A stretch of 64,000 bases of DNA, from contig JACPMV010000002.1 of the NCBI GenBank assembly GCA_016185845.1, forward strand, positions 1,564-65,563. The letters run 5' to 3'. The translations under genes were made by a program, and so were the position numbers. This document shows positions 1 through 64,000 of the stretch, in pieces (position 1 is the first letter of the stretch; each line of letters opens with the position of its first letter). Below the pieces are notes generated by a model. It was given only the letters and a program-made list of their open reading frames with translations. It did no database searches and was not told where the DNA came from. This DNA comes from Candidatus Woesearchaeota archaeon. Its GTDB lineage: Archaea > Nanobdellota > Nanobdellia > Woesearchaeales > GW2011-AR4.

Positions 1-285
1 AACTAAAACATTTTTTCCGGCTTCAATGGTTTTTTTTATCAATCCAAAATGGGTTGAGGCAGGAGCTGCTATTACAACGCAGTCCACATTTTTGTTTTTT
101 ATCAAAGAATCATCATTGCCTGTAAGAATTGCAGAGGAAGGAACGCTGCCTTTTATACAATCCAAGGTTTCCTTTGTCCTTGCAGCCACGCCAAAAAGGG
201 AAGCTCCCTGGATTCTCTGCAGGTTTCTTATGTAGTGCTTTCCGAACCTGCCGGCGCCTATGACTGCAAAATTAAGCCTTTCCAT
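1..285 (-). CDS. Gfo/Idh/MocA-family NAD(P)-dependent oxidoreductase, N-terminal part. The gene starts at 285 and runs off the window edge (3' partial in window).
   Basis: Manual reverse-complement translation gives MERLNFAVIGAGRFGKHYIRNLQRIQGASLFGVAARTKETLDCIKGSVPSSAILTGNDDSLIKNKNVDCVVIAAPASTHFGLIKKTIEAGKNVLV, a typical Gfo/Idh/MocA Rossmann N-terminus (AVIGAG...H, AAPASTH). It is absent from the ORF track because it is truncated by the window edge. Confidence 0.5.
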   Translation of the reverse strand, partial: MERLNFAVIGAGRFGKHYIRNLQRIQGASLFGVAARTKETLDCIKGSVPSSAILTGNDDSLIKNKNVDCVVIAAPASTHFGLIKKTIEAGKNVLV

Positions 286-317
286 AGAGAATTCTTTTGA
301 TTGTTAGTATAATAATC

Positions 318-2615
318 TTATGCATCCGGCGAGCTTGCCCTGAACCATTTGTTTAGCCTTTTTAGGCCAGTCTTCAGGTCAACTTTCGGCTCATAGCCAA
401 GATTTTTTTTGATTTTTGAAAGATTCGGGCATCTTCTGCTTGGCTCGTCCTGAGGATAATTCTCAGGATATTTTATCAGCTGCACTTTTATTTCATTGCT
501 GAACACATCTGCCGCTACCATATCAGCAAGCGCCTTCATGTTTATCTCATTATTCTCATTGCCTACATTGTAGACTTCCCCGTTTTTCTCAGAAAGAAGC
601 ACTTTGAAAAAGCCGGTTACAGCATCTGTCACGTAGCAAAAAGTCCTTGTCTGGCCGCCTTTGTCATGGACAGTCAGGTCTTTGCCCATATTGCCCTGGC
701 TTATGAACGTCGGCACTACCCTATAATCCTTCCCGCTCATTCCCGGGCCGAATACATTAAATGGCCTTACAATCTTTATAGGGGTTCCGTGAACTTTATA
801 GTGGGCCATGCATAAAGACTCTCCAAGCCTTTTGGACTCATCATAGCATGACCTGTCGCCGATTGAAGAGACATTTCCCCTGTAGCTTTCAGGGGTAGGC
901 ACAAACTTCGGATCAGGGTCGCCGTAGATTTCGCTCGAGCTGAAATAAAGGAAGCTTTTCGAATTCTTTTTTCTTGCAATCTCAAGAGCATTCCTGACGC
1001 CGTAGACAGTGCCTTCAATGGTTTCTATGGGGAACCTCTTGTAGTAGACGGGAGATGCAACTCCTGCAGCGCTTATTATGTAGTCTACTTCTCCCTCGTG
1101 ATTAAATGGGGCGCATACATCATGGGTTACAAACTCAATATGTTCGCTGGTTATCTCCTTGATAAGATTGTTCTTTTTGCCAACCAGATGATTGTCCATT
1201 GATATCACCTTGCAGGGAATCTTCAGATACTCCATATTCAGCCTGTCAATCACTGCAACAATATAGCTGCCAATGAATCCCGAGCCTCCTGTGACAAGCA
1301 GAGTTTTACCTTCAAGCTTTTTTGCATCTTCAGAGATTGCCGCGCAAATCTCGTCCAGGTCCTGCTCAACTGCGCTGCTGACTATTGAAGGCGCAGGCAC
1401 CGGTATGATGAACTTATCAAATCCTGCAAGCTTCTTCATTATGGGCTTTGCGAAGTTCCAGGCCAAAATCAGAATATAATCCGGCTTTTGTTTTGACAGA
1501 TGCCCGGCGCTTACCACTGGAATACGCATTCCCGGAGTGTAAAGCCCCTGCTTCCATTCGCTGTCGTCGACAATATAATCAAGAATATCTTCTCCAATGC
1601 TGAAATAGTTGAGCAAAGTATTTCCCTTTGCAGGAGCCCCATACCCAACAATTCTTTTATTTTGCGATTTCAGTTTTTTCAGCAAGTCCAGCAACGTTTT
1701 CTTGTTATTCTCGATTTTTTGCGCGAATTTTAGGTAAGTGCCAAGCTCATTAAGCTTTCTTTCACTTTCAATATGCATTAACTCTTCTACAGACTTTGAT
1801 TTTTTATGTTCGCCTCCTTTTTTCTGCACATATGCCCTTAATGAGCCTCCGTGCGTGTCAGTGACTTCGGCATCAAAAAGCTCAAGGCCTTTTCTTTCCA
1901 GCAAAGCCGACATTGTTTTTGCAGTGAAATAAGACAAATGCTCGTGGTATATCGTATCAAACAAATTCTTTTCAAGAAGCTCTTTCAGGTAGTAGACTTC
2001 CACCAAAAATATGCCGTCGTCATCAAGGAGCTCATTTACTCCGTCCAAAAACCCGTCAAGATCGTCAACATGGGAAAATACAGATGTTGCCGTAATCAAT
2101 TTCGCCCTGCCCCTTGCCTTTGCAATACCTTTTGCGACTTTTGCATCAAAGAACACCGGCAGAGTCTCTATCCCGCTTTTTGTGGCCATCTCCGCTATTT
2201 TTTCAGCAGGGTCTATTCCCAGGATTTTCATGCCGAGCTCCTTGAATGGCTTTAGAAGAATACCATCATTGCTGCCTATATCAACAACCAGGGAATTTTT
2301 TTGGAGATCAAACATGCTTATAATCTTGCCGGCAAGCTCCTTAAAATGCTGCACGAAAACAGGCGAGGTTGATGAAACATAAACGTAATTCCCGAACAAT
2401 AATTCAGGATCAACAATATCAACAAGCTGGACAAAACTGCAGCTGTTGCAGAAATAAACCTCAAGAGGGAAAGAAGGCTCTTTTGCATCAAGCTCCTCTT
2501 TTTTAAGGAAGGCATTTGCAGGCGGCATTGAGCCTAAGGAAATCACTTTCTTCAAATCAGTATGCCCGCATACCCTGCAATCTGCTCTTTTCTTTAATTG
2601 CTCCATGAAAATCAT
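318..2615 (-). CDS. Bifunctional fusion: N-terminal NDP-hexose C-methyltransferase-like domain (Zn-ribbon plus class I SAM MTase) joined to a C-terminal UDP-glucuronate decarboxylase (UXS)-like NAD-dependent epimerase/dehydratase.
   Basis: N-terminus has C-x2-C...C-x2-C (CRVCGHTD...YFCNSCSF) followed by VDIGSNDG (SAM motif I), as in TylCIII-type sugar C-methyltransferases. The C-terminal ~320 aa has TGGSGFIGS, a YxxxK site and CYDESKRLGESLCMAHYKVHG, typical of UXS/ArnA-type SDRs. Confidence 0.7.
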   Translation of the reverse strand: MIFMEQLKKRADCRVCGHTDLKKVISLGSMPPANAFLKKEELDAKEPSFPLEVYFCNSCSFVQLVDIVDPELLFGNYVYVSSTSPVFVQHFKELAGKIISMFDLQKNSLVVDIGSNDGILLKPFKELGMKILGIDPAEKIAEMATKSGIETLPVFFDAKVAKGIAKARGRAKLITATSVFSHVDDLDGFLDGVNELLDDDGIFLVEVYYLKELLEKNLFDTIYHEHLSYFTAKTMSALLERKGLELFDAEVTDTHGGSLRAYVQKKGGEHKKSKSVEELMHIESERKLNELGTYLKFAQKIENNKKTLLDLLKKLKSQNKRIVGYGAPAKGNTLLNYFSIGEDILDYIVDDSEWKQGLYTPGMRIPVVSAGHLSKQKPDYILILAWNFAKPIMKKLAGFDKFIIPVPAPSIVSSAVEQDLDEICAAISEDAKKLEGKTLLVTGGSGFIGSYIVAVIDRLNMEYLKIPCKVISMDNHLVGKKNNLIKEITSEHIEFVTHDVCAPFNHEGEVDYIISAAGVASPVYYKRFPIETIEGTVYGVRNALEIARKKNSKSFLYFSSSEIYGDPDPKFVPTPESYRGNVSSIGDRSCYDESKRLGESLCMAHYKVHGTPIKIVRPFNVFGPGMSGKDYRVVPTFISQGNMGKDLTVHDKGGQTRTFCYVTDAVTGFFKVLLSEKNGEVYNVGNENNEINMKALADMVAADVFSNEIKVQLIKYPENYPQDEPSRRCPNLSKIKKNLGYEPKVDLKTGLKRLNKWFRASSPDA

Positions 2616-3053
2616 CTATATTATTTTTACCCTGACTGTGTCGTCTTCGTAATGCTCATGGCTCCTTGATTCTGTTGCCAAAGTCAGGAATGCAGACTCT
2701 TCCAGAAATCTCATTACGTGGGGAGTCATCGGCGGCGTAAAAACCATATCGCCTTTATTCACTACAACTGCCTCAGTCTTTTTTGTTTTCAAGTCCTGCT
2801 CAGTGTATTCCATGCTCCCATGCAGCATGTAGACATAATGCGTGTCTTTCTTGTGATAATGGTTTGCCCTGACCGCGCCTTTTTTGCACGTAATCAACAG
2901 GGCGCTTTTTATGCTGGTCTTTCCGTCATCCAGAAGCTTGATTATTTTCCCCCTTTCATCTGTGAAATCCGGCTTCACATTTCTGGTTATTCTTATAGGC
3001 ATACAAATCCCAATATGCGTGAAAATTCCCCTCTTTTTAAGCGTTGCTGTCAA
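2616..3053 (-). CDS. Cupin-domain protein, possibly an NDP-4-keto-sugar epimerase or ketoisomerase (FdtA/WxcM-like).
   Basis: 145 aa with His-rich cupin motifs (HYHKKDTHYVYMLHG...MTPHVMRF). Its start is directly adjacent to the stop of the upstream MTase-SDR gene (2615/2616), suggesting translational coupling. Confidence 0.45.
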   Translation of the reverse strand: MTATLKKRGIFTHIGICMPIRITRNVKPDFTDERGKIIKLLDDGKTSIKSALLITCKKGAVRANHYHKKDTHYVYMLHGSMEYTEQDLKTKKTEAVVVNKGDMVFTPPMTPHVMRFLEESAFLTLATESRSHEHYEDDTVRVKII

Positions 3054-3089
3054 GAAAAACAGGAAATTCGGCTATTTTGCATTTTAAGA

Positions 3090-3104
3090 AACTATTTAAA
3101 TAGT
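3090..3104 (+). promoter_or_regulatory. Palindromic TATA-like element AACTATTTAAATAGT upstream of the GT2 gene (candidate archaeal-type promoter box or operator).
   Basis: Perfect 14-nt palindrome ACTATTTAAATAGT containing TTTAAATA, 43 nt upstream of the ATG at 3147. The identical 15-mer recurs at 53860. Confidence 0.35.
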
Positions 3105-3146
3105 CGGCTTAACCTAGTGAATATTGAATTTAGCGGTGCTGTTTAA

Positions 3147-3854
3147 ATGAGAAAAAAACTGTCAGTGATAATCCCGGTTTACAACGAAAAAGACACAATA
3201 GCTAAAATAATAAAAAAAGTTGAGTCAGTAAGGCTTCCAAACTGCGATAAGGAGATCATACTTGTAGATGATTGCTCAAAAGACGGCTCAAGAGATATGA
3301 TAAAAAATATTAAAGGAAGATATGTAAAGATTCTGCAGCCCAAAAATATGGGAAAAGGGGCTGCGCTCAAAGCCGGCATAAAAGCAGCAACCGGAGATTT
3401 TATAATCTTTCAGGATGCAGACCTGGAGTACGATCCAAATGATTACGGGAAGCTTTTGAGGCCCATAATGGAAGGCAGGGCAAGCATAACCTTCGGCTCA
3501 AGGTTTTCAAAGCAGTCAAAGATTATTCCAAAAAAGCAAACAATGCATCCTTTGCACTGGATAGGCAACCAGGGTCTAAAATTCATATTCAACCTTCTTT
3601 ATGGGACTAATCTTACTGATGTAGAGCCGTGCTACAAGATGTTCAGGAGCGATGTGCTAAAAAGCGTTGATGTGAAATCAGACAGGTTTGAATATGACAT
3701 AGAGCTCATGTGCAAGCTTGTGAAAAAAGGCCATAAGATACTTCAGATGCCCATAAACTTCCATCCAAGAAGCTTTGAGGAAGGGAAGAAGATAAACTGG
3801 AAGGACGGGATTATTGCAGCATGGGTCATGGTGAAATACCGTTTTGTGAATTAA
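3147..3854 (+). CDS. GT2 glycosyltransferase, dolichyl/polyprenyl-phosphate sugar synthase (DPM1-like).
   Basis: [23 protein letters not shown] and QDADLEYDP are the GT2-A DXD signature. Size and motif pattern match DPM1/AglD/GtrB-like enzymes. Confidence 0.8.
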
Positions 3855-3940
3855 GCATATAGAAAATTGCGATTATTTATCGTCATTTATTTACCGCAAT
3901 TTACGATATATTTATAAATAAAATTCTTCCGTTATATGCT

Positions 3941-5137
3941 ATGAAAACATGCTTAGTGCTGGCTTCAACATTCCCGAGGTGGAAGAACGACACAACCCCC
4001 AGTTTTATCTATGAATTAAGCAAAAGACTGATGTCCAAAGACAGGGCTATGGTAGTTTTAGCCCCGCATGCCGGCAATGCAAAAAAGCACGAGTTCTTTG
4101 ACAAATTAGATGTATACAGATTCCAATATTTTTTCCCTTCAAGCATCCAAAAAGTGGCTTACGGAGCAGGCATAATCTCAAATGTTAAATCCAGCCTTTT
4201 TACTATGCTGCAGGTGCCTTTTTTTCTTTTGTCCGAATATATTAAAACAGCAATCCTTATCCGAAAATACAATCCAGAAGTCATTCATGCGCACTGGCTC
4301 ATACCTCAGGGAATAATAGCCAGCATGCTCAAAGGAGATAAAAAGCTGATTGTCACAATACATGGCAGCGACTTGTTTCCCTTAAAAAACCCATTCTTTA
4401 AATCATTACAAAGAAATGTGCTGAAAAGCTGCGATATCTGCACTGTAAACAGCGAAGCTACAAAAAATGAACTGATTAAAAGATTTCCCGAATACAAAAA
4501 CAAAGCCATAATAATCCCTATGGGCGTTGATACGCAATTATTCAAGAAAAATGACAAATTGAAAATAAGCAAATACAAAAATAACAAAATTATCCTTTTT
4601 GCCGGAAGGCTGAATGAGCAGAAAGGAGCCGAATACCTGATAAAAGCCATGGCTATTGTCAATAAAAGAATAAAAAACGCCAAATTACTGGTTATCGGAG
4701 AAGGCGAGCATAAGAAAGAGCTGCAAAAGATTGCATATTCTTTAAATATCGACAATATAGAGTTTCTCGGCCCAATAAACCAAAGGGGGCTTGCTGATTA
4801 TTACAATACGGCTGATGTGTTTGTTCTTCCTTCTGTCACGAGCAGGATAGGCACAGAAAGTCAAGGCCTTGTATTGCTTGAAGCAATGTCATGCGGCACT
4901 CCAGTGATAGGCACAAATACTGGCGGAATACCTTCCATAGTAAAAAATAACCAGACTGGAATACTTGTCAATGAAAGAAATGAAAATGAATTATCCAATG
5001 CAATAACTAAGATAATGTCTGATAGAAAATTATTACAGAAATTATCAACTAATGGGATTAAATTTGTCAAAAATAACTATTCCTGGGACATCGTTGCCAA
5101 GAAGTTTGATGACCTGTATAAGAAAATGGAAAAATGA
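3941..5137 (+). CDS. GT4 family glycosyltransferase.
   Basis: C-terminal EAMSCGTPVIGTNTGGIPSIV is the GT-B/GT4 nucleotide-sugar-binding E-x7-E region. Confidence 0.8.
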   Translation: MKTCLVLASTFPRWKNDTTPSFIYELSKRLMSKDRAMVVLAPHAGNAKKHEFFDKLDVYRFQYFFPSSIQKVAYGAGIISNVKSSLFTMLQVPFFLLSEYIKTAILIRKYNPEVIHAHWLIPQGIIASMLKGDKKLIVTIHGSDLFPLKNPFFKSLQRNVLKSCDICTVNSEATKNELIKRFPEYKNKAIIIPMGVDTQLFKKNDKLKISKYKNNKIILFAGRLNEQKGAEYLIKAMAIVNKRIKNAKLLVIGEGEHKKELQKIAYSLNIDNIEFLGPINQRGLADYYNTADVFVLPSVTSRIGTESQGLVLLEAMSCGTPVIGTNTGGIPSIVKNNQTGILVNERNENELSNAITKIMSDRKLLQKLSTNGIKFVKNNYSWDIVAKKFDDLYKKMEK

Positions 5138-6180
5138 AAGCAGCAAAAATAATTTTATATGATTTTTTCGGCAGCAGAATCGGAAAATCAATACTAAACT
5201 TGTTATCCCACTTCGTATATGCCAATAATCTTAAAAAAATCAATAAAAAAAACAATAATGCGCCAAAAAAATTCCTTGTATGCATAACAATTGACACGGA
5301 ATCAGGATATGTTAAAGATAACGATGAAAGGGCATGGCAAAAAGACGAGCCTGAAGCCTACATCGGCTATTACAAAGGAGTTGAGAACTGGAGAAATCTT
5401 CTGAATGAACACAATGCAAAGGCCACTTTTTTCCTGTCGACAAACTGCTTTAATGCAAGAAACGAAGGATTAACAAAAATAGACGACCAATTAAAATTAT
5501 TATTGAAGGAAAAGCATGAAATTGGGCTGCATATGCATCCTGACAGCGACCAGGCTCTGCAGATTGCCCTTAAGGAAAAATTCCATTATACAGGCGCAAA
5601 ATTCTATGACTATGATAAAATAAATAAATTCATTAAAATCGGAAAAGAATTAATACAAAAAAATATCGGAATAAACCCAACAAGCTTCAGGTGGGGGAAC
5701 TGGGCATTGAATACGGATGCTGTTAAAGCGCTTCAGGCTAATGGGTTTAATGTCGACAGCTCTGCAACTCCCGGGATAAGTGGGCATTTGAATGCCGGAA
5801 TGCATTATGATTGGTCTAAAGCCAGGGAACATTATCCTTGGAAGCTGTCATTAAAGGATTATCAGAATACTATAAGCCAGGATTCTAAGATTATTGAGAT
5901 TCCGATTGCAACATTCAAACTTTTTGGAGTAACTTTGAGGGCTGATCCTGTTTATTCCGAACTATTAAATTCAGCCTTTGATCATTATTACAGGAATGCA
6001 GACAGGAGCGAAAAACCATTTGCTTTTATGGTTATATCACACAGCATAGAAGCAACGCATGAAGACGGAAGCATCACAAGAGTGATAAAAGATATGGGGG
6101 AGTTTATCAATCATGCCAAGAAGCTTAAGGATGTAGAGTTTGTCACTGTAAACACGGCTTATAAGGGAATAAATCAGTAA
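5134..6180 (+). CDS. Polysaccharide deacetylase (CE4)-like protein.
   Basis: ITIDTE (TxD motif), ATFFLS and EIGLHMHP (HxxH metal motif) resemble the CE4/NodB fold. ATGA overlap with the upstream GT4 gene. Confidence 0.4.
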   Translation: MKAAKIILYDFFGSRIGKSILNLLSHFVYANNLKKINKKNNNAPKKFLVCITIDTESGYVKDNDERAWQKDEPEAYIGYYKGVENWRNLLNEHNAKATFFLSTNCFNARNEGLTKIDDQLKLLLKEKHEIGLHMHPDSDQALQIALKEKFHYTGAKFYDYDKINKFIKIGKELIQKNIGINPTSFRWGNWALNTDAVKALQANGFNVDSSATPGISGHLNAGMHYDWSKAREHYPWKLSLKDYQNTISQDSKIIEIPIATFKLFGVTLRADPVYSELLNSAFDHYYRNADRSEKPFAFMVISHSIEATHEDGSITRVIKDMGEFINHAKKLKDVEFVTVNTAYKGINQ

Positions 6181-6266
6181 CTTTGATTTTTTTCAAGCCT
6201 CTCTGAGCCGCATCATAAGCTTTATAAATGATTTTCCTCCCTAAAATACAATATAAAAGGCGAATC

Positions 6267-9146
6267 ATGATAAAGAAAAAAATAATCAGCGTAGTCTATA
6301 GCCCGGCAGTCCTTGACCTTTTTCATTATGGGCATCTGCAATCATTAAAATTTGCAAAATCACAGGGAGACTACTATATCTGCGGAATTCTTACAGATAA
6401 GGCAGCCCAATATTACAAGAAAAAACTCGTATCGAATTTTAAGGAAAGAAAGGCTATAGCATCGAGCATCAAGTTTATTGACGAGATAATGGTGCAGGAT
6501 GATACAGATCCTACAAAAAACCTCAAGAAAATATTCCAGCGCTTTAAAGATGCAAAAATAATATTGGTTCACGGCAACGACTGGAGGAAGATACCCGGAG
6601 AAGATTTTGTCAAAAGCATTAATGGAAAAATCCTTACACATCCCTATTACACCGGGCTTTCAGATTTTAAGATAATAAGCAAGCTGCTTGAAAGATACAA
6701 GGACAAGTTTTCCACGTTTGAAGATTTTGTGGGTTATTTCCAATTGAAAGATTTTACTTATTTCAACCCAAGAACGCTTAAAGGAACAATTTTTGCCTCT
6801 AAGGCAGACACTTTACGATTCCTCAAGCCGCTGCTGAAAAAGTCAAACATAGAAGATATGCTTGTTTTTACCGTCCTTGATTGGAAGGAAGAGAAGCGTG
6901 AATTGATAAAAAAAATCAATAAAACATTCAAGAAATCAAAAATAGCAGTCAGGAGCTCTGCTTTGAATGAGGATTCTTCTGAAGGGTCAATGGCGGGATA
7001 TTTTCACAGCGAGCTCAACGTGCCTGCAGACAGCTTTGCAAAGATAGAGGCTGCCGTACAAAATGTCGTGAATTCTTACAACGAGAAGAAATCAGACTTC
7101 ATGATAAACCAGGTGCTTGTGCAGCAGTTCATGGAGAATGCCGCATTAAGCGGCGTAGCATTCACAAGAACAATTGAGAACTTGCCATATTATGTGATAA
7201 ATTACGATGAAAGCGGAAGCACAGACAGCGTTACGAAAGGCATAGAAAACAAGAGCATTAAAATATCCAGGTTTTGCGACCCGAGAGAATATCCCCGGAA
7301 GTTTGCCAGCTTGATGGAATCAATAAAAGAAATTGAAGCAATAATCCCCAACATTGCATTGGACATAGAGTTCGCGGTTAAAAAGTCCGGAGAGGTAACC
7401 ATATTTCAAGTAAGGCCTTTGACTGTAAATCTTGGAGTGCAGATAGAAGATGCGAAAATTAGAGAATCAATCAAGGAACTAAAAGCAAGATTCATAAACT
7501 TATCAAAAAGAAAAGCCCATCTAGCGGGAGACAGCAATATATTCGGCGACATGCCGGACTGGAACCCTGCTGAGATAATAGGAGACTCCCCCAATCACCT
7601 GGATTATTCGCTTTATGATTATGTAATAACCGGAAGCGTATGGCATCAGGCAAGGACTTCACAAGGATATGCCGACGTCAGCCCGGCAAAACTTGTTGTG
7701 TTATTTGGGAATAAGCCATATGTTGATGTAAGGAATACATTTAACTCTTTTATTCCTGCCGGGATAAGCAGGCCGCTAATGGAAAAATTAATGAATTTTT
7801 ATTTTAGCAAGCTTAAAAAAAATCCTGAGCTTCAGGATAAAGTGGAATTTGAAATAGTCTACACATGTTACGACCTTTCTTTTGATAAAAGGGCCAAAGA
7901 GCTTGAGGATTTCGGCTTCTCCAAAAAAGAAACAAACGAAATTAGAAATAATCTTATAAGTTTGACAAACAATCTCATAAGATCCTCAAAGAATTCCATT
8001 TGGAAGGATATGAATGATGTTTTCCAGATGGAGAACAAAAGGCAGGAAGTAAGATCCCGGCATAAGAAGGAAGTCAAACAATTATTAAAAAATGCGAAAG
8101 AGCTGCTTGATGGCTGCAAGATAAACGGGACTTTACAATTCTCAAGGCTTGCAAGGCTGGCTTTTATAGGAAATATACTATTGAAAAGCATGGTAGCGGA
8201 GCATACTATAACCCAAGATGTATATGATTCCTTTTTAAATTCAATAAATACGGTTGCAAAGAAAATGAACAGTGAATTTAATCTTTTTATCCGGGGGAAG
8301 ATATCCCTGGAAGAATTCCTAAAGCACCATGGCCACTTAAGGCCGGGCACATATGACATAACGAGCGCAAGGTACGACAGAAATCCAAAAATATTCAAAA
8401 GCCTTAATGCGCCCAATGTTCAGCATGACAGCCGGACAAATTTATTGCCAGACGCGGCAGTAATGAAAAAAATCAGCAAATCCCTAAAGAATAACGGCAT
8501 AGATGCGAATGCAGAGGATTTTCTCAATTTCGCGAAATCGGCCATTGAAGCAAGAGAACTATCCAAGTTTGAATTTACTAAAAGCCTTAGCGATGCTATA
8601 GAACTTATTGCAGAGGCCGGAGAGCTCCTTGGATTTTCCAGAGCTAAACTTGCAAATCTGGATACTGAAACACTTTTCGGCAGCATAAACATGAAAGAGA
8701 GCAAATCAACCGGATTATGGGCCGATACAATTAAAAATAGGATGGAATCAAGAGCCATAAACGAATTTTTGGCCCTCCCCCCAATAATATTCTCAGAGAA
8801 TGACTTTGACGTTGTAAGTTATTATTCTTCAAGGCCCAACTTCATAACTCAAAAGAGGGTGGAAGCCGACTTAGCAAATATAGACAGCCACAAATACCGG
8901 GATTCAGACCTGAAAGGGAAAATAATTATGCTGGAGAATGGCGATCCTGGCTATGACTGGATATTTACAAAAGGGCCAGCTGGGCTAATTACAAAATATG
9001 GCGGAGTCGCTTCCCACATGTCAATACGCTCTGCAGAATTTGGATTGCCGGCAGCCATCGGATGCGGAGAAATATTTGACAAAATAAAATCGTGCAAGTC
9101 ACTAATGCTTGACTGCAGGCAGAAAAAGATAATGCCGCTCAACTAA
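6267..9146 (+). CDS. Fusion of an HxGH cytidylyltransferase (TagD-like) domain with a PEP-synthase-superfamily swivel-His ATP-dependent kinase, L-glutamine kinase (Cj1418)-like.
   Basis: N-terminus: [17 protein letters not shown] (HxGH nucleotidyltransferase motif). Middle: IAVRSSALNEDSSEGSMAGYFHSELNV and VLVQQFMENAALSGVAFT are hallmarks of the PPDK/PEP-synthase nucleotide-binding domain. C-terminus: GGVASHMSIRSAEFGLPAAIGCG is the PEP-utilizer phospho-His mobile domain about 40 aa from the end. No TIM-barrel PEP-binding domain is present. The start was chosen at the internal Met (MIKKKIISVVY) preceded by aaaagg; the ORF-track start at 6228 is also possible. Confidence 0.7.
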   Translation: MIKKKIISVVYSPAVLDLFHYGHLQSLKFAKSQGDYYICGILTDKAAQYYKKKLVSNFKERKAIASSIKFIDEIMVQDDTDPTKNLKKIFQRFKDAKIILVHGNDWRKIPGEDFVKSINGKILTHPYYTGLSDFKIISKLLERYKDKFSTFEDFVGYFQLKDFTYFNPRTLKGTIFASKADTLRFLKPLLKKSNIEDMLVFTVLDWKEEKRELIKKINKTFKKSKIAVRSSALNEDSSEGSMAGYFHSELNVPADSFAKIEAAVQNVVNSYNEKKSDFMINQVLVQQFMENAALSGVAFTRTIENLPYYVINYDESGSTDSVTKGIENKSIKISRFCDPREYPRKFASLMESIKEIEAIIPNIALDIEFAVKKSGEVTIFQVRPLTVNLGVQIEDAKIRESIKELKARFINLSKRKAHLAGDSNIFGDMPDWNPAEIIGDSPNHLDYSLYDYVITGSVWHQARTSQGYADVSPAKLVVLFGNKPYVDVRNTFNSFIPAGISRPLMEKLMNFYFSKLKKNPELQDKVEFEIVYTCYDLSFDKRAKELEDFGFSKKETNEIRNNLISLTNNLIRSSKNSIWKDMNDVFQMENKRQEVRSRHKKEVKQLLKNAKELLDGCKINGTLQFSRLARLAFIGNILLKSMVAEHTITQDVYDSFLNSINTVAKKMNSEFNLFIRGKISLEEFLKHHGHLRPGTYDITSARYDRNPKIFKSLNAPNVQHDSRTNLLPDAAVMKKISKSLKNNGIDANAEDFLNFAKSAIEARELSKFEFTKSLSDAIELIAEAGELLGFSRAKLANLDTETLFGSINMKESKSTGLWADTIKNRMESRAINEFLALPPIIFSENDFDVVSYYSSRPNFITQKRVEADLANIDSHKYRDSDLKGKIIMLENGDPGYDWIFTKGPAGLITKYGGVASHMSIRSAEFGLPAAIGCGEIFDKIKSCKSLMLDCRQKKIMPLN

Positions 9147-9147
9147 A

Positions 9148-9834
9148 ATGCTATGCGCAATTTCCCAAAGAAATATGAAGATGGGCAATGGCAATAGAGA
9201 TGCGCTCGAGAATAGCTACGTTGAATATTATGAGAAGTTCGGGATTACGCTGGCCCCTATCCCAAATACATCAAAAAATATTGGCGGATATTTCAACAGT
9301 CTGAATGTTAACGGAATTATACTGACGGGCGGCGATGATATTCACCCAAGCCTGTACAGAGGTTCGGCCATAGATGGAAACTACTCAAATGAAAGAGATA
9401 GAACTGAAATTAAACTCCTTAAAATAGCTGTTTCTAAAAGGATTCCGGTTCTGGCAAACTGCAGGGGCGCCCAGCTCATGAATGTTTTTTTTAAGGGAAA
9501 ACTTGTCCAGAATATCAAGGATAAGAATGCGGATAACCATGTTGCAGTCTCCCACAAAATCTCGATTATTGACGATAATGCGCGCAAATTTTTTGGTAAA
9601 AATAATTTTACTGTGAATTCGTACCACAATCATGGCATTGACCGGGAGTCATTATCAAAAAAACTTATTCCTTTTGCAGTTTCCAATGACGGGTTTGTAG
9701 AAGGGTTCTACCATCCAAAGTTTCCGATGGCAGGAATCTTGTGGCATCCCGAAAGGCAAGGCTCTGATAAGGAAGCAGATAGGAAACTGATTAAATCATT
9801 TTTAAACCAAAAGCTGTTTTGGAAAGCAAAATGA
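9148..9834 (+). CDS. Class I glutamine amidotransferase-like hydrolase (peptidase C26 / gamma-glutamyl hydrolase family), Cj1417-like.
   Basis: GATase1 fold motifs: ILTGGDDIHP, catalytic Cys in ANCRGAQLMNV, and His in ILWHPE. It begins 2 nt after the kinase-fusion gene. Confidence 0.7.
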   Translation: MLCAISQRNMKMGNGNRDALENSYVEYYEKFGITLAPIPNTSKNIGGYFNSLNVNGIILTGGDDIHPSLYRGSAIDGNYSNERDRTEIKLLKIAVSKRIPVLANCRGAQLMNVFFKGKLVQNIKDKNADNHVAVSHKISIIDDNARKFFGKNNFTVNSYHNHGIDRESLSKKLIPFAVSNDGFVEGFYHPKFPMAGILWHPERQGSDKEADRKLIKSFLNQKLFWKAK

Positions 9835-10343
9835 GCATAAGGCAGATCGGAGTGGTTTGCTACGGAAATATAGCGAGAAGCCAGGTTCTTGGCATCTATT
9901 TAAAGAAATTTCTGAATGATGAGGGCATCAACAATGTCAGAGTCTACTCTGTCGGAACCGCTCCATACGAAGCTTTTCCAGACACCCCTGTTCTAATCAG
10001 AGAAGTTGGAGAAAAATTGAAAGAAAGGGGGGTAAATTCCACGCCAAGAAGAAATTCTTGGACTGAAGAATCAAGAAAAGAATTAGGGTTATCTGATATT
10101 ATACTAGTTGCAGATGAAAAAAGGAAAAAAGAGGTCATGGGTAGATTAGGATATAAGATTACAAGAGATTGCGTTTATACTTTTTATCAGTTTATCGGCG
10201 AGGGAGAAAAAGGCTTCGAAGATTCCTATGATTATGAAAAAAGGCGCCAGGACCCGGTGAAATTCGGAAAAATCTTCGACGAGCTTGAAAGAATAGCAAA
10301 AAAAGCCGCAGAAAGGATCAAACTGATGCAAAACCTTAATTAA
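9831..10343 (+). CDS. Low-molecular-weight phosphatase family protein (LMW-PTP / ArsC-like).
   Basis: P-loop C-x5-R(S): VVCYGNIARSQ near the N-terminus. Size about 170 aa. ATGA overlap with the upstream gene when started at the Met of MSIRQIG. Confidence 0.6.
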   Translation: MSIRQIGVVCYGNIARSQVLGIYLKKFLNDEGINNVRVYSVGTAPYEAFPDTPVLIREVGEKLKERGVNSTPRRNSWTEESRKELGLSDIILVADEKRKKEVMGRLGYKITRDCVYTFYQFIGEGEKGFEDSYDYEKRRQDPVKFGKIFDELERIAKKAAERIKLMQNLN

Positions 10344-10376
10344 GTTTAAATATACTAATATCTCCTCTTTTTTAAC

Positions 10377-11165
10377 ATGAAAGCAATAATACTTGCGGCA
10401 GGAAGGGGGTCCAGACTTGAAAAATACACGAAAAATATGCCGAAGGGAATGCTCCAGTTTAACGGCAAGTCTTTGATAGGACGGCAGGTTGAAGTTTTAA
10501 GGTCCTGCGGGATTAAAAAAATAGTGATAGTCAGGGGATACATGCCGGACAAAATAAAAATAGCCGGAGTAAAGTATTGCGAAAATAAGGATTACATGAG
10601 CACAAACATGGTTGAGACGCTTTTTGCCGCTGAGAGGGAAATGGATGACGACCTAATAGTCTGCTATTCCGACATAATCTACCAAAAAAGCGTTCTTGAA
10701 AAAGTCATGGCCAGCAATGCCGATATAGGGGTAACTGCAGATGCAGATTATCGGGATTATTGGAAAGCAAGGCTTGACGATCCCCAAACTGATACGGAAA
10801 GCTTAGTAATTGAAAATGGAAATATAATTGAACTAGGGGATACAAACTGCGGAATTGAAAAGGCAAAAGTCAGGTATGTCGGGCTGATAAAATTTTCAAG
10901 AAAAGGGCTCGAAGCTCTGAAAAAAGTCTATCACGAGAATAAAGAAAAATACTACGGCAAAAACGAGCCATGGCTCCGCTCCAAATCATTTAAAATGGCT
11001 TACATGACCTGCATGCTGCAGGCAATTATAAACGCAGGCTATACAATCCAGCCAATAATTGTGCAGCACGGATGGCTGGAATTTGACACAAATGAAGACT
11101 TCGATAAATATAATTTATGGCTGAAAAAAGGCACCCTGGCCAGATTTATAAGCTTAAAGAATTAA
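10377..11165 (+). CDS. LicC-like sugar/phospho-alcohol nucleotidyltransferase (cytidylyltransferase family).
   Basis: MKAIILAAGRGSRL...PKGML is the G-x-G-(R/T)-R-L NTP_transferase signature. Size is about 260 aa, LicC/PntC-like rather than long-form RmlA. Confidence 0.75.
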   Translation: MKAIILAAGRGSRLEKYTKNMPKGMLQFNGKSLIGRQVEVLRSCGIKKIVIVRGYMPDKIKIAGVKYCENKDYMSTNMVETLFAAEREMDDDLIVCYSDIIYQKSVLEKVMASNADIGVTADADYRDYWKARLDDPQTDTESLVIENGNIIELGDTNCGIEKAKVRYVGLIKFSRKGLEALKKVYHENKEKYYGKNEPWLRSKSFKMAYMTCMLQAIINAGYTIQPIIVQHGWLEFDTNEDFDKYNLWLKKGTLARFISLKN

Positions 11166-11173
11166 AATACAGG

Positions 11174-11962
11174 CTATGCCCTTCTAAATTCCAATTCATT
11201 TTTATTCAGCTCCTGCAAATATTTTTTAATTAAGTCCTTATCCCCGTAGATACACTCATATAATCTCCGGTCTTTTGGAATCTTAAATTTTCTTTTTGAA
11301 GGATGCAGCAGCAACTGCGTTTTTTCTGAATTCAAAAGACGCCTGCATTTATCCAAACTCAAATAAGTTCCTGTTTTCCCGCTTACTATAACATCCTTTA
11401 CCGCCTCATTTTTTAATGAGAAGGTATAGTCAAAAACCGCAAGCCTGGATTTTTTTAGAATATCGCAAAATAAATCCTCATCTTCAAATGCATAAAGCAA
11501 AGACACGCCTTTTGCGAAGAATAAATCGCACGGAATAACTGCCTTTTCCTCAAATAGGGCCAGCTTGTAGCCCGGGTGCGTGTAAAAAGCAAGCGTATTC
11601 ATCATTCTGGAATTATCGACGCCGGCAAATAAAATGTCCCTGACATCAAGCTTGCCAAACTTTTTATTTAAGTACTCCAATGAATCAATGGCGCCCATCA
11701 ATGAAGAGCCTATCTCATAATAGACCAATGGGCCTGATGCGCCTTTGCAAGCGCACAAAGCAGAATATTTTTTGAGATTATCATTTAAATCTTCTTCATG
11801 ATGAATATAATCGATATGGCATGTCCTGTAGCCTATTATATCCTTTAGGTACCTTGCTGTCATAAAAAAATCATATGCTTCTTGTCCCTCTTTTACAATA
11901 TAAGGGTGCCTTTTCTCTCCGTCTTTGTAGCCAAATTCCAGATATGTTTTTATTTTACCCAT
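11174..11962 (-). CDS. Hypothetical protein (possible methyltransferase-like fold).
   Basis: 262 aa ORF with good coding character. Weak resemblance of VYYEIGSSLMGAIDSL to a SAM motif I. No confident family assignment. Confidence 0.35.
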   Translation of the reverse strand: MGKIKTYLEFGYKDGEKRHPYIVKEGQEAYDFFMTARYLKDIIGYRTCHIDYIHHEEDLNDNLKKYSALCACKGASGPLVYYEIGSSLMGAIDSLEYLNKKFGKLDVRDILFAGVDNSRMMNTLAFYTHPGYKLALFEEKAVIPCDLFFAKGVSLLYAFEDEDLFCDILKKSRLAVFDYTFSLKNEAVKDVIVSGKTGTYLSLDKCRRLLNSEKTQLLLHPSKRKFKIPKDRRLYECIYGDKDLIKKYLQELNKNELEFRRA

Positions 11963-12076
11963 TTCCTTCGCTCAACATCAGCAGCCTTAACCGGGTTCAG
12001 GCAAATATTGCCTATTTATAAATCTTTAGCAATCAGTAACTTTAATAAAGCATAACGTTTCCAGATTTAATTTATA

Positions 12077-13369
12077 ATGAACAAATTTAATGCCATAACT
12101 GCCGTAATGATCATCATATCTATAGAAATATTTCTTTTTGCATCTTCTTATAAATCCGCTTTTTTTTTTTTTTTTGCATTAATTTCATTGGAACTGTTCT
12201 TTTACCTGCTGATAACCGACCTAAGAAAGGATTTTCAATGGATTATAACCACTAAAGATGAATACCCCCAGATAAATAAGGAAGGATTTAAAAAATTCAT
12301 AAATCACGGGTATGACCCTGAATTAGGATGGGTGAGGAAGCCGAACACCGAAAAAGAGGAGATAGGCAAGTTTGGAAAAACCAAATACCATATCGACTCC
12401 AGAGGCTCTAGGAGCAACCCCGGACACGAAAAACTGCCCAAAAAAATATCATTTTACGGAGATTCTTTTCCATTTGGCAGGCAAGTAAATGACAATGAAA
12501 CATGCCAATGGTACCTGTCAGAATTAACAGAAACAAATGTTCTGAACTTCTGCGTAGGCAACTACGGCCTGGACCAGTCATTGTTAAGGCTAAAACGGGA
12601 ATTCCCAAAAAACAAAACAAAAGTTGTAGTTATGGGGGTTGTACCCTCAACAATTGTAAGGATAATGTGCATGTGGAAGCATTACAATGAATTTGGAAAT
12701 ACATTTGGCTTTAAGCCCCGCTTTATACTTGAAAGGGGCAAGTTAAAATTAATCAAGAATTATATAGACACCGAAAAAAAATTCATGAACTACAAAGATT
12801 GCCTTCCCCAGATCAGGAAATATGACTACTTCTATAAAACAAAATTTCAAAAGGAGATGCTGCAGTTTCCCTATCTTATTTCTGTATTTTGCAATCCTAT
12901 AAGGAATATACCCCTTATTTTTCTTGTTTCTAAATATAAATGGCTTGGAAAGCATAAGAAATTAGAAGCATATCCCGCTCCAATGAATATGATAATGCGC
13001 ATAAACCTGAAACTGCGGGTTGATATGTTCAGGAAGAATGCATCCGCAGTCAGGCTACTAGAAAAAATAATAGAAGAGTTTGCAGGATACGGCAAGGAGA
13101 AAAATTTTATTCCGGTATTCCTGCTGATGCCCCAAAAAGATGATCTGCTGCTTGCAAGGAAAAAAAAGAAAATTTATTATGAAGAGCTTATTAATCATCT
13201 GCAAAACAAAATGTTCGCAATAGATTTAACAAAATATCTTGTGAGCCGCAAAGACCTGGATAAGATATACTCAGATGACAACCAATATGGCGGCCATTAC
13301 AGCAAGTTCGGAAACAAGCTAATCGCTAAAATAATCTATAACAGACTTAAAAAAACGGGAAGCATCTGA
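12077..13369 (+). CDS. Membrane-anchored SGNH/GDSL-like hydrolase or acyl-esterase family protein.
   Basis: N-terminal TM helices, then ISFYGDSFPFG (a GDS block). Contains a T16 homopolymer at codons 28-33. Confidence 0.45.
   Translation: MNKFNAITAVMIIISIEIFLFASSYKSAFFFFFALISLELFFYLLITDLRKDFQWIITTKDEYPQINKEGFKKFINHGYDPELGWVRKPNTEKEEIGKFGKTKYHIDSRGSRSNPGHEKLPKKISFYGDSFPFGRQVNDNETCQWYLSELTETNVLNFCVGNYGLDQSLLRLKREFPKNKTKVVVMGVVPSTIVRIMCMWKHYNEFGNTFGFKPRFILERGKLKLIKNYIDTEKKFMNYKDCLPQIRKYDYFYKTKFQKEMLQFPYLISVFCNPIRNIPLIFLVSKYKWLGKHKKLEAYPAPMNMIMRINLKLRVDMFRKNASAVRLLEKIIEEFAGYGKEKNFIPVFLLMPQKDDLLLARKKKKIYYEELINHLQNKMFAIDLTKYLVSRKDLDKIYSDDNQYGGHYSKFGNKLIAKIIYNRLKKTGSI
12160..12175 (+). repeat. T16 homopolymeric tract inside the coding sequence of the SGNH-like gene (codons 28-33, Ala-Phe5).
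   Basis: Sixteen consecutive T from 12160 to 12175, read directly. It is the longest homopolymer seen in the window; other runs are 9-10 nt or shorter. Confidence 0.9.
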
Positions 13370-13417
13370 TGAGGGTAGCGTATTAAGAATTTAACCGGGA
13401 TTTTCCATCTTATCGCC

Positions 13418-14248
13418 TTATTTGCCGCCAAATAAGGCCTTATAGTGCTGCTCCGCTGCCCTGCCCTTGTAATGCACGAGAAAAGACACAACTTGCTTTA
13501 AAATAGCGCCAACAGCATAAATTAACAAGTACCAGTAGAATAATATATAGCTTGGCATAAAGTTATAATGCAGGTTTATCAATTCTATAATTGAAATAAC
13601 AGTTAAATGAAGTATATTGGTCGGAGCAGCCCAAAAATCTTTGAATTTATTATAAATATCATTCAGTTTTTTTCCGGTGTCGCTGCCCTGCAAATTAACG
13701 CTCTTCCTGCCTACATTTTTAATATGCCTGCTTTTTATGCGATCCAGGGCAGCATCGCCATGCAGCTTGCTGTTGACTACGGCAGACAGCATGCTGGGAA
13801 TCACGACAGATTTAGAGAATACCGAGCATAAAAATCCAAAAATAAGCACAGATTTCCACCCGGTTTGCAGGAATACTCCAAAAGCCAGGGGGAAAAACAT
13901 AAGATAAGATACCAGCTCGTGGTATATATTCTCCAAATGCACTCCGGTTAAGCTTGATTTTTTCCTGTACCGCGCTATTTCACCATCCACGCAATCCAGC
14001 AGATTCGTAAATTGGATAATCATTATTCCGGCAAATATGCAGCTTAGCTTGCCAAAAAATAAAAAAATGGAACTGAGGAACACCAGAAAAAACTCAATAA
14101 TAGTCACATGATTTGCCTCTATCTTTGTATGCAAGAGGAGCCAAGTAACGTAGATAGAAAGCTTGCTTACATACTTGTTAAACCAAACCCTATATGCATA
14201 TGGGCTGTCATAGCATATTATCCGCAATTGCTTTATAGATTCAACCAT
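13418..14248 (-). CDS. CDP-alcohol phosphatidyltransferase family membrane protein.
   Basis: Multi-TM protein with DCVDGEIARYRKKSSLTGVHLENIYHE, a variant of the D-G-x2-A-R-x8-G-x3-D-x3-D motif with acidic residues E/E in place of the last two Asp. Confidence 0.5.
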   Translation of the reverse strand: MVESIKQLRIICYDSPYAYRVWFNKYVSKLSIYVTWLLLHTKIEANHVTIIEFFLVFLSSIFLFFGKLSCIFAGIMIIQFTNLLDCVDGEIARYRKKSSLTGVHLENIYHELVSYLMFFPLAFGVFLQTGWKSVLIFGFLCSVFSKSVVIPSMLSAVVNSKLHGDAALDRIKSRHIKNVGRKSVNLQGSDTGKKLNDIYNKFKDFWAAPTNILHLTVISIIELINLHYNFMPSYILFYWYLLIYAVGAILKQVVSFLVHYKGRAAEQHYKALFGGK

Positions 14249-14305
14249 TTTTTAAGGTTATGATATTCCCTATAAATATTTATCATTTTCCAGCAACCCA
14301 GTTTC

Positions 14306-15727
14306 TTATTTGTTCTGCATAACTCTTATAAAAAGAGCCTTGTCTTCTTTTTTAAATGCCTTAAGCAGGAATAACATTCCGAAGTATAATGCGGCCCCCA
14401 CAGCAGATCCAATAAAAAGATTAGGGATGAAAGCTATCGCAATTACCATTATTATGGAAGCAATTACCGGCTTTATTGATGCACGGACCAGCCCAAAACC
14501 AAGATTTTCTTTAAATATGAAATAATGATATGCAAACAAGAAGAGGCTTTCTGAAGATATCACAGCAACAGCTGCGCCAATAAATCCGTATCTAGGTATG
14601 AGCACCAAGTTAAGCGCTATGTTTAGCAATGCCACAATCCCCTGCCCAAATACCCTAGCGCCTTGCCTGTCTATCGAGGATAACAGCGTTCCTGAAGTGA
14701 TATTTATGAATCTTAAAATAATGAACCAGCACAGTATTTTGACTGCGATTATTGATTTTGCATACTCAATGCCGTAGATTAGGAGTATAATATTCCTGGC
14801 ATATATGAAAATGCCAATGGTGACCGGAAGGCCAAGAATCAGCATGTACTGGAAGGACTTTTTATAAGCAAATTTAAGCAACGACCTGTCTTTAATAAAA
14901 TACCTGGAAAATACCGGAAAAACAGCATTTGAAAACATGAGCGGTATGAATGTAATGCCAAGAAGGAGATTATAAGCGGCGGCATAAACTCCAACTTCTG
15001 CGGAGCCTTTGAAGCTCTCAAGCATTATAGTGTCAATATAAAGAAGAACGGTGCCAAACATGATGGACAATGCAAAAAAAGATGATTTTTTAATAAGGTC
15101 TTTTTCAAACTTAAAATCAAAGCAGAGAGATATTCCTGCAAAATTCTTTACGTAAATCGTCAAAGATACAGCCAATACAACCAACTCTGCAATGGGAAAC
15201 ATTAAAGTTGTAACAATGAGGCCCCAGCCATTCGCAATAGAAGCAAAAACCAGCATTGATAATAAAATCATCCTTGCAATTTTTATCATGGCATCATAAT
15301 ACATCCTTTCAAATGCCCTGAAGACAGAATAAAAGAGGTCGGTAAAAGACTGGATTACGATAAATAATACCATTAAAAAAGTTATTGCTATCAGAGAGCC
15401 GCCTTTGTCAAAAAAATGCAGAAAAATATAAGATATGATGAATGTAGCTGCAGCCAAAACTAATTTAATGGAAAGGGCATTTGAAACATAATTATTAACC
15501 TTTTTCTTGTTCCTGCTTATCTCCCTTATTAATAAGGTGTTAATGCCAAAATCAGCAAGCACAATAATTATGACTGAGAATGCCAAGGCAAAGCTAAAAT
15601 CGCCAAATTCGGATTTTCCGAATGTCCTGGCTATAACGACAAATATTACCAGCTGTATTATTTTTGATACCAGCTCAGCTGCCGCCAGGCTCAAAAAATT
15701 GCTGGTTATCCTTCTTGCCGTCTTCAC
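14306..15727 (-). CDS. wzx: Wzx-like oligosaccharide flippase (polysaccharide biosynthesis protein, MATE-like).
   Basis: 473 aa, about 12-14 TM. N-terminus LAAAELVSKIIQLVIFVVIARTFGKSEFGDFSF is typical of Wzx/PST-family proteins. Confidence 0.75.
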   Translation of the reverse strand: MKTARRITSNFLSLAAAELVSKIIQLVIFVVIARTFGKSEFGDFSFALAFSVIIIVLADFGINTLLIREISRNKKKVNNYVSNALSIKLVLAAATFIISYIFLHFFDKGGSLIAITFLMVLFIVIQSFTDLFYSVFRAFERMYYDAMIKIARMILLSMLVFASIANGWGLIVTTLMFPIAELVVLAVSLTIYVKNFAGISLCFDFKFEKDLIKKSSFFALSIMFGTVLLYIDTIMLESFKGSAEVGVYAAAYNLLLGITFIPLMFSNAVFPVFSRYFIKDRSLLKFAYKKSFQYMLILGLPVTIGIFIYARNIILLIYGIEYAKSIIAVKILCWFIILRFINITSGTLLSSIDRQGARVFGQGIVALLNIALNLVLIPRYGFIGAAVAVISSESLFLFAYHYFIFKENLGFGLVRASIKPVIASIIMVIAIAFIPNLFIGSAVGAALYFGMLFLLKAFKKEDKALFIRVMQNK

Positions 15728-15791
15728 AGCCGAAACTTATTAACAGGCATATAAAAACCTTTCTTAGGGCAGCGGGGCTGTACTTTGAGTT

Positions 15792-16907
15792 CTATTTGCC
15801 AAGTTTATCCAGTATGCTGCCCAATTTTGCAGCCAGAACTTCCCACTTTAGCGCCTTGATAGCATTGCTGTAATCTATTTTTCCGATATTTCTGCCAAGC
15901 TTTGAAATGATTTTTTTTGCCAAATCGCCCGGGTCATTCGGAACGCACAGGCTGTTACCATATCCTTTAAGCATTTTATGGGCATCCCCAATATCAGTTG
16001 CCACGATAGGCACTCCGCATGCCATGTATTCGACTAGCTTGTAAGGGAAGCAATATTCGGTGAAGCCGTTCCTCGGGCTTGGGATTATAGCAACATCTGC
16101 AGCATTTATCCCGAGAACAACTTCTTTCCTTTCCGGAAACTTCCTGTAAATTACCCTCTTATGATCGATATCTACATCCCTGTCAACTTGCCCGCTCAGC
16201 AGAAGATATGAATCCGGATATCTGCCCAATACTTTCTCAAAAGCACCCATCATTATATCAAATCCTTTCAGCTTTTCCAGATGCCCTATGTACGCTATTA
16301 TTCTGGCGTCAATCGGAAGCCTTAGTTTTTTTCTTGCTACCCTCTTAGGCATTTCCATGAATAACCTGCGGTCTATTCCATTGGGTATCACATAGACATT
16401 ATTTTTCCTTTCTTTTTTTATGTGATTCTTCAGAGTTTCACTTACAGAGATTACAGCATCAGCACCATTTATTGCTTTCTTATGGAATGCCGGCACAAGA
16501 GGTATGCCGAAAGTGCCGTATGATTCAAAATTATCCTGAAGATCATACACAAATCTTTTCTTAAATTTTCTGGAATAATGGTGCCCAAGAATCCCAATCA
16601 GCGGATCAGTGCCGGCAAAAATCAAATCATATTTCTCCTTTTTTATCAGCTCATTTATGAATATAAAAAATCTGAATATTGAAAATAATCCTATTGGCCT
16701 TATTATAAATCTTATACCTTTCCTTTCTATCATCTTAGATTCTTTTTTTATGTAATCCGGGCATAAAAAATCAATTTCATGCCTTTTTGCAAGCGGCTCG
16801 AAAAGCCTTATCTGCCTGCCGAAATCCTGCACAGGCATGTCCTTGTTTGCGCCAAATCTCTTCATTAATACAAGAATTCTCATTTTCTGCAGTTTGACCT
16901 GTACCAT
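15792..16907 (-). CDS. GT4 family glycosyltransferase.
   Basis: EYMACGVPIVATDIGDAHKML GT-B C-terminal motif. About 370 aa. Confidence 0.75.
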   Translation of the reverse strand: MVQVKLQKMRILVLMKRFGANKDMPVQDFGRQIRLFEPLAKRHEIDFLCPDYIKKESKMIERKGIRFIIRPIGLFSIFRFFIFINELIKKEKYDLIFAGTDPLIGILGHHYSRKFKKRFVYDLQDNFESYGTFGIPLVPAFHKKAINGADAVISVSETLKNHIKKERKNNVYVIPNGIDRRLFMEMPKRVARKKLRLPIDARIIAYIGHLEKLKGFDIMMGAFEKVLGRYPDSYLLLSGQVDRDVDIDHKRVIYRKFPERKEVVLGINAADVAIIPSPRNGFTEYCFPYKLVEYMACGVPIVATDIGDAHKMLKGYGNSLCVPNDPGDLAKKIISKLGRNIGKIDYSNAIKALKWEVLAAKLGSILDKLGK

Positions 16908-17854
16908 GCAACAGTTTCCTTCAACCCTGCATCTAAATCATACTTCGGCTTCCATTTAAGAACTCTTTTTGCCTTTTCTATAGACAGATACTGCCTGTCT
17001 ATCTCGTTTTTAGCCTGGCCTAAAATTTTTGGTTTTATATTCTTGCCCATAATCTTTATTATTTTAGTGTACAAATCAATGACTTTTACCGGCTTTCCTG
17101 TCCCGAAATTAAACGCCTGGCCAACAACATCTTTTCTCTGAATGTTTTCTGCCAGAGTGAGATAAGCGCTGACTGCGTCCTTGATGTACATATAATCCCT
17201 TTCAGGAGTGCCGTCGCTCCTTATTACCGGCTGCCCTCCTCTAAGAATTGCAGTTATTACGTCAGGAATTATCCTGCTGAAGTTCATGTCTCCCGGGCCA
17301 TAAGTGTTTGCATTTCGTGTTATTGCCAATGGCAAACTGTATGCCATGTAATAGCTTCTGGCAAGTATTTCAGCGCATGCCTTTGACGCATCATAAGGAT
17401 AATAGCCGTTCAAGGGAGATTCTTCTGTGTAAGGCAGTTTTTTTTGCTGCCCGTATGCCTTGTCAGAGGAGGCTATTACGATACCTTTAACCGTTTTAGA
17501 TAATCTGCAGGCTTCCAGAATATTCCAAGTTCCTTTTATGTTTGACTCAAATGTTGACAAGGGGCTTCTGTTTGCAGGGCCCACAATTGCCTGGGCTGCA
17601 ATGTGGAAGACAAATTCAATATCATATTCGTTAACTGCCCTTTCGCAGTCATGGAGATTGACTAAATCGCCGTGGAGGATATTGACTTTATTTCTTAACT
17701 GCAAGACATCCAAATTGCTTGTTTTCTTGATGTCTCTTATAATTGTCGTAACATGCGCCCCTTTTTCAGCAAGGGCTTTTGCTATATGGCTTCCTATGAA
17801 GCCGTCTGCGCCTGTAACAAGTACATTCATCCCTTTCCAGTTCATCTGAGCCAT
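16880..17854 (-). CDS. rfbG: CDP-glucose 4,6-dehydratase.
   Basis: N-terminus NWKGMNVLVTGADGFIGSH aligns with the RfbG hallmark FWQGKRVFVTGHTGFKGSW. Has a YxxxK site. Lies immediately downstream of rfbF. Confidence 0.7.
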   Translation of the reverse strand: MAQMNWKGMNVLVTGADGFIGSHIAKALAEKGAHVTTIIRDIKKTSNLDVLQLRNKVNILHGDLVNLHDCERAVNEYDIEFVFHIAAQAIVGPANRSPLSTFESNIKGTWNILEACRLSKTVKGIVIASSDKAYGQQKKLPYTEESPLNGYYPYDASKACAEILARSYYMAYSLPLAITRNANTYGPGDMNFSRIIPDVITAILRGGQPVIRSDGTPERDYMYIKDAVSAYLTLAENIQRKDVVGQAFNFGTGKPVKVIDLYTKIIKIMGKNIKPKILGQAKNEIDRQYLSIEKAKRVLKWKPKYDLDAGLKETVAWYRSNCRK

Positions 17855-18531
17855 TTTAACTGACCTTTTTTGTATAATTCATTAAGTTCAATCACATCCT
17901 TTAATGTATTCATTGACTTCCAAAATCCGCTGTGCTTAAATGCGGCTATCTGCTTTGCTTTAGCCATTTCCCTTAAAACATCCTTTTCCAGATCATAACC
18001 TTTTTTTATGTATTTGAATATTTTCTTATTAAACACGTAAAAACCGCCGTTCATGAACTTATCGAGCTTGGGTTTTTCCCTGAATCCAACAACCTCATTT
18101 TTATTTAATTCCAATATGCCAAACGGAGACTCCAAATTGACTGCTGTTAAAGTAGCAATTTTATTATTTTTTTTATGAAATTTGTACAGCGCATTAATAT
18201 TGACATCGCTTAAATCATCACCGTATGTCACAAAAAAATCATTATCTTTAATCAAATGCCTTGCTTTTAGTATTCTTTCCGCCTTGTTTGTTTCCAATCC
18301 AGTATCAACAAACTCAATATTAATTCCCTTTTCGCCTTTGAAATAATCTTTTATTTTATTCCCCTTATAGCCCAGGCAGAAAATGAAGTCCTTATGCCCG
18401 AATGACTTGTACATCTGCACCAAATGCCATAAAATCGGCTTTGGACCTATTTCTATCAATGGCTTTGGAATTTCCTCTGTGTATTCGCTTAACCTTGTGC
18501 CCTTGCCCCCGCACAAAACAACTACCTGCAT
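17842..18531 (-). CDS. rfbF: Glucose-1-phosphate cytidylyltransferase.
   Basis: MQVVVLCGGKGTRLSEYTEEIPKPLIEIGPKPILWHLVQMY closely matches the RfbF N-terminus. The start was moved to the internal Met (cat at 18529-18531); the long upstream extension in the track is unlikely. Confidence 0.8.
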   Translation of the reverse strand: MQVVVLCGGKGTRLSEYTEEIPKPLIEIGPKPILWHLVQMYKSFGHKDFIFCLGYKGNKIKDYFKGEKGINIEFVDTGLETNKAERILKARHLIKDNDFFVTYGDDLSDVNINALYKFHKKNNKIATLTAVNLESPFGILELNKNEVVGFREKPKLDKFMNGGFYVFNKKIFKYIKKGYDLEKDVLREMAKAKQIAAFKHSGFWKSMNTLKDVIELNELYKKGQLKWLR

Positions 18532-18577
18532 ACCTCTGAATATTGGAATAGCATTTAAAAAGATTGCGATAATAGAA

Positions 18578-19234
18578 TTATCTCTTCCCAGCCACCACAA
18601 AGTAATATGCAGGATACCTTCTTGTCCTGTCAATTATATCCAGAATGCTAAGCAATTGCGAAACTATATAGGCTGGCCATAAAACATACATTGCTAATTG
18701 AACAAGGACTTTTATCCGCTTTGGAAACAATAACGGAACTCCCTTAATCAATGAGTGCAGCAGCACGGATGGCAGGGTGAATATTCCCCCAATTGCCTCC
18801 AATCTTTCAATTTTGAATTTGCCTTCAAGCAAAGCCCTTAAGCCATACTCTGTAAACCTGTATTTGTCTGTTGGGGCGTCATGTATCGGATAAAAGAAAG
18901 GCAGCACCAGGACAAACTTGCCATCTTTTTTCAAGATATTATGAATAGATTCAGCAACATTAAACGGATTTTTAAAATAGTAAAATGAATTTACTGAAAT
19001 AACCTTGTCAAATGAACTTGGCTTGAAAGGCAGTTTATCCGCATCAGACACTAAATGAGCTTTAGAGGTTTTTTCTATGTCGAGGCAGACTATGCTGCTT
19101 TTAATCACTTTATGATAATGCGGCTTGTTTCCGCAGCCCAAATCAAGAATTTTATCGTTTTTGCTGTTTAACGCTGATTCTATCTTGCAATTAATGTTTC
19201 TTTTTATTAAAAAAAATTCTCCAAGCATTTTCAA
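18578..19234 (-). CDS. Class I SAM-dependent methyltransferase.
   Basis: ILDLGCGNKPHY is SAM motif I. About 218 aa. Confidence 0.65.
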   Translation of the reverse strand: MKMLGEFFLIKRNINCKIESALNSKNDKILDLGCGNKPHYHKVIKSSIVCLDIEKTSKAHLVSDADKLPFKPSSFDKVISVNSFYYFKNPFNVAESIHNILKKDGKFVLVLPFFYPIHDAPTDKYRFTEYGLRALLEGKFKIERLEAIGGIFTLPSVLLHSLIKGVPLLFPKRIKVLVQLAMYVLWPAYIVSQLLSILDIIDRTRRYPAYYFVVAGKR

Positions 19235-19238
19235 TAAA

Positions 19239-20126
19239 TCAGTGTTTTCTCAGCATATCCGCTATAAACCCGAAAATCACAATCTGGATGCCGATTGTTA
19301 TTATCAGAATGTCAAGCATCATCAGGCCAAGGTGCCTGAAAGCCCCTCCTCCAAAAAACTGGAAGTAGACAAGCCACAATCCCAGAATAAATCCTATCAG
19401 CAAAATCGAAGTCCCAGTCCATCCGAAAAATTTCAACGGCTCATAATCACGATAAATCCTTATTATGTTGATCCAGGCCCTTATGGCATAGCCGAATGGG
19501 TTGCTTATAAGCCTGCTTTCGTCATGCCTTTTTGCAAAATAAATTGGCACCTCTTTTATCCTGAACTTATGCCTAACTGCCCTTATAATCTGCTCCTGAG
19601 TATATGTATGGTTTGAGGTTATAGGCACCTGTTCTGCGACTTCTTTGGTAAAAGCCCTGAATCCAGTCTGGGCATCAGATATTTCCAAGCCCGTTATTTG
19701 AGAGATAACCCTTGAGAATGCCATGTTGCCCAGCCTTTTAACCAAAGGCATCTCTTCTATTTTCCCCTTGAACCTGCTGCCCAGGACCAAATCATAGCCT
19801 TTCTTTACTTCAGCAAGCAGTTTTGGAATTTCACTTGCCTGATACTGCCTATCCGCGTCTATATGGACTATGATGTCCGCTTTCATCTCTAAGCACCTTT
19901 CTATTTCTGTCTTGAATGCCTCTGCCAAGCCATAATTCTTAGGAAGAGAATAAACCATTGCGCCTGCTTTTTTGGATACTTCGGCAGTCCTGTCTTTGCT
20001 GCCATCATCCAAAACCAATATCCTGTAATTGTAATTAGTCTGGCCCATTGCCTTCCTTATATCGGCAACCAGCCTGCCTATGGTCTTTTCCTCGTTATAG
20101 GCAGGTATTGTTACTATTACTTTCAT
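19239..20126 (-). CDS. GT2 polyprenyl-phosphate sugar synthase with C-terminal TM anchor (GtrB/AglD-like).
   Basis: VIVTIPAYNEEKTI, LVLDDGSKDRT and HIDADRQY are GT2 motifs. Two C-terminal TM helices as in GtrB. Confidence 0.8.
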   Translation of the reverse strand: MKVIVTIPAYNEEKTIGRLVADIRKAMGQTNYNYRILVLDDGSKDRTAEVSKKAGAMVYSLPKNYGLAEAFKTEIERCLEMKADIIVHIDADRQYQASEIPKLLAEVKKGYDLVLGSRFKGKIEEMPLVKRLGNMAFSRVISQITGLEISDAQTGFRAFTKEVAEQVPITSNHTYTQEQIIRAVRHKFRIKEVPIYFAKRHDESRLISNPFGYAIRAWINIIRIYRDYEPLKFFGWTGTSILLIGFILGLWLVYFQFFGGGAFRHLGLMMLDILIITIGIQIVIFGFIADMLRKH

Positions 20127-20183
20127 ACTCTGTCCGAAAGGTAAAATATTTAAATACCTTTCTGTTTTGCAGAAGGGGGCTTA

Positions 20184-22043
20184 ATGGAATTTTTCAGCAT
20201 AGCATTTTTTTTGGCTGTACTGTACGGTTTTGGTAGCTCTATCTCTTTCATAGCAAAGGAATCAGAGGATTTTCTTGAAAGGCACCTTATGAGATTTGGA
20301 ATCGGATTGGGAATAATGCCTGCTTTCGGGCTTTTGCTTAACCTGTTAAGAGTTCCATTAGACTGGAGAATTTTTATTATATCCAGCTTGCTGATACTAT
20401 TAGTTAGATATTATTTAGATTACAAAAATAATAATCTTTTCAATGCAAAATTCAATCTCAACCTTTATTCTGTTTTCATGCTTGTTTTATTTGCAATAAC
20501 GCTGTACATGTACACAGCAGGATCTTTTGCGTATCCTTATCTTGAAGATGATGACCCGTGGAGCCACGCAATGGGAGTCAAGTATGTCTCAATAGAAAAG
20601 ACAGTATTTACAGCCCAGCCAATTTTCCATTATATTGACCCTTATCCCCCAACATATGACATGCTGATGGGAATAATACACCAGACAAATGACTCTGTTT
20701 ACTGGACGCTGAAATTTTTTAACGCATTCATAATATCATTAAGCATAATTTTCTTTTATTTCTTCGCTAAAGAATTTTCAAAAAGTTCGAAAAAAGCGCT
20801 GTTTTCAACATTTGCATTGTTTGCAGTGCCGGCATTTCTAAGCCATTTTATATGGGCATTGGCTTTGACAGTTCCTCTTTATTTCGTTTCTTTTTACTGC
20901 ATTGAAAGGATAAATCACGACAAGAAGTGGTGGATTGGGGCTACAGCAGTTATGATAACGACTTTGACATCATCACCGACGCACAGCACTTATTTTGGAT
21001 TGTTTTTTGCATTATACATTATTGGAAGATTTATTGCTGAAAGAAAGATACTGCTGTATGAAACTATTGCCGGACTAAGCGGCCTGGCCATTTCATTTGT
21101 TTTATGGTGGCTCCCAATACTGGCAAAACACGGCCTAACAAGAACATTGCAAATTCTTGGCATAGGCGGTACGCGAGGCAATGCCAGCATATTCAATGTG
21201 CTCGGAACAGGCGACAGGGTTTATACTCTTTCAGATTTTTTATGCCAGCCCGGAACGCCGTGCTATAACGGCCAGAATATGATAAATAATCCCATTGGGA
21301 TAGGATTGATACTTTCTATTTTGGCGGTGATGGGCATTATTTATCTGGCCATGAAATACAAAGAGATGCTTAGCAGAGAGAACTATTACAAATTCGTGAT
21401 TCTGCTGTGGCTTGCGCTGGCATTTTATGCTGTTAATGCGGCAAAATTCCCGATAAAGATATCCCCATTCAGGGCCTGGATGCTCCTGGCAATTCCAGTA
21501 TCCTTACTGGCAGGGGAGTCAATTAATTTTATCAATAATATGTCTAAATCATTAACAAGAGATTTTACAAAATCAAAAAATGCAGTTATTTCTGTATCAC
21601 TGATAGTCCTTATTGCCCTCAGCTTTGGGATATACAAGACTTCATTTGAGCCAAAATACAAGGTCAATACGGCAAACTGGCCTCCCGGCGCCTTCTGGAC
21701 ATCAAACGACGAAATAAGCGGCTATATTTGGCTTAAAGACAGCATACCGAAAGGCTCAAGAGTTTTTACTTTTGCCAATAATGCGCCTATCATAGCATTT
21801 GACAAGTTCACATGCTACTGGTGCCCTGAAGTAAGGGATTTCCAGAAAAACGGCATAAACAAAACGCCTGATGAGATATATTCATGGCTGAAGCAGAATA
21901 AGTACCAGTACCTTATTGTAGACGGGCAGACCATTCGAAAATTCGGGGCAAATGATACAAATATCATGCTGTCTTCTCTTGGATCAAAATTTAACCTGCA
22001 GCCGGTACTGCAAAATAACGGCATGATCATCCTGAGAATATGA
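20184..22043 (+). CDS. GT-C fold polytopic membrane glycosyltransferase (PMT/ArnT/GtrC-like).
   Basis: 619 aa with about 12+ TM and an acidic loop (YLEDDDPWSH) near the first extracytoplasmic loop. Divergently paired with the GtrB-like GT2. Confidence 0.45.
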   Translation: MEFFSIAFFLAVLYGFGSSISFIAKESEDFLERHLMRFGIGLGIMPAFGLLLNLLRVPLDWRIFIISSLLILLVRYYLDYKNNNLFNAKFNLNLYSVFMLVLFAITLYMYTAGSFAYPYLEDDDPWSHAMGVKYVSIEKTVFTAQPIFHYIDPYPPTYDMLMGIIHQTNDSVYWTLKFFNAFIISLSIIFFYFFAKEFSKSSKKALFSTFALFAVPAFLSHFIWALALTVPLYFVSFYCIERINHDKKWWIGATAVMITTLTSSPTHSTYFGLFFALYIIGRFIAERKILLYETIAGLSGLAISFVLWWLPILAKHGLTRTLQILGIGGTRGNASIFNVLGTGDRVYTLSDFLCQPGTPCYNGQNMINNPIGIGLILSILAVMGIIYLAMKYKEMLSRENYYKFVILLWLALAFYAVNAAKFPIKISPFRAWMLLAIPVSLLAGESINFINNMSKSLTRDFTKSKNAVISVSLIVLIALSFGIYKTSFEPKYKVNTANWPPGAFWTSNDEISGYIWLKDSIPKGSRVFTFANNAPIIAFDKFTCYWCPEVRDFQKNGINKTPDEIYSWLKQNKYQYLIVDGQTIRKFGANDTNIMLSSLGSKFNLQPVLQNNGMIILRI

Positions 22044-22774
22044 ATAAACAAAACATCAAAAACAAATTCATGGAAATGATATACAACTCGCCTCTTGAAA
22101 GAAATATAAACCTAGTGATGAGATACTACCCTATATCTAAATTCCTTAAAAAGATTATTAAAGAAAACAAGAACAGAAGACTGAGGATTTTAGAAGTAGG
22201 CTCCGGAAGCAGAGGCATAACAAGATTCTATGGCGGCAGGGTTATAGGCGTTGACATAGAGCCGGAAAAGTACGGAAGCCCGAGACTAATATTTTTAAAA
22301 GCTTCTGCCACCAATCTGCCTTTTAAGGACGGGAGCTTTGATGTGGTTTTATCGGTTGACACTCTGGAGCATTTGACCAGGAAAGATATGATCAAGATGG
22401 TCCAGGAGGCAGACAGGGTAGCGAGGAAACACATATTATTCACCTATCCCGCTGGCTTTACCAAATATCATGAAAAAATAGTAAAGACATGGAAAAGAAG
22501 CCATTTAACAAAATCGCTTGAAGAGCATCTTCATGGGGGCACTGCCACAGGGCATGAAATTCCGGACGCATTAAAAGGCAAAAATTATAATATAGTGAAG
22601 GAATACGGGATTCATCCGAGGATTTCATACTGCCTTTGCTATCTGGAGCAGCGCCTAATAACTAAAATTTTAAGCCGCACGCTGCTGAAGATTTTTATGC
22701 CTTTTATGAGGCTTTGCAGGGGAGACTCAAGAGTTTATTATTTTGTAACATGTCGGAAATCGCAAGATAAATAA
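22040..22774 (+). CDS. Class I SAM-dependent methyltransferase.
   Basis: RILEVGSGSRGITRFYGGRVIGVDI is SAM motif I. ATGA overlap with the upstream gene. Confidence 0.55.
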   Translation: MNKQNIKNKFMEMIYNSPLERNINLVMRYYPISKFLKKIIKENKNRRLRILEVGSGSRGITRFYGGRVIGVDIEPEKYGSPRLIFLKASATNLPFKDGSFDVVLSVDTLEHLTRKDMIKMVQEADRVARKHILFTYPAGFTKYHEKIVKTWKRSHLTKSLEEHLHGGTATGHEIPDALKGKNYNIVKEYGIHPRISYCLCYLEQRLITKILSRTLLKIFMPFMRLCRGDSRVYYFVTCRKSQDK

Positions 22775-22796
22775 TAAATAGTTACGATTTCCGAGC

Positions 22797-23333
22797 ATGC
22801 TCAAAAACACACTCCGTACTTTAGTGCGGAGTGTTTTTGACAAAATGAAAAAGAAGCTGAATTTGGGATGCGGGAATGACTATAAGGAAGGATGGGTTAA
22901 CCTAGAGAATAAAGGCGAGTATATTGACAGAAAATACAAGGCAGATAAGTTTCATGATTTGAACAAATATCCATATCCATTCAAATCCAACGAATTTGAT
23001 TTAATCCTGGCATCTCATCTTGTGGAGCATCTGGAAGATCCGCTAAGATTTTTTAAAGAATGCCGCAGGATACTCTCCGCAAACGGGGAATTAACAGTTG
23101 TTGTGCCGCATTACACCAATCCGATGGCATATACTCCGCTTCATAAGACTTACTGGAGCTACAAATCAATGAGGCACGCGGCTAATGGGCTAAGGTTAAA
23201 GGAGGTAAAATTAAAATTCACCCCTAAATACAAGCTTATTGAGTTGATAGCGGGAAAATTTCCAGTATTTTACGAGAATACGCCCCTGAGCATTTTTCCT
23301 GCCAAGGAGATTGAGGCAGTGTATTGCAAATGA
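22797..23333 (+). CDS. Class I SAM-dependent methyltransferase (Methyltransf_11-like).
   Basis: KLNLGCGNDYKEGWVNLE and VVVPHYTNP, typical of small sugar O-methyltransferases. Confidence 0.6.
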   Translation: MLKNTLRTLVRSVFDKMKKKLNLGCGNDYKEGWVNLENKGEYIDRKYKADKFHDLNKYPYPFKSNEFDLILASHLVEHLEDPLRFFKECRRILSANGELTVVVPHYTNPMAYTPLHKTYWSYKSMRHAANGLRLKEVKLKFTPKYKLIELIAGKFPVFYENTPLSIFPAKEIEAVYCK

Positions 23334-23335
23334 CA

Positions 23336-24817
23336 TTAGTATAAAATTTCAGATGCATCCTTTATTATTAAATCAGGTTTGAGATTCAAAAGAAAATCTT
23401 TGTCCCTTAAGCCACTCTCAACTGCGATCACCTTCCATTTTAGTTTTTTTGCAGTTAAGATGTCGTCCTCAGAATCACCGATTATGACCCCTTCTTTGCC
23501 ACTTAAATTCTTGCGTGAAAATAAAAATCCGTCAACTAATCTAGTTAGCTCGAATTTCTCAATTTGCTTAAAAAATAATCTTTTTGATTTTCTATTTGTA
23601 ACTAAGAATACCTTATGGTTCATTTTTAATTTTTTCAAGGCATCAATAGAATTCGGAACTAATTCGTCAAGATTTAGATAGCGCTCTTTTTCAATATTAT
23701 TCATTCTAATTTTATTATAATACCCGAATACGTCGATTTTATATTTTTCTTCTATTATACTTTTTTCGCTCTTGCCGCTTCTCTTTAATTTTATGTAAAC
23801 CTCTTTTTTGAGTGGCTTAATCCCAAGAGATTCAATGCTGCCCTTATGCAATCTGTATAGCCTTTCAAGCACATCAATAATTGTCCCGTCAACATCAATA
23901 TAAATTTTTTTGGCATCGCCTATGATGTGCCATACCATTTCTTTTTTCAATCCATATATTATATGGGTTTTTGGAACAAAGCCTAATTTCCTTGAATTGC
24001 TTATGTCAAACACAAAATCATTTTTTTGTTTTTTTCTTTTTTTAAATATGGGCTTCAAATTTTTGCCTGAAATTTTAATTATAATATCGGCGATCTGTTT
24101 TATAGTGTAAGGTCTGCCAGAAGCTATGTTGTAAGTTCCATATCTAAAACATTTCAATGCGCATAAAATGGCTTCTGCAGCGTCTTCAATATACAGATAA
24201 TCTCGTTTATCACTACCATCACCGTATATTATCGGGCTTTTATTGTTTATTACAGAATTGATGAAGTTAGGTATCGCCCTGTCAATAATTTCTCCAGGGC
24301 CATAAACGCTTGCAAGTCTTAGAATCATGAAATTTTTTTTATTTTTGCGTAAAATTGATGATAACAACTGCTCTGCTATCAGCTTACTCGCGCCATAATA
24401 TGTTACAGGACTGCATGGATGCTTTTCGTCTATAGGGGTGTAATGTACATTGCCGTAAACCTCTATAGTGCTTATGTAGATAACTTTTGTTCGTCCTGAA
24501 ATGTTATTCACTAAGTTTACGCTGCCTATAATGTTAGAACTCACACTTTTTAATAAATCATCCTTGTATTTTGGCACAAAGGCTGCCAGATGTATCAAAA
24601 AATCCGCATTATTCAAGTATTTTCTGTTTTTTTCTATGCTGTATTTTTTGCTTATGTCGCACTGCACAAATTTTGTATTTGAAGAAAAATCAAACTTTTT
24701 TTTGTTTTTGTGAAAAACAACAACATGCGCTTTTAAGCTGTCTAAATGTTTGATTAGACTTTTCCCAATATGTCCAGTGCCGCCTGTTACAACTATATTT
24801 TTATTTCTGATGCTCAT
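23336..24817 (-). CDS. Fusion: NAD-dependent epimerase/dehydratase (extended SDR) plus C-terminal HAD-superfamily phosphatase.
   Basis: N-terminus: IVVTGGTGHIGKSL and YGASKLIAEQ (YxxxK). C-terminus: IYIDVDGTIID (HAD motif I DxDGT), FLVTNRKS (motif II) and IIGDSEDD (motif IV). Confidence 0.65.
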   Translation of the reverse strand: MSIRNKNIVVTGGTGHIGKSLIKHLDSLKAHVVVFHKNKKKFDFSSNTKFVQCDISKKYSIEKNRKYLNNADFLIHLAAFVPKYKDDLLKSVSSNIIGSVNLVNNISGRTKVIYISTIEVYGNVHYTPIDEKHPCSPVTYYGASKLIAEQLLSSILRKNKKNFMILRLASVYGPGEIIDRAIPNFINSVINNKSPIIYGDGSDKRDYLYIEDAAEAILCALKCFRYGTYNIASGRPYTIKQIADIIIKISGKNLKPIFKKRKKQKNDFVFDISNSRKLGFVPKTHIIYGLKKEMVWHIIGDAKKIYIDVDGTIIDVLERLYRLHKGSIESLGIKPLKKEVYIKLKRSGKSEKSIIEEKYKIDVFGYYNKIRMNNIEKERYLNLDELVPNSIDALKKLKMNHKVFLVTNRKSKRLFFKQIEKFELTRLVDGFLFSRKNLSGKEGVIIGDSEDDILTAKKLKWKVIAVESGLRDKDFLLNLKPDLIIKDASEILY

Positions 24818-25869
24818 CTTCTTTTTCTTAGCTCCTCTACTTTTTTATCAATACTTTTAATATTTGTGAGCACTGGCAAGAAATCAATGCCCCTTATCCA
24901 AACAAGTCCTAGCTTAAGTGGGTTAAGCTTATTTGTAATCTTGGGCAGTTTCTCATTGTACGCCAATTTGACAAAAATATACGGCATATTCAATCCAGCT
25001 CTAGTGAAGAATTCATGTGTTGTGAAGAATCTGCCTATATTTATCTCAGTTGGATTTGGCACCCTGTTTCTGTCATAAGTCAAGTCCACACTAAAAATTC
25101 CATGCGGTCTTTTGTCAATTGCAAAAATAGCTTTTTGCGCTATATCATCCAAAATAGGGTCAGAATGCGTAACAGCCCCTCCAGTTGCCCCTGTGATTCC
25201 TGAAGGGGAAATTTTTGACAATTCCCAGTACAACCTTAACCTGCCTTGGGCAACTATCAATTCACCTTTGTTCCATATAGATTGCCATGTGACAGAGTCT
25301 GGACTAAGATATTCTGAAGCCGTGTATTTACCCCATCCTTGCATAAAGTCTATCCATGCCTTTGCCACATCAAAATTGTCAGATTTTAGAGAGCCTCTGC
25401 CACCTGCTCCAGTAGTATCTCTTATCCAAATCGTTTTGAATTTTTTGAGAGCATCTTTAAGATCTTTCTCGTCATTTATTTTCACTGTTTCAGGAACTTT
25501 TAATCCGGCTTTGCTCCATTTTTTATAAGATTCATGCTTATTCTGGCATATTTGAATTGTCTTGTGCTCCGGCAAGAAAAGCTTGGCATTCAGCATTTTT
25601 CTGTTTTTACTGACCTGAAACATTTCAGCATCATTTTGACAATGAAAGAATTCCGCACCAGTCTCGTCTATGATGCTATTTAGAATTTTGATATAATCCT
25701 TTTCGTTAGCGCTAGGTACAAGATAACTATCATCCGTCTCGGACCTATGAATATAATATTTATTGGAGTCTGTGCCTATCAAATAAAATTTTTCAGGGGC
25801 GTGCCTTAACGAGCGCACAAAATTTGTAGCTGGCGTCCCTCCAGCGCCTAAAATAAGAATTCGTTTCAT
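24814..25869 (-). CDS. ATP-grasp family enzyme (carboxylate-amine ligase-like).
   Basis: MKRILILGAGGTPATNFVRSL...LIGTDS has an N-terminal pre-ATP-grasp Rossmann-like domain. About 350 aa, as in sugar-modifying ATP-grasp ligases. Confidence 0.5.
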   Translation of the reverse strand: MKRILILGAGGTPATNFVRSLRHAPEKFYLIGTDSNKYYIHRSETDDSYLVPSANEKDYIKILNSIIDETGAEFFHCQNDAEMFQVSKNRKMLNAKLFLPEHKTIQICQNKHESYKKWSKAGLKVPETVKINDEKDLKDALKKFKTIWIRDTTGAGGRGSLKSDNFDVAKAWIDFMQGWGKYTASEYLSPDSVTWQSIWNKGELIVAQGRLRLYWELSKISPSGITGATGGAVTHSDPILDDIAQKAIFAIDKRPHGIFSVDLTYDRNRVPNPTEINIGRFFTTHEFFTRAGLNMPYIFVKLAYNEKLPKITNKLNPLKLGLVWIRGIDFLPVLTNIKSIDKKVEELRKRR

Positions 25870-25943
25870 TTTAAAGATTTCAATGTAGCAACTATTACTA
25901 GTATATAAATATCACTCTAAATTTTTACAAAGCTTATGGAAAG

Positions 25944-25955
25944 TTATATAAACAA
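25944..25955 (+). promoter_or_regulatory. TATA-like box (GTTATATAAACA) about 25 nt upstream of the ArnE/F-like gene start; candidate promoter for a leaderless transcript.
   Basis: TTATATAA at the position expected for an archaeal box A relative to the ATG at 25977. A second box (AGTATATAAATA, about 25898) in the same divergent intergenic region may serve the opposite-strand operon. Confidence 0.3.
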
Positions 25956-25976
25956 TAATCGGAAATATCAGCAGCA

Positions 25977-26354
25977 ATGAAAGCAAAAACACTGGCAATT
26001 TTATTGATTTTATTCACCACCATTTTCACGTCAAGCGCGCAGCTATCCTTAAAGCTGGCCGTAAACAACCTTAAGCCAGGCTTTCTGGGCCTGATATCAA
26101 ATTACTATTTAGCCCAAGGTTTTTTTCTGTACGCAATTGCGGGCGCGCTTGCGATAGCCGCTTTCCGGAGAGGGGATGTCTCAGTGCTTTATCCAATATT
26201 CGCCACAAGCTATGTGTGGGTGAGCATTGCATCGGCCTATTTTTTTGGAGAATACCTAAGCACGCTTAAGCTGCTTGGCATAATTGTAATTATAACTGGC
26301 ATAATGCTGGTTGGATTTGGAGGCGCAAAAGTGAAAAATGAGGCGATGGCTTAA
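25977..26354 (+). CDS. Small 4-TM EamA/SMR-like protein, ArnE/ArnF-like putative polyprenyl-phosphate-sugar flippase subunit.
   Basis: 125 aa with four predicted TM helices. Tandem with a second similar 117-aa protein whose start shares its ATG with this gene's stop. Confidence 0.5.
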   Translation: MKAKTLAILLILFTTIFTSSAQLSLKLAVNNLKPGFLGLISNYYLAQGFFLYAIAGALAIAAFRRGDVSVLYPIFATSYVWVSIASAYFFGEYLSTLKLLGIIVIITGIMLVGFGGAKVKNEAMA

Positions 26355-26707
26355 TGGCAACACAGCTATGGGCTATACTTCTGGTGGCATTCAGCTCTCT
26401 GTTTGCATCAATAGCCCCGATTCTGCTGAAAAAGGCGTCTCAGAGAAAATTCTCAGATATAAAATCAGTCATAACAAATTACCCGCTATACGGCGCTGCC
26501 ATGCTTTACGGATTCGGAATATCAGCTTTTGTTTTCGCGCTTACCGGAGGAGAGCTTTCTGTGCTGTATCCGCTTTCTTCTTTAGGATATATATGGGCAT
26601 GCTTTGGAAGCGTTAAATTTCTTGGCGAGAAAATGAACAAGATCAAATGGGCGGGGGTCATACTGATAGTTATCGGCGTAACATTCATCGGCATAAGCGG
26701 CAATTAA
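26354..26707 (+). CDS. Small 4-TM EamA/SMR-like protein, second ArnE/ArnF-like subunit.
   Basis: 117 aa with four TM. Paralogous to the upstream gene (LSVLYP motif in both). Confidence 0.5.
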   Translation: MATQLWAILLVAFSSLFASIAPILLKKASQRKFSDIKSVITNYPLYGAAMLYGFGISAFVFALTGGELSVLYPLSSLGYIWACFGSVKFLGEKMNKIKWAGVILIVIGVTFIGISGN

Positions 26708-26758
26708 GCCTTAGGGGCACCAAAAACCATTTAAATAATCCGCCTATTCCTACGAGCG

Positions 26759-27835
26759 TTGTTTATGATTCCAATATCAAAGCCTTTGCTTGGAGAGGAG
26801 GAGGAAAAGCTTGTGCTTGAAGTCCTTAGGTCAGGCAACCTGGTGCAAGGCGAAAAAGTTGAGGAATTTGAAAGAGAGTTTGCAAAATATGCAGGGGCAA
26901 GGCACGCAATAGCTACAAATTCAGGGACAAGCTCACTGCACACAGCGCTTTTAGCAGCAGGCATCGGAAAAGGTGACGAAGTCATTACAACGCCATTTAC
27001 ATTTATAGCATCAGTAAACTCAATTACCTTCTGCCAGGCAAGGCCAGTCTTTGCCGACATCAGGGAAGAAGACTTTAATATTAATGTAAAATTGATTGAA
27101 GATGCAATAACAAGCAAAACAAAAGCAATTATGCCGGTGCATCTTTACGGAAGCCCCTGTGATATGGATTCTTTGCAGGAAATCGCGTACAAGCATAATC
27201 TGCATATCATAGAGGATGCCTGCCAGGCCCACGGAGCAGAATTTAATGGCAGGAAGGTCGGCACTTTCGGAACTGGATGCTTCAGCTTCTATCCTTCGAA
27301 AAATATGACAACTGGAGAAGGCGGGATGATAACGACAAATGATGATGGAATTGCAGAGAGATGCCGGCTCATAAGAAATCACGGCTCTAAAGTAAGATAT
27401 TACCACGAGATTGTCGGCTATAACTACAGGATGACAAATCTGGCAGCAGCAATCGGAATACCTCAATTGAAAAAACTGGAAGAATTCAACAATAAAAGAA
27501 TAAAAAATGCGGAATACCTGACAAAAAGATTATCCAAGCTAAAATGGCTCATAACTCCAAAAATCAGAAGCAATTCAAGGCACGTGTTTCATCAATACAC
27601 TTTAAGGATTACCGGCAAAAATCGAGATGAAGTTGCAAAAATACTGACGAGCAAAGGCGTAGGAAACTCAGTTTATTATCCTGTTCCGGCCACTCTGCAA
27701 AAGCCATATAAAGAGCTTAAAGTTAGCATGCCTGTAAGCGAGAAAATGGCAAAGGAAGTGCTCTCCATACCTGTGCACCCGGCATTGCTGAATGAAGAGC
27801 TGGATTATATAGCCAAGACTTTCGAGGAGATGTAA
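26759..27835 (+). CDS. DegT/DnrJ/EryC1/StrS-family PLP-dependent sugar aminotransferase (ArnB/WbpE-like).
   Basis: ATNSGTSSLH, GDEVITTPFTF and FSFYPSKNMTTGEGGMI (PLP-Lys region) are the DegT family signature. Confidence 0.85.
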   Translation: MFMIPISKPLLGEEEEKLVLEVLRSGNLVQGEKVEEFEREFAKYAGARHAIATNSGTSSLHTALLAAGIGKGDEVITTPFTFIASVNSITFCQARPVFADIREEDFNINVKLIEDAITSKTKAIMPVHLYGSPCDMDSLQEIAYKHNLHIIEDACQAHGAEFNGRKVGTFGTGCFSFYPSKNMTTGEGGMITTNDDGIAERCRLIRNHGSKVRYYHEIVGYNYRMTNLAAAIGIPQLKKLEEFNNKRIKNAEYLTKRLSKLKWLITPKIRSNSRHVFHQYTLRITGKNRDEVAKILTSKGVGNSVYYPVPATLQKPYKELKVSMPVSEKMAKEVLSIPVHPALLNEELDYIAKTFEEM

Positions 27836-28822
27836 ATGGACAAGATGCGTACAGCAGTTATTGGGGTAGGCAATATGGGAATCCACCATGCAAGAGTGCT
27901 CTCTGAGATATCAAATCTGGCAGCTGTTGCTGATACGAATGAGCCAAGATTAAAGGAAGTTGCAGAGCTGCATAAGTGCAAAAGTTATACAGATTATAAT
28001 GAAATGATGAAGAGGGAAAATATCGATGCAGTTTCAATAGTTGTGCCGACAAGCATGCATAAAAAAGTCACGCTTGATGTTTTGAGATATAATAAACCCA
28101 TATTGCTGGAGAAACCGTTAGCTGACAATATGGAAGATGCCCGGGCAATATACAGCGCTGTTAAGGACAGCGGAATAAGATTTACAGTTGGGCATGTTGA
28201 AAGGTTCAATCCTGCGGTTGCCAAGCTAAAGGAAATCCTGAAAAATGGCGAGCTTGGAGATATACTTGGGATCACTGCAAGAAGAGTCGGGACAGCAGGA
28301 AGCCCTATAGTATATGGCAATATAATGATAGACCTTGCAATCCATGATATTGATATAATAAATTTTTTGCTGGACAGGAAAAGCCCGGACAAGTCTTTGT
28401 GCTTTATAGGGAAATCTGCAATAACCAACAGGGAGGATTATGCAGACATAATCTTAAGATACGGCCCAACAAATGCGATGATACATGTTAACTGGATAAC
28501 GCCAATAAAAATAAGGGTTCTCAGCATTAACGGCTCTAAAGCGTACGCTGAATTAAATTATATAACTCAGGAATTAAAGCTGTATAAAATGAGCTATACG
28601 AAACAATATAACAGCTTTGGGGAGTTTATCCTGAATTACAGCAAAGTCGACGAAATAAGAATAGATGTTGAAAAAGATGAGCCGCTAAAGCTTGAGATTA
28701 AATCATTTTTAGACTGCATTAAGAATGGCAGGCAGCAGCCGGTAACTATAGATCAGTCACTTGATGCCCTTGAAATAGCCTTAAGACTTTTAAAAGAAAA
28801 CGGCGTAAAAGAAGTGCTTTGA
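27836..28822 (+). CDS. Gfo/Idh/MocA-family NAD-dependent sugar oxidoreductase (WbpB-like).
   Basis: RTAVIGVGNMGIHHA...EKPLA is the Rossmann plus EKP motif. 1-nt spacing from the upstream aminotransferase. Confidence 0.8.
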   Translation: MDKMRTAVIGVGNMGIHHARVLSEISNLAAVADTNEPRLKEVAELHKCKSYTDYNEMMKRENIDAVSIVVPTSMHKKVTLDVLRYNKPILLEKPLADNMEDARAIYSAVKDSGIRFTVGHVERFNPAVAKLKEILKNGELGDILGITARRVGTAGSPIVYGNIMIDLAIHDIDIINFLLDRKSPDKSLCFIGKSAITNREDYADIILRYGPTNAMIHVNWITPIKIRVLSINGSKAYAELNYITQELKLYKMSYTKQYNSFGEFILNYSKVDEIRIDVEKDEPLKLEIKSFLDCIKNGRQQPVTIDQSLDALEIALRLLKENGVKEVL

Positions 28823-28823
28823 A

Positions 28824-29912
28824 ATGATAAAAATAGCTACCGTATTCGGCACACGACCAGAAATATTGAAGCTTTCTTCACTAATGCCCTTGCTCGATAA
28901 GAGCTTTGATCACGTAATGGTACATACAAATCAGCATTACTCTTATAATCTGGATAAGGTATTTTTTGATCAATTAAAACTGCGCAAACCGAATTTTAAT
29001 TTAAATGTAGGATCAGGCACACATGCAGAACAGGCTTCTAAGGTAATGGAAAGGCTGGAAAAAATTTTGCTGGAACAAGAACCAGATGTCGTTATAGTCA
29101 ACGGAGATACAAATTCCACGATGGCTGCAGGAATAACCGCTGCAAAGCTAAAGATACCATTGGTGCATTCTGAAGCTGGGCCACGTGCATTTAACAAAAG
29201 AATTGCAGAGGAGATTAACAGAATTATTGTGGATCATTGCTCCGACATTCTTTTGGCTCCGCACACTGTTGCATATGATAATCTGCTAAATGAAGGAATT
29301 CCAAAAGAAAATATATGCCTTGTTGGGGACCCAATTGTCAGTTGCGCCCTCAGAGCAAGAAAAATGGGCCAGAATTCTTCTATAATGAAACAGCTGGACA
29401 TTAAAAGGCACGAATATGTCTTGGTTACTGTGCACCATGCTGAAATTACAAATGACATCAAGATATTAAAAGAAGTAATAGAGGCCATCAATGACATAAG
29501 CAAAATTATAAAAATTGTTTTTCCCATGCACCCCAGAACAGGCAAGTTCTTAAAATCTAATAATATAACTCTTAATAAGTCAATCAAGGTAATTGAGCCT
29601 CAAGGTTACTTGGAGTTTATAAATCTGCTTGATAATTCCCTTTTCGTCATGTCGGATTCTGGCGGGATCCAATCAGAATCAGTTGCCTTGAACGTACCTT
29701 GCCTTATATTAAGGCCACTAACAGAATGGATACTCTATATTAAAGCCGGTAAAAACATGCTCATAGGAGATAACCATGACAGTATAGTGTCAAAAGTAAA
29801 AGATTTGCTCTCTGATGATTATAATATCAAAAAAATGAGATCGACTAAATTTCACATGATCAAGGATAGTGACGAAAGGGCAATAAATATTTTAAAAAAT
29901 AGATTTAAGTAA
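28824..29912 (+). CDS. wecB: UDP-N-acetylglucosamine 2-epimerase (non-hydrolysing, WecB/WbpI-like).
   Basis: IATVFGTRPEILKLSSL and HSEAG are hallmark motifs. About 360 aa. Confidence 0.8.
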   Translation: MIKIATVFGTRPEILKLSSLMPLLDKSFDHVMVHTNQHYSYNLDKVFFDQLKLRKPNFNLNVGSGTHAEQASKVMERLEKILLEQEPDVVIVNGDTNSTMAAGITAAKLKIPLVHSEAGPRAFNKRIAEEINRIIVDHCSDILLAPHTVAYDNLLNEGIPKENICLVGDPIVSCALRARKMGQNSSIMKQLDIKRHEYVLVTVHHAEITNDIKILKEVIEAINDISKIIKIVFPMHPRTGKFLKSNNITLNKSIKVIEPQGYLEFINLLDNSLFVMSDSGGIQSESVALNVPCLILRPLTEWILYIKAGKNMLIGDNHDSIVSKVKDLLSDDYNIKKMRSTKFHMIKDSDERAINILKNRFK

Positions 29913-29929
29913 TTTATCCAGGAACAAAC

Positions 29930-30601
29930 ATGCCGACAATGAAACAAAAAAAATGTAATTTTACGTTAGAACATTATACCAATACTTTGAAAAAAGCCCT
30001 TTCATTAGGCTATACTATATCCAAACTGGAAGATTACCCAAATAAAATAAAAAGAAAAAAAATCATCTTTCTTAGGCATGATGTAGATTTTGACTTAAAA
30101 CTTGCATTAAGAATGGCTGTTACAGAACATAAACTAGGGATAAAATCTACCTACTTCATTAGGATGCACGCACCTTATAATATTTTCTTTTACCCAAATT
30201 ATAAGGCTTTGAGAGACATAGCTTCAATGGGGCATGAAATAGGGTTGCATCATGAGGGAAATTTCTCAATCTTGTTTAACGAGAATGAAAAAGATATGAT
30301 AAGAAGGGAAAAAGCTATACTAGAAATGGTTGCCAATACGAGCATTAAGGGAATCTCATCTCACGAGTCACTTAAATCTAATTTATCGTCCGATGTTAAT
30401 CCAGACATATTAAATAATTTAGTATTCGCCTACGACGCCTATTCTCCAAAATTTACTAAAGATATTAAATATATTTCTGATAGTGCTGCGAGATGGCATG
30501 AAGGTTGTATGTGCGGGTTTATAGCTTCAGAAACGCCAAAATTATGCGTATTGACACATCCATTCTGGTGGTATGAGAAAAGTGCTTTAGAAAATTATTG
30601 A
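29930..30601 (+). CDS. CE4-like polysaccharide deacetylase/deformylase (ArnD-like candidate).
   Basis: FLRHDVDFDL (Asp-Asp metal motif), STYFIRMH and EIGLHHEG (HxxH), in an Arn-like gene context. Confidence 0.45.
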   Translation: MPTMKQKKCNFTLEHYTNTLKKALSLGYTISKLEDYPNKIKRKKIIFLRHDVDFDLKLALRMAVTEHKLGIKSTYFIRMHAPYNIFFYPNYKALRDIASMGHEIGLHHEGNFSILFNENEKDMIRREKAILEMVANTSIKGISSHESLKSNLSSDVNPDILNNLVFAYDAYSPKFTKDIKYISDSAARWHEGCMCGFIASETPKLCVLTHPFWWYEKSALENY

Positions 30602-31281
30602 ACATGAAAAGAAAAGTAGCAATTCATCAGATCAATTATTTGCCATGGATTGGCTATTTTAACAAAATTAAAATTTGTGATGTATTTGTTTTTCTTGACA
30701 GTGTGGATTATGTTAAAAATAATTACATGAATAGGAACAAGATAAAAACAAACACTGGATGGTGCTATTTGACAATTCCAATAGAAAGAAGATATTATAG
30801 GAAACCATTTAATATGGTAACATTGCCAAACAATGCCGACTGGGCAGATAATCACTGGAAAACTATCGAACTTAATTATAGAAAGGCGCCTTATTTCAAT
30901 AGCTACAAAGACTTCTTTGAGAAAAGTTACAAGTCATTGCCGAAAATACTTGGAGAATTTAACGAGAAATTTATTAGGCATATAATCAAGTTATTAGACA
31001 TAAATACAGAATTATTAAAATCAAGCGATTTAAATCTAGACAGAGAATTGAAGAAGACAGACCTATTGTTAGAGATAGTTAGAAGAACAAACGGGGTAAC
31101 GTATATTTCAGGGGTAGGGGCAAAAAATTACATGGAAATTGAAAAATTTACAGATGTAAATTTGGAGTTTCAAAATTTCGTACATCCAGATTATCATCAA
31201 TTACATGGAGACTGGATTCCATATCTTTCAATAATTGATTTGATATTTAATGAAGGGGAAAAATCAAAAAATTTTATTTAA
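30598..31281 (+). CDS. WbqC-like family protein.
   Basis: N-terminus KVAIHQINYLPWIGYFNKI matches the WbqC-family start (VAIMQPYFFPYIGYFQLI pattern). About 227 aa. Confidence 0.6.
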   Translation: MNMKRKVAIHQINYLPWIGYFNKIKICDVFVFLDSVDYVKNNYMNRNKIKTNTGWCYLTIPIERRYYRKPFNMVTLPNNADWADNHWKTIELNYRKAPYFNSYKDFFEKSYKSLPKILGEFNEKFIRHIIKLLDINTELLKSSDLNLDRELKKTDLLLEIVRRTNGVTYISGVGAKNYMEIEKFTDVNLEFQNFVHPDYHQLHGDWIPYLSIIDLIFNEGEKSKNFI

Positions 31282-31285
31282 TAAA

Positions 31286-32164
31286 ATGAAAGTGCTTGTT
31301 ACTGGTGCGACAGGATTCATAGGAGAGCATCTTGTCAAAGAGCTTCATAGAAGAAAATTTGAAGTTATTGGCATAAGCAAGAACAATCCAAACAAAAAGC
31401 TAAGATGCGATATAATGGATTATAAAAAACTTAAGAGGATTTTCCAAAAATATAGCGTAGATTCAGTCATTCATCTTGCAGCATTCATATCTGACAAGCC
31501 AGAAGACAAAGAAAAGATGAACCTTATTAATGTAAATGGCACCAAAAATGTACTCAAAGCTGCTGTAAGCGGAAACATTAAAGGGTTTATTTACATATCC
31601 AGCATGAGCATTTACGATAAGCGCAATAAGATTCCTATAAATGAAGAATCTGCAAAAAATCCCAGAGACTATTATGGGCTTACGAAGCTCAGGGCAGAAA
31701 AAACCTGCATGAACTACAGAAACAAATTTAATATTATTATCTTAAGGTATGCCGGCGTGTTTGGCTGTGGCAAAAATCATGGAGCTGCATATAATTTTGC
31801 TGCCAATGCGCTGCAAAGTAAAGATTTATATATCCAGGAAGACGGATTACAAACTCACGATTTTATTTATGTTAAGGATGCAGTATGGGCTACTTTGCTA
31901 GCGCTTAATAACCTAGACAAAATTAAATTTGGAATATTCAATATAGGTTCTGGCCAGGAATACTCAGTTAAGAAACTTGCGGAAATAATAGCAAGGCAAT
32001 GCTCCTCAAAATCAAAAATAATTTCAAATTTTGGGAGTGGAAAGCCTGAAAGGTTTTTGCTGGATATAAGCAAAGCAAAAAAAATATTGGGCTATAGGCC
32101 CCATTCAGTTGAGGAAAATGTTAAAGATTTTATTAGAGAGCTAAAATGCCAAAAATACCTTTAG
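31286..32164 (+). CDS. NAD-dependent epimerase/dehydratase (SDR).
   Basis: MKVLVTGATGFIGEHL and YGLTKLRAE (YxxxK). The start was moved to the internal Met that leaves a 4-nt gap after the upstream stop at 31281. Confidence 0.75.
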   Translation: MKVLVTGATGFIGEHLVKELHRRKFEVIGISKNNPNKKLRCDIMDYKKLKRIFQKYSVDSVIHLAAFISDKPEDKEKMNLINVNGTKNVLKAAVSGNIKGFIYISSMSIYDKRNKIPINEESAKNPRDYYGLTKLRAEKTCMNYRNKFNIIILRYAGVFGCGKNHGAAYNFAANALQSKDLYIQEDGLQTHDFIYVKDAVWATLLALNNLDKIKFGIFNIGSGQEYSVKKLAEIIARQCSSKSKIISNFGSGKPERFLLDISKAKKILGYRPHSVEENVKDFIRELKCQKYL

Positions 32165-33267
32165 CCAAACCATTTTTTGATAATAGAAGCATCAGCATAA
32201 TTAAAAAAGATATAGGGAAAATTCTGAAAAAAGGAAGACTTGTACTTGGTCCTTACACCGAGCAGTTCGAGAACGATTTTAAGGATTACATAGGATCAAA
32301 ATATGCTGTTGCTGTTAATACATGCACCTCAGCTCTTTCAATTTGCTTGAGCTATGCCGTGGTAAAGGGAAAGGAGGTGATTCTGCCCTCGAATACTTTT
32401 GTAACAGTCGCAAATGCCATTATAGAATGCGGCGGAAAAGTTATTTTTGCGGAGCTTGACCCTAGGACACTATGCCTTGACGTAGATGACGTTAAAAAAA
32501 AAATCACTAAAAATACAAGAGCAGTAATAGTACTACATATGCTGGGCATTATCGACCCAAGGATTGACGATTTAATAAATTTGTGCCGGAAAAAAAATAT
32601 TTTTCTTATTGAAGATAGTTCTCATGCACATGGCTCGATGATTAATGGCAGAAAGGCGGGGACTTTGGGGGATGCGGCATGTTTCAGCTTTTATCCTACA
32701 AAAGTCATGACCACTGCACTCGGCGGGATGATTACAACTAATAACCAAGACTTGTATAAGTATGCAAAGTCCCTTAGGTTTTTTGGTTCGGGAGGTAATC
32801 CAAACGAAATAATAAATACGGGGAATGACTGGCTCATGAGCGAGGTTCATGCATGCATTGGGATTAGCCAGCTTAAAAATTTAGACGAAAATATAAAAAG
32901 GAGAAATGCCCTAGTTAAGATTTATGAGAAGGGCTTGAGATCCATAAATGGAATAAAGTTGCTTAATGCACCAAAAAATATTAGACATTCATACTACAAG
33001 TTTGCAATCTATCTTGACGATAGCATAGATAGGGATCTTATTATAAAAAAAATGAAGGGCAATTTTCAGATTGAAACATCGCAGGTCTACGTTCCTTGTC
33101 ATCTGCACCCGATATATAAGAAGATATTTGGTTTCCATGAAGGAATGCTGAAAACAACAGAATATGCATTAAAGCATACTATATGCCTTCCAATTTACCC
33201 TCAAATGAACAGAGAGGAAGTTGACTACGTTCTTAATGCTTTTAAAAAGGAACTTAGGCAAGCATGA
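32146..33267 (+). CDS. DegT/DnrJ/EryC1-family PLP-dependent sugar aminotransferase.
   Basis: AVNTCTSAL, FSFYPTKVMTTALGGMI and the overall 373-aa DegT layout. Confidence 0.8.
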   Translation: MPKIPLAKPFFDNRSISIIKKDIGKILKKGRLVLGPYTEQFENDFKDYIGSKYAVAVNTCTSALSICLSYAVVKGKEVILPSNTFVTVANAIIECGGKVIFAELDPRTLCLDVDDVKKKITKNTRAVIVLHMLGIIDPRIDDLINLCRKKNIFLIEDSSHAHGSMINGRKAGTLGDAACFSFYPTKVMTTALGGMITTNNQDLYKYAKSLRFFGSGGNPNEIINTGNDWLMSEVHACIGISQLKNLDENIKRRNALVKIYEKGLRSINGIKLLNAPKNIRHSYYKFAIYLDDSIDRDLIIKKMKGNFQIETSQVYVPCHLHPIYKKIFGFHEGMLKTTEYALKHTICLPIYPQMNREEVDYVLNAFKKELRQA

Positions 33268-33319
33268 AGATTGCATAAATGCAAGATCGCATTTTAGTAC
33301 GCCAATCCTTTCAAGCAAA

Positions 33320-33331
33320 AATTTTATAAAT
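33320..33331 (+). promoter_or_regulatory. TATA-like box (TTTTATAAATTA) about 28 nt upstream of the GT2 gene at 33353.
   Basis: AT-rich box A-like element at the canonical distance from the start codon. No Shine-Dalgarno sequence is present. Confidence 0.3.
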
Positions 33332-33352
33332 TAGGCCCTAAACCAAAAGACA

Positions 33353-34072
33353 ATGAAAGTATCAATAATTATACCCTGCTATAATGAGGAGGAAGGGATA
33401 GACTATCTATCTGGAATATTGTCAAAACTCCTGCCGAAAATCAGGAAAAAGTACAATATAGAACTAATATTTGTTGATGATGGAAGCAAAGATAATACTT
33501 ACAAATTGCTTAAAAAATATTTCGGAAAATGGAAATTTATGAGGATTTTAAAGCACAAAAAGAACATGGGATTTGGCGCTGCATTTAGAACAGGAATAAA
33601 GAATTCAACTGGAGATGTAATATTTCAGATGGATGCGGATTGCTCATATCCTGTGGATAATGTTATGAATATGATAGCTGATATAGGGCAATATGATGTT
33701 GTGACAGCATCTCCCTTGCATCCTAAAGGAAAAATAGGAGACGTTCCATTTTATAGAAGGGTTCTTAGCACGTCTATATCAAAAATTTATAGGCTTATAT
33801 CTGGCTCTAATATACACACTTTTACCTGCGCATTCAGGACTTACAAGGGAGATATGCTTAGAAATCTAAAGTTCGAATCCAATGGATTTACCTGCGCTGC
33901 CGAGATACTCCTACTTTTACTTATTAAAAAATATAAGGTCAAGGAATTTCCTTCGATAGTAAGCAATAGGTTATACGGCCAGTCAAAAATGAAAACATTA
34001 AAGACAATCAAGGAACACTTAAAGCTAATAATGCGAATATTAAAAATACGCATATTTGGCATAGGAGGCTAA
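33353..34072 (+). CDS. GT2 polyprenyl-phosphate sugar synthase (DPM1/ArnC-like).
   Basis: VSIIIPCYNEEEGI, FVDDGSKDNT and QMDADCSYP are GT2 motifs. Immediately followed by a GT-C gene. Confidence 0.8.
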   Translation: MKVSIIIPCYNEEEGIDYLSGILSKLLPKIRKKYNIELIFVDDGSKDNTYKLLKKYFGKWKFMRILKHKKNMGFGAAFRTGIKNSTGDVIFQMDADCSYPVDNVMNMIADIGQYDVVTASPLHPKGKIGDVPFYRRVLSTSISKIYRLISGSNIHTFTCAFRTYKGDMLRNLKFESNGFTCAAEILLLLLIKKYKVKEFPSIVSNRLYGQSKMKTLKTIKEHLKLIMRILKIRIFGIGG

Positions 34073-34074
34073 AA

Positions 34075-35550
34075 ATGAAAAAAACTCTAATAATTTTAAT
34101 CTCCTTTCTTCTCCTTGGTTCTTTTTTAAGATTCTATCAAATAGGTACTGAAAGCTTCTGGGTTGATGAAGCAACAACAGCATTGGCGATAAAACAATAC
34201 AATACCAAAGAAATTTTTTTGAATCTGTATACGACAGGAAGAATACTGCCTGAGCATTCTTTTCTTGGAAATGGCGATTTTCCCGTTTATTATTTAGGAT
34301 TAGGGGCATGGTCAAATATTTTTGGCATAAGCGAGTTTTCATTAAGGTCATTCTCGGCAATTTTTGGGGTTATATCCATATTACTAGTATTCTTAATTTC
34401 AAAAGAGCTATTCAATGAAAAGACCGGATTGATTGCTTCATTTATATTCTCGATCCATATTGTGATGATAGAATACTCGCAGGAAGCAAGGCTCTATGGA
34501 TTTATGCTTTTTATCGTTTTGCTTACCTTATTCTCATTGGCAAAATTCATCAATACAGGAAAATATCTTTCAATTCTTGCAATCTCTAATGTTTTAGGAA
34601 TTTTTACAAGCCCGGTGTTTTTATTTTTCTTTATATTTGAATTAATTTATTTCTCTTATATATTCCTAAAAGAATTTATAAAATCAAAAAAGTTAAAAAT
34701 AACAAAACTACATATAGTTTTGCTTGGGCTAGTGATTATTTATTTGCCATTAATCTATAGGATGTTTAATTTTTCAATTGCAGGGCTAAGATATTCTGGA
34801 GATATGTCCTTAGCAAAATTAGCCAAAATATTTGTTCAGTTCAACGCATGGCTGCACCCCTCAGCAGAGCTTTTGTCAAAGATAAACGGCAAGGTATTCA
34901 ATTTATTCAGCATATCAGAATGGATTGCCGTTTTATCGGTCGTGTTAATATCTGCAATGCTCGGAGCATTTTTTGTGAGAAGCCTCTTTAACAGGAATAA
35001 AAGAAATTTAGGATTCTCAATGGCTGCTTTGATAATTCCTTTTATGATATTTTTTGCAGCTCTTTATAAAGTACTTTCTATATTCCCTTCAAACAGATAT
35101 ATCCTCTATACAGTTCCAATCTATATTATGATAGCCTCTTTTGGCATGTCTACGCTAACTAATAAGAAATTGGCGATAGTTATGTCGGTGTTGCTTGTGT
35201 CGTCTTCAATGCCTTTGTATTTTTATTATGCCAATCCAATTCATCCTGAATACGGGAAAGCAGTCTCATATTTAGAGAGCAAAGCACAAGCTACCGATAC
35301 TATCGTAGTAAACATTCTTACAGTCATACTACCATTTGATTATTATTCTGACAAACTAAGCAATGTTTACGGAGTATTCGATGCCAATGACTTAAAGAAC
35401 ATAGATATAAATAAAAAATCTGTGTGGCTAGTTTTGTCCACAAAGCATGCCGATCAAAGCGGACAAATAAGAACGTACTTTGAGCAAAATTACAGAGCAA
35501 TTGAGACAAAAGAGTTTTTTGAAGTCAAAATCGTGCATTACATAAGATAA
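34075..35550 (+). CDS. GT-C membrane glycosyltransferase of the PMT_2/ArnT-like (GT39/GT83) family.
   Basis: LRFYQIGTESFWVDEATTALAIKQY is the characteristic first-loop motif of PMT_2/ArnT-like proteins. 491 aa, multi-TM. Confidence 0.65.
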   Translation: MKKTLIILISFLLLGSFLRFYQIGTESFWVDEATTALAIKQYNTKEIFLNLYTTGRILPEHSFLGNGDFPVYYLGLGAWSNIFGISEFSLRSFSAIFGVISILLVFLISKELFNEKTGLIASFIFSIHIVMIEYSQEARLYGFMLFIVLLTLFSLAKFINTGKYLSILAISNVLGIFTSPVFLFFFIFELIYFSYIFLKEFIKSKKLKITKLHIVLLGLVIIYLPLIYRMFNFSIAGLRYSGDMSLAKLAKIFVQFNAWLHPSAELLSKINGKVFNLFSISEWIAVLSVVLISAMLGAFFVRSLFNRNKRNLGFSMAALIIPFMIFFAALYKVLSIFPSNRYILYTVPIYIMIASFGMSTLTNKKLAIVMSVLLVSSSMPLYFYYANPIHPEYGKAVSYLESKAQATDTIVVNILTVILPFDYYSDKLSNVYGVFDANDLKNIDINKKSVWLVLSTKHADQSGQIRTYFEQNYRAIETKEFFEVKIVHYIR

Positions 35551-35556
35551 TTATTG

Positions 35557-36759
35557 CTAGCCGTTCAGTGTGTTCTTCACATCAACAATTTTTTCTTTCA
35601 TTTTTATCAACTCTTTTTTATACGATGTTTCCCTGTTCATCAAAATTATAGCATCCATTTTTCTGAAATTGTCAATGTAATCAATGCCAAATTCCTTTTT
35701 AACCTCTTCCTTTGTATACAATGGATCTAATCCATAAACATTATATCCTTTTTTCTTAAGCAATCCTATTAACGCAATCGACCTGCTATAAGCCTTTTCC
35801 TTCACACCTTCCCTATAACTTAGCCCAATTATTCCAACTTTCCCATTTTTCTTATTTTTTGCTATTTTGTCAACCCTATCTGCATAATATCTTACCATAT
35901 CATCATTAATCTGCCTTGCGGCCTTTATCAAAGGCACATTCATGCTATTTATCAAAAACCAGGGATAGACCGGAATGCAGTGACCGCCAACATTGCCAGG
36001 CTCAAGTATGTTGCAATACTGGTGCTTTGCAGCTTCCTTCATCTCCCAGAAATCAATATTGTAATGCTCAGAGACTTTGAAAAACTCATTTGCCAGAGCA
36101 ATATTCACATCCCGATAAACTCCTTCCGCAATCTTTGCCAGCTCCGCAGTCCTTGAATTTGCAACTTTGAAAGGATTTGCGAATTTTTTATATATTTCAA
36201 ATGCCTTTTGCGTGCTTATTCCGTTTATTCCGCCGACAATTTTCGGGAATTCCTTGAATCTTGATATGGAATAGCCAGTCATTATCCTTTCAGGGCTGTA
36301 AGCGAGATAGAAATCTTTGCCGGCTTTCAACATTGAATTTTTTTCCAGAATGCCCTTTATAAGACTCTCAGTTGTTCCAACAAGAACTGTGGTTTCCAAC
36401 ACAACTATATCTTTTTTTTTCAGGCCTTTTCCTACGCTTTCAACAGCGTGTTCTATTATTGAAAAATCCGGCCTTTTGCTGTCGTCTATAAACAAAGGCA
36501 CAATTACAATATGCACATTGCACTCTTTGGAAGCTGTTATTGCATCAGAAGTCGCATTTAACCGATTCCCGCCGTGCTTTTTTATTAATTCGCTCAGGCC
36601 CGGCTCTTCCTTTACAGGATTTACTCCGCGGTTGATTAATTCTACTTTCTTTTTATCAACGTCAACCCCCAGCACTTCAATTCCGGCATCTGCAATCACA
36701 GCTGCCAATGGAAGACCTGCTTTTCCCAATCCTACCACAGCTATTTTTAACTTGCTCAT
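35557..36759 (-). CDS. Nucleotide-sugar dehydrogenase (UDP-glucose/GDP-mannose dehydrogenase family; WecC/WbpA-like).
   Basis: KIAVVGLGKAGLPLA Rossmann motif, conserved catalytic Cys (GGHCIP), and the three-domain size of about 400 aa. Confidence 0.8.
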   Translation of the reverse strand: MSKLKIAVVGLGKAGLPLAAVIADAGIEVLGVDVDKKKVELINRGVNPVKEEPGLSELIKKHGGNRLNATSDAITASKECNVHIVIVPLFIDDSKRPDFSIIEHAVESVGKGLKKKDIVVLETTVLVGTTESLIKGILEKNSMLKAGKDFYLAYSPERIMTGYSISRFKEFPKIVGGINGISTQKAFEIYKKFANPFKVANSRTAELAKIAEGVYRDVNIALANEFFKVSEHYNIDFWEMKEAAKHQYCNILEPGNVGGHCIPVYPWFLINSMNVPLIKAARQINDDMVRYYADRVDKIAKNKKNGKVGIIGLSYREGVKEKAYSRSIALIGLLKKKGYNVYGLDPLYTKEEVKKEFGIDYIDNFRKMDAIILMNRETSYKKELIKMKEKIVDVKNTLNG

Positions 36760-38639
36760 TTTAGGAAACTGCTCATGCTTAAATCAGGCTTCTGGAATTT
36801 TGACGGGTTTATATATATCTTATGCCATATCTCAAAAGCAACAAGGTTCCACAGGAGGTTGTAATTTTGAGTATTTTTTTCAGAAACTTTTTCTTTAAGG
36901 ACTTTTTCTATAAACGTTCTGCTTATATACTTTTTGCAGGCTAAAACCCCGTTCGGAAGCATATTTTGGGCAATATCCCTAAGCTCGCTTTTGTACAGCG
37001 AATGCGTTGTTGTTGCAAAGCCCCACTTTTTTCTTTTTGAAATTTTTTTCGGCAGAACACCCGACACCATTTTTCTTAGTATATATTTTCCGCTGCCGTC
37101 CCTTATTTTCAGCCTTGCCGGCAGGCTGAAGCAGAAATCTATCAAGTTATTATCAAGAAACGGGACTCTGGCTTCAACGCTGTTTGCCATTGACATGGAA
37201 TCCTCAACAGCAAGGAAATCATTGGGCATCTTCACATTAAATTCGGCATAAAAAGCCTGTTCTACCGGATTCGCGCCTTTTTCTTTGAAATAATCTTCAA
37301 ACTCCCCTGACACAGATGAATTGATTTTGCCTTTTAATTTTTCCGAATAAATCCCCTTAAGCTGTTTTGAATCAAAGCCGGCATCTGCAGATGTTATGAA
37401 CGAATATGCTTCTGCCGGATTTCTTGCTTTTCTTATCTTTGCTATCTTATCATTATACTCCTCTTTTGAGAATATCTTATTATAGGGCAATTGCGAATTA
37501 TTACTTTTTTTCCTGCCTGCGATGCAGTCCATATAATCATATCTGTGCACATAGCCGCCTAATAGCTCATCACCGCCCATGCCTGAATGGATTACTTTAA
37601 TGTGCTTCGCAACTTCCTTATAAACTAAATAAGGGTAAAGATTTCTTTTTGGCATATCCATGTGCCATATCATTTTTGGAAATTCATCAAACAAATTGAA
37701 TTTGACAACAAGCTCTTTGTGGCTTGTCTTGAATTTGTCTGCGACAGCCCTCGCATATTCAAATTCATCAGTCGATTCGCCAAATCCCATGCAGAACGTG
37801 TTTATCGGCTTATCGGAAACTTTTGAGGCAAATGCAACTATTGCTGAGGTATCCAGGCCGCCTGAGAGAAAAGAGCCAATAGGCACGTCGCTTATCATCT
37901 GCAGCTTCACAGCATTCTGCATTGTGCTTCTTAATTTACCTATCGCGTAATTTTCATCAATTTCCTCATTAACATCAATATCCAGCTCCCAGTATTTTCC
38001 TATTTTGATATTTTTTTTTGATGCAATAAGGCAATGCCCGGGCAACAGCTTATTTATTCCTTTGAACATTGTTTTTTTCCCGGGCACATATCTGAGCCTT
38101 ATGTACTGATTTAATGCGTCCAAATCAACTTCCCTTTTGACTTCAGGATGCTGCAGTATGGACTTTATCTCAGAGGCAAACAGCAAAGAATTGCCTTTTA
38201 ATAGCGCGTAATACAGCGGCTTGACCCCGCACCTGTCCCTTGCAAGCAGCAATTGCTTTTTATTATCGTCATAAAGCGCAAAGGCAAACATCCCGTTAAA
38301 GCTCTTGAGGCATTCTATGCCGTATTCCTCATAGCTATGAACAATGGCTTCTGTGTCAGTGTTTGTATAAAATCTGTGGCCTTTTCTTTCAAGGTCCCTT
38401 CTCAATTCCTGGAAATTATATATCTCGCCATTATAAACTATTGCGATAGACTTGTCTTCATTGAAGATAGGCTGGTCTCCTGTTGCCAAGTCAATAATGC
38501 TGAGCCTCCTGCTTGCCAGCATAACATTCCTGTTTGTGTAATAGCCCTCGCCGTCAGGGCCCCTATGGGAGATTATATCGGCCATTCTCTTAAGAAGCGC
38601 CTTCTCCTCAAATCCATAAAATCCTGCAATACCGCACAT
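36756..38639 (-). CDS. asnB: Asparagine synthase (glutamine-hydrolysing)-family amidotransferase.
   Basis: MCGIAGFYGF gives the Ntn catalytic Cys2. SFLSGGLDTS is the PP-loop ATP pyrophosphatase motif. 627 aa. Confidence 0.85.
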   Translation of the reverse strand: MCGIAGFYGFEEKALLKRMADIISHRGPDGEGYYTNRNVMLASRRLSIIDLATGDQPIFNEDKSIAIVYNGEIYNFQELRRDLERKGHRFYTNTDTEAIVHSYEEYGIECLKSFNGMFAFALYDDNKKQLLLARDRCGVKPLYYALLKGNSLLFASEIKSILQHPEVKREVDLDALNQYIRLRYVPGKKTMFKGINKLLPGHCLIASKKNIKIGKYWELDIDVNEEIDENYAIGKLRSTMQNAVKLQMISDVPIGSFLSGGLDTSAIVAFASKVSDKPINTFCMGFGESTDEFEYARAVADKFKTSHKELVVKFNLFDEFPKMIWHMDMPKRNLYPYLVYKEVAKHIKVIHSGMGGDELLGGYVHRYDYMDCIAGRKKSNNSQLPYNKIFSKEEYNDKIAKIRKARNPAEAYSFITSADAGFDSKQLKGIYSEKLKGKINSSVSGEFEDYFKEKGANPVEQAFYAEFNVKMPNDFLAVEDSMSMANSVEARVPFLDNNLIDFCFSLPARLKIRDGSGKYILRKMVSGVLPKKISKRKKWGFATTTHSLYKSELRDIAQNMLPNGVLACKKYISRTFIEKVLKEKVSEKNTQNYNLLWNLVAFEIWHKIYINPSKFQKPDLSMSSFLK

Positions 38640-38659
38640 TTTGGTTCAGTAAGTAAAAT

Positions 38660-41335
38660 TTAAGCTTGGCCGCGGCCGTACTTCAATAAAGCAACAAAAA
38701 ACAGCGAGCATGCAATAACGGCAATCAATGAGACAACACCGAATAGCTTCTCTTTTAAAACTATATCATACTTTAATGTTATGACATTCCCTTTTATCGT
38801 TCTTACCATTATCATGTTGAAATTAGTCGGATATAATGGAACTTCCCTATTGTTCATGGATGCCTTCCATCTTGGAAAAAACTCTTCCTTGAAGACAGCA
38901 AATTCATTGTCATTAAATTCCCCGTATATCTCTACAAGCTGCGGGTTTTTTCTGCTGAAAGTCAATGGTATAGGCTCCGCCGGCACTTTATCCTGGGCAT
39001 AATCCAAGGCCTTCTTTGGATTGGCAAAATCATACCTTTCAAGCGGACTTACTGTCACATATTTATAACCCTCTTTTGCCTTGTAAACATCCTTATCGAC
39101 ATTCTTCAATACACTCACTTTTTCAGCGTAATTAGTGCCGTTCACCATAAGAAATACCATGCACTGATTTTGGTATAAAGGTGTTGTGTGATTTGGATAC
39201 ATTTTGAATAGGACAGCATTACCGACAGGATGGCATATATTAAGGAACAGGTATTTGTAGCCGCCAAGCCTGAGGTAATTGCTCATCTCAGTGCCCGATA
39301 TCGTATAAATTCCCGGGAACTCTCCGAATGAATGGCTTGTGTGCAGCATGTCATAGATGTTGTTGAGCTCAGACCACAGATTATACTGATATCTTGTGAA
39401 GTAATGCCCGGTATTGTAAGCCATTCCGGGATCAACTGCATTGGAAAAAAGCCCGTATGTAATGAATCTCCCGTCATTTGGCAGGCTTCTTACAAAATCC
39501 ATTTCGCCTTTTAAAGTTCCCTCAGAGATTATCTGCTCCGCGTGTATATTATCGAGATTTATCCTTGAGTAATAAACATTATGAAGCAGGAAGCCTGCAA
39601 ATACTGCAATCAGTATTGTGCGCGCTTCTTTAGACTTGAAAGAATCAAAGGATGCGGCTATGGATGCGGAGAGCACTACAACTGTATAGGGAAGTATTAT
39701 CCTGTAGCCGGTCTCCAAAGTCCCCATATTGAAAGTAGCTGTTATGAAGTAATATAGGATAAACTGCACTATGAATGTGACTGCAAACAATCCTGCTTTT
39801 CTTAGTTTTTCGCTCTTTAGATTGAATATCACATAAAAAAAAGCAATGCTTCCTATTACCGACAGGAAAAATCCGGATTCTTTGGTATCCAGCCGATTAA
39901 GATCAGGATATTTTATCGAGAACGGAACAATGCCCGGATTTGTGAAATAATCCCTCGTATAAGGAAAAAAATTCTTTAATACCGGCGCTTTGTTGAAGAG
40001 CCCCCTTGGATGCTCCCTTATATAATCATCGTAACTGGCACCTACAAGAGTGTAAGCGAACGCAACTCCAAGAAATATTATGGCTACAAGCGCAACTTTC
40101 CATTTATTCTTCAGCATGTAATTAATTCCATCCCGCATTGATTGCCTGTCTCCGACATATACTACCAGCAAAAGGGAGAATGCGAATACCCACACCCCAA
40201 TGGCCTGTATTACGTGCACCATATACGTCATTACAAGCAGATAGCCCATAATGAACCATTCTGCTGCCTTTTTTGGCTTGGAAAGTATCATTGCAAAAAG
40301 AAGAAGATTTATCGGATGCGCAGAGAATGACTTCAGGCTTTCAAGTATCCTGACAAACTGGAAGCTCAGGCCTATTGCAAGGCTGCCCAGAATTATGAAA
40401 TAAACAGAGTGCCTGCTGCTGTTGCTTCCATTTATTGCAAGCACCTCTTTAAGGAAGACAGCGGCTCCAAGAACCACCATCCAAAGTATAAACATGCTAT
40501 GGGAGTTATAGATAAGCAGCGCATCAAACCATTGCTTTAGAAGAATAGTGGATACTACCAAGATATCCTTTGTGAAATGCAAAGGAGAATCAGTTAGGAA
40601 AAGCTGCTCGCCCATCCCTATGCCCGGGTCGTATTGCGGGAAGAAGCCAAATTTTTCTATATTATTTATAATAAAAGCCTGTTTTGTGTAAATTTCAGTT
40701 GCATTTGAAGTATGCAGGCTGCTGCTGTTGTAAATGACGCTCATGACAAAGAACATCAGGAACAAGGTTCCAAGCAAAATTTTGTAGTCTTCATTGCTCA
40801 TTGAAAAAACGCCTTTAACGGCATCTTTTCCATTCTTCCTTACAAAAACATAATAGGCTATTGACAGAAAAACAGCAATAACGGCAATTATGAAATATGC
40901 GCTAATTTTGATCCCAAGCACATTCGGGTAGTAAACGACAAGCCTGACAACATGAGTTACTGCAAATCCAAGCACGTAGCTTTTGATAAAAGTAGGGTTT
41001 TCCAGAACTGTGCCGAACACAAGGAAAGGGATATAGAAAATGAAAAAAACAAAAAATGGGGGGAATGGCAAGGTTGCTATTGAAATATAAATTAGGTTTT
41101 TTATGCCCGGTTCAAGCTTAGACCCAAATATGACAACCAAGACAGCTATGGACAGGGGAATATAAAGGAAACTCTTGAGTACAAGAGACAACAGGATTAA
41201 ATAGGCTACTATAAGCAAGTCGTTCAGTTTTATCTTCATGCTACCCCGGCTAATGAAATAATTAACTATATTTAAAGGATTTGGTTGATTATCGGAGCTA
41301 TGTTTATGAAATTTATGGTACGTAAAATTCTTCAA
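38660..41335 (-). CDS. Large polytopic membrane protein with C-terminal soluble domain (GT-C-like, YfhO-like candidate).
   Basis: 891 aa: about 560 aa with more than 12 TM followed by about 330 aa of soluble domain. No WWDYG (STT3/AglB) motif was found. Confidence 0.4.
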   Translation of the reverse strand: MKNFTYHKFHKHSSDNQPNPLNIVNYFISRGSMKIKLNDLLIVAYLILLSLVLKSFLYIPLSIAVLVVIFGSKLEPGIKNLIYISIATLPFPPFFVFFIFYIPFLVFGTVLENPTFIKSYVLGFAVTHVVRLVVYYPNVLGIKISAYFIIAVIAVFLSIAYYVFVRKNGKDAVKGVFSMSNEDYKILLGTLFLMFFVMSVIYNSSSLHTSNATEIYTKQAFIINNIEKFGFFPQYDPGIGMGEQLFLTDSPLHFTKDILVVSTILLKQWFDALLIYNSHSMFILWMVVLGAAVFLKEVLAINGSNSSRHSVYFIILGSLAIGLSFQFVRILESLKSFSAHPINLLLFAMILSKPKKAAEWFIMGYLLVMTYMVHVIQAIGVWVFAFSLLLVVYVGDRQSMRDGINYMLKNKWKVALVAIIFLGVAFAYTLVGASYDDYIREHPRGLFNKAPVLKNFFPYTRDYFTNPGIVPFSIKYPDLNRLDTKESGFFLSVIGSIAFFYVIFNLKSEKLRKAGLFAVTFIVQFILYYFITATFNMGTLETGYRIILPYTVVVLSASIAASFDSFKSKEARTILIAVFAGFLLHNVYYSRINLDNIHAEQIISEGTLKGEMDFVRSLPNDGRFITYGLFSNAVDPGMAYNTGHYFTRYQYNLWSELNNIYDMLHTSHSFGEFPGIYTISGTEMSNYLRLGGYKYLFLNICHPVGNAVLFKMYPNHTTPLYQNQCMVFLMVNGTNYAEKVSVLKNVDKDVYKAKEGYKYVTVSPLERYDFANPKKALDYAQDKVPAEPIPLTFSRKNPQLVEIYGEFNDNEFAVFKEEFFPRWKASMNNREVPLYPTNFNMIMVRTIKGNVITLKYDIVLKEKLFGVVSLIAVIACSLFFVALLKYGRGQA
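41316..41331 (+). repeat. Left copy of a 16-nt imperfect direct repeat TGGTACGTAAARTTCT flanking the DUF4258/DUF2283 gene pair.
   Basis: TGGTACGTAAAATTCT at 41316-41331. The partner TGGTACGTAAAGTTCT is at 42268-42283 (15/16 identical). Confidence 0.5.
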
Positions 41336-41509
41336 CCCAAAAATCTGCTTTCTAGTCAGAAAAGCTTAATAATTCTTAAAATTCTGATGTAACTCCATGG
41401 CATGGCTCAACAACGGCTCTGGACGGGTAAATCACACTGAACGTGGCAGCGGCTATCACATCCACATTAAAGAAAATGTTTTTATACAGAATAGTTAAGC
41501 CAATCAGTT

Positions 41510-41848
41510 ATGAACACAACCAGAATAATAAAAGAGATTAGCTTAGGGGAATTCAAAGAAATAATCTCAAAATACAAAGATAACAGCATTCTTAACCCTC
41601 ATGCCCTTGACCATCTGAGTGATGCCCAAAGAAAATTATTTAAAGAGCAGAGCTTAATCAATCTTTTGCTGAAGGAAAACCCCAGAGGCATTGGCCTGCA
41701 GCGAAACGGGAGATATGCGGCGTTTTACAGGAGAAATTGGGGCTTCCTTAGGGTAATACTGGAAATCAAAGATCCAAAATTGGAGATAATAACGTTTATA
41801 AATACAGAGACTATGCCTAATCTAAAGAGGCTTGAAAATGGAAAATAA
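41510..41848 (+). CDS. DUF4258-like small protein (putative toxin component).
   Basis: 112 aa with a PHALDHL motif. Overlaps the downstream DUF2283-like gene by 17 nt, a typical toxin-antitoxin-like pairing. Confidence 0.3.
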   Translation: MNTTRIIKEISLGEFKEIISKYKDNSILNPHALDHLSDAQRKLFKEQSLINLLLKENPRGIGLQRNGRYAAFYRRNWGFLRVILEIKDPKLEIITFINTETMPNLKRLENGK

Positions 41849-42224
41849 ACATTTAGACGCAAGAGGAAAGGGGGAATACACATATGATTTCAGAAATGAT
41901 GTATTGCTTTTTAAGATTAAAGATAGGGACTATGCTATGTCTATAGAATTTGAAAATCTAATTGTGGATATTGACACAAAAGGCTATATTACCGGGTTAA
42001 GATTATTTGATGCTTCTCAATTATTCAAGCTGTCAAAGCTTGCTTTAAACAGCGTTAAAAACTTTGAATTTAATACAAAAGTGGAAGACAAGGTTATCAC
42101 CATACAATTAAGATTTACTTCTGTATTAAGAAATAAGCCGGTCATTAGCCATGGTCAAGATATTGTTAGGGAAACAAGCGATTCACATATAAGAAATTCT
42201 GAAGTTCTCTGTACAGTTGCCTAA
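41832..42224 (+). CDS. DUF2283-like small protein (putative antitoxin partner).
   Basis: YTYDFRNDVLLFKIKD...IVDIDTKGYITGLRLFDASQLF fits the DUF2283 pattern (YD-e-D-l-y-i ... vDld-G-l-GiEiLdAS). Confidence 0.4.
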   Translation: MKMENKHLDARGKGEYTYDFRNDVLLFKIKDRDYAMSIEFENLIVDIDTKGYITGLRLFDASQLFKLSKLALNSVKNFEFNTKVEDKVITIQLRFTSVLRNKPVISHGQDIVRETSDSHIRNSEVLCTVA

Positions 42225-42267
42225 AATTGAATATATTACATCTACGATGGCTTTGCTAATCTAGTTC

Positions 42268-42283
42268 TGGTACGTAAAGTTCT
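42268..42283 (+). repeat. Right copy of the 16-nt imperfect direct repeat.
   Basis: See the left copy. Lies 44 nt downstream of the stop of the DUF2283-like gene. Confidence 0.5.
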
Positions 42284-42357
42284 AATGCATTTGTGAGATA
42301 CAAAGCCAGAACTTCAGTTGCTGTGGGTGCATATGGAATCGCAAAAGAATCTAATGT

Positions 42358-42513
42358 TTATAATGCTAATACATTCCAAGTTGAATTCTGCTTCCAGCCG
42401 CTTCCGTTGTTAAGCCACGCGTTGGAAGTTCCTCCGCTCTTTGCCTTTATCAGGTCATGAAAGCCGTCGTTATTAAGGTCGGCTATCCTCAATGCAGCAT
42501 CAATACCAGAACT
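42358..42513 (-). pseudogene. Truncated remnant of an FG-GAP/VCBS-repeat protein C-terminus with no start codon.
   Basis: Minus-strand translation gives SSGIDAALRIADLNNDGFHDLIKAKSGGTSNAWLNNGSGWKQNSTWNVLAL*, which carries a D-x-N-x-D-G-x-x-D-L Ca-loop and an NNG-G motif typical of FG-GAP/VCBS repeats. It is preceded directly by an in-frame stop with no Met. Confidence 0.25.
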
Positions 42514-42570
42514 TTACTTACCATTAACTATAAGTATCATTTTTTGTTGGGGTATTTTTTCGAATACAAT

Positions 42571-43245
42571 TCAGCTTCTTTTCCTAACCACAATATACTG
42601 GGGCCCAAGCAGATATTTGTTGAGCTTTCCGGACGCCACTTTGCTTACAGTATTGAAAAGAATATCTAATAATCTTATGCTTGAAGGATTGAAAAAGAGA
42701 ACTTTGTGCTCAATAATATCTGCTGAATCTTTAACAACAATATCTTCCAGTTCATCAAATGACAGATACCTGTTTATTTTCCAGTACCTTGCGACTGCCA
42801 GCCCTGCAATTCGCGCAATATTATAAATATTCATAATCTTTGTCGGAGTTGTCAGGAATAAAATCCCGTTTTTCCTCAAAACCCTCAGCGCCTCATCAAT
42901 ATGATTTTTCTGGTCTTTTACGTACTCCAAAGTCCCCATGCTAAAAACCAAATCAAAGCTGTTATTATCAAAATGCAACGGCGTGTCTTTTGCAAGCACA
43001 TACTTTATGTTTTCCCGTTTATGGTTTCTATTTGCAAAATTTACCATATCTATGGAACTGTCTATCCCAGTCCCCGATGCAAATTCATTATGAAAATTAT
43101 CAAGGAATATCCCTGTTCCGCATCCAATATCAAGAACTTTCTTAGGCTTGTATTCCCGGATTAATTTTCTTATTATCTTAACTCTTATTTCAAAGAACTT
43201 AGGATTCATGTCTTTGCTGTAATCCAGCGCAATATTTGAACTCAT
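42571..43245 (-). CDS. Class I SAM-dependent methyltransferase.
   Basis: KVLDIGCGTGIFLDNF (motif I) and LVFSMGTLEY (motif II region). The start was moved to the Met forming an ATGA overlap with the upstream gene. Confidence 0.7.
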   Translation of the reverse strand: MSSNIALDYSKDMNPKFFEIRVKIIRKLIREYKPKKVLDIGCGTGIFLDNFHNEFASGTGIDSSIDMVNFANRNHKRENIKYVLAKDTPLHFDNNSFDLVFSMGTLEYVKDQKNHIDEALRVLRKNGILFLTTPTKIMNIYNIARIAGLAVARYWKINRYLSFDELEDIVVKDSADIIEHKVLFFNPSSIRLLDILFNTVSKVASGKLNKYLLGPQYIVVRKRS

Positions 43246-44645
43246 TTTCCAGCCTTTTTCAGCTTGGGCATTATCTCGTCGACAAGATTGAAGGAGTTTG
43301 TCAGGCACTGGTCAATGTCAACATAAAGGTATTTTCCGACCCTTCCGGTAACTTCGAAATTCGGGATTGTTTTCAGGTAATCAAATATGCCGTCAAGATG
43401 CTCCTCGTGGTCATGGTAATAGATAGGGTAAGCATACCTTGCCTTAAGCAGAAATGTCTTTTTTATCTCACCGCGCTTCACTATGCCATCCTTTTCCAGG
43501 AACTTTATGCACAAGTCCAGTACCTGCTCTTTTGTATAATTCCATATTTTTTCACTGTCGTGGCAGCTTATCTCAACTGCCACCATGTTTTCATCTTTAG
43601 GGCACAGATAAGGTGAAAATTTTCTCATTTCTGATATCCTGTTGTAAGGCCTTCCTACAAAATAAAGATATGAGCTGCTCAGGATATTCCTGTTTGGAAC
43701 AACTATATAGAGCGCTATAAACGAGAGGAATCCGATTTTTTTCGTGCTTTTTATTACATCTTCAGGCGCCTGCGGGTCAAGCATATTCACAGCAAGCGTC
43801 AGCGGAATTGTAGACACTAAAAAATCTGTTTTGAAATCCTTTGATTTCCCGCCTTTTGCTGCTGTGACAGTGAATGAGCCATCAGGATTCTTCTTTATTT
43901 TTTTGACTTCATATCCCATATGGATTTTGCCGCCAAGCTTTTTTATTTTATGGGCAATTGCGCCCAATACCATCCCTATGCCCTTGAACGGGTATCTCAA
44001 AATAAGGGTTGTTTCCCTTTCGGCAAGCGACAGGTTCTTTTTAGTTATTTTCATGTGGAAGAGCAGCTTTAGAGCCTTGAAGAATGACAATCTTGTGTTT
44101 GTTGGCAACGTTCTTGGCGCCAATTTATCGCATGGTATGCCCCAGAACTGCTCCGTATATGGCTTGAAAAATATCTTGAACAAATAATCTCCAAAATTCT
44201 TCCTTGCCCAAATTTCAAAATTTTTTTCCGGAGCCTCTTTTTTGAGCAATTTTTTTACTGATTCAAGCAGCTGCCTGCAGAAATAGCTGGAAACAATAAG
44301 GAAAGACTCGGTCAAAGGTATCTCAAATATTATGTTTTTTATATTAAGGGGGTAGTTCAGGAACTTTCCCCTGAAAAGCAATTTTGCGTCTCTTTTCAGA
44401 GTAGGCATTTCCTTTCCAAAATCCTCCTTGAAGAGCTCCGTCACCTTTTTTATTATCTCCGGCCTCTCGCTCAGGAAATAATGGGGGCCATAATCAAGAT
44501 AATAGCCGTCCTTCCTTACAGTTGCAGCCAAGCCCCCAATCTCGTTTTTTAGCTCTATTACCTCAACTGGAACTTTCTTTTCTGCCAGCTTCCACGCAAC
44601 TCCCAACCCGGAAGCGCCTCCTCCAAGCACAAGAACTTTTTTCAT
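43242..44645 (-). CDS. FAD/NAD(P)-binding oxidoreductase (amine-oxidase / UDP-galactopyranose-mutase-like fold).
   Basis: MKKVLVLGGGASGLGVAWKLAE...IELKNEIGG is a dinucleotide-binding G-x-G-x-x-G plus GG motif. 467 aa. Confidence 0.6.
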   Translation of the reverse strand: MKKVLVLGGGASGLGVAWKLAEKKVPVEVIELKNEIGGLAATVRKDGYYLDYGPHYFLSERPEIIKKVTELFKEDFGKEMPTLKRDAKLLFRGKFLNYPLNIKNIIFEIPLTESFLIVSSYFCRQLLESVKKLLKKEAPEKNFEIWARKNFGDYLFKIFFKPYTEQFWGIPCDKLAPRTLPTNTRLSFFKALKLLFHMKITKKNLSLAERETTLILRYPFKGIGMVLGAIAHKIKKLGGKIHMGYEVKKIKKNPDGSFTVTAAKGGKSKDFKTDFLVSTIPLTLAVNMLDPQAPEDVIKSTKKIGFLSFIALYIVVPNRNILSSSYLYFVGRPYNRISEMRKFSPYLCPKDENMVAVEISCHDSEKIWNYTKEQVLDLCIKFLEKDGIVKRGEIKKTFLLKARYAYPIYYHDHEEHLDGIFDYLKTIPNFEVTGRVGKYLYVDIDQCLTNSFNLVDEIMPKLKKAGK

Positions 44646-44654
44646 TTGATTTAT

Positions 44655-45782
44655 TTACCATCCATTTTTGATTGTTTTGATTATATAATCCACATCCCTG
44701 TCTGACAGGTTATTGTGCAATGGCAAAGATATATTTGTCTTTGAGAACCTATCAAGAGCAGGCAAGTCTTTTCTTAAGCCTCCAAAAATTGCATATGCAT
44801 CATTCCTCATGTGTATAATTGAAGTTTCTATGCCATTAGATGCCATTTTTTTACAAAATTTTTCCCTATTCTTAACATGCACAGTGAAAAGCTCGTTTGC
44901 GCTTTCCCGGTCACTTTTTGATTCAAGCAAGGATAATCCTTTGATTTTCTTAAAAGATTCCATGTATTTTTTAACTACTTCTCTTCGCCTGCTTTTGATT
45001 TTTTTGCATTCTTCCAGATTCGCCAAGCCAATGGCAGCATTAATATTTGTCATATGGTATCCATAGCCTCTTTCTGTTACATCAAAATCATAATAACCTT
45101 CAACTGTCGGCTTTCTGTTAATCCTGTCTATGCCGTACCATCTTCTTCTCATTGCAGACTTGAAATCCTTCTTATTCAATACTATTAAAATACCCCCTTC
45201 TCCTGCCGTAATCTGCTTTATTGCCTGGAATGAAAAGCACGTAAAGTCTGAGATAGTTCCAATGATTTTATTTTTATACTTTGCTCCAAGGGCGTCGCTT
45301 GCATCTTCGATTACTTTCATATCGTGTTTTTGCGCTATCCTGCTTATTTCGTCCATATCAGCAGGGTAGCCAGCCCAATGAGCAACAATAATCGCCTTGG
45401 TCTTTTTTGTAATCCTTTTTTCTATGTCATTTGGGTCAATATTGCCGGTTTCATACTGTATGTCTGCAAACACAGGCTTTGCGTATTGCTCAAGTATTGG
45501 GTGGTTTGTCCATGTGCATGTTTGGGCTGTCGTTATGACTTCATCTCCTGGATTCACTCCTGCAATATCCAACGCTATTTTTATCGCTGATGAGACGCTG
45601 TTTACAGCCACAGGAAACGGAATATTAAATATTGATTTGAATTTATTTTCAAAATCATTGACTTTTTGGCCCTGGCCGATCCACCTGCTTTTCATTACCT
45701 CCTCTGCATACACAATTGCATTTTTAGAAAGGTAAGGCGAGAACATGACTATTTTACTCATTACCATCCGCCCCTTATGCAC
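44655..45782 (-). CDS. DegT/DnrJ/EryC1-family sugar aminotransferase (paralog A of a tandem pair).
   Basis: GDEVITTAQT and CFSFQAIKQITAGEGGIL (PLP-Lys). The start is uncertain; internal Mets at residues 6 and 8 are also possible. Confidence 0.8.
   Translation of the reverse strand: MHKGRMVMSKIVMFSPYLSKNAIVYAEEVMKSRWIGQGQKVNDFENKFKSIFNIPFPVAVNSVSSAIKIALDIAGVNPGDEVITTAQTCTWTNHPILEQYAKPVFADIQYETGNIDPNDIEKRITKKTKAIIVAHWAGYPADMDEISRIAQKHDMKVIEDASDALGAKYKNKIIGTISDFTCFSFQAIKQITAGEGGILIVLNKKDFKSAMRRRWYGIDRINRKPTVEGYYDFDVTERGYGYHMTNINAAIGLANLEECKKIKSRRREVVKKYMESFKKIKGLSLLESKSDRESANELFTVHVKNREKFCKKMASNGIETSIIHMRNDAYAIFGGLRKDLPALDRFSKTNISLPLHNNLSDRDVDYIIKTIKNGW
45400..45483. repeat. 84-nt block, about 93% identical to 46506-46589, shared by the two tandem DegT paralogs.
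   Basis: 78/84 nt identical, whereas the flanking coding sequence of the paralogs is only about 65% identical. Encodes KPVF(A/V)DIQYETGNIDPNDIEKRITKKTKAI in both. Confidence 0.8.
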
Positions 45783-46897
45783 TTTAAAATATAATCCAAA
45801 TCATCATTGCTAAGGTGATTGTGCAGCGGCAACGAAACATGCGTTTTTGTGAATTCAGCCAATTGCTTCAAATCCTTTCTTAATGGGCCGAAGGCGTCAT
45901 TTGCGTCTATCCTGTTATGAATCACAGAAACTTCAACACCTTTTTTCAGCATCATGGTTATGAAATCAGTTCTTCTTTCAACGTGCATTGAGAAAAGCCA
46001 GTTTGCGCTTTTTCTGTCTGATTTTCTTTCAAATAGTTTTATGTTTTTGATTTTTGCCAGCCCTTCATTGTACCTTTTTACTATTTCAGCGCGTCTTTTT
46101 AATATAGATTTTAATTCTTTCAGGTTTTCCAGTCCAAGCGCTGCTGAAAAATCATTTAGATGGTATTTGTAGCCGACTTCATTCACATTCCATAGCGGCT
46201 CTCCTAAGATTGAAGGCTTTCTGTTGTCCCTGTCAATTCCAAACCATTTTTTTCTTCTTGCCTCGTCATATTTTTCCTTGCTGTCAAGGCAGAGCATGCC
46301 GCCGTCTGCTGATGTAACATGCTTTATTGCCTGGAATGAGAAACAAGTATAAGGTGAGATTGTTCCTATAGATTTTCCCTTATAATGAGCTCCTAATGCA
46401 TGGGCTGCATCCTCAATAACCGGCAAATTGTGCTTTTTTGCTATTTCATGTATCTCATCCATATCGCATGGATAGCCTGTCCAATGGACAGGAAGAATTG
46501 CTTTTGTCTTTTTTGTTATCCTTTTTTCAATATCATTTGGGTCAATATTGCCAGTTTCATACTGTATATCTACAAACACAGGCTTTGCGAATTGAGCCAG
46601 AATTGTATGGCTTGTTGCCATCATGGTCTGGGCTGTTGTTATTACCTCATCTCCCGGCTTTACGCCTGCCATTACAACAGCAAGATGCAAAGCAGCAGTG
46701 CCGCTGTTCACAGCAACCGGGTATTTTGCGCCTGTTAATTCAGAGAACTTCTTTTCAAACTCCTTTACTACAGGGCCTTCTCCAAGATACCTGCTTTTCA
46801 GCACTTTATTTACGGCTGAGGCTGCCTTTTTTGACACATAAGGCGAGAACATTCTTATCTTAAGATTCAGCTTGCTTAAATCCATATTATAAACCAC
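45761..46897 (-). CDS. DegT/DnrJ/EryC1-family sugar aminotransferase (paralog B of a tandem pair).
   Basis: GDEVITTAQT and CFSFQAIKHVTSADGGML. About 55-60% identical to paralog A, with an identical 29-aa block. Confidence 0.8.
   Translation of the reverse strand: MVYNMDLSKLNLKIRMFSPYVSKKAASAVNKVLKSRYLGEGPVVKEFEKKFSELTGAKYPVAVNSGTAALHLAVVMAGVKPGDEVITTAQTMMATSHTILAQFAKPVFVDIQYETGNIDPNDIEKRITKKTKAILPVHWTGYPCDMDEIHEIAKKHNLPVIEDAAHALGAHYKGKSIGTISPYTCFSFQAIKHVTSADGGMLCLDSKEKYDEARRKKWFGIDRDNRKPSILGEPLWNVNEVGYKYHLNDFSAALGLENLKELKSILKRRAEIVKRYNEGLAKIKNIKLFERKSDRKSANWLFSMHVERRTDFITMMLKKGVEVSVIHNRIDANDAFGPLRKDLKQLAEFTKTHVSLPLHNHLSNDDLDYILKCIRGGW
46506..46589. repeat. Partner copy of the 84-nt conserved block in the second DegT paralog.
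   Basis: See 45400-45483. Confidence 0.8.
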
Positions 46898-46963
46898 CCT
46901 ATACCTTTTAATTACCCTTTGTAATTTAAGAATTGTTTATAATGGTTTCTATTGGGGGTCGAA

Positions 46964-47368
46964 TCATTCACTTGCCCTATTTGAACTGCTTCCCAATTTT
47001 AGCATTATGTAAGACCCCATAAACAAATAAAGAAAGTATAGAAAAATAATCATTAAATATTCAAAAATTCTTGATTTATCAAACAATTCAGCATACTCAT
47101 TCTCAAATACTAGATAGTGAATCATTATAAAAGAAATTAAAATTAGAACGACTGCTGTCAAAATAGATGTACCTAGTGCAATATTGTCTGGTATTTTCTT
47201 TTTTAATTTATAAGTATAATAATAACCTGTAATGTATGAACCAGCTAGCACACTAATAGGCATGATATTTCTAATAATTGAAGTAATAATCAAATCAATA
47301 ATTGTTATTAGTCCTATATTAAATAAAGATAACAGGTAGAAATTGTTGTACAATTTATTTTTATTCAT
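46964..47368 (-). CDS. Small hypothetical membrane protein.
   Basis: 134 aa with 3-4 hydrophobic helices. No recognisable family. Confidence 0.3.
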   Translation of the reverse strand: MNKNKLYNNFYLLSLFNIGLITIIDLIITSIIRNIMPISVLAGSYITGYYYTYKLKKKIPDNIALGTSILTAVVLILISFIMIHYLVFENEYAELFDKSRIFEYLMIIFLYFLYLFMGSYIMLKLGSSSNRASE

Positions 47369-47432
47369 ATCTATATAAATTTCTTAAAACTATTTAATTA
47401 TATTGGATTGAGGAATCAATTTATCCAATCTC

Positions 47433-48176
47433 TTACTTCTTATTTTTCCCGTTTCTGTTTTCCAAATTCCTCATCATTATTGATGCCCTTAATAATGAGT
47501 CAAAGCTTCCGGCATCTGACCAGAATTTCCTTATTTTGTTGTAATAAAGCTGCCCTTTCTTTACATACGCGTCCAGGGCGTCTGTTACCTCTATTTCATT
47601 TCTCCATGAAGGCTTTAGCTTGCGTATTATGCCAAATACCTTGGAATCAAACATGTAAAGCCCGGTCATAGCAAGGTTAGATTTTGGCTTTTTGGGCTTT
47701 TCCTCGACATAAGTTACCTTGCCGTCGTTGACAAGCGCTATCCCGAATTTTTTTGCATCTTCCATGCTTACTTCCTTCAGGAATATCCTAGCGCCTTCCT
47801 TCTGCTTTTCAAACTCTTTTACATAAGGAGCTATGTCTTCCTCGAATATATTGTCGCCAAGTATGACAACGCATTTGTCATCACCCACAAAATCCTTTGC
47901 CAGTCCAAGAGCCTGGCCTATTCCGCCGGCTTCTTCCTGTATCTCATAGGTGAAAGTGGCATCAAAGTTTTTTCCTGACTTCAGCAATTTAAGAAAGTGA
48001 CCTGCATGATCTGGTCCGGATATTATCAATATATTTTTTATTCCGGCCTTCAGCAGGGTATGCAGAGGGCAGTAAATCATCGGTTTCGAATAAACCGGGA
48101 GCAAATGTTTATTTGTAACAAGGGTTAATGGATTTAATCTAGTTCCTGTTCCACCAGCAAGAATAATTCCTTTCAT
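47433..48176 (-). CDS. rmlA: Sugar-phosphate nucleotidyltransferase, short-form glucose-1-phosphate thymidylyltransferase-like.
   Basis: MKGIILAGGTGTRLNPLTLVTNKHLLPVYSKPMIY is the RmlA/NTP_transferase N-terminus. Operon context with rmlB and rmlC. Confidence 0.75.
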   Translation of the reverse strand: MKGIILAGGTGTRLNPLTLVTNKHLLPVYSKPMIYCPLHTLLKAGIKNILIISGPDHAGHFLKLLKSGKNFDATFTYEIQEEAGGIGQALGLAKDFVGDDKCVVILGDNIFEEDIAPYVKEFEKQKEGARIFLKEVSMEDAKKFGIALVNDGKVTYVEEKPKKPKSNLAMTGLYMFDSKVFGIIRKLKPSWRNEIEVTDALDAYVKKGQLYYNKIRKFWSDAGSFDSLLRASIMMRNLENRNGKNKK

Positions 48177-49081
48177 TTTTCTAATATCTCCTTAATATCA
48201 AGATATTTTTTATATTTCCTATCAAGATGTAATATACTATCACGATATAGCCAATCAAATATTCTTAATGCCTGCCTATTTCCCCTATATCTTAATGCCC
48301 AATGGTTTTCGTTTTTAATATTTTGTGTTAATTTAACCATGTTCAAGTTTAAATATTTTATTAAAAAATACTGTATATCCAACAATATTTCTTTTGTGCC
48401 AACTATTTGAAACAATAAAGAATTCTTTTTATAGATGATGCTACCATCTCCCTCAAAAAATCCTTTAATGAATGATCTAACAATTTCTTCATTATCGGAA
48501 ACCTTAATTATTTCGGGAAAAAGCTCCTTTTTTGTTTTGCTTTCAGTAACGCCTAAATTCTCTAGTCTCCTTACAAGATATTTGCTAGATATTTTTAATA
48601 ATGATTGTTCATAGTATTTGTTTGTTCTCTTTAAGAAATCCTTATTTATAAAAATCTTTCCAGTATATCCAAGTAAATTCTTAATTTTTGTTAGAACTTC
48701 TATATCCTTCCTACTTAGCTTTAAGCCGAAAGAATGAGAATTTTTGGTTTTATTTATAAATCCATCACTTAATATCCACCCAAGTACCCAAGCATTATTT
48801 TGGTTAATATCATCAAAGAAATTCATATTAACTTCGTATTTTCTTGCATCTAATTTATATGTTTTATCCCTAATTGGTATCTTGTATTTGCGTAATCTTT
48901 GGCTTATGACCCATTGTGAGACTCCAAGGCTCTTTGCAATCTGATCTTGGGATTTCTTTCTTAGAATATATTCTTCAACCAAAAATTTCTTTGATATATC
49001 ATAACTATTCTTAATTCTCTCAGTGAAATTATCGCTGTTATTTATGTTTCTAAAATTTCCGTAAATGTTTTCAACTTTCAT
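48173..49081 (-). CDS. Free-standing double-motif LAGLIDADG homing-endonuclease-like protein with N-terminal HTH.
   Basis: Two LAGLIDADG motifs (VLGWILSDGF and IKGFFEGDGSI) plus HTH SQDQIAKSLGVSQWVISQRLRKY. ATGA overlap with the downstream rmlA-like gene. Confidence 0.6.
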   Translation of the reverse strand: MKVENIYGNFRNINNSDNFTERIKNSYDISKKFLVEEYILRKKSQDQIAKSLGVSQWVISQRLRKYKIPIRDKTYKLDARKYEVNMNFFDDINQNNAWVLGWILSDGFINKTKNSHSFGLKLSRKDIEVLTKIKNLLGYTGKIFINKDFLKRTNKYYEQSLLKISSKYLVRRLENLGVTESKTKKELFPEIIKVSDNEEIVRSFIKGFFEGDGSIIYKKNSLLFQIVGTKEILLDIQYFLIKYLNLNMVKLTQNIKNENHWALRYRGNRQALRIFDWLYRDSILHLDRKYKKYLDIKEILEK

Positions 49082-49169
49082 ATTTTTGGGACATTCTTGC
49101 CAATTAAAGTATGCGAAATAATATAAACCTTTTCATTTAATTTTATCTCTGAGATTTCATTTATATAGT

Positions 49170-50162
49170 TCAATAATAATGCTTCCTGTAGTATTCCTTG
49201 TATTCTCCTGATTTTATCTTCTTCCACCAATTTTGGTTGTTTTTGTACCATTTTACTGTGTCCTTAAGCGCCTGTTCAAACTTAAATCTCGGCCTCCATC
49301 CAAGCTTTCTGAGCTTTGAGGAATTAATCGAGTATCTCCTGTCATGCCCCGGCCTGTCTTTGACATATTCTATAGAGGATTCATCTTTGCCAAGCTCACT
49401 GAGCAGCAATTTTGTGATTTCAATATTTGTCTTTTCATTATCCGCTCCGATATTGTATATTTCCCCGATAGCGCCTTTGTGCATTATGAAGTCTATGGCT
49501 TCGCAATTGTCAATGACATAAAGCCAGTCCCTTACATTCAACCCGTCGCCATAAACAGGAACTTTCTTGCCTTCCAAAAGGTTGGTTATAAACAATGGCA
49601 GGAGTTTCTCAGGATACTGGTATTGGCCGAAATTATTTGAGCTTCTTGTGATTATGACAGGAACTCCAAAAGTCTTATTGTAAGACCTTGCAATCAAGTC
49701 ACCGCCTGCCTTGCTTGCTGAATAAGGGCTGTTTGGCTGCAGTGCAGACTCTTCTGTAAACGAGCCTTTTTCAATGCTTCCATAAACCTCGTCTGTTGAT
49801 ACCTGGATAAATTTTTTTATATTATGTTTTCTTGAAGCCTCAAGCAGGGTATGGGTTCCGTCAACATCTGTCCTTATGAATCTTTTTGGGTCATCAATTG
49901 ACCTGTCAACATGAGTTTCTGCTGCGAAGTTCAATACAATATCTTTGCCTTCAACCAGCTTGTCCACAATCTTTGCATCGCATATATCCCCCTTTACAAA
50001 ACTATAATTCTTATTTTTTTCTATGTCTCTTAGATTTTCTGGGTTGCCTGCGTATGTGATTTTATCAAGATTGGTTACATTATACTGAGGATATTTGCCG
50101 AGAATGTGCCTTATGAAATTAGAGCCTATAAATCCCAAGCCGCCAGTAACTAAAACCTGCAT
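49170..50162 (-). CDS. rmlB: dTDP-glucose 4,6-dehydratase.
   Basis: MQVLVTGGLGFIGSNFIRHIL, YSASKAGGD (YxxxK) and NIGADNEKTN, conserved throughout. The start was moved to the internal Met (cat at 50160-50162), which abuts the rmlC stop. Confidence 0.85.
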   Translation of the reverse strand: MQVLVTGGLGFIGSNFIRHILGKYPQYNVTNLDKITYAGNPENLRDIEKNKNYSFVKGDICDAKIVDKLVEGKDIVLNFAAETHVDRSIDDPKRFIRTDVDGTHTLLEASRKHNIKKFIQVSTDEVYGSIEKGSFTEESALQPNSPYSASKAGGDLIARSYNKTFGVPVIITRSSNNFGQYQYPEKLLPLFITNLLEGKKVPVYGDGLNVRDWLYVIDNCEAIDFIMHKGAIGEIYNIGADNEKTNIEITKLLLSELGKDESSIEYVKDRPGHDRRYSINSSKLRKLGWRPRFKFEQALKDTVKWYKNNQNWWKKIKSGEYKEYYRKHYY

Positions 50163-50163
50163 T

Positions 50164-50622
50164 TTAGCCTCCTTCCTCAAGCCCCCAGTCATATGGAATG
50201 TCCTTGCTCTTGAAATCTATCCGGAATTCATCAGGAGTTTTGTAATCATAGGGATGTGTGCAGCAATTTATAAGGTAGCATTGCTCATTATCTTCAGATG
50301 CAAATCCATGAATGACATATGGGGGTATTGTGAGCAATACAGGATTTTTCTCTCCCATGAGTATTTCCTGCACTTTGCCTTTTGTCTTGCTCTTTTCCCT
50401 GTTGTCATACAGGACAATCTTTGCATTTCCCTTTACAACAACAAAGAAATCAGCCTGCTTTTTATGGTAGTGCCAGCCCTTTACAACGCCGGGATTGCAG
50501 ACTGTAAGGTAAACCTGCCCGAATTTCTGAAAAATAGGCTCATCGCAGCGCAGCATCTCCATCAGGTAGCCGCGGCTGTCCTTTATTATCTTCAGCTTTT
50601 TTATTTCAACGCCTTTAATCAT
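50164..50622 (-). CDS. rmlC: dTDP-4-dehydrorhamnose 3,5-epimerase (short cupin form).
   Basis: RGYLMEM...GQVYLTVCNPGVVKGWHYHKKQADFFVVVKG...YVIHGFAS are RmlC cupin motifs (catalytic His/Lys/Tyr region). Confidence 0.7.
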   Translation of the reverse strand: MIKGVEIKKLKIIKDSRGYLMEMLRCDEPIFQKFGQVYLTVCNPGVVKGWHYHKKQADFFVVVKGNAKIVLYDNREKSKTKGKVQEILMGEKNPVLLTIPPYVIHGFASEDNEQCYLINCCTHPYDYKTPDEFRIDFKSKDIPYDWGLEEGG

Positions 50623-50679
50623 ATTTATTAGTTATAGGAAGATGTTTAAAAAGTTTGCTGAGGCATAGTTGCCAGTTTC

Positions 50680-51891
50680 TTACATTTTCAGAAGATTTTT
50701 ATAAACTCCCACTACCTTCTTCGCCGATGCAGAAACACTAAATTCACGAGCCCTCCCAAACAATTTCTTTTTATCCCATTTTCTGCTCAAAGCCAATGAA
50801 ATTTTTACCGCTAAATCATCAGCATCTTTCGGTTTTACCAAATATCCTACACCTTCGGTGACAAGTTCCGGCGTGCCTGATACAGCGGTTGCAACCACGG
50901 GCTTTCCGCACGCCAAAGCCTCGCATAAAACAACAGGCAAGCCTTCGCTTAGGCTTGGCAAGACAAAGACATCGCAGGCATTCATGTACAATGGAATCTC
51001 ATCATGATTTTTCTGCCCCAGAAATAATATATGCCTGCCAAGCCCCAAATCCAGCATTAATCTTTTCAGGCTTTGTTCAGAATGCCCTGAGCCTATTATG
51101 CAGCATAAAATGTCTTTGTCATCCCTTACTATTATTTTAACTGCATTAATCAGGTACTCAACGCCTTTTCTGGCAAACAAATGGCCGACAAACAGCAATA
51201 TCTTTCTCTCAATAGGCAAATTTAAGATTTTTCTGGCTTTCTTCTTGTTTCTATGCCTGAATTTTCCAAGCAAAGCCCCCATAGGTATTACAAAAAACCT
51301 CTTATTTTTTACCCCCATATTTCTCAATTCATTCTTAAGATAATTGCTTTGGCAAATAATCGCATCAGAATTCTTCAAAGCAAAGCTGCTCAAATAATTT
51401 GAAGGAAACTGCCTGGCAAACCTGTTAACATCGTCCCCGTATAGCGTGGCAACCAATGGCTTGCCACATTTTTTTTTGAGATGGACGCCCAATAAGCTTT
51501 CGCTGATTTGTCCATGCATATGCACAATATCCGGATTCCACTTGTTTATTATCCCCTCTGCCAGACTTTTCGAAGCCACATATGAAAAAAAACTTTCTAT
51601 ACTTAAATAAAAATTAAGCAGCCTGAGCTTAAACAATATCCTAGGAATCATCAAATATTTCGGGTGGTGAACCTCTATGCCCCCGATTTTTTCTTTATCC
51701 GGGATTATTGAAAACCTATAGTAAGGGTTCAACAGCCTTATTTTTGGTATATATGCATAAGGAAAAATTACCTTAATATCGCAATACCTTTTCAGCTCTA
51801 TAAGCTGGTTCAATAAAAAAATTGCAGCTACAGGATTGTGTTTTGTCGGAAAGGTGTGCGTTATAACTAATAATCTTATTTTTTTACCCAT
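50680..51891 (-). CDS. GT4 family glycosyltransferase.
   Basis: PSLSEGLPVVLCEALACGKPVVATAVSGTPELV is the GT-B E-x7-E motif. Confidence 0.75.
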   Translation of the reverse strand: MGKKIRLLVITHTFPTKHNPVAAIFLLNQLIELKRYCDIKVIFPYAYIPKIRLLNPYYRFSIIPDKEKIGGIEVHHPKYLMIPRILFKLRLLNFYLSIESFFSYVASKSLAEGIINKWNPDIVHMHGQISESLLGVHLKKKCGKPLVATLYGDDVNRFARQFPSNYLSSFALKNSDAIICQSNYLKNELRNMGVKNKRFFVIPMGALLGKFRHRNKKKARKILNLPIERKILLFVGHLFARKGVEYLINAVKIIVRDDKDILCCIIGSGHSEQSLKRLMLDLGLGRHILFLGQKNHDEIPLYMNACDVFVLPSLSEGLPVVLCEALACGKPVVATAVSGTPELVTEGVGYLVKPKDADDLAVKISLALSRKWDKKKLFGRAREFSVSASAKKVVGVYKNLLKM

Positions 51892-51892
51892 C

Positions 51893-52867
51893 TCACTTCA
51901 CATGCAGCTGATTATTAATCTTATTTTTCCACCACCATTTATTCCCCTTATACCAGCTTATTGTTTTGTCCAGGCCATCTTCAAAAGAATATTTTTGCTT
52001 CCACCCTAATGCCATTAGCTTTCCAGCATCTACGCTGTACCTTTTATCATTAAATGGCCGGTCCTTGACAAATTCTATGCAGCTCTCGCCCTTTCCAAGC
52101 TTTTTTATCAGCAATCTGCCAAGCCCCATATTCGAGATTTCGTCGGATGTCCCAATGTTGTATATCTCACCGATTTTTCCTTTGTTGAATACAATATCGA
52201 CGGCATTGGAAAAGTCATCAACATAAATGTAAGTTCTTATATTGGATCCATCGCCATGCAGCGTGACTTTTCTGCCCTCCAGCAGGCTGATGATGAACTT
52301 GGATATTATTTTTTCAGGATACTGGAATGGCCCGAACACATTATTGCCCCTGACTATCACTATAGGCAGCCCATAAGTTTTATGGTAAGATCTTATTATC
52401 ATCTCCGCACCAGCCTTGGATGCAGAATAAGGATTATTGGGATTTAGGACAGAGTCCTCCTTGAAAGAGCCTTTTTCTATATCTCCATAGACTTCATCTG
52501 TCGATATATGCACAATTTTCTTTACCTTGTTCAGCCTGGCAGCCTCCAGCAGGACATGAGTCCCATACGTGTTTGACATGGTAAAAATCAGGGAATTCCC
52601 TATAGAATTGTCTACATGGCTTTCTGCCGCAAGATGGATAATGCAGTCTATGCCTTTTAGCAATTTCATCAAGAGCCCGAAGTCGCAAACATCCCCTTTC
52701 ACAAACCTGTAGTTTTTTTTCTTCTCTACATCCTTTAAGTTGCTTATATCTCCTGCATAAGTTAGCTTGTCGTAATTTATTATTGAATGCTCTGGGTATT
52801 TGTTCACCATAAACCTGACAAAATTGCTCCCTATAAACCCAGCACCCCCAGTTATTAGTATTTTCAT
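51893..52867 (-). CDS. dTDP-glucose 4,6-dehydratase paralog (RmlB-like).
   Basis: MKILITGGAGFIGSNFVRFMV, YSASKAGAE and NIGTSDEISN are closely similar to the rmlB at 49170. The start was moved to the Met forming a TCAT/ATGA overlap with the upstream SDR gene. Confidence 0.8.
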   Translation of the reverse strand: MKILITGGAGFIGSNFVRFMVNKYPEHSIINYDKLTYAGDISNLKDVEKKKNYRFVKGDVCDFGLLMKLLKGIDCIIHLAAESHVDNSIGNSLIFTMSNTYGTHVLLEAARLNKVKKIVHISTDEVYGDIEKGSFKEDSVLNPNNPYSASKAGAEMIIRSYHKTYGLPIVIVRGNNVFGPFQYPEKIISKFIISLLEGRKVTLHGDGSNIRTYIYVDDFSNAVDIVFNKGKIGEIYNIGTSDEISNMGLGRLLIKKLGKGESCIEFVKDRPFNDKRYSVDAGKLMALGWKQKYSFEDGLDKTISWYKGNKWWWKNKINNQLHVK

Positions 52868-53796
52868 TTTTTCCTGATGTTCCTGCAGCACCCAACCATT
52901 CTTTTAATTCCTTCCTTCATTTTTATTTTGGCTTCCCACCCAAAAGCCTTCTTTGCTTTTGAGATATCAAAATAGAAGCTGCCAAGCTCGAATTTCTTCA
53001 AATCCTCAGGGAAAGGCACAGCCTTAAAGCTTCCGGATTTACATTCATTAACAACATTCCTGGCTATGTCAATGAATCTGATCCTTTCGCCAGAGCCAAC
53101 ATTAAATATCCCCCCATCAACTTTTGATTCTATTACCTTAATTATCAGCGCTACAAGGTCATCTATATAAATCAGGTCTTTAATGTCCCTGCCATAGCCA
53201 TTTACATAAAATTCCTCGCTGTTCAGGGCTTTCCTGATAAATTTATTTATTATATTGTTCTTGTTCTCGCCACCTATCTCCGGCCCGTACACAATGGACA
53301 TTCTTAGCATGACAAAATTTAGGTTGAAAGCATTTTTGTACAGCTTGCAGTAGTTTTCCGCTGCCTGCTTATGTATGCCATAAAGCGAGACTGGTCTTTG
53401 GCAGCTGTCTTCCGAGATAGGCAAATCCTTTTTTTTGACCCTTCCAAACTGCGCCCTGCTCCCGAAAAAAATATATTTAGAGCCAGGATTGACATTTTTT
53501 CTTGCTTCCAGTATATTCAGCTGGCCGATGCAGTTTACCTCAAGGTCCCCATAAGGCTCAAAATGCGAATCCGGATTAACTATCGCTGCCAGATTAATTA
53601 TGACGTCCTTGTTTTTTACATTGTCTTCAATGCATTTGTAATCTGCTACGCTTCCTTTTACCGCTTTTAGGCTGCCAGCAAATCCTAATTTGCCGATTAC
53701 ATCCGTGTTTTTAGGGCTCAACACGGTCAGATCATAATTACGCCCTGACAGGCTCCTGATTAAATGCAATCCAATGAATCCTGTTCCGCCTATCAA
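52864..53796 (-). CDS. NAD-dependent epimerase/dehydratase (SDR; 4-ketoreductase or 4-epimerase-like).
   Basis: MIGGTGFIGLHLIRSL and YGIHKQAAE (YxxxK). Confidence 0.7.
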   Translation of the reverse strand: MIGGTGFIGLHLIRSLSGRNYDLTVLSPKNTDVIGKLGFAGSLKAVKGSVADYKCIEDNVKNKDVIINLAAIVNPDSHFEPYGDLEVNCIGQLNILEARKNVNPGSKYIFFGSRAQFGRVKKKDLPISEDSCQRPVSLYGIHKQAAENYCKLYKNAFNLNFVMLRMSIVYGPEIGGENKNNIINKFIRKALNSEEFYVNGYGRDIKDLIYIDDLVALIIKVIESKVDGGIFNVGSGERIRFIDIARNVVNECKSGSFKAVPFPEDLKKFELGSFYFDISKAKKAFGWEAKIKMKEGIKRMVGCCRNIRKK

Positions 53797-53859
53797 TAAA
53801 ATGCTTTTATTTCTAATAGCAATCCCTCAGCTTAATCTTAAGTATTCTGCAAACATATA

Positions 53860-53874
53860 ACTATTTAAATAGTT
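53860..53874 (+). promoter_or_regulatory. Second copy of the palindromic TATA-like element AACTATTTAAATAGT, upstream of the sulfatase-fold gene.
   Basis: Identical 15-mer to 3090-3104, 30 nt upstream of the ATG at 53904. Confidence 0.35.
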
Positions 53875-53903
53875 TATTGGTTTCCTACTGTTTCCTAATC
53901 AAA

Positions 53904-55271
53904 ATGAATGCAATACTGCTGGTTGTAGATTCTTTACGGGCGGACCACCTTGGAATATCTGGCTATAAAAGAGATACAAGCCCGAATATAGACCGGCTTG
54001 CAAGAGACGGAGTTTTCTTTTCATCAGCTATTCCGACTTCGCCAAGAACCAGCCCTTCGGTAGGCTCACTTCTTACCGGGCTTTATCCCCATTCCCACGG
54101 GCTGAGGCTGGAGGGGAAAAATAAAGCCAGATTTGAATCTATCAATGTTGTAGACAGGCTAAATAAAAATGCAGTTACAATACAGGAAATCCTAAAATCT
54201 CACGGATACGCTACAATAGGAAATGACATAGAAATGGACAATACCGGGATTGAAAAAGGCTTTGACGAATTCAATTTATTAAAGTGGCGCGTTGCCAACA
54301 AGATAAAAAGGACAATAAAAAAAGCCGTCAAATGGAATTATAATATAGACCCTGCAGAGACTTTAACTGATTTTGCAATAAATCAAATCAAGAAATTAAA
54401 AGACAGGAAATTTTTCTTATACCTCCATTATGTCGGGCTGCATTGGCCTTATACTCCGCCAGAGCCTTATGATGAAATGTTTGACACCGATTATAGAGGA
54501 AACCACACCTTTAATGAAGTCAATGGCAAGATAAACAGGGGAGACCTGATATTTAACAATAGCCTGCCAAAGGAAGAGATTAAACATGCCATAGCCCACT
54601 ATGACGGAGCAATAAGATTTGTAGACGGGCAGATAGGCAGGCTAATCAGCCATCTGGACAGCCTTGGCCTACGCGAAAATACATTGATTGTACTGACTGC
54701 AGACCATGGAGAATGCTTTGGAGAGCATGGGCTTTGCTTCAATCATGGCGAGTACCTCTATGAAGAAGCTGCCAGAGTTCCGCTTATCTTTTTGTATCAC
54801 AAATCTCCTAAGAAAAAGATAGACACCCAGGTGCAATCAACAGATATTATGCCAACAATTCTAGACATTCTTGATATTGAATTAATCGAGAATATAGAAG
54901 GCGCCAGCCTTATGACCTTAGTTAAAGATAATGACAAAGTCAGAGAATATACTTTCGCCGAAAGCGGCATGTCGTTCTTCAAGGAAGACAAGAGGCGCTA
55001 TATGGGAGGAATAAAGGGAAAATGGCGCATGATAAGAACAGACGAATGGAAGCTAATCTATATCCCTCATCCCCAAAAGGACATATTTGAGCTTTACAAC
55101 CTGAAAGATGACCCAATGGAAACAATAAATCTGTTTGAAAAAAATGCCGAGATAGCCAATAAGCTCAGGGAAGAATTGTTTAAATGGATGAAAGACTCTG
55201 ACTCAAGCGAAGACATGGACTTGACTGAAAAATCAAAGAAACTGCTAAAAAAGCTCGGGTATATCGACTAA
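53904..55271 (+). CDS. Sulfatase-fold (alkaline phosphatase superfamily) protein with Thr in place of the FGly cysteine; LtaS/EptA-type phosphotransferase or hydrolase candidate.
   Basis: LLVVDSLRADHLG (metal site), TSPSVGSLLTGLYP aligning to sulfatase CSPSRASLLTGRYP with Cys replaced by Thr and Arg by Val, and LTADHGE (DHG motif). The start was moved to the internal Met of MNAILLVVDSL. Confidence 0.65.
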   Translation: MNAILLVVDSLRADHLGISGYKRDTSPNIDRLARDGVFFSSAIPTSPRTSPSVGSLLTGLYPHSHGLRLEGKNKARFESINVVDRLNKNAVTIQEILKSHGYATIGNDIEMDNTGIEKGFDEFNLLKWRVANKIKRTIKKAVKWNYNIDPAETLTDFAINQIKKLKDRKFFLYLHYVGLHWPYTPPEPYDEMFDTDYRGNHTFNEVNGKINRGDLIFNNSLPKEEIKHAIAHYDGAIRFVDGQIGRLISHLDSLGLRENTLIVLTADHGECFGEHGLCFNHGEYLYEEAARVPLIFLYHKSPKKKIDTQVQSTDIMPTILDILDIELIENIEGASLMTLVKDNDKVREYTFAESGMSFFKEDKRRYMGGIKGKWRMIRTDEWKLIYIPHPQKDIFELYNLKDDPMETINLFEKNAEIANKLREELFKWMKDSDSSEDMDLTEKSKKLLKKLGYID

Positions 55272-55296
55272 TCCTATAAGAAAATTTATAAAGCTC

Positions 55297-56469
55297 TTGC
55301 CTTTTGTTTCTCGCGGCAAGATGGGCATAATCAATTTTTTTCAATCTAAATTCGGTAAAAAGCCAAATATAATCATGATCATGATTGATGGGGCTAGGAG
55401 CGACGTTATTGGATCAGTAAACTACTACAAGCAACTAAAAAAAGATTCTATATTCTGCTCCAAACTGATAACTTATGCCCCTTATACAATAGGCTCTTTG
55501 CATTCGCTGTTTTCCGGAATGTATGGGAACAATAACGGGGTTAATGGTTACTATAAAAGCTACGGCTTTGACGCGAAAAATTGCCTTACTTTGGCGCAAT
55601 ACCTAAAAGAAGCAGGCTACTATACGGAAGCAGATGTTGTTGCAAAAGACATTCTGCCATCTTCAGGCTTTGACAAGATCAGGGTTTACGACGAGTTTAA
55701 GGAAGATTTGACAGAAAGGCACAAGGAGATTTTAAACCAAATCAGTCAAAAAGGGCCTTTCTTCCTGTTTTTGGACTATATAAGCCTCCATACTAACCTG
55801 GTCCATAACGTAATAAAAAAATATTCTGACTTTGACAAGGAATACTTCGACAACAGGAAAAATAATTTAAAGAATTATCTTCAAGAGGTAGAGAAAAGCG
55901 CGAACTACCTTGACAGTTTACTGAAGAAGATAAGTGAGATGGGTTTATTGGACAACACACTCGTTATAATTTTTTCAGACCATGGCACAAGCGTTGGCGA
56001 CAGGCCGGGGGAAAAGGCTTACGGAGTCTACCTTTATGATTATACCATAAGGTGCTTTCTTTACATCATCAGCAAAGATCTGCCCAAAGGCCTTGAAATA
56101 AACGAGCTTGTGAGAAGCATAGACATATTGCCGACCATGCTTGAAATATTAAAAATAAATGAAAAAAAAAGCCATAATAAAATCCAAGGCAAATCATTTT
56201 TGCCGTTAATTAACGGCAAGACGGAAGAAAGGATAGCTTATTCCGAAACAGGCGGCCTTGGAGGCCCGACACCATCTCCAGAAAAACACAACGTATTTGC
56301 TGTGCGCACAAACAAATGGAAGCTGATTTATAATGAGACAAGCAAGAAAAAAGAATTATACGACTTGGAAAATGACGAGGGGGAAATAAACAATCTTGCA
56401 GGCAAAAAACCCGATATTGAGAGATTCCTGTGGGAAGAGATGAAGAACCACTCAGAACCTAAGAAATAA
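55297..56469 (+). CDS. Sulfatase-fold (alkaline phosphatase superfamily) protein, second copy, also with Thr at the nucleophile position.
   Basis: IMIMIDGARSDV, YTIGSLHSLFSGMYG (Thr at the FGly position) and IFSDHGTSVGD. Confidence 0.55.
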   Translation: MPFVSRGKMGIINFFQSKFGKKPNIIMIMIDGARSDVIGSVNYYKQLKKDSIFCSKLITYAPYTIGSLHSLFSGMYGNNNGVNGYYKSYGFDAKNCLTLAQYLKEAGYYTEADVVAKDILPSSGFDKIRVYDEFKEDLTERHKEILNQISQKGPFFLFLDYISLHTNLVHNVIKKYSDFDKEYFDNRKNNLKNYLQEVEKSANYLDSLLKKISEMGLLDNTLVIIFSDHGTSVGDRPGEKAYGVYLYDYTIRCFLYIISKDLPKGLEINELVRSIDILPTMLEILKINEKKSHNKIQGKSFLPLINGKTEERIAYSETGGLGGPTPSPEKHNVFAVRTNKWKLIYNETSKKKELYDLENDEGEINNLAGKKPDIERFLWEEMKNHSEPKK

Positions 56470-56479
56470 TTAAACAGAT

Positions 56480-56833
56480 TTATTCCTGTACATACTCAGC
56501 TCCGGTTGCAAGGCAAATTTCAGCTTTCTTCAGCTCTTTTCCCAGATATGCGGCGTGCTCCAATCTTGTCAGCCAGCGCTTGTTATTTTTTTGGCTATAA
56601 TCAAAAATCGACGTATACAAATCCTGCGCTCTTTTCCCCACGAATTCCTTAAGGATTGTATGGGTGTAATCGCAGATCGCAACCCCTATCTCGAGAGTGT
56701 CCGGATAAATTCTTATCAAAACATAGCATCCTTTATCAATCCTGAAATCCTTATTTGTGTACTTTTTGGCTTTGATTACCTCAAAACTTTTTGAGTATTT
56801 CTGCTTCTTAACCCATTTTGGCATTTCTGTCAT
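56480..56833 (-). CDS. Hypothetical protein.
   Basis: 117-aa ORF with coding-like composition. No recognisable family. Confidence 0.3.
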   Translation of the reverse strand: MTEMPKWVKKQKYSKSFEVIKAKKYTNKDFRIDKGCYVLIRIYPDTLEIGVAICDYTHTILKEFVGKRAQDLYTSIFDYSQKNNKRWLTRLEHAAYLGKELKKAEICLATGAEYVQE

Positions 56834-56917
56834 GCATTAAAGGAAGATTATTCCCGATTTAAAACTATTGGTAAAAACATCAAAAAGGCGAACCGAAACC
56901 TTTAAATACTATTACTA

Positions 56918-57478
56918 GTGACACTAGTAGCTATGAAAAAAGTAGTATGGCTAAATAAATCTAACGGGCAATTATGCGTTACAATACCTAAAGACTCCGG
57001 AGTAAATGAAGGGGAAATTGTGAATGTGGAAAAAGAGAAGGTCAAGTCCATAGTTTATTCTTCGGTAACCGGCGACCTTTTCCATTATGGGCACCTTCGG
57101 CTGCTGCAAAGAGCCAATGAACTTGGAGATTTTCATATATGCGGCGTACTGACAGATGAGGCCATAAAATCCTATAAGCGGGATCCTATAGCGGGATTCA
57201 AGGAAAGAAAATCCATCATATCCTCGCTTTTGTGCGTTGATATGGTAATGCCGCAGCACAGCCTTGATCCGACGGACAATCTTAAGAAAATACATGAGCA
57301 GTTTGAGAATGCCAAGCTGGTTCTTGTCCTTGGCTCCAACTGGAAAAAAGTGCCTGGATCGGAGTATATCAATAAAATAAAAGGGGAGATAGTGCAGCCG
57401 CCATTTTATGAAAAATTATCCACTGACAACATTATAAATAAAATCTTTAAAACTTATGGAAGAGGCAGACAAAAATGA
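56918..57478 (+). CDS. HxGH cytidylyltransferase (TagD/glycerol-3-phosphate cytidylyltransferase-like) with a possible N-terminal AbrB/SpoVT-like swapped-hairpin domain.
   Basis: [15 protein letters not shown] (HxGH) and LTDEAI. N-terminal about 45 aa, [24 protein letters not shown], resembles AbrB/MazE-type domains. Confidence 0.6.
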
Positions 57479-58773
57479 AAAAAGTATATGTAGGGATGAG
57501 CACCGATGTCCTGCACCATGGGCATATAAATATAATATCGGCTGCAAGAAAGCTTGGGGAAGTTACAGTTGGGTTGCTTACTGACGAAGCAATTGCGAGC
57601 TTCAAGAGGGTGCCTTTGCTTTCATACGGGCAGAGAAAAAAAATAATAGAGAACATAAAAGGAGTCAAGGAAGTAATTCCGCAGGAAACCCTTGATTATG
57701 CCCCAAATTTAATTAAGCTAAAGCCCGATTATGTAGTGCACGGAACTGACTGGAAAACTGGAGTTCAAAAACATATAAGGTATAGGGTAATAAAAACACT
57801 AAAGGGGTGGAACGGCAAGCTCATAGAGCCAGAATATACAAAAGGGATATCCTCAACACAGCTTATAAACGAGATGCTGGAAATAGGCACAACTTCTGAG
57901 ATAAGGCTGAAAAAGCTGAGGAAACTGCTGGAGCTAAAGCCTTTAGTCAGGCTTATGGAGGTCCACAATGGCCTGACAGGAAGAATAGTGGAAAAAGCAA
58001 AGATAGTGCAGGGAAATTCTATAAGGGAGTTTGACGGAATGTGGGAAAGCAGCCTGACAGATTCCATTTCCAAAGGCAAGCCGGACATTGAGTATGTGGA
58101 TATAACCTCAAGGCTGCATACAATCGACCAGATATTTGACGTCACAACAAAGCCAATGGTAGTTGATGCCAATAACGGGGGAGTTCCTGAACATTTTGTA
58201 TATACTGTAAAGACACTTGAAAGGGTCGGAGTCTCCGCTGTCATAATAGAAGACAAGACCGGGCTTAAAAAAAATTCCCTTTTTGGGACTGACGCCAATC
58301 AAATGCAGGATTCAATAGAGAATTTCTGCAAAAAGATTTCCGCAGGAAAGAAAGCTCAGGTAACTGAGGATTTCATGATTATTGCGAGAATAGAGAGCCT
58401 TATACTGAAAAATGGAATGGAGGATGCAATTAAAAGGGCAAAAGCGTACATAGAATCCGGTGTTGACGGGATCATGATACACAGCAAGGAAAAAAGCCCG
58501 AAAGAAATCCTGGAATTCTGCAGGCGATACAGGGGTTTTGACAAAAAAGTTCCGCTAGTAGCTGTCCCGACAACATACAATGAAATAACTGAAGAGGAGC
58601 TGATAAAAGCCGGAGTGAATATTGTGATATACGCAAATCATCTGCTAAGAAGCGCGTACCCAAGCATGGTCAGGGCTGCAGAGCTTATACTGAAAAACCA
58701 CAGGGCGCAGGAAGCAGACAAGCTGTGCATGCCGATAAAGGAAATACTTGAATTGATTCCCGGAGCAAAATGA
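57475..58773 (+). CDS. pepM: Phosphoenolpyruvate phosphomutase with fused N-terminal cytidylyltransferase domain (Fom1-like architecture).
   Basis: N-terminus: [18 protein letters not shown] (HxGH CyTase). C-terminal about 290 aa in the ICL/PEP-mutase family with the PepM-specific [13 protein letters not shown] (EDK-x5-NS) motif. ATGA overlap with the upstream gene. Confidence 0.8.
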
Positions 58774-59888
58774 TAAGCTGCAAGAAATTTTATGACTGCC
58801 TGCTGGAAAATGAAATTGATTTTTTTAGCGGAGTTCCTGATTCTTTATTGAAGGACTTTTGCGCTTACGTGACTGACAATGCAGAAGGCAAGAAAAATAT
58901 AATAGCTGCAAATGAGGGAAATGCAATTGCAATAGCTTCAGGATACCATCTTTCTACGGGAAAATTTGGATTGGTTTATATGCAGAATTCCGGATTGGGC
59001 AATACAATAAACCCTTTGACATCGCTTGCCGACAAAGAGGTTTATTCAATCCCGATGCTCCTATTGATTGGATGGCGGGCAGAGCCTGGTATTAAGGATG
59101 AGCCGCAGCATATCAAGATGGGAAAAGTCACTCTTGGATTGCTTGAAACCATTGGAATTAAATATGAAATATTGAATGACAATTTTGAGGAAATCATTGA
59201 AAAAGCCAAAAGCCATATGGAAAATGAAAAATCTCCCTTTGCGATTGTTGCAAGGAAAGGGGCTTTTGAGGAATACAAGCTTAAAACTAAAAAAGAAACA
59301 AATTACGAGCTTAATAGGGAAGACGCAATAAGGCTTATAGTGCCTTTGCTTGACAAAGATGATATAATAATCTCAACAACAGGAATGACTTCAAGGGAGC
59401 TTTTTGAGCTGAGGGAGGCAAACAAGGAAGGGCATGAAAAGGATTTTCTTACAGTAGGATGCATGGGGCATTCTTCTTCCATTGCTTTGGGAATTGCCTT
59501 GGAAAAACCAGAAAGGAATGTTTACTGCCTTGACGGAGACGGCGCTTTGATAATGCACATGGGAGCATTGTCCACAATAGCTTCTTTAAATCCTAAGAAC
59601 TTCAAGCACATTGTTTTTAACAACTTTGCACATGACTCTGTTGGCGGGCAGCCGACTGCCGCATACAATATTGATATTCCAGCTATTGCAATGGCAAGCG
59701 GCTATGTTTACGCAGATTCTGCAGAAACCAAAGATGACCTTATCGATAAAATAAATAAAATGAAAAATATTGACGGTCCTGCGCTTCTTGAAATAAAAGT
59801 CAACAAAGGCCACAGGAAAGACCTGGGAAGGCCCACAAGGACGCCGATAGAGAACAAGGAAGATTTTATGGGGTTTTTATCTGGTTAA
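58770..59888 (+). CDS. ppd: Phosphonopyruvate decarboxylase (ThDP-dependent).
   Basis: ThDP-binding motif [33 protein letters not shown] (GDG...NN). About 370 aa, immediately downstream of pepM with overlapping stop/start. Confidence 0.8.
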
Positions 59889-59889
59889 A

Positions 59890-61026
59890 ATGCATCAAAA
59901 AGAATATTTCGGGCTCAATTCAATAATCAATTTAAAGAAAATCCTGTCTAAATACAAACCAAAAAGCATATTTCTAGTCACCGGCAAAAACTCTTACGAA
60001 AAATGCGGCGCAAAGTCAATTCTTGATAAAATCCTTAAGGGCTACAATGTAATTCATTTCTATGATTTTGATGTAAATCCGAAACTTCTTGACATTAAAA
60101 AAGGAATTAAGTTATTCAAGAAAAATAAATGCGATTTTATCATTGCTATCGGAGGCGGCAGCGTGATGGACGTCGCAAAGTCAGTAAACTCATTTGCCGC
60201 AAATGATGGAAAGCCGGAAGATTATCTCCAAAAAGGAAAATCCATAGAAAAAAAAGGCAAAGTTCTTGTTGCTATTCCCACAACAGCAGGCTCAGGAAGC
60301 GAGGCAACAAAGTTTGCAGTTATCTACCTAAACAAGACAAAATATTCTCTGGACAATGAGTTTATAATTCCGGATTATGCAATAATAGATCCCCAGTTTA
60401 TAATGAACCTGCAGAAAAGCATAACATCTTCCGCAGGAATGGATGCACTGTCGCAGGGAATTGAGTCATACTGGTCCGTACATTCCACCAATCAATCCAA
60501 AAAGTATTCTAGAGGTGCAATCAAGCTTGCCATAAGAAATCTTGCCAAAGCAGTCAATGGCAATAAATCCAGCAGAATAGCAATGGCTAAAGCAGCGCAT
60601 TTGGCAGGAAAGGCAATTAATATATCAAAAACAACAGCATGCCATGCAATCTCTTATCCCATAACCTCATATTTCAATGTTCCTCACGGGCATGCGGTTG
60701 CTCTGACTATACCCTCAATGCTTAAATACAATCTAGATATCAATGAAAATGATATGATTGACAAGCGCGGAGTAAAATACGTCAAAAAAACAATCAATGA
60801 AATTGTAAAACTATTAGGATATGCCAATGTTAATGATGCAAGCATTAAAATACAAAATTTGATGAAACAAATCGGATTATCAACAAAACTCAGCGAATTG
60901 GGAATAAAAACAAATGAAGATATAGAAATAATTATAAAAAACGGGTTTAACCCGGGAAGAGTCAGGAACAATCCAAGGTTATTGACAGAGCAGGCTTTAA
61001 GGAAAATACTGGAGGATATAAGATGA
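59890..61026 (+). CDS. Iron-containing (group III) alcohol dehydrogenase; phosphonoacetaldehyde reductase candidate (2-hydroxyethylphosphonate-forming).
   Basis: AIGGGSVMDVAKSV (GGGSxxD Fe-ADH motif) and metal-binding His residues (CHAISYP...HGHA). Position directly after pepM-ppd. Confidence 0.7.
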   Translation: MHQKEYFGLNSIINLKKILSKYKPKSIFLVTGKNSYEKCGAKSILDKILKGYNVIHFYDFDVNPKLLDIKKGIKLFKKNKCDFIIAIGGGSVMDVAKSVNSFAANDGKPEDYLQKGKSIEKKGKVLVAIPTTAGSGSEATKFAVIYLNKTKYSLDNEFIIPDYAIIDPQFIMNLQKSITSSAGMDALSQGIESYWSVHSTNQSKKYSRGAIKLAIRNLAKAVNGNKSSRIAMAKAAHLAGKAINISKTTACHAISYPITSYFNVPHGHAVALTIPSMLKYNLDINENDMIDKRGVKYVKKTINEIVKLLGYANVNDASIKIQNLMKQIGLSTKLSELGIKTNEDIEIIIKNGFNPGRVRNNPRLLTEQALRKILEDIR

Positions 61027-61778
61027 AAGCGATAATACTTGCGGCAGGCGTTGGCAGCAGGCTGGGTGATGTGACTAAAACAACTCCAAAATGCCTGATA
61101 AAGATAGGCAGCAAAGTAATTGCAGAGCATCAAATAGAGGCATTAACTTCCAATAATCTAACAGATATCAGCATGGTAATAGGGCACCAGGCAGAAAAGG
61201 TAAAAGACGCACTGAAAGATAAAAATGTTAAGTTTTACACCAATAAAGACTATGACAAGACAGGCATGCTGGAAAGCCTGTTCTGCGCGGAAAAAGAATT
61301 AAATGGTGATGTCATCATGCTGTATGGGGATATTGTGTTCAAAGAGAACCTGATAAGGAAACTGCTGAAAGACAAAAATGACATTTGCCTGGTTGTGGAT
61401 AGGTATAAAGAAATAGCCCACGAATCCGAGAAAGCTTTTGAAGAATACCATGGTCAAAAACTGGAAAAAGGAAGCACTAAAGTAAACATTGTTGACGGCA
61501 TAGTCAAGAAAATATCAAAAAGCATGCCCAAGGAAGAGGCAAGCGCGGAGTATATAGGAATCACAAAATTCAGCAGGAAGATTGTGGAAATAGTTCATAA
61601 TAGGATCAAAGAACTCATAGATAACGGAGAAATAAAAGCATACCCGACACCATCGCGTCTGTTCAAGTGGCTTATAGAGAACGGGCACGAAATGCATGTT
61701 ACCTATACGGACGGGATTCTGTACGAAGAAATTGATTACGCTGATGACCTGGAAAGCGCCAAAGAAAAATTTGTATAA
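61023..61778 (+). CDS. LicC/PntC-like nucleotidyltransferase (phospho-alcohol or phosphonate cytidylyltransferase candidate).
   Basis: MKAIILAAGVGSRLGDVTKTTPKCL is the NTP_transferase motif. Paralogous to the gene at 10377. ATGA overlap with the ADH gene. Confidence 0.7.
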   Translation: MKAIILAAGVGSRLGDVTKTTPKCLIKIGSKVIAEHQIEALTSNNLTDISMVIGHQAEKVKDALKDKNVKFYTNKDYDKTGMLESLFCAEKELNGDVIMLYGDIVFKENLIRKLLKDKNDICLVVDRYKEIAHESEKAFEEYHGQKLEKGSTKVNIVDGIVKKISKSMPKEEASAEYIGITKFSRKIVEIVHNRIKELIDNGEIKAYPTPSRLFKWLIENGHEMHVTYTDGILYEEIDYADDLESAKEKFV

Positions 61779-61779
61779 A

Positions 61780-62433
61780 CTAATATTTCTTTACTAAGCC
61801 GATAATTTCTGAAATATCTTTAATGTAATGGTCTCCTTTAGCGCTCTTTTCTATGCAGGCGGATTTTATACCTGCGAGCTTTGCGCCTCTCATTTCGTAT
61901 TCTTTGTGCCCTACAAAAATGGCTTCAAAAGATTTTACATTTAATTTTTTAAGCATTGCTTCGTAGGATTCCTTCCGGTCTTTTGTATATCCGGTTACGC
62001 TTGAGCACACTATGACATCAACAAACTGCGCCAAGCCTATTTTTTTAAACCATTCCCATTTTTTCTCTTCTGTAGTTGCAGTGTCAGTCAGAATTCCTAT
62101 TTTTATGCCCAGCGACTTTATTTTCTCAAATGTGCTATGGGCATTTTCCTTAATCTTTATATTTGAAAAATTCTGCCTGAAAACAGCGGCAAACTCATTA
62201 AAAAAATTGCCGTCAAATTCTATTTTAAGGTATTCCAGGGTTTTTTTGAGATGCTCATCTTTTGAAATATCATTCTTGTAGAGTTGCAGGGCATATTCGT
62301 CATAGGCCTTGATAAACTGCTTTGCAGATACTTTATGGCCCCTTTCCATGAGAAAATCAAGTATTAGTTTTAATGTTTCATCGTCCCTGTAATATACCAA
62401 GTCCCCGGCATCAAATATTACTGCCTTAATCAT
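61780..62433 (-). CDS. HAD-superfamily hydrolase (phosphatase).
   Basis: MIKAVIFDAGDLVY is HAD motif I. The start was moved to the internal Met (cat at 62431-62433). Confidence 0.6.
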   Translation of the reverse strand: MIKAVIFDAGDLVYYRDDETLKLILDFLMERGHKVSAKQFIKAYDEYALQLYKNDISKDEHLKKTLEYLKIEFDGNFFNEFAAVFRQNFSNIKIKENAHSTFEKIKSLGIKIGILTDTATTEEKKWEWFKKIGLAQFVDVIVCSSVTGYTKDRKESYEAMLKKLNVKSFEAIFVGHKEYEMRGAKLAGIKSACIEKSAKGDHYIKDISEIIGLVKKY

Positions 62434-62466
62434 GCACCAGTTTTGCAATAACATATATAAATACGT

Positions 62467-63546
62467 TTGGTTTCAATGCCCTATCCGAAAATGATTGAGC
62501 TAAGAAATGACAGGCAAAGGTCAGAATACATAAAGAACTTATTAAAAGAATTCTTTCCCGGAACAGCAGCCTTTACTGACAAGTTTATAGACGTAGGCGC
62601 TATGAATTATGTTTATGAGGCAGAAGCCGGTGGGCATGTCATCTATCTGAAGCAAGCCCTGGACGATGCAAAAAACAAGGAAAAAATAGGCAAGGATTTG
62701 GCAGGCATACCGAAAAACAGGATAGGCTACGAGGATAAATATATAGAGACAATCAGCAAATTCCTGCCAAAAGAGATCGAATTGCCTAAAATCCTCAAGT
62801 ACGATAAAGAAAATAATATACTAATCATTTCTGATGTAAAGAAAGGAGGGACACTTCTTGAGGAATCGCTTCTCAATGGAAATTTCAACGCTAAAACAGC
62901 ATATAATCTTGGCAAGTTCCTTGGACTGTCGCATAAAAACACAATCGGCAGAAACATAACAATAAGGGGCTCTGAGGAAAACGATGTTGATAACTGGGAA
63001 ATTTTCCTGAAGATGAGGACAACAGGAATACTGCAAAAAGAAAAATTTTCAGATGATGTTGTAAAAAATGTCAATGATGTTTATGAGGATGTAAAATATA
63101 ATTACATCAATAATGTTGTCATAAACATGGACTGCTGCCCTAAAAACGTGTTTGAAAGGAAAAATGGCTCTATCGGATTAGTGGATTTCGAGCTGGCTTC
63201 CGGCATCGGTGATCCGGCTTATGACCTAGGATTTTTAATCGGGCATTACCTTATAATGCTTGCCATCAGAACTGATAAGGTTGAAGAGGCAATATCTTCA
63301 ATACAGAGCATCCTGAAAGGATACAGAGAAGAAATGAACTTCTTAAATGATAAGAATGACAATGAGAGGCTTGTAAAATACAGCGGCATGATCATGATAT
63401 ATCGGGTTGCGGGCTCAAGCCCGGCGCCTTACATTAAAGCTGATAAAATGCCTTTAATAAAAGAAATTGGGATTCAGCTTATAACACGAAATTTCCACAA
63501 TTTTGATGAAGTATTCTACTATATCAGAAAACGATTAAAAAATTAG
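62467..63546 (+). CDS. Aminoglycoside-phosphotransferase/choline-kinase-family small-molecule kinase (LicA-like).
   Basis: Brenner-like catalytic region DCCPKNVFERKNGSIGLVDFELAS (H/DxDxxxxN ... D-F-E). N-terminal nucleotide-binding lobe. About 360 aa. Confidence 0.55.
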   Translation: MVSMPYPKMIELRNDRQRSEYIKNLLKEFFPGTAAFTDKFIDVGAMNYVYEAEAGGHVIYLKQALDDAKNKEKIGKDLAGIPKNRIGYEDKYIETISKFLPKEIELPKILKYDKENNILIISDVKKGGTLLEESLLNGNFNAKTAYNLGKFLGLSHKNTIGRNITIRGSEENDVDNWEIFLKMRTTGILQKEKFSDDVVKNVNDVYEDVKYNYINNVVINMDCCPKNVFERKNGSIGLVDFELASGIGDPAYDLGFLIGHYLIMLAIRTDKVEEAISSIQSILKGYREEMNFLNDKNDNERLVKYSGMIMIYRVAGSSPAPYIKADKMPLIKEIGIQLITRNFHNFDEVFYYIRKRLKN

Positions 63547-63559
63547 CCGCTTATTTAAT

Positions 63560-64000
63560 TTATTTTACTATCCTCTTATACAATCCCTTCAATTCTTCCA
63601 AATCTATTATTTTTAATATGAACAGCAAAGCAACGTATACTAACGATGATATCAACAATACTATAGCTGTTTCAATCCACACATTTAATTCAATTATTTT
63701 TTTCAAACCCCATATAGTAAAAGTAAAAATAATTCCAGCAAGAAAAGTCTTTGCCCATACTGCTTTCGGGAAAGAGATATCAATAAACCTTCTCATGTTT
63801 GCAAGCCCCATTGACATCATAATCAGATAGCTTAAGGTTGTCGATATAGCGGCGCCGATTATTCCTATGTAGGGTATTAAGATTATGCTTGCTATGAAAT
63901 TAAATATTGCCGCAGTATAAACTATTTTAGTAGTTATCTGGGGCTCCCTTATACCTCCAAAGAAATCTATATTTGTCGCATATATAACTGCAAATATCAT
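63560..64000 (-). CDS. Wzx/MATE-like flippase, C-terminal portion. The gene continues beyond the window end (5' partial).
   Basis: Highly hydrophobic C-terminal segment with several TM helices, resembling the C-terminus of polysaccharide-biosynthesis (PST) family proteins. The ORF is open to the window edge. Confidence 0.45.
   Translation of the reverse strand: MIFAVIYATNIDFFGGIREPQITTKIVYTAAIFNFIASIILIPYIGIIGAAISTTLSYLIMMSMGLANMRRFIDISFPKAVWAKTFLAGIIFTFTIWGLKKIIELNVWIETAIVLLISSLVYVALLFILKIIDLEELKGLYKRIVK

Follow-up and report, generated by a model that had tools for sequence, protein, structure and literature searches.

Does an uncultured archaeon make cytidine diphosphoramidate by the route known from Campylobacter jejuni? 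The question is raised by the window, that is, the whole 64-kb stretch of DNA that was analysed, whose host is a tiny, uncultured Woesearchaeota (DPANN) archaeon. Here a tight operon on the forward strand (6267-11165) holds, in this order, a fused kinase gene, a C26 hydrolase gene, an LMW-phosphatase-fold gene and a LicC/PntC-like cytidylyltransferase gene, and the surface-glycan island around it, which encodes Wzx, GT2/GT4 and sugar-nucleotide enzymes, spans 60 kb or more. A preliminary description of this DNA had recognized the fused reading frame, its motifs and the types of genes downstream, and all of these were found. Our answer is that the operon probably leads to cytidine diphosphoramidate by the C. 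jejuni route, while the step by which this donor would then be used is proposed more tentatively. The link to Cj1418, Cj1417 and Cj1416 comes from three sources: the NCBIfam models, names given by third parties, and synteny. The features concerned are as follows.

6267-9146 (+): fused gene, HxGH cytidylyltransferase plus glutamine-kinase-like enzyme (PF01467, PF01326, PF00391; NF004508; P0001)
6267-6722 (+): N-terminal HxGH cytidylyltransferase domain, aa 14-165, with FHYGH at 6321-6335 and the variant PYYTGLS at 6645-6665
6786-9143 (+): kinase portion, aa 187-972, with ATP-grasp, central substrate domain and C-terminal swivel, no PEP/pyruvate barrel (NF004508; conserved core motifs)
9015-9017 (+): codon of His930, predicted phospho-histidine in GGVASHMS (invariant in alignments)
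9148-9834 (+): C26 / class I amidotransferase-fold hydrolase, predicted gamma-glutamyl-CDP-amidate hydrolase, Cj1417-like (PF07722; NF045546; triad; synteny)
9831-10343 (+): LMW-phosphatase-fold gene, lineage-specific accessory (PF01451, 1.4e-8; CYGNIARS P-loop, DP motif)
10377-11165 (+): LicC/PntC-like NTP_transf_3 cytidylyltransferase, conserved occupant of the Cj1416 position (Pfam; AF2; Foldseek; synteny)
11174-11962 (-): 262-aa protein without a Pfam or PDB match, seen again in five other DPANN loci of the module
12077-13369 (+): SGNH/GDSL-fold protein with a membrane anchor, its family unannotated, candidate for an accessory or transfer role
13418-14248 (-): CDP-alcohol phosphotransferase-family membrane protein, candidate exit enzyme using a CDP-linked donor (PF01066, 9e-8; variant motif)

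Architecture of the fused gene

The open reading frame at 6228-9146 (+) encodes 972 aa. The NCBI model of the protein (P0001, 100% identical) is 959 aa long and the alignment of homologs begins at Met14, so the true start is probably at 6267, giving 959 aa, rather than at 6228. Pfam recognizes CTP_transf_like (aa 30-119, 2.5e-10), PPDK_N (aa 222-319, 6e-14) and PEP-utilizers (aa 896-965, 2e-10), in agreement with the proposed union of a cytidylyltransferase with a PEP-synthase-superfamily enzyme. The same search of the 972-aa frame gave no PEP-utilizers_C/TIM-barrel domain, as had been claimed. The motifs, too, were located: FHYGH (aa 32-36), VRSSALNED (241-249), SGVAFT (308-313) and GGVASHMS (925-932). 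His930 lies 42 residues from the C-terminus, close to the position of about 40 given earlier, and both this residue and the ATP-grasp motifs are intact and conserved among homologs.

A conserved trio of genes

How general is this arrangement? For comparison there were 78 related loci, 51 of them with full flanks, drawn from DPANN archaea, CPR and a wide range of bacterial phyla. Across the 78, the order kinase, C26, NTP_transf_3 (LicC-like) is near-invariant, which sustains the idea of a donor module built of these three parts; this is also the order of Cj1418-Cj1417-Cj1416 in the Campylobacter operon. C26 stands directly downstream of the kinase in 51/51 full-flank loci, and NTP_transf_3 is present in 49/51. 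One locus has C26 and NTP_transf_3 fused, and APS-kinase-kinase fusions also occur. On Azospirillum plasmid p6, genes for APS kinase, SAM-methyltransferase, kinase, C26 and cytidylyltransferase lie together, the same set of gene types as in the Campylobacter locus. In Scalindua and Omnitrophota the trio is completed to a six-gene operon with CDP-OH_P_transf, NTP_transf_3 being the sole nucleotidyltransferase, and in Vibrio a TagF-like phosphotransferase follows the trio.

The C26 gene of the window begins 1 nt past the TAA stop of the kinase gene (not 2 nt, as first stated). It matches Peptidase_C26 (PF07722) at 3.6e-37 / GATase, and its triad, Cys105-His200-Glu202, is intact and conserved in 66-67 of 68 homologs. 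Its best NCBIfam model is NF045546 (gamma-glutamyl-CDP-amidate hydrolase), at 93 bits, under the cutoff of 250; Aeromonas and Leptospira members, whose clusters have all four gene types, score the same. These matches and the synteny with the kinase favor the Cj1417-like assignment already made for this gene, the sub-cutoff score counting against it.

The ATG of the next gene overlaps the C26 stop (ATGA). In its product the CX5RS loop and the DP motif are preserved, and LMW-PTP and YwlE come up as weak matches in the PDB. The notion that this phosphatase-fold protein is a conserved stand-in for Cj1415 was abandoned, the gene being seen in only two loci (the window and L016).

The LicC-like gene was found where it had been announced, after the phosphatase-fold gene. 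The AF2 model of its product (pLDDT 95) has PntC, inositol-1-P cytidylyltransferase and LicC as best Foldseek PDB matches, and the GxGxR...K motif is intact and conserved. A homolog 69% identical bears the JGI name 'L-glutamine-phosphate cytidylyltransferase', although JGI naming among NTP_transf_3 homologs is inconsistent, with 'choline kinase' and 'PEP phosphomutase' also in use, which counts against this evidence. The separate NTP_transf_3 is kept in 27/28 loci with the HxGH fusion and in 22/23 loci without it, and is therefore the gene that consistently fills the Cj1416 position.

What does the fused cytidylyltransferase domain do?

The N-terminal domain is apparently active: an alignment of 12 sequences shows no variation at the H, G and H of HxGH, and these residues are at least 97% conserved in 118 homologs. 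It is an extra, as judged from its distribution, and not the conserved counterpart of Cj1416. There is consequently no need for the channeling of phospho-glutamine to CDP-glutamine that had been suggested for the fusion, the separate enzyme being retained in nearly all fused loci.

Might the domain, then, work outside P-N chemistry altogether? It could make a CDP-alcohol (of the CDP-glycerol or CDP-ethanolamine type) or a CMP-phosphonate such as CMP-hydroxyethylphosphonate for the CDP-alcohol phosphotransferase, the fusion serving to co-regulate two decorations. Such a role would bear on the fused domain alone and could hold alongside the diphosphoramidate route. Its nearest solved structures are ECT, TagD and the cytidylyltransferase domain of Fom1 (PDB 5x3d matches aa 22-153 at 3.9e-9), and these relatives act on glycerol-3-P, ethanolamine-P and hydroxyethylphosphonate. 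In Fom1, the cytidylyltransferase domain acts on a later pathway intermediate and not on the mutase product. A paralog 47% identical to the domain lies in the phosphonate cluster of the window beside a Fom1-like fusion, and the Cj1416 role is already filled by NTP_transf_3. CDP-OH_P_transf accompanies 15/30 fused loci against 4/21 others (p about 0.04), but this value is uncorrected for phylogeny and half of the fused loci are without that family. Moreover, the operon has no kinase or synthase for a substrate of the glycerol-P or ethanolamine-P type, and fusion partners usually act in one pathway. On balance, such a separate role is possible but doubtful.

The substrate of the kinase and the fate of the CDP-linked product

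With regard to the kinase portion, NCBIfam NF004508 matches at 861 bits (cutoff 501), with aa 187-971 aligned to profile positions 9-788 of 789. Five close homologs are labeled 'glutamine kinase' by the JGI pipeline (KO-based). The full-length match above a curated cutoff and these names agree with the glutamine-kinase-like reading, although two labels count against it: NF004508 itself is called 'hypothetical protein', and NCBI PGAP calls family members only 'PEP-utilizing enzyme'.

Could the substrate be something other than L-glutamine, for instance an amide, a gamma-glutamyl compound or an alcohol, so that a different CDP-linked group is made and the likeness to Cj1418 is one of architecture only? 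The window kinase is just 34-46% identical to bacterial members, and the accessory genes differ widely among loci (formyltransferase-like pair, HIT, sulfatase-fold). Yet the core motifs do not vary among the Azospirillum, Vibrio, Aeromonas and Leptospira members, and some 120 positions, a good part of which lie in the central domain, are invariant between this protein and bacterial members whose clusters also carry APS-kinase and methyltransferase genes. Since a gamma-glutamyl-type hydrolase is invariantly linked to the kinase, a glutamine-derived intermediate is indicated; with the KO-based naming, this makes another substrate improbable.

A related question is whether CDP-L-glutamine, or another CDP-amino-acid, is itself the donor, with N-phospho-glutamine or another phospho-amino-acid as the decoration and C26 relegated to editing or recycling. 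Experimental precedent exists in the FtaD of Clostridioides difficile with CDP-N-methylthreonine, the module has links to CDP-X phosphotransferases (CDP-OH_P_transf, TagF-like), and two cytidylyltransferases per module could mean two CDP-linked donors. However, a C26 with intact triad follows the kinase in every full-flank locus, which fits an obligatory step as for Cj1417, and CDP-OH_P_transf occurs in only 19 of the 51 (~37%), with enrichment among the HxGH-fused ones. We consider this donor quite improbable.

Finally, a PEP synthase/PPDK-type metabolic enzyme or a rifampicin-phosphotransferase-like antibiotic kinase (RPH), which share the PPDK_N ATP-grasp and swivel His domains and in the case of RPH a three-part layout with a C-terminal His domain, is effectively refuted, as the PEP/pyruvate-binding domain is absent, the gene context is glycan biosynthesis, and the corresponding models reach 16-58 bits (cutoffs 456-1700) on the swivel or ATP-grasp parts only.

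Proposed pathway

The chemistry of the Cj1415-Cj1418 pathway has been described (PMC11800397). By homology and synteny, three steps can be proposed for the window. The kinase part of the fused protein would, with ATP, phosphorylate His930 of its swivel domain. Next, N-phospho-glutamine would be converted to CDP-L-glutamine by a cytidylyltransferase that takes its CMP from CTP; for this role the LicC/PntC-like protein is the conserved candidate, and the fused HxGH domain may act too, or instead. In the third step, the C26 hydrolase would cut the gamma-glutamyl amide by means of its Cys-His-Glu triad, releasing CDP-NH2 and glutamate. For Cj1418, dikinase chemistry (AMP + Pi) is reported.

How would the donor leave the pathway? 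A profile HMM built from 27 APS kinases of the compared loci found no APS-kinase (Cj1415-type) homolog in the 64-kb window at E<=10, in line with the preliminary description, and the window has no sulfotransferase-fold gene either. Among the loci, APS kinase co-occurs with sulfotransferase-fold genes (8/19 vs 1/32, p=8e-4). Because the window has neither, the donor is probably used without 3'-phosphorylation. The CDP-alcohol phosphotransferase might place the phosphoramidate on a glycan or lipid hydroxyl, releasing CMP, and the SGNH-fold membrane protein may take part. Against this role counts the motif DxxDGxxARx8Gx3Ex3H, in which the last two Asp are replaced by E and H. Also on the negative side, no methyltransferase orthologous to those beside the bacterial kinases is present in the window.

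Comparison with known systems

The closest parallel is the C. jejuni MeOPN pathway (Cj1418-Cj1417-Cj1416-Cj1415), with which the window shares a PEP-synthase-type kinase without barrel, a C26 protein, a LicC-like cytidylyltransferase and a glycan-island setting. It differs in its DPANN host, the additional HxGH domain on the kinase, a C26 gene under the NF045546 equivalog cutoff, and the lack in the window of a Cj1415-type 3'-kinase, a sulfotransferase-fold gene and a kinase-linked methyltransferase; its neighbors are instead the CDP-alcohol phosphotransferase variant and the SGNH-fold protein. Since an archaeal glycan island carries relatives of three Campylobacter enzymes, phosphoramidate surface decoration may be far commoner than the single bacterial genus in which it has been demonstrated.

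The preliminary description knew of no such pathway, outside Campylobacter, in an archaeal-type glycan island, a point that needs correction: a 2024 preprint on Borgs (bioRxiv 10.1101/2024.11.05.622173) and automated annotation pointed to such clusters in archaea already, and the family, clustered at 50% identity, amounts to 1,524 clusters. In the Cobalt Borg, a Methanoperedens element, genes 308-311 include adjacent genes for a predicted glutamine kinase, a C26 hydrolase and a Cj1416-like cytidylyltransferase, and an MeOPN-type cluster was proposed, the assignment being by structure search only (bioRxiv 10.1101/2024.11.05.622173).

In the C. difficile Type A flagellar glycan, a LicC-like cytidylyltransferase (FtaB/CD0242) is followed by a phosphotransferase (FtaD/CD0244) that moves the phospho-group to sugar with release of CMP. 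The use of a CDP-activated small phospho-compound is the logic proposed for the exit step in the window, but the donor, CDP-(N-methyl)threonine, has a P-O bond, FtaD is TagF-like and not PF01066, and neither a PEP-synthase-type kinase nor a C26 hydrolase belongs to that pathway. Rifampicin phosphotransferase and PEP synthase have ATP-grasp and swivel phospho-His in common with the window kinase, which has no match to a PEP/pyruvate- or rifamycin-binding domain.

Fom1-type fusions of fosfomycin and phosphonate pathways likewise place the HxGH fold N-terminal to an enzyme of phosphorus chemistry, although the partner is PEP mutase rather than a kinase, and RTxGISTT gives way to PYYxGLS in the fused domain of the window. 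The archaeal setting and a cytidylyltransferase-PEP-mutase fusion are common to Cobalt Borg and window. In the Borg, the phosphonate genes are in the same glycan region, and the HxGH-type domain fused to PEP mutase lies beside the kinase, whereas in the window the kinase itself carries one copy as a fused domain. The Fom1-like fusion of the window, 29% identical to the fused HxGH domain, belongs to a phosphonate cluster ~47 kb from the module, with the stand-alone HxGH paralog beside it.

The putative donor module

Campylobacter jejuni prepares the donor of its O-methyl phosphoramidate (MeOPN) groups with a glutamine kinase, a hydrolase, a cytidylyltransferase (CTase) and a 3'-kinase (Cj1418, Cj1417, Cj1416 and Cj1415, respectively), which together convert glutamine, ATP and CTP into CDP-phosphoramidate 3'-phosphate (PMC11800397). 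Three genes of the window are candidates for a related phosphoramidate (P-N) pathway:

6228-9146, + strand: kinase ORF of 972 codons, an HxGH CTase domain joined to a glutamine-kinase-like enzyme; an exact match (100% identity) to HYX06_00180, a "hypothetical protein" in a MAG of Candidatus Woesearchaeota
9148-9834: C26 hydrolase
10377-11165: NTP_transf_3/LicC-like CTase

A single nucleotide separates the kinase stop from the C26 start; the gene of an LMW-phosphatase-fold protein then overlaps the C26 stop with its own start (ATGA), and 33 nt further on the NTP_transf_3 gene begins. The HYX06_00180 record is 959 aa long, and because homologs align from Met14, the kinase gene probably starts at 6267.

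In the kinase ORF, Pfam recognizes CTP_transf_like (PF01467, aa 30-119), PPDK_N (PF01326, aa 222-319) and PEP-utilizers (PF00391, aa 896-965). The preliminary description had read it as a PEP-synthase-superfamily protein devoid of the PEP/pyruvate-binding TIM barrel, and this holds: an ATP-grasp and a swivel domain are found, PF02896 is absent from the Pfam matches, and all the motifs reported lie where they had been placed. His930, in GGVASHMS, stands 42 residues before the C-terminus and is invariant in the alignments, including those with distant bacterial members.

Which enzyme of this superfamily is it? Rifampicin phosphotransferase is ruled out by its architecture and by low NCBIfam scores, far under the cutoff, and PEP synthase or PPDK by architecture and by PEP-synthase scores of at most 58 bits versus cutoffs of at least 598; taken with the prodigiosin-ligase model, all these profiles give 16-60 bits and match the shared ATP-grasp or swivel domains only. 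NCBIfam NF004508 (PRK05849, for which no literature match was found) reaches 861 bits versus a cutoff of 501, aa 187-971 aligning with profile positions 9-788 of 789, and its score for the Aeromonas member of the family is 888 bits. Five of the closest homologs carry the JGI annotation "glutamine kinase". From these profiles and names, the kinase portion is predicted to be an L-glutamine kinase, catalyzing ATP + L-Gln + H2O -> N-phospho-L-Gln + AMP + Pi.

As for the hydrolase, it has the class I amidotransferase / C26 fold (PF07722, 3.6e-37), and the triad that was to be checked, Cys105-His200-Glu202, is intact and kept in 66-67 of 68 homologs. Among NCBIfam models it comes closest to NF045546 (gamma-glutamyl-CDP-amidate hydrolase), but its 93 bits fall short of the equivalog cutoff of 250. 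This model appears narrow, because the C26 proteins of Aeromonas sanarellii (92 bits) and Leptospira ilyithenensis (108 bits) score equally low, although the cluster of each species contains all four types of gene, the APS kinase included.

In the NTP_transf_3 protein (PF12804), G9, G11, R13 and K23 of the GxGxR...K signature are invariant, and the AF2 model (pLDDT 95) has PntC, inositol-1-phosphate cytidylyltransferase and LicC as its nearest solved folds. The JGI names of its homologs are mixed: one at 69% identity is an "L-glutamine-phosphate cytidylyltransferase", others are "choline kinase" or "PEP phosphomutase". Its NCBIfam and PDB matches include no Cj1416 model or entry, and no PDB entry was found for Cj1416-1418. 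Synteny supports a putative tie of this protein to Cj1416. More generally, we infer the roles of the module genes from homology and synteny, and their likeness to Campylobacter from family models, names and gene order.

Distribution and gene order

Genomes were scanned with the patterns DMPDWNP and EFTKxLSDA, giving 84 confirmed matches, none of them from Campylobacter, and 77 loci. The archaeal loci come from DPANN and Nitrosopumilus; those of the CPR from Taylorbacteria, Levybacteria and Saccharimonadales; and those of other bacteria from Omnitrophota, Scalindua, Leptospira, Aeromonas, Balneolaceae, Saprospiraceae and several Proteobacteria. By tblastn, further members appear on plasmids from Azospirillum, Vibrio, Agrobacterium and Cupriavidus. 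The family is large, with 1,524 clusters (50% identity) at E<=1e-30. No relative was found in viral contigs.

When the window proteins are mapped onto all the loci, the order kinase > C26 > NTP_transf_3, which is also that of Cj1418-Cj1417-Cj1416 in Campylobacter, is nearly invariant. Of the loci whose flanks extend 5 kb or more in each direction, 51 of 51 contain C26 and 49 of 51 contain NTP_transf_3. On plasmid p6 of Azospirillum lipoferum, genes for APS kinase, SAM-methyltransferase, kinase, C26 and CTase lie together, the set of gene types that Campylobacter also has. The window kinase and distant bacterial members have some 120 invariant positions in common, many within the central domain, which argues for a common substrate.

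Gene fusions support the functional link of the module genes. C26 is fused to NTP_transf_3 in a Pacearchaeota locus (L020, 12888 onward), and an 1130-aa protein joins APS kinase, CTase and kinase in metagenomic DPANN-like contigs (L001, 10001-13393).

In many MAGs recorded as "uncultured Methanosarcinales archaeon" (binchicken; L005, L006, L009, L014, L015 and others), a fused gene of the DPANN type is present, with 50-66% identity; this gene and its DPANN-like neighbourhoods suggest that the records are taxonomically mislabelled.

The N-terminal domains of the kinase

The HxGH domain is found in all non-truncated members of the 120 best kinase homologs. FHYGH is invariant in the fused domain, and the RTxGISTT-type motif takes the variant form PYYTGLS, with its Ser and Lys invariant; both motifs mark the HxGH superfamily of GCT/ECT/CCT/Fom1 type. 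Does this domain replace the Cj1416-like gene? This reading was rejected, because 27 of the 28 HxGH-fused loci retain the separate NTP_transf_3 gene; hence the fused domain comes on top of the gene in the Cj1416 position.

Other N-termini occur as well. Among the 150 best cluster representatives, 30 have HxGH, 54 an NTP_transf_3-like domain, 2 an APS kinase, 2 an unidentified extension and 62 none. The NTP_transf_3-like domain (~240 aa) has a degenerate GxGxR...K signature, so that it may be a pseudo-enzyme; it is seen in the representatives P0385-P0507 and in loci L053-L058, L063, L072, L074, L077, L080 and L083 (6443-9340). This variety indicates that the kinase repeatedly gained a nucleotidyltransferase or pseudo-nucleotidyltransferase, and such recurrent fusions are a lead in their own right. 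Such a domain might channel the labile N-phospho-glutamine, serve as a docking site for the stand-alone CTase, or carry out a second cytidylylation.

Proposed use of the donor

How is the CDP-linked donor used? The preliminary description had reported no Cj1415-like kinase, and rightly so: when the 27 APS-kinase homologs of the related loci are combined into a profile, it matches nothing in the whole 64-kb window. It had also placed an LMW-phosphatase-fold gene in that position. The CX5RS loop of this protein is intact, but only 2 of 78 loci have the gene, and on this count a conserved replacement of Cj1415 was rejected; it is a lineage-specific accessory.

Among the related loci, two exit strategies can be discerned, and they are leads for further work. 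In the first, an APS-kinase-fold gene lies within 8 kb of the kinase (19 of 51 loci) or, in L001, is fused to it. Sulfotransferase-fold genes accompany it in 8 of these 19 loci versus 1 of the 32 others (p=8e-4, shared descent ignored), and in Leptospira one lies between kinase and C26. Examples are:

L048, 12415-13398: sulfotransferase-fold gene
L043, 13077-14078: sulfotransferase-fold gene
L022, 18314-19177: sulfotransferase-fold gene

This co-occurrence fits a PAPS-like 3'-phospho donor, and the place of the Leptospira gene makes the sulfotransferase-fold protein a candidate phosphoramidate transferase for such a donor. No sulfotransferase-fold gene is present in the window. An anti-correlation between HxGH fusion and APS kinase was not relied on, as it varies with the counting of APS-kinase homologs: 5 of 28 versus 11 of 23 loci in a narrow count, 9 of 30 versus 10 of 21 (p=0.25) in a broader one.

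The second strategy would rely on CDP-X phosphotransferases. The window has two candidates for the exit step:

12077-13369, + strand: membrane-anchored SGNH-fold protein, modelled as two N-terminal helices and an SGNH fold
13418-14248, - strand: CDP-alcohol phosphotransferase-family protein (PF01066, 33 bits versus a cutoff of 22)

The motif of the latter, DGEIARx8GVHLENIYH, differs from the standard DGx2ARx8Gx3Dx3D in its final two Asp, which are E and H. Most module-linked members of this family read DxxDGxxARx7-8Gx3[DE]x3H, in which His takes the place of the last conserved Asp (L005, L016-L019, L024, L026, L031, L032, L047, L049, L060, L061 and L070), a variant common to archaeal and Scalindua/Omnitrophota loci. 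In Scalindua and Omnitrophota, the variant gene is the last of a six-gene operon of APS-kinase, SGNH, kinase, C26, CTase and CDP-alcohol phosphotransferase. HxGH fusions occur with a CDP-alcohol phosphotransferase in 15 of 30 loci, versus 4 of 21 for the others (p about 0.04, shared descent ignored). The SGNH-fold family is another lead: its 863 homologs are unnamed and lack Pfam domains, the GDS motif and His407 are invariant, and the gene adjoins the kinase in about 20 loci of archaea and bacteria. In Vibrio alfacsensis, the gene next after the trio encodes a TagF-like CDP-glycerol glycerophosphotransferase.

That a CDP conjugate can serve directly in transfer has a precedent in FtaD of C. 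difficile, whose use of CDP-N-methylthreonine was shown by experiment. Considering this, the PF01066 and SGNH candidates, and a window devoid of APS kinase and sulfotransferase fold, we infer, with low confidence, that phosphoramidate may be passed straight from CDP-NH2 with release of CMP. In the pathway proposed, the CTase-fused glutamine kinase, the C26 hydrolase and the LicC-like CTase would make cytidine diphosphoramidate, the fused HxGH domain channelling the labile N-phospho-glutamine; a distinct His-variant subfamily of CDP-alcohol phosphotransferases would consume this product directly and free CMP, possibly with the involvement of the SGNH-fold membrane family. Taken whole, i.e., a Cj1415-independent P-N decoration of surface glycans or lipids in DPANN and in many CPR and other bacteria, with HxGH channelling and with the same islands installing phosphonates, the proposal is tentative and rather unlikely to hold in full.

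Other accessory genes of the module

In 26 loci, those of Aeromonas and Leptospira among them, a pair of genes lies directly beside the kinase; it encodes an unknown protein of ~190 aa and a formyltransferase-like one of ~240 aa, which are sometimes fused:

L066, 8702-9983: formyltransferase-like pair
L048, 8710-9986: formyltransferase-like pair
L010, 14838-16193: formyltransferase-like pair

HIT-family genes, often with an unannotated 290-aa gene, lie between C26 and CTase in nine DPANN loci (L010, L016, L021, L024, L026, L030, L050, L052 and L056); HIT enzymes include nucleoside phosphoramidases. In 11 kinase loci, one three-domain protein combines a pyruvate-kinase barrel, a PUA-like domain and an ATP-sulfurylase; its gene often adjoins that of the APS kinase (e.g., L045, 15093-17336). 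The window holds no homologs of the formyltransferase-like pair, the HIT genes, the accessory genes c14 and c24, the methyltransferase cluster or the pyruvate-kinase-ATP-sulfurylase fusion. Its own 262-aa neighbour of the module (11174-11962) has no match in Pfam, NCBIfam or PDB.

The phosphonate cluster and wider meaning

The glycan island also contains a phosphonate (C-P) biosynthesis cluster (53877-61778, + strand), with two sulfatase-fold proteins and the following genes:

56918-57478, + strand: stand-alone HxGH CTase, 47% identical (1e-45) to the N-terminal domain of the kinase
57475-58773, + strand: Fom1-like CTase-PEP-mutase fusion
58770-59888, + strand: TPP-dependent decarboxylase
59890-61026, + strand: Fe-alcohol dehydrogenase
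61023-61778, + strand: NTP_transf_3 paralog, 35% identical to that of 10377-11165

Against the fused domains from other loci, the stand-alone HxGH CTase gives matches as good as 1e-65; it has a short N-terminal extension of about 38 aa.

According to a 2019 review (PMC6429109), MeOPN on glycans had been identified so far only in Campylobacter. In a 2024 preprint on Borgs (10.1101/2024.11.05.622173), a glutamine kinase/hydrolase/CTase cluster beside a CTase-PEP-mutase fusion was proposed from structure searches; the two clusters of the window mirror the pairing of P-N and P-C genes that was reported in the Cobalt Borg element. KO-based automated naming already covers some DPANN homologs. The fusion of CTase and kinase, the wide range and constancy of the trio and the alternative exit enzymes appear to be undescribed in the searchable literature, as are the recurrent N-terminal fusions and the link of the SGNH-fold family with the pathway. 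If the module works as proposed, P-N decoration of glycans or lipids would reach ultra-small symbiotic archaea and many uncultured bacterial phyla; in DPANN, P-N and P-C decorations from one island could affect host attachment and phage evasion.

Two large ORFs of the glycan island, 20184-22043 (+ strand, 619 aa) and 38660-41335 (- strand, 891 aa), have no Pfam match. Lastly, a LAGLIDADG_3 homing-endonuclease-like ORF (48173-49081, - strand) lies between sugar-nucleotide genes.

Follow-up and report, generated by a model that had tools for sequence, protein, structure and literature searches.

Homing endonuclease genes are usually held to survive in essential or conserved genes only within self-splicing introns or inteins. 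The locus studied here lies in a 64,000-nt stretch of a Candidatus Woesearchaeota archaeon contig (JACPMV010000002.1, positions 1,564 to 65,563; hereafter the window), and it raises the question of what a free-standing LAGLIDADG gene is doing between rmlB and an rmlA-like gene. The initial annotation had offered two answers, a domesticated regulator or a selfish element lodged in the intergenic space of the operon, and had also seen in the gene a marker of recent horizontal transfer of the island. The features concerned are the following.

47433..48176, minus strand: rmlA-like gene for glucose-1-phosphate thymidylyltransferase, the presumed invaded host gene (PF00483, E 3.8e-57)
48173..48176, minus strand: ATGA, shared by the stop of the endonuclease gene and the start codon of rmlA (translational coupling)
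48173..49081, minus strand: free-standing endonuclease gene with an HTH and a double LAGLIDADG (from the ORF list; 302 aa plus stop, ATG start)
49082..49169, minus strand: AT-rich spacer between rmlB and the endonuclease gene (24% GC), missing in the insert-free relative L056
49170..50192, minus strand: rmlB on the left flank, coding for dTDP-glucose 4,6-dehydratase (473 bits against TIGR01181, exceeding its cut-off)

The product of the rmlA-like gene scored 238 bits against TIGR01208 and 235 bits against TIGR01207, both below the equivalog cut-offs. The endonuclease ORF is a real protein and not a chance ORF, since 154 homologs were found (the best non-identical one being 64% identical) together with an identical NCBI record, HYX06_00380, from Candidatus Woesearchaeota archaeon. 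Its length, its two motifs and its 4-nt overlap with the rmlA-like start were as first described, and so was its position outside any intron or intein. Indeed, an Rfam scan of 46800-50400 with E values up to 1 gave no family match, hence no group I or II intron in that interval, and a Pfam search of the protein gave no Hint/intein domain; an intron or intein origin was ruled out on these two grounds. Unlike an intein, which is in frame, bounded by Hint and free of stops, the gene ends in a stop codon of its own, and the host rmlA restarts after it.

LAGLIDADG homing endonucleases cleave both DNA strands site-specifically at a long target (about 20 bp), and each of their LAGLIDADG helices bears at its C-terminus an acidic residue that binds metal. 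The window protein matched Pfam LAGLIDADG_3 (PF14528) in two stretches, at 32.6 bits for a cut-off of 22.5, its motifs being VLGWILSDGF (aa 99-108) and IKGFFEGDGSI (aa 205-215). An AlphaFold model of high confidence (pLDDT 90) comprised an HTH and two LAGLIDADG domains, distributed along the gene as follows.

48995..49081, minus strand: leader at the N-terminus, aa 1-29, unconserved and predicted to be disordered (pLDDT below 50 across most of aa 1-24)
48887..48991, minus strand: predicted three-helix HTH DNA-binding domain, aa 31-65 (helices 31-40, 45-52 and 56-65 in the model)
48557..48802, minus strand: LAGLIDADG domain 1, aa 94-175, from AlphaFold secondary structure (motif at 48758-48787)
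48764-48766, minus strand: codon of the catalytic D106 of domain 1 (D106 at least 90% conserved, G107 invariant)
48248..48490, minus strand: LAGLIDADG domain 2, aa 198-278, from AlphaFold secondary structure (motif at 48437-48469)
48446-48448, minus strand: codon of the catalytic D212 of domain 2 (D212 at least 90% conserved, G213 invariant)

In the model, helices 94-106 and 198-212 are each followed by a beta-beta-alpha-beta-beta-alpha succession, and D106 and D212 close these two helices; over the 37 homologs in which residue conservation was scored, the exceptions were an asparagine at 106 in P0008 and at 212 in P0004. The second helix, on which the initial annotation had made its reading depend, is present in the AlphaFold model. 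Foldseek returned bI3 maturase, I-HjeMI, I-AniI, I-OnuI and I-DmoI with a probability of 1.0 (PDB matches including 2ab5, 3uvf and 1p8k), and the best PDB matches were all LAGLIDADG enzymes. As modelled, the window protein is a complete monomeric two-domain LAGLIDADG fold with both catalytic aspartates. It also matched PHROG 4645, labelled "endonuclease", over its full length (E 1.9e-41). Within the HTH, S44 is invariant, and conservation reaches 90% or more for Q45, S55, Q56, W57 and R62, of which S55, Q56 and W57 are located in the recognition helix. The HTH proposed at the N-terminus was found, with three helices; its sigma-70 region 4 label is no more than generic, the Sigma70_r4 (E 0.008), HTH_50 and HTH_3 profiles all scoring under their cut-offs.

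The comparison with related genomes revealed an insert-free rmlB-rmlA junction. In the syntenic relative L056, whose RmlA is 87% identical, the order is rmlC-rmlB-5 nt-rmlA with no insert, and some 970 additional nt stand in the window at precisely the rmlB/rmlA junction. The site is empty in L056, L055 and L057; the window and some 40 further loci are occupied, in every case at rmlA. This constitutes a presence/absence polymorphism at one defined genomic site. Relatives of the window RmlA reach 86-93% identity, while no endonuclease homolog exceeds 64%. In base composition, the endonuclease gene stands at 27% GC and its flanks at about 40%; the rml genes are host-like, a foreign composition being confined to the endonuclease gene and the spacer. 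The suggested recent transfer of the whole island finds no support, given this restricted foreign composition, the distance of the closest homolog and the decay of the window's rmlA remnant (see below).

In all of the approximately 40 non-identical related loci (homologs at 37% identity or more, with downstream DNA available), rmlA lies on the same strand and starts at, or a few nt from, the endonuclease stop, and the genes upstream of the endonuclease vary. The start/stop overlap measures 4 nt in 30 of 41 loci and 1, 10 or 13 nt in most others. A Shine-Dalgarno-like tetramer of the GGAG/AGGA type occurs within 25 nt upstream of the rmlA start in 36 of the 41, mostly at 12-18 nt and within the 3' end of the endonuclease gene. 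This rmlA-linked clade occurs in metagenome-assembled genomes of DPANN archaea, CPR and Omnitrophota and on a small number of large contigs that bear a viral label. The more distant homologs P0043, P0048, L023 and L025 (37% identity or less) do not adjoin rmlA, so the linkage marks the close clade only. A constant position combined with degraded motifs had been put forward as the signature of a regulator. The position is indeed constant, always upstream of rmlA within the close clade, but the catalytic residues are kept and the nearest relatives lack the gene, as a target-specific homing element predicts. The IMG/VR matches are contigs of 258-494 kb, three of which, together with the 7.9-kb L063, are identical to the 506-kb contig L046 in the compared stretch. 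These large "viral" contigs are probably small cellular genomes, and the IMG/VR matches gave no clear evidence of a phage carrier for the rmlA-linked element. All endonuclease pairs were at most 70% identical in protein, hence no recent homing event was seen among the pairs compared.

A decaying rmlA 5' end precedes the endonuclease in at least 12 loci or homologs, often fused to it in frame. The carriers include L065 (MKGIILAGGTGSRLMPLTKVTN and then a stop), L046 (..ITKVTN up to the junction), L015 (..ATN joined to RKNIKIS), L021, L039, L045, L006/P0023, L007/P0002, P0031, P0007, L001 and L002; recognisable RmlA N-termini occupy the leader position in homologs P0023, P0031, P0002 and P0007 and in several loci. 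A displaced remnant upstream coexists with an intact rmlA downstream in every L-numbered locus of this list and in L053. Several remnants stop exactly after codon 22, between T-N and K-H-L-L-P, and their length varies from 5 to 54 codons between loci. Compared with the functional 5' end, remnants showed 53-77% nucleotide identity and, in most loci, some 70-90% amino acid identity: of the seven loci compared in register, most share 15-17 of 22 residues and L015 shares 10 of 22, and a hand alignment of L065 gives about 19 of 21 residues for about 60% of nucleotides. As judged from these alignments, the displaced and functional 5' ends are shown to have different ancestry, because their nucleotide identity is low while their amino acid identity is high. 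The 54-codon remnant of L053 is near-identical to the downstream copy over nt 64-162, and a simple model of insertion after codon 22 gives no account of it. In shuffling tests for similarity past nt 57, L006 gave p = 0.03, and its remnant may extend beyond the usual length; L021, L046, L045 and L039 were non-significant, and the p = 0.004 of L015 came solely from the 8-nt AACAAACA straddling the junction.

The window's own displaced 5' end has decayed past confident recognition. Candidate vestiges are ATGAAAAGGTTTATATTATT at 49117-49136 and ATGAAATCT at 49160, both in the spacer, and the ATGAAAG with which the ORF itself opens, like rmlA; they are mutually indistinguishable in such AT-rich sequence. 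The two spacer sequences are tentatively regarded as rmlA-start-like vestiges, and the leader (aa 1-29) of the window copy is probably, by extension from the other loci, what decay has left of the former rmlA 5' end. Because of this decay, the case for the window leans on the other loci, on the empty site, and on the base composition of rmlA nt 1-66 and their divergence. The initial description of a selfish element in the intergenic space is favoured as to its selfish character, in line with the empty L056 junction, the retained catalytic aspartates, the decayed copies and the low GC content; it needs correction as to place, the element lying inside an rmlA 5' duplication in the related loci.

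The junction on the rmlA side involves three further features.

48188..48193, minus strand: Shine-Dalgarno-like AAGGAG for rmlA, inside the last endonuclease codons (..DIKEILEK and stop)
48111..48176, minus strand: rmlA codons 1-22, putative replacement 5' end (from GC, divergence from L056 and remnant ends elsewhere)
48097..48113, minus strand: AATAAACATTTGCTCCC, encoding N-K-H-L-L-P, just 3' of the presumed insertion point; putative right half of the target

Codons 1-22 (nt 1-66) have 33% GC, against 41% in the remaining rmlA, and mismatches to L056 amount to 21 of 60 positions in nt 1-60 versus 130 of 630 beyond (Fisher p = 0.010, for a single pair and 60 nt). We infer that codons 1-22 of the window rmlA came with the element. 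The identity of rmlB to L056 and L055 does not fall towards the rmlB 3' end, and rmlB is without apparent sign of co-conversion; on the rmlA side, the pattern is suggestive of it. The pairwise identity of the 66-nt 5' piece correlated better with that of the RmlA body (rho 0.31) than with that of the endonuclease (rho 0.17). Simple co-travel would predict otherwise, but these correlations carry little information, synonymous sites being probably saturated and drifted to host codon usage. Downstream of the junction, TNKHLLP(V/I)Y is found in 116 of 120 RmlA homologs and occurs once in the window; judging from junction positions, the sequence coding for N-K-H-L-L-P would be one half of the target site. 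Among homologs of the window RmlA, 113 of 119 have T-K-[V/I]-T-N ahead of K-H-L-L-P, versus 2 of 25 endonuclease-linked RmlAs, a comparison limited by the broader phylogenetic range of the latter set; within the window's own clade only the window and L055 deviate from this motif. This variation of codons 18-21 in occupied alleles is suggestive, as a working hypothesis, of a footprint of target-site immunity. As the reconstituted rmlA still codes for T-N-K-H-L-L-P, immunity of the resident allele must be assumed.

From these observations, the ORF probably encodes a free-standing LAGLIDADG homing endonuclease whose gene parasitises rmlA, bringing along substitutes for its ribosome-binding site, its start codon and 22 of its codons. 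The enzyme would recognise the near-invariant rmlA sequence coding for ..T-N-K-H-L-L-P-V-Y.. (codons about 18-30), binding through its two LAGLIDADG domains and the N-terminal HTH, and would cut insert-free alleles, the element being then copied from an occupied allele during repair. The element would consist of the endonuclease body, the Shine-Dalgarno sequence in its last codons, the ATGA providing stop and new ATG, and a copy of rmlA codons 1-22, so that, after insertion behind codon 22, the rmlA of the host would remain whole and be translationally coupled. The native 5' end, displaced together with its promoter, ribosome-binding site and start, would come to lie ahead of the endonuclease and at first drive its translation as an in-frame fusion, decaying afterwards. 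Flanked by rmlA on both sides, the element would need no other homology, and this would explain its occurrence in archaea and bacteria alike. Within this scheme, we infer cleavage activity, the exact target site, resident-allele immunity and ongoing activity of the window copy.

Other explanations were considered against the same evidence. The ORF could be an inert relic, a former homing endonuclease that no longer cuts and whose 3' end is kept as ribosome-binding site and start context of rmlA, possibly with promoter read-through. The insertion is indeed old, given the fully decayed window remnant and a closest homolog at 64%, and the four truncated endonuclease genes (L024, L051, L052 and L053) all retain the 3' end adjoining rmlA, with the Shine-Dalgarno sequence and ATGA, so this end is kept independently of nuclease function. 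This explanation is nevertheless unlikely for the window copy, which is full length, models with high confidence and holds every invariant and near-invariant residue of its family, including D106 and D212, whereas a 900-nt AT-rich ORF without selection would be expected to gain stop codons.

A domesticated regulator, in which the nuclease was lost or repurposed and DNA binding by the HTH and the LAGLIDADG surfaces would control rmlA or the rml operon, fits the invariable, translationally coupled position directly upstream of rmlA and the conserved HTH. It has precedents in WhiA and in I-TevI acting as a repressor (PMC3384342). WhiA/DUF199 indeed shares a LAGLIDADG scaffold and an HTH with the window protein, but such regulators have lost the acidic residues, carry a C-terminal HTH and are universally and vertically conserved (PMC3384342), whereas the window protein keeps the acidic residues, has its HTH at the N-terminus and is missing from the closest rmlA relatives with the same operon (L055, L056). 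The existence of truncated copies, the upstream rmlA 5' pseudo-fragments and the weak co-phylogeny of endonuclease and RmlA (Spearman rho 0.18, 300 pairs) also fit poorly, and this proposal of the initial annotation now appears very improbable. Still less probable is a two-gene cassette in which the endonuclease and the whole rmlA would move together to some other target site, rmlA being cargo. The invariant adjacency of the two genes and the congruent nearest-neighbour pairs L010/L012, L017/L041 and L013/L014 would agree with it, but insert-free relatives with the same rmlC-rmlB-rmlA synteny have an RmlA that is 87-93% identical to that of the window while endonuclease relatives stay at 64% or below, the rmlA body is host-like in GC, and the upstream remnants derive from rmlA itself, which makes rmlA the insertion site.

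The rmlA-parasitising element favoured here resembles the mORFs of fungal mitochondria, which carry a foreign gene end in Allomyces macrogynus atp6 and in Glomus sp. atp6, atp9, cox2 and nad3 (PMC3630166). In both, a LAGLIDADG ORF (for mORFs also GIY-YIG) sits inside a conserved coding gene with no intron or intein and often in phase with it, the host gene is kept intact by an imported duplicate end, and native and imported copies are far apart in nucleotides but close in protein (63.5% and 91%, respectively, for Glomus atp6; PMC3630166). By contrast, mORFs reside in organelle genomes and substitute the 3' (C-terminal) end of the gene, whereas the rmlA element would replace the 5' end in archaeal and bacterial chromosomes, take the old start codon for itself, restart the host gene by the ATGA overlap and carry an extra N-terminal HTH; it works like an mORF but falls outside the mORF group. 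The free-standing seg and mob genes of T4-like phages, known for "intronless homing" (PMC2988022), likewise lie outside introns and inteins beside conserved genes, have extra DNA-binding modules and are inherited by double-strand-break repair with flank co-conversion (PMC2988022). They are nonetheless GIY-YIG or HNH enzymes located between genes and cutting hundreds to thousands of bp away, unlike the present LAGLIDADG gene with its duplicated gene end inside the target coding sequence. The intron-encoded I-AniI, I-HjeMI, bI3 maturase, I-OnuI and I-DmoI share the two-domain fold and the helix-end acidic residues with the window protein, which differs from them by its 14-21% identity, its added N-terminal HTH and its location outside introns. 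PHROG 4645 and phage ORFs (for example in Staphylococcus phage RQ1 and Lysinibacillus phage LC76P1) have the same HTH plus LAGLIDADG architecture, the related phage ORFs being 26-33% identical over 78-96% of the protein by tblastn; unlike the window clade, the PHROG 4645 family is phage-borne and has no rmlA linkage.

Our literature search found no paper linking LAGLIDADG enzymes with rmlA, and found invasion with a spare gene end described for fungal mitochondria only. Elements bringing such a spare end, known from the 3' ends of genes in fungal mitochondria, are an exception to the usual confinement to introns and inteins (PMC3630166). The window locus and its about 40 relatives, in chromosomes of ultra-small archaea and bacteria, would offer the mirror-image solution, in which the 5' end is replaced and translational coupling is built in. 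There is about an even chance that they represent an undescribed class of prokaryotic homing element without intron or intein, which would supply a replacement ribosome-binding site, start and 5' segment, be expressed from the displaced start and draw both homology arms from one target gene. If so, this self-sufficiency would allow crossing between Archaea (DPANN) and Bacteria (CPR, Omnitrophota). Should the enzyme be active, it would constitute a natural LAGLIDADG and HTH scaffold with a predictable target in a coding sequence, and a concrete vehicle for the exchange of gene fragments among DPANN, CPR and Omnitrophota. Annotation would then call for caution, as rmlA 5' ends and upstream "hypothetical" ORFs in such genomes can be mosaics, and the life cycle of the element, from invasion through decay of the displaced end and truncation to loss, would be readable straight from metagenomes.

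A free-standing endonuclease gene separates rmlB from an rmlA-like gene in the window, in line with the initial annotation, which had described here an ORF with LAGLIDADG motifs and a helix-turn-helix (HTH), overlapping the next gene through ATGA and lying outside any intron or intein. The features concerned are as follows:

49170..50192, minus strand: rmlB, the upstream gene, coding for dTDP-glucose 4,6-dehydratase (TIGR01181, 473 bits)
48173..49081, minus strand: endonuclease ORF, 302 aa, ATG start
48188-48193: AAGGAG, an SD-like motif ahead of rmlA
47433..48176, minus strand: rmlA-like glucose-1-phosphate nucleotidyltransferase (PF00483, E 3.8e-57; TIGR01208 and TIGR01207 at about 235-238 bits, under the equivalog cut-offs)

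The final four bases of the endonuclease ORF, ATGA, hold the start codon of the rmlA-like gene, and an rmlC-like cupin gene precedes rmlB. The protein in record HYX06_00380 (Candidatus Woesearchaeota archaeon) is identical to the window endonuclease. No Rfam family matched window positions 46800-50400 and a Pfam profile search found no Hint domain in the endonuclease; the gene is therefore free-standing, and both an intron-encoded enzyme and an intein were rejected. GC content was 27% in the endonuclease gene, 24% in the 88-nt spacer, 33% in rmlA nt 1-66, 41% in the remainder of rmlA and 40% in rmlB. Directly 3' of rmlA, a 134-aa ORF with no Pfam match (46964-47368, minus strand; 22-30% GC, hydrophobic, membrane-like) is a second compositional outlier adjoining the endonuclease region. 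The same glycan-biosynthesis cluster contains a second rmlB paralog (51893-52891, minus strand), which shares 54% identity with the first, and a tandem pair of DegT-like aminotransferase paralogs (44655-46897, minus strand).

The protein has the hallmarks of a LAGLIDADG enzyme. Pfam LAGLIDADG_3 matched it above threshold in two stretches, weak HTH profile matches covered aa 31-71, and an AlphaFold model built from 37 aligned homologs (43-64% identity) reached a mean pLDDT of 90.2, with the following N-terminal parts:

aa 1-29: predicted disordered; this leader is also unconserved
aa 31-65: three-helix HTH
aa 66-93: linker

The top PDB matches obtained with Foldseek were all LAGLIDADG proteins (bI3 maturase, I-HjeMI, I-AniI, the I-OnuI family, I-Tsp061I and I-DmoI; probability 1.0). 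The phage endonuclease family PHROG 4645 matched the whole protein (E 1.9e-41), and phage ORFs matched it at 26-33% identity. The acidic residues ending both LAGLIDADG helices, D106 and D212, are indeed present and at least 90% conserved among the 37 homologs, and the glycines right after them are invariant in this alignment. Domesticated WhiA regulators lack these acidic residues, a criterion that separates them from active enzymes (PMC3384342). The protein is not WhiA-like, and the domesticated regulator that had first been envisaged as one alternative is not supported.

Linkage to rmlA was general among close homologs. Related loci (L0xx; homologous proteins, P0xxx) came from looking up exact proteins and from scanning GTDB genomes, JGI metagenomes and IMG/VR with patterns. 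In all of the approximately 40 non-identical loci whose homolog reaches 37% identity and whose downstream DNA was available, rmlA lies on the same strand as the endonuclease and starts at, or within a few nucleotides of, its stop codon. The overlap was of 4 nt in 30 of 41 loci, most others overlapping by 1, 10 or 13 nt, and a GGAG/AGGA-type SD-like motif was present in the 25 nt ahead of the rmlA start in 36 of 41, mostly 12-18 nt upstream, inside the last endonuclease codons (conserved ..IK[R/E][R/E]L). More distant homologs, at or below 37% identity, were not adjacent to rmlA. The upstream neighbour is variable: rmlB in some loci, a DUF5656 gene in L006, unannotated ORFs in others, and in L002 tRNA-like sequences (judged by eye) just ahead of an rmlA remnant; in many loci rmlB is downstream, not upstream. 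Hosts include Woesearchaeota, Pacearchaeota and Iainarchaeota (DPANN), Nealsonbacteria (CPR), Omnitrophota, and MAGs labelled Planctomycetia and Gammaproteobacteria. Pairwise identities of endonuclease and RmlA were weakly related (Spearman rho 0.18, 300 pairs).

Several of these loci carry further features. Three IMG/VR UViGs catalogued as viral (L062, L064 and L065; 258-494 kb) hold the rmlB/endonuclease/rmlA locus, two of them being identical to L046, from an assembled contig of 506 kb, throughout the endonuclease stretch compared; these contigs may be cellular genomes of small size that were classed as viral. In L006:3727-5760, the rmlB adjoining the endonuclease-rmlA pair contains an intein (PF14890), so that two different selfish elements occupy neighbouring rml genes. 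In L001 (7957-10665), about 1 kb from the pair, a LAGLIDADG_3 match that is probably due to an intein falls between segments of the C-terminal domain of a 902-aa carbamoyltransferase. The Nealsonbacteria loci L002-L004 have, some 4.5-6 kb downstream from the endonuclease, a diversity-generating-retroelement-like pair (reverse transcriptase and bAvd) and a PD-(D/E)XK gene, inserted between rmlA and rmlC. On the Methanobacterium sp. MBAC-LM chromosome (L023:3204-4831), the stop codon of a short thymidylate-synthase-like ORF (PF00303) marks the exact start of a 329-aa double-HTH and LAGLIDADG ORF, one more free-standing relative that adjoins a gene of nucleotide metabolism. In Clostridium brassicae (L025:3494-5044, NZ_JAPQFJ010000003), a single 516-aa ORF consists of a ThyX thymidylate synthase (PF02511, two stretches) split in frame by an HTH and LAGLIDADG module. 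No Hint domain was recognisable, and the ORF may represent either the fusion of an intron ORF to the exon upstream or an endonuclease inserted in frame.

The rmlB-rmlA junction does exist without the endonuclease. Relatives of the window RmlA reach 86-93% identity, and the best non-identical endonuclease homolog 64%. In L056 (RmlA 87% identical), the order is rmlC-rmlB-5 nt-rmlA, and blastn homology with the window breaks off 6 nt short of the rmlB stop and starts again 6 nt ahead of the rmlA ATG; between these points the window has about 970 extra nucleotides. Nothing occupies this place in L057 (RmlA 74% identical), and in the closest relative, L055:2419-3360 (ENA ERZ27284378 k139_332247; RmlA 93% identical), a 313-aa methyltransferase gene stands there, with no endonuclease.

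Several occupied loci carry two rmlA 5' ends. Several endonuclease homologs open with RmlA's own N-terminus (P0023, MKGIILAGGLGTRLYPLTY..; P0031, MKGVILAGGLGTRLYPLTYATK..; P0002 and P0007 are similar), and at the DNA level a second, decaying rmlA 5' copy lies just upstream of the endonuclease, or fused to it in frame, in L065, L046 (identical to L061-64), L015, L021, L039, L045, L006, L007, L001, L002 and L053. The remnant of L065 spans 22 codons exactly, MKGIILAGGTGSRLMPLTKVTN, with a stop after them; that of L046 terminates in ..ITKVTN and that of L021 in ..TYAT before K, while in L015 ..ATN is joined directly to the start of the conserved endonuclease core (RKNIKISKDF). These ends point to a common junction after codon 22, directly ahead of K-H-L-L-P. 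T-N-K-H-L-L-P-[V/I]-Y occurs in 116 of 120 RmlA homologs and is thus an invariant coding stretch of the type exploited by homing endonucleases. Within one locus, remnant and functional 5' end share 53-77% nucleotide identity, and 15-17 of 22 residues for the majority of the seven loci that were scored in register (10 of 22 in L015); a hand alignment of L065 gave about 60% and 19 of 21. This low nucleotide but higher amino acid identity rules out a local tandem duplication and shows that the two rmlA 5' ends differ in ancestry. The gene thus appears to be a selfish element, as had been suggested, sitting within rmlA with replacement of its 5' end and not in intergenic space; its use as a marker of recent island transfer is not supported.

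An imported 5' end is also suggested in the window. Compared with the empty allele L056, window rmlA has 21 mismatches in nt 1-60 and 130 over the 630 nt that follow (Fisher p = 0.010), and no such drop in identity was seen towards the rmlB 3' end. L055 shows the same excess divergence from L056 (p = 0.0007) and agrees there with the window, sharing its atypical 5' end (TLVTN..YS); ..LTLVTNKHLLPVYS.. is unique to these two in the immediate RmlA clade, P0123-P0128 having ..LTKVTNKHLLPVYN... We read this as an imported 5' end, which L055 may keep as a scar after endonuclease loss. No displaced old 5' end was confidently recognisable in the window, possible vestiges being the ORF's own ATGAAAG and ATGAAAAGGTTTATATTATT at 49117-49136; its coding product would be the disordered, unconserved leader of aa 1-29. 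T-K-[V/I]-T-N is kept by only 2 of 25 endonuclease-linked RmlAs vs 113 of the 119 window RmlA homologs, and because these sets differ in phylogenetic breadth its loss is put forward as a hypothetical immunity footprint of occupied alleles.

Decayed copies were found as well: L024 (internal in-frame deletion), L051, L052 and L053 have truncated endonuclease genes, all keeping the 3' end with the rmlA SD and start. In L053:434-1040 (JGI C687J35174_10354428), a 54-codon remnant, divergent from the downstream rmlA over nt 1-63 and nearly identical over nt 64-162, is joined to the last ~62 endonuclease codons alone, then to full rmlA, a structure that a simple insertion model does not explain. In L006 the remnant possibly continues past codon 22, interrupted by internal deletions (p = 0.03). 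Homing that was aborted, a secondary recombination event or an original duplication of greater length may lie behind such long remnants.

From a mechanistic point of view, the insertion into rmlA and the exchange of its 5' end are probably best explained by a homing cycle. The element would comprise the endonuclease body, the SD in its last codons, the ATGA overlap and rmlA codons 1-22. Insert-free rmlA would be cut near codon 22, the HTH perhaps extending recognition, and repair from the occupied allele would insert the element, leaving the host a complete, translationally coupled rmlA presumably immune to cleavage. The displaced native start would drive the endonuclease as an in-frame fusion, as seen in L006, L007, L015, L021, P0023 and P0031, and then decay. 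We found no literature linking LAGLIDADG enzymes with rmlA, apart from one unrelated co-mention in Geobacillus flagellin glycosylation islands. The element resembles the intronless homing of the T4 seg and mob genes (PMC2988022), but these belong to another enzyme family, and it sits inside its target's coding sequence. Its closest functional analogues are the mobile endonuclease ORFs (mORFs) of fungal mitochondria, which bring a foreign C-terminal gene end (Allomyces atp6; Glomus atp6, atp9, cox2 and nad3; PMC3630166): the logic is the same, but they act on the opposite gene end and in organelles, so that the rmlA element would work in an mORF-like manner outside that group. Since both homology arms would be rmlA sequence, the upstream gene would be irrelevant, in line with the variable upstream context and the spread of the element across domains.

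What the first reader, a model, noticed from the sequence alone, without database searches (positions are those of the whole stretch)
53877..56469. Two sulfatase-fold proteins with Thr replacing the formylglycine cysteine: candidate phospho(no)-headgroup transferases
Both adjacent ORFs have the alkaline-phosphatase/sulfatase N-terminal metal site (VVDSLRADHLG; MIDGARSDV) and the DHG motif. At the position of the sulfatase C-x-P-x-R signature they read TSPSVGSLLTG and TIGSLHSLFSG, with Thr for Cys and no Arg. A Thr nucleophile in this fold is characteristic of LtaS/EptA/MdoB-type transferases that move phosphoglycerol, phosphoethanolamine or related groups onto glycans or lipids, not of sulfatases. 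They lie directly upstream of the phosphonate module and are therefore candidates for installing or removing the phosphonate or phosphoramidate decorations.
Basis: partly seen in the sequence, partly recalled or inferred. Interest (0 to 1): 0.6.

Follow-up and report, generated by a model that had tools for sequence, protein, structure and literature searches.

The report
Thr-nucleophile sulfatase-fold pair in archaeal glycan island
Two neighbouring genes of a tiny groundwater archaeon look like sulfatases but cannot be sulfatases, because the key cysteine is a threonine; they recur as a pair next to genes that make, import or activate phosphonate and related head-groups, so they are good but unproven candidates for the enzymes that attach such groups to surface sugars.

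Summary
ORF1 (53904-55271) and ORF2 (55321-56469) of a Candidatus Woesearchaeota contig (MBI2654872.1, MBI2654873.1) have the two-domain S1-sulfatase fold. Both keep the Asp / Asp-His metal ligands. Both carry Thr where sulfatases have the formylglycine Cys/Ser, and Val or Leu where sulfatases have Arg.

This is a family trait. All 240 close homologs and the 150 best 50%-identity representatives have Thr/Ser there. None has C/S-x-P-x-R.

The proteins are not LtaS/EptA members. Sequence and fold place them beside S1 sulfatases and phosphonate monoester hydrolases, and they have no signal peptide or TM segment.

The tandem pair is conserved in DPANN glycan islands next to a flippase. Of 25 loci, 9 also carry a PepM-Ppd pathway, 2 a PhnD-type importer with cytidylyltransferases, and 1 a glutamine-kinase/C26 phosphoramidate module. 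One ORF2 homolog is fused to a LicC/PntC-like nucleotidyltransferase inside an AEP cluster.

The reverse test is weaker: only 5 of 32 PepM-selected loci carry the pair.

Best reading (about 0.45): cytoplasmic Thr-dependent phospho(no)-head-group transferases acting on nucleotide-activated donors. Hydrolase and mutase roles are not excluded. No biochemistry exists.

The parts
53904..55271 (+). SULF1: 455-aa leaderless sulfatase-fold protein with a Thr nucleophile (MBI2654872.1). The ORF listing ORF starts at the TTG at 53877.
   Evidence: Pfam Sulfatase 6e-55 plus SGSH_C. AF2 model pLDDT 88. Foldseek top 50 are S1 sulfatases and PMHs, TM 0.67-0.75. 100% identical to P0001.
54048..54050 (+). ORF1 Thr49 codon (ACC), at the formylglycine Cys position. 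The +4 residue is Val53 (54060-54062) where sulfatases have Arg.
   Evidence: Alignment to 4upl. Thr/Ser in all aligned relatives. Coordinates.
53928..53930 (+). ORF1 Asp9, first metal ligand (VVDSLR). Arg12, Asp14 and His15 just after it are family-invariant.
54702..54707 (+). ORF1 Asp267-His268 (ADHGE) metal ligands. Invariant His281 (54744-54746) lies about where sulfatases and PMHs have a Lys.
   Evidence: Alignment to 4upl 'SDHGDFLGDHWMGEK'. Invariant columns. Coordinates.
55321..56469 (+). SULF2: 382-aa leaderless paralog (27% identical to SULF1) with a Thr nucleophile (MBI2654873.1). The ORF listing ORF starts at the TTG at 55297.
   Evidence: Pfam Sulfatase 6e-26 plus SGSH_C. AF2 pLDDT 85. 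Foldseek top 50 are S1 sulfatases incl. choline sulfatase. ORF1-ORF2 blastp 27% identity, E 4e-30.
55486..55488 (+). ORF2 Thr56 codon (ACA), at the formylglycine position. The +4 residue is Leu60 (55498-55500).
   Evidence: Alignment to 6hr5. T in 94 and S in 27 of 121 family sequences, never Arg at +4. Coordinates.
55978..55983 (+). ORF2 Asp220-His221 (SDHGT) metal ligands. Asp23 (55387-55389) is the first ligand.
56918..57478 (+). Stand-alone cytidylyltransferase-like protein (PF01467). It travels with PepM in the DPANN-type clusters.
57475..58773 (+). Fom1-like fusion: an N-terminal HEP-cytidylyltransferase-type domain plus PEP mutase.
   Evidence: TIGR02320 1e-121. PDB 5x3d (Fom1 CyTase domain) 1.9e-51 and PEP mutase 5unc 2e-43.
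58770..59888 (+). Phosphonopyruvate decarboxylase.
   Evidence: TIGR03297 1.6e-150, above cut-off.
59890..61026 (+). Fe-alcohol dehydrogenase. It is the probable phosphonoacetaldehyde reductase giving 2-hydroxyethylphosphonate.
   Evidence: Pfam Fe-ADH. TIGR03405 Phn_Fe-ADH 1.8e-56, below cut-off. Role inferred from the PepM-Ppd-ADH order (PMC8942020).
61023..61778 (+). LicC/PntC-like nucleotidyltransferase (NTP_transf_3).
   Evidence: PDB LicC 1jyk 7.6e-14 and PntC-AEPT 6pd1 1.7e-10.
62467..63546 (+). APH-like kinase. The HAD hydrolase at 61780-62454 (-) lies next to it. Together with the LicC-like gene this may be a LicA/LicC-type alcohol-phosphate activation arm.
   Evidence: Weak Pfam APH hit, 1.9e-4. 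L009 has an NTP_transf_3::kinase fusion next to the pair. The role is an inference.
63560..64000 (-). C-terminal part of a membrane protein that runs off the window end. It is probably the convergent Polysacc_synt flippase that follows the cluster in related loci.
   Evidence: Hydrophobic ORF. A flippase occupies this position in L011, L013, L020, L031 and L032. Not tested directly.

Best explanation
SULF1 and SULF2 are two anciently diverged, catalytically competent, cytoplasmic members of a very large Thr/Ser-nucleophile sister clade of the formylglycine sulfatases.

Proposed mechanism:
1. A single metal ion is held by Asp9 / Asp267-His268 in SULF1 and by Asp23 / Asp220-His221 in SULF2.
2. 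This metal activates Thr49 (SULF1) or Thr56 (SULF2).
3. The Thr attacks the phosphorus of a mono-anionic, activated phospho(no)-diester. The likely donors are the nucleotide-activated head-groups made by the neighbouring cytidylyltransferases. In this window that means CMP-2-hydroxyethylphosphonate from the Fom1-like PepM fusion, and a second CDP/CMP-X from the LicC-like enzyme. In other genomes it would be CMP-AEP, CMP-methylphosphonate, an imported phosphonate, or cytidine diphosphoramidate.
4. CMP leaves, and a covalent phospho(no)-Thr intermediate forms.
5. The head-group passes to a sugar hydroxyl of a lipid-linked glycan on the cytoplasmic face. The adjacent Polysacc_synt flippase then exports the glycan.

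The two paralogs either form a hetero-oligomer or serve two different donor/acceptor pairs.

Shown: fold; Thr at the nucleophile position; conserved metal ligands; absence of sulfatase-specific residues; absence of leader or TM segments; conserved pairing; synteny; the fusion.

Inferred: that the chemistry is transfer and not hydrolysis; the identity of donor and acceptor; the cytoplasmic-face location of the reaction.
For: 1. Thr/Ser at the nucleophile column and a non-Arg residue at +4 hold in every one of about 385 relatives. The Asp / Asp-His ligands are invariant in both families.
2. The tandem pair is conserved: SULF1 is present in 19 of 22 SULF2-selected loci that have upstream sequence.
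3. The neighbouring head-group supply module varies while the pair stays (counts over 25 distinct SULF2-selected loci).
   - PepM-Ppd in 9 loci: the Fom1-like CyT-PepM with Fe-ADH in 8, and the PepM::NTP_transf_3/AEP cluster in L028.
   - A PhnD-type ABC importer with two NTP-transferases in 2 loci.
   - A glutamine-kinase/Peptidase_C26/cytidylyltransferase (Cj1416-1418-like) module directly upstream of SULF1 in L015.
   - A LicC::kinase fusion in L009.
   For comparison, PepM occurs in only 1.6% of archaeal genomes (PMC8942020).
4. In L021, L026 and L041, SULF1 sits directly after the Fe-ADH, inside the phosphonate cluster.
5. Rosetta-stone fusion: P0225 is NTP_transferase::SULF2 (639 aa). 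It lies in a PepM::NTP_transf_3 - Ppd - aminotransferase (AEP) cluster next to the flippase.
6. In L028, L042 and L043 the SULF1 slot is taken by a full-length NPP-family (PF01663) protein, which comes from another branch of the same superfamily (that NPP enzymes use a Thr nucleophile on nucleotide diesters is general knowledge).
7. Many 36-42%-identical bacterial relatives carry 4-7 N-terminal TM segments in front of the same domain. That is the architecture of the lipid-donor head-group transferases, and it is hard to rationalise for a plain hydrolase or a mutase.
8. The window's own enzymes would make CMP-HEP: Fom1 CyTase domain 1.9e-51, Ppd 1.6e-150, Fe-ADH. No LicD was found among the window ORFs scanned by Pfam.
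Against: - No biochemical data exist for any member of this clade.
- Thr nucleophiles also serve hydrolases and mutases in this superfamily.
- The reverse association is weak. Only 5 of 32 PepM-selected loci with adequate flanks have the pair or its NPP variant: 3 of 6 at >=71% PepM identity and 2 of 26 below.
- About a quarter to a half of pair-bearing loci show no head-group gene within 10 kb, e.g. L001, L007 and L029.
- A CDP-alcohol phosphotransferase sits next to or near the pair in 8 loci (L004, L006, L009, L014, L015, L020, L022, L026). It could itself be the transferase.
- A conserved protein with 9-12 TM-like segments and no family match also travels with these islands.
- A fusion does not say which reaction comes first.
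- Cytoplasmic location is inferred only from the absence of hydrophobic N-termini.
Confidence: 0.45

Rival explanations
1. The two proteins are Thr-dependent hydrolases. They would act as phosphodiesterases, phosphonate-monoesterases or nucleotide pyrophosphatases. They would trim, edit or recycle intermediates, for example by cleaving CMP-phosphonate as FomD does in fosfomycin synthesis, by removing a head-group, or by hydrolysing a pyrophosphate-linked carrier. They would not transfer the head-group.
For: - The closest characterised structures are hydrolases: S1 sulfatases and the promiscuous phosphonate monoester hydrolases/phosphodiesterases 2vqr, 2w8s, 4uph and 4upk.
- The N-terminal nucleophile region also matches Pfam Phosphodiest/NPP.
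- An NPP-family protein replaces SULF1 in three loci.
- A CDP-alcohol phosphotransferase is often adjacent and could do the transfer.
- Many relatives are secreted single-domain proteins.
Against: - The genes sit on the same strand within biosynthetic gene strings, next to the flippase, and are leaderless. A degradative 'removal' enzyme would be expected outside the cell.
- The fusion to a cytidylyltransferase would create a futile cycle if the partner simply hydrolysed the product.
- The multi-TM architecture of relatives is typical of transferases.
Confidence: 0.25
2. They follow the EptA/LtaS logic in full. A CDP-alcohol phosphotransferase first puts the activated head-group on a membrane lipid, giving a phosphono- or phospho-lipid. 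The Thr enzymes then move it from that lipid donor to the glycan. They would not use the nucleotide donor directly.
For: - A CDP-OH_P_transf gene is immediately divergent from SULF1 in L004, L006, L014, L020, L032 and L033, and lies within 10 kb in L009, L015, L022 and L026.
- The window has one at 13418-14248 beside a flippase.
- From general knowledge, all characterised Thr-type head-group transferases of the superfamily use lipid donors.
- Relatives with TM anchors exist.
Against: - The DPANN proteins have no membrane anchor.
- One is fused to a soluble nucleotidyltransferase.
- Several pair-bearing loci lack a nearby CDP-OH_P_transf.
Confidence: 0.15
3. They are cytoplasmic phosphomutases or phosphatases of the alkaline-phosphatase superfamily, like phosphopentomutase or cofactor-independent phosphoglycerate mutase. 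They would prepare a sugar- or alcohol-1-phosphate for the neighbouring nucleotidyltransferases.
For: - They are leaderless, have a Thr/Ser nucleophile, and are adjacent to and in one case fused with NTP-transferases.
- There are weak hits to the Metalloenzyme/iPGM core.
Against: - Similarity to iPGM and phosphopentomutase is confined to the shared core (E about 1e-5).
- The active site has lost the cationic Arg of sulfatases, and in ORF1 probably the Lys too. That argues against dianionic monoester substrates (inference).
- Close relatives are extracytoplasmic or TM-anchored, where a mutase makes no sense.
- This idea gives no reason for a conserved pair.
Confidence: 0.07

Closest known systems
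Formylglycine-dependent S1 sulfatases and S1_0 phosphonate monoester hydrolases/phosphodiesterases (e.g. PsS1_NC 6pt4, BT1918 7oz8, RlPMH 2vqr/9gve, BcPMH 2w8s, SpAS 4upl/4upi)
   Same: Same two-domain fold (N-terminal alpha/beta core plus SGSH_C subdomain; TM 0.67-0.75). These are the best sequence matches (E 1e-34 to 1e-27). The Asp and Asp-His metal ligands are the same, and ORF1 keeps the His of the 'PHWP' motif (GLH180WPY).
   Different: The nucleophile is Thr, not Cys/Ser-derived formylglycine. The motif Arg is Val or Leu. The G-K-x-H pair after the 'GY.T' strand is absent (read directly from the sequence; not aligned by a tool). In ORF1 the Lys after the DHG motif is about replaced by invariant His281. 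There is no signal peptide. The genes sit in a biosynthetic, not a catabolic, context.
LtaS / EptA (MCR) / OpgB (MdoB) / YejM-type head-group transferases of Pfam PF00884
   Same: Thr nucleophile with an Asp/Glu plus Asp-His single-metal site. The ORF1 motif DHGE-x2-GE-x-G-x4-HG resembles the EptA/MCR-1 'DHGESLGENGVYLHG' motif (the MCR-1 sequence is recalled from memory and was not tested). The proposed chemistry is the same: a covalent phospho-Thr intermediate, then transfer of a phospho-head-group to a glycan or lipid.
   Different: NCBIfam scores are 20-45 bits against cut-offs of 500-1250. There is no N-terminal 5-TM domain and no extracytoplasmic location. They carry the sulfatase-type C-terminal subdomain. 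No LtaS or EptA structure appears among the top 50 Foldseek hits. The likely donor is nucleotide-activated, not a membrane phospholipid (inference).
NPP-type phosphodiesterases / nucleotide pyrophosphatases (Pfam PF01663)
   Same: Thr nucleophile. The N-terminal nucleophile segment of ORF1 matches PF01663 (3.7e-15). A bona fide PF01663 protein occupies the SULF1 position in L028, L042 and L043. NPP substrates are nucleotide diesters and pyrophosphates.
   Different: Only partial profile coverage. The six-ligand bimetallo site was not demonstrated. The overall fold and best matches are sulfatase-type.
Phosphonyl-tailoring (Pnt) pathways and the fosfomycin/methylphosphonate early steps (Fom1, Fom2, FomC, Fom3, MpnS, PntC, LicC/LicD)
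   Same: The neighbours reproduce Fom1 (CyTase-PepM), Ppd and Fe-ADH. In related loci there are also B12-radical-SAM and MpnS homologs and LicC/PntC-like enzymes. Bacterial pepM clusters 'encoding multiple sulfatases' have been noted before (PMC8942020). From memory (paper not held), the Nitrosopumilus methylphosphonate cluster was also reported to contain sulfatase-like genes proposed to make phosphonate esters.
   Different: The transferase proposed for the bacterial Pnt pathways is LicD-like (PMC6697681). No LicD was found among the window ORFs scanned. The later Pnt steps 'remain enigmatic' (PMC6697681 abstract), and no sulfatase-fold phosphonyl transferase has been characterised.

Membership tests
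S1 formylglycine-dependent sulfatase | C/S-x-P/A-x-R maturation motif at the nucleophile position | tested here: not met
   ORF1 has T-S-P-S-V and ORF2 has T-I-G-S-L at the aligned position. The motif occurs nowhere else in either protein. No relative has it in sulfatase context. Thr cannot yield FGly (PMC5066984).
S1 formylglycine-dependent sulfatase | Two-domain sulfatase fold with Asp/Asp-His(Asn) metal site | tested here: met
   Pfam PF00884 plus PF16347. The Foldseek top 50 are all S1 sulfatases (incl. choline sulfatase), plus PMHs for ORF1. D9/D267/H268 and D23/D220/H221 are conserved.
S1 formylglycine-dependent sulfatase | Lys-x-His pair and second Lys that bind sulfate and resolve the FGly hydrate | tested here: inconclusive
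   After the 'GY.T' strand, ORF1 reads GNDIEM and ORF2 reads EADVVA where sulfatases have G-K-x-H. This was read from the sequence; that segment was not aligned by HMMER. The Lys after DHG is about replaced by His281 in ORF1, with an alignment offset of one residue.
S1 formylglycine-dependent sulfatase | Maturation enzyme (FGE or anSME) in the genome | not testable with these tools
   No FGE Pfam hit and no CxxxCxxC ORF of at least 200 aa in the 64-kb window. The rest of the genome is not available.
LtaS / EptA / OpgB head-group transferases | Thr nucleophile with Glu/Asp plus Asp-His metal site | tested here: met
LtaS / EptA / OpgB head-group transferases | N-terminal multi-TM domain and extracytoplasmic catalytic domain | tested here: not met
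   No hydrophobic 19-mer reaches the 1.6 threshold in ORF2. In ORF1 the only one lies in the extension upstream of the annotated ATG start at 53904. None of 208 DPANN family members has an N-terminal hydrophobic segment.
LtaS / EptA / OpgB head-group transferases | Family HMM score above curated cut-off | tested here: not met
   P_eth_NH2_trans 43.8 bits (cut-off 500). EptA 33.7 (660). LtaS 23-27 (970). YejM 23-32 (825).
LtaS / EptA / OpgB head-group transferases | Transfers a phospho-head-group from a donor to a glycan or lipid acceptor | not testable with these tools
   Only indirect evidence: synteny and a fusion with head-group activation genes.
NPP / PF01663 phosphodiesterase | Full-length PF01663 match and bimetallo Zn site | tested here: inconclusive
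   ORF1 scores 56.8 bits, but its best-matched stretch covers only the N-terminal 62 profile positions. ORF2 scores 25 bits over 40 positions. Second-site ligands were not identifiable without model coordinates.
Thr/Ser-nucleophile 'sulfatase-like hydrolase/transferase' clade (uncharacterised) | [TS]-x-[PQ]-[ST]-(non-Arg)-x-S-[ILM]-x-[TS]-[GS] motif, plus the DHG motif, plus the SGSH_C domain | tested here: met
   All 120 ORF1 homologs and the 150 best of 14,686 representatives with E<=1e-30 share it. ORF2 has the variant Y-[TS]-[IL]-[GA]-S-L.

The most novel reading that the evidence does not exclude
The leaderless SULF1/SULF2 pair is a new class of alkaline-phosphatase-superfamily transferase. 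It would take nucleotide-activated head-groups directly (CMP-hydroxyethyl-, aminoethyl- or methyl-phosphonate, CDP-alcohols, cytidine diphosphoramidate). Through a phospho(no)-threonine intermediate it would install them on lipid-linked glycans inside the cell. That would make it the missing 'phosphonyl transferase' of archaeal phosphonoglycan synthesis, and would give a function to a very large uncharacterised Thr-type 'sulfatase' clade (14,686 representatives at E<=1e-30, the 150 best all Thr/Ser-type).
Probability: 0.3. Interest if true: 0.75.

Novelty: new variant of a known kind. Interest (0 to 1): 0.58.

Why it matters
How phosphonates are attached to cell-surface glycans is still open. 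Rice et al. (PMC6697681) state that the steps after C-P bond formation 'remain enigmatic'. [quoted passage not shown]

This pair gives a concrete, clonable candidate for that step in archaea. It has clear catalytic residues to mutate, and its probable donor (CMP-HEP) can be made with known enzymes.

The work also shows that a very large set of proteins annotated 'sulfatase' or 'arylsulfatase A-like' cannot be sulfatases. The 150 best representatives, out of 14,686 at E<=1e-30, are all Thr/Ser-type. This matters for sulfur-cycle and CAZyme-style annotation of metagenomes.

Finally, it documents that genome-reduced DPANN archaea invest in several alternative phospho(no)-head-group supply routes for their surface glycans: synthesis, import and phosphoramidate.

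Tried and rejected
- The Metcalf 2012 methylphosphonate paper is not held. A search for 'MpnS + sulfatases + phosphonate' found nothing. The reported sulfatase genes of the Nitrosopumilus cluster are therefore cited from memory only.
- Literature searches for a characterised Thr-type S1-like enzyme found only the SulfAtlas remark that such proteins are not sulfatases.
- The 266-aa protein that follows the pair in L004, L006 and L014 has no Pfam or NCBIfam match. It is unrelated to the 262-aa ORF at window 11174-11962.
- True sulfatase was considered and rejected: there is no FGly motif.
- A decayed pseudo-enzyme was considered and rejected: ligands and nucleophile are invariant over hundreds of sequences.
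- LtaS/EptA membership was considered and rejected: scores, topology and fold neighbours all fail.
- Rfam scan of the whole window gave 0 hits. The repeat scan of 53700-57000 found only short matches that look like chance.
- The 'CTP-like gene adjacent' filter failed because the genes overlap by 4 bp. Those sub-counts were not used.
- I could not inspect model coordinates, so a possible second metal site is untested.

Full report
**1. What is there**

The region holds two same-strand ORFs. The mechanical ORFs start at TTG codons (53877 and 55297). The public annotation and all homologs begin at internal ATGs, giving ORF1 = 53904-55271 (455 aa, MBI2654872.1 'sulfatase') and ORF2 = 55321-56469 (382 aa, MBI2654873.1 'sulfatase-like hydrolase/transferase'). 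Both come from a 72.9-kb contig of a Candidatus Woesearchaeota archaeon.

Both proteins match Pfam Sulfatase (6e-55; 6e-26) and the sulfatase C-terminal subdomain SGSH_C. AlphaFold models are confident (pLDDT 88 and 85, pTM 0.88). The 50 best Foldseek/PDB matches of each are all S1 carbohydrate, aryl or choline sulfatases, plus the phosphonate monoester hydrolases for ORF1, at TM 0.67-0.77. No LtaS, EptA or NPP structure is among them.

The two ORFs are old paralogs, 27% identical with E 4e-30.

**2. The Thr observation is correct and is a family trait**

HMMER alignments to solved sulfatases put ORF1 Thr49 (codon 54048-54050) opposite the FGly cysteine of SpAS2 (4upl: C-G-S-S-R against T-S-P-S-V). 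They put ORF2 Thr56 (55486-55488) opposite that of 6hr5 (C-A-A-S-R against T-I-G-S-L).

The metal ligands are present: Asp9 and Asp267-His268 in ORF1, and Asp23 and Asp220-His221 in ORF2.

The trait holds across relatives:
- In 119 aligned ORF1 homologs (34-83% identity) the nucleophile column is T or S, and the +4 column is I/V/F/L/M/A/H/Y/C, never R.
- In 120 ORF2 homologs the nucleophile column is T (94) or S (27), with L/I/M/F/V at +4 in all but one, which has E.
- A full HMMER scan of 1.84 billion cluster representatives found 14,686 relatives at E<=1e-30. The 150 best (30-55% identity) are again all Thr/Ser-type, apart from one degenerate domain with Ala.

ORF1 therefore belongs to a very large Thr-nucleophile sister clade of the true sulfatases, and ORF2 to its own Thr/Ser-type family. 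SulfAtlas explicitly excludes such Thr proteins from the functional sulfatases, because Thr cannot be oxidised to formylglycine (PMC5066984).

By direct reading, the sulfatase G-K-x-H segment is absent in both ORFs. In ORF1 the Lys that follows the DHG motif in sulfatases and PMHs is replaced, within one alignment position, by the invariant His281. The active site has thus lost cationic residues. I take this, as an inference, to favour mono-anionic diester-type substrates.

**3. Not LtaS/EptA members**

NCBIfam scores for EptA, MCR, LtaS and YejM models are 20-45 bits against cut-offs of 500-1250. The best, still sub-threshold, matches are arylsulfatase, PehA and choline-sulfatase models.

Neither protein has a TM or signal-like segment. 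None of 208 DPANN family members has one.

In contrast, most of the more distant relatives (many probably bacterial) carry a signal or anchor. Many have 4-7 N-terminal TM segments (about 190 aa, with no Pfam match) in front of the same catalytic domain. Others are tandem arrays of 2-4 domains.

**4. Genomic context**

Downstream in the window lie the following genes:
- a stand-alone cytidylyltransferase-like gene;
- a Fom1-like cytidylyltransferase::PEP-mutase fusion (PDB 5x3d 1.9e-51; TIGR02320 1e-121);
- phosphonopyruvate decarboxylase (1.6e-150);
- an Fe-alcohol dehydrogenase;
- a LicC/PntC-like nucleotidyltransferase (1jyk 7.6e-14; 6pd1 1.7e-10);
- a HAD hydrolase and an APH-like kinase;
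- the end of a membrane protein that is probably the flippase.

The predicted product is 2-hydroxyethylphosphonate activated as CMP-HEP. This is an inference from the Fom1/Fom2/FomC analogy.

The rest of the window is one long glycan-biosynthesis island of sugar-nucleotide enzymes, glycosyltransferases, a PMT_2 GT-C enzyme and flippases.

**5. Comparative genomics, forward direction**

I examined 25 distinct loci chosen only by similarity to the sulfatase-like proteins. Nearly all are Woesearchaeota/Nanoarchaeota, one is a Hydrogenedentota bacterium, and the count includes the window itself.

SULF1 is present in 19 of the 22 loci that have upstream sequence. It is usually immediately upstream of SULF2, sometimes with a methyltransferase between them. 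A convergent Polysacc_synt flippase usually follows.

What sits beside the pair varies:
- PepM and Ppd in 9 loci. In eight (window, L008, L011, L013, L014, L020, L021, L026) it is the Fom1-like CyT-PepM, with the Fe-ADH wherever the contig extends that far. In L028 it is a PepM::NTP_transf_3 fusion with Ppd and an aminotransferase (an AEP cluster). Extras are a B12-radical-SAM gene in L011, L021 and L028 (also next to the pair in L010) and a methylphosphonate synthase homolog in L014 (6b9s 2.4e-59).
- A PhnD-type binding protein with ABC transporter, two NTP-transferases, a methyltransferase and a divergent CDP-alcohol phosphotransferase, in L004 and L006.
- A glutamine-kinase-like::cytidylyltransferase fusion, a Peptidase_C26 gene and an NTP-transferase directly upstream of SULF1 in L015. 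The same module is in this window at 6228-11165.
- An NTP_transf_3::kinase fusion in L009.
- Only a LicC-like NTP-transferase in five loci (L012, L016, L022, L023, L025), and none of these genes in the remaining seven (a methyltransferase in four of them).

In L021, L026 and L041, SULF1 sits directly after the Fe-ADH, inside the phosphonate cluster.

One ORF2 homolog (P0225) is fused to an NTP-transferase inside an AEP-type cluster next to the flippase. Another (P0214) is fused to a methyltransferase. In L028, L042 and L043 a full-length NPP-family protein replaces SULF1.

PepM occurs in only 1.6% of archaeal genomes (PMC8942020), so 9 of 25 is a strong enrichment.

**6. Reverse direction**

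I also took 80 metagenome loci selected by similarity to the window's CyT-PepM (64-80% identity). Of the 32 with adequate flanks, only 5 carry the pair or its NPP variant: 3 of 6 at >=71% identity and 2 of 26 below.

The pair is therefore not an obligatory part of HEP clusters in general. The link is specific to the DPANN glycan islands. The pair looks like a generic module that works with whichever activated head-group a genome supplies.

**7. Mechanism**

The most economical reading is Thr-based covalent catalysis on an activated phospho(no)-diester, with transfer to a glycan hydroxyl at the cytoplasmic face before flipping. The arguments for transfer over hydrolysis or mutase are:
- the biosynthetic gene-cluster position;
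- the fusion to a cytidylyltransferase;
- the multi-TM architecture of close relatives, which is the hallmark of head-group transferases in this superfamily (general knowledge: LtaS, EptA, OpgB).

The arguments against are:
- the nearest characterised relatives are hydrolases;
- a CDP-alcohol phosphotransferase is often adjacent and could be the real transferase, possibly creating a lipid donor that the Thr enzymes then use;
- a conserved membrane protein with 9-12 TM-like segments and no family match travels with these islands;
- there is no biochemistry at all.

I put the direct transferase model at about 0.45, the hydrolase model at 0.25, the lipid-donor transferase variant at 0.15 and the mutase/phosphatase model at 0.07.

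**8. Novelty**

'Sulfatase' genes in pepM clusters have been noted in passing (PMC8942020). From memory, the same was noted for the Nitrosopumilus methylphosphonate cluster; that paper is not held. The transferase proposed for the bacterial pathways is LicD-like (PMC6697681).

New here:
- these 'sulfatases' are a conserved, leaderless, Thr-type pair with an S1-sulfatase fold;
- the pair is coupled to several alternative head-group supply modules;
- one member is fused to a PntC/LicC-like enzyme;
- they belong to a very large, uncharacterised Thr clade.

I class this as a new variant of a known kind (alkaline-phosphatase-superfamily phosphoryl transfer enzymes), with moderate-to-good interest. 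It turns the open 'phosphonyl transferase' question into a directly testable one.

Noticed in passing
window 6228-11165 (+): A module resembling the Campylobacter O-methyl-phosphoramidate pathway (the Cj1415-1418 comparison is from memory). It contains a 972-aa fusion of a cytidylyltransferase-like domain with PPDK_N/PEP-utilizer domains (glutamine-kinase-like), then Peptidase_C26, a low-MW phosphatase and an NTP_transf_3 gene. In L015 the same module lies directly upstream of the SULF1-SULF2 pair.
   Followed up: partly
L014 12915-14150 (also L041, L079): A 411-aa cupin in a DPANN-type PepM-Ppd-FeADH cluster is a methylphosphonate synthase homolog (PDB 6b9s 2.4e-59; HEPD 6b9r 5.8e-35). This suggests methylphosphonate production by Woesearchaeota-like archaea in groundwater and sediment metagenomes.
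   Followed up: partly
L010 11181-12650, L011 5271-6743, L021 6994-8511, L028 8552-9994: B12-binding radical-SAM genes sit between the pair and the Fom1-like PepM. Together with Ppd and Fe-ADH this mirrors the Fom1/Fom2/FomC/Fom3 set of fosfomycin biosynthesis, so some of these islands may make 2-hydroxypropylphosphonate-type head-groups.
   Followed up: no
window 20184-22043 (+); L004 4685-6718; L013 1561-3384; L020 1406-3439; L029 3172-4983 and others: A conserved 600-720 aa integral membrane protein with 9-12 TM-like segments and no Pfam or NCBIfam match recurs in these DPANN glycan islands (42-79% identity between loci). It may be a polymerase, a GT-C-like enzyme, or an alternative head-group transferase.
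   Followed up: partly
window 56480-56833 (-) versus L008 3419-3778 (+): The small DUF4346 (pterin-binding-like, MtrA C-terminal-like) gene between SULF2 and the cytidylyltransferase is on the opposite strand in the window, but on the same strand in the otherwise syntenic locus L008. No flanking inverted repeats were found.
   Followed up: partly
window 48173-49081 (-): A 302-aa ORF with weak LAGLIDADG_3 and HTH_50 hits lies between a glucose-1-phosphate nucleotidyltransferase-like gene and a dTDP-glucose dehydratase-like gene. It may be a homing-endonuclease remnant inside the sugar-nucleotide operon.
   Followed up: no
L030 (bacterial metagenome contig, P0116): Two tandem TM-anchored Thr-type sulfatase-like genes (635 and 623 aa) are flanked by three NPP-family (PF01663) genes and a GT2-GtrA gene. 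Paired Thr-'sulfatases' next to NPP-like proteins therefore also occur in this (probably bacterial) surface-glycan locus.
   Followed up: no
L004 12609-13409, L006 12484-13287, L014 11047-11910: A conserved 266-aa protein with no Pfam or NCBIfam match immediately follows SULF2 and precedes the NTP-transferase in the importer-type loci. It is absent from the window.
   Followed up: partly
window 38660-41335 (-) and whole window: An 891-aa protein with 14 TM-like segments has no family match. No Rfam family (no tRNA or rRNA) is detected anywhere in the 64-kb window, which is almost entirely glycan-biosynthesis genes, including five DegT-type aminotransferases.
   Followed up: no
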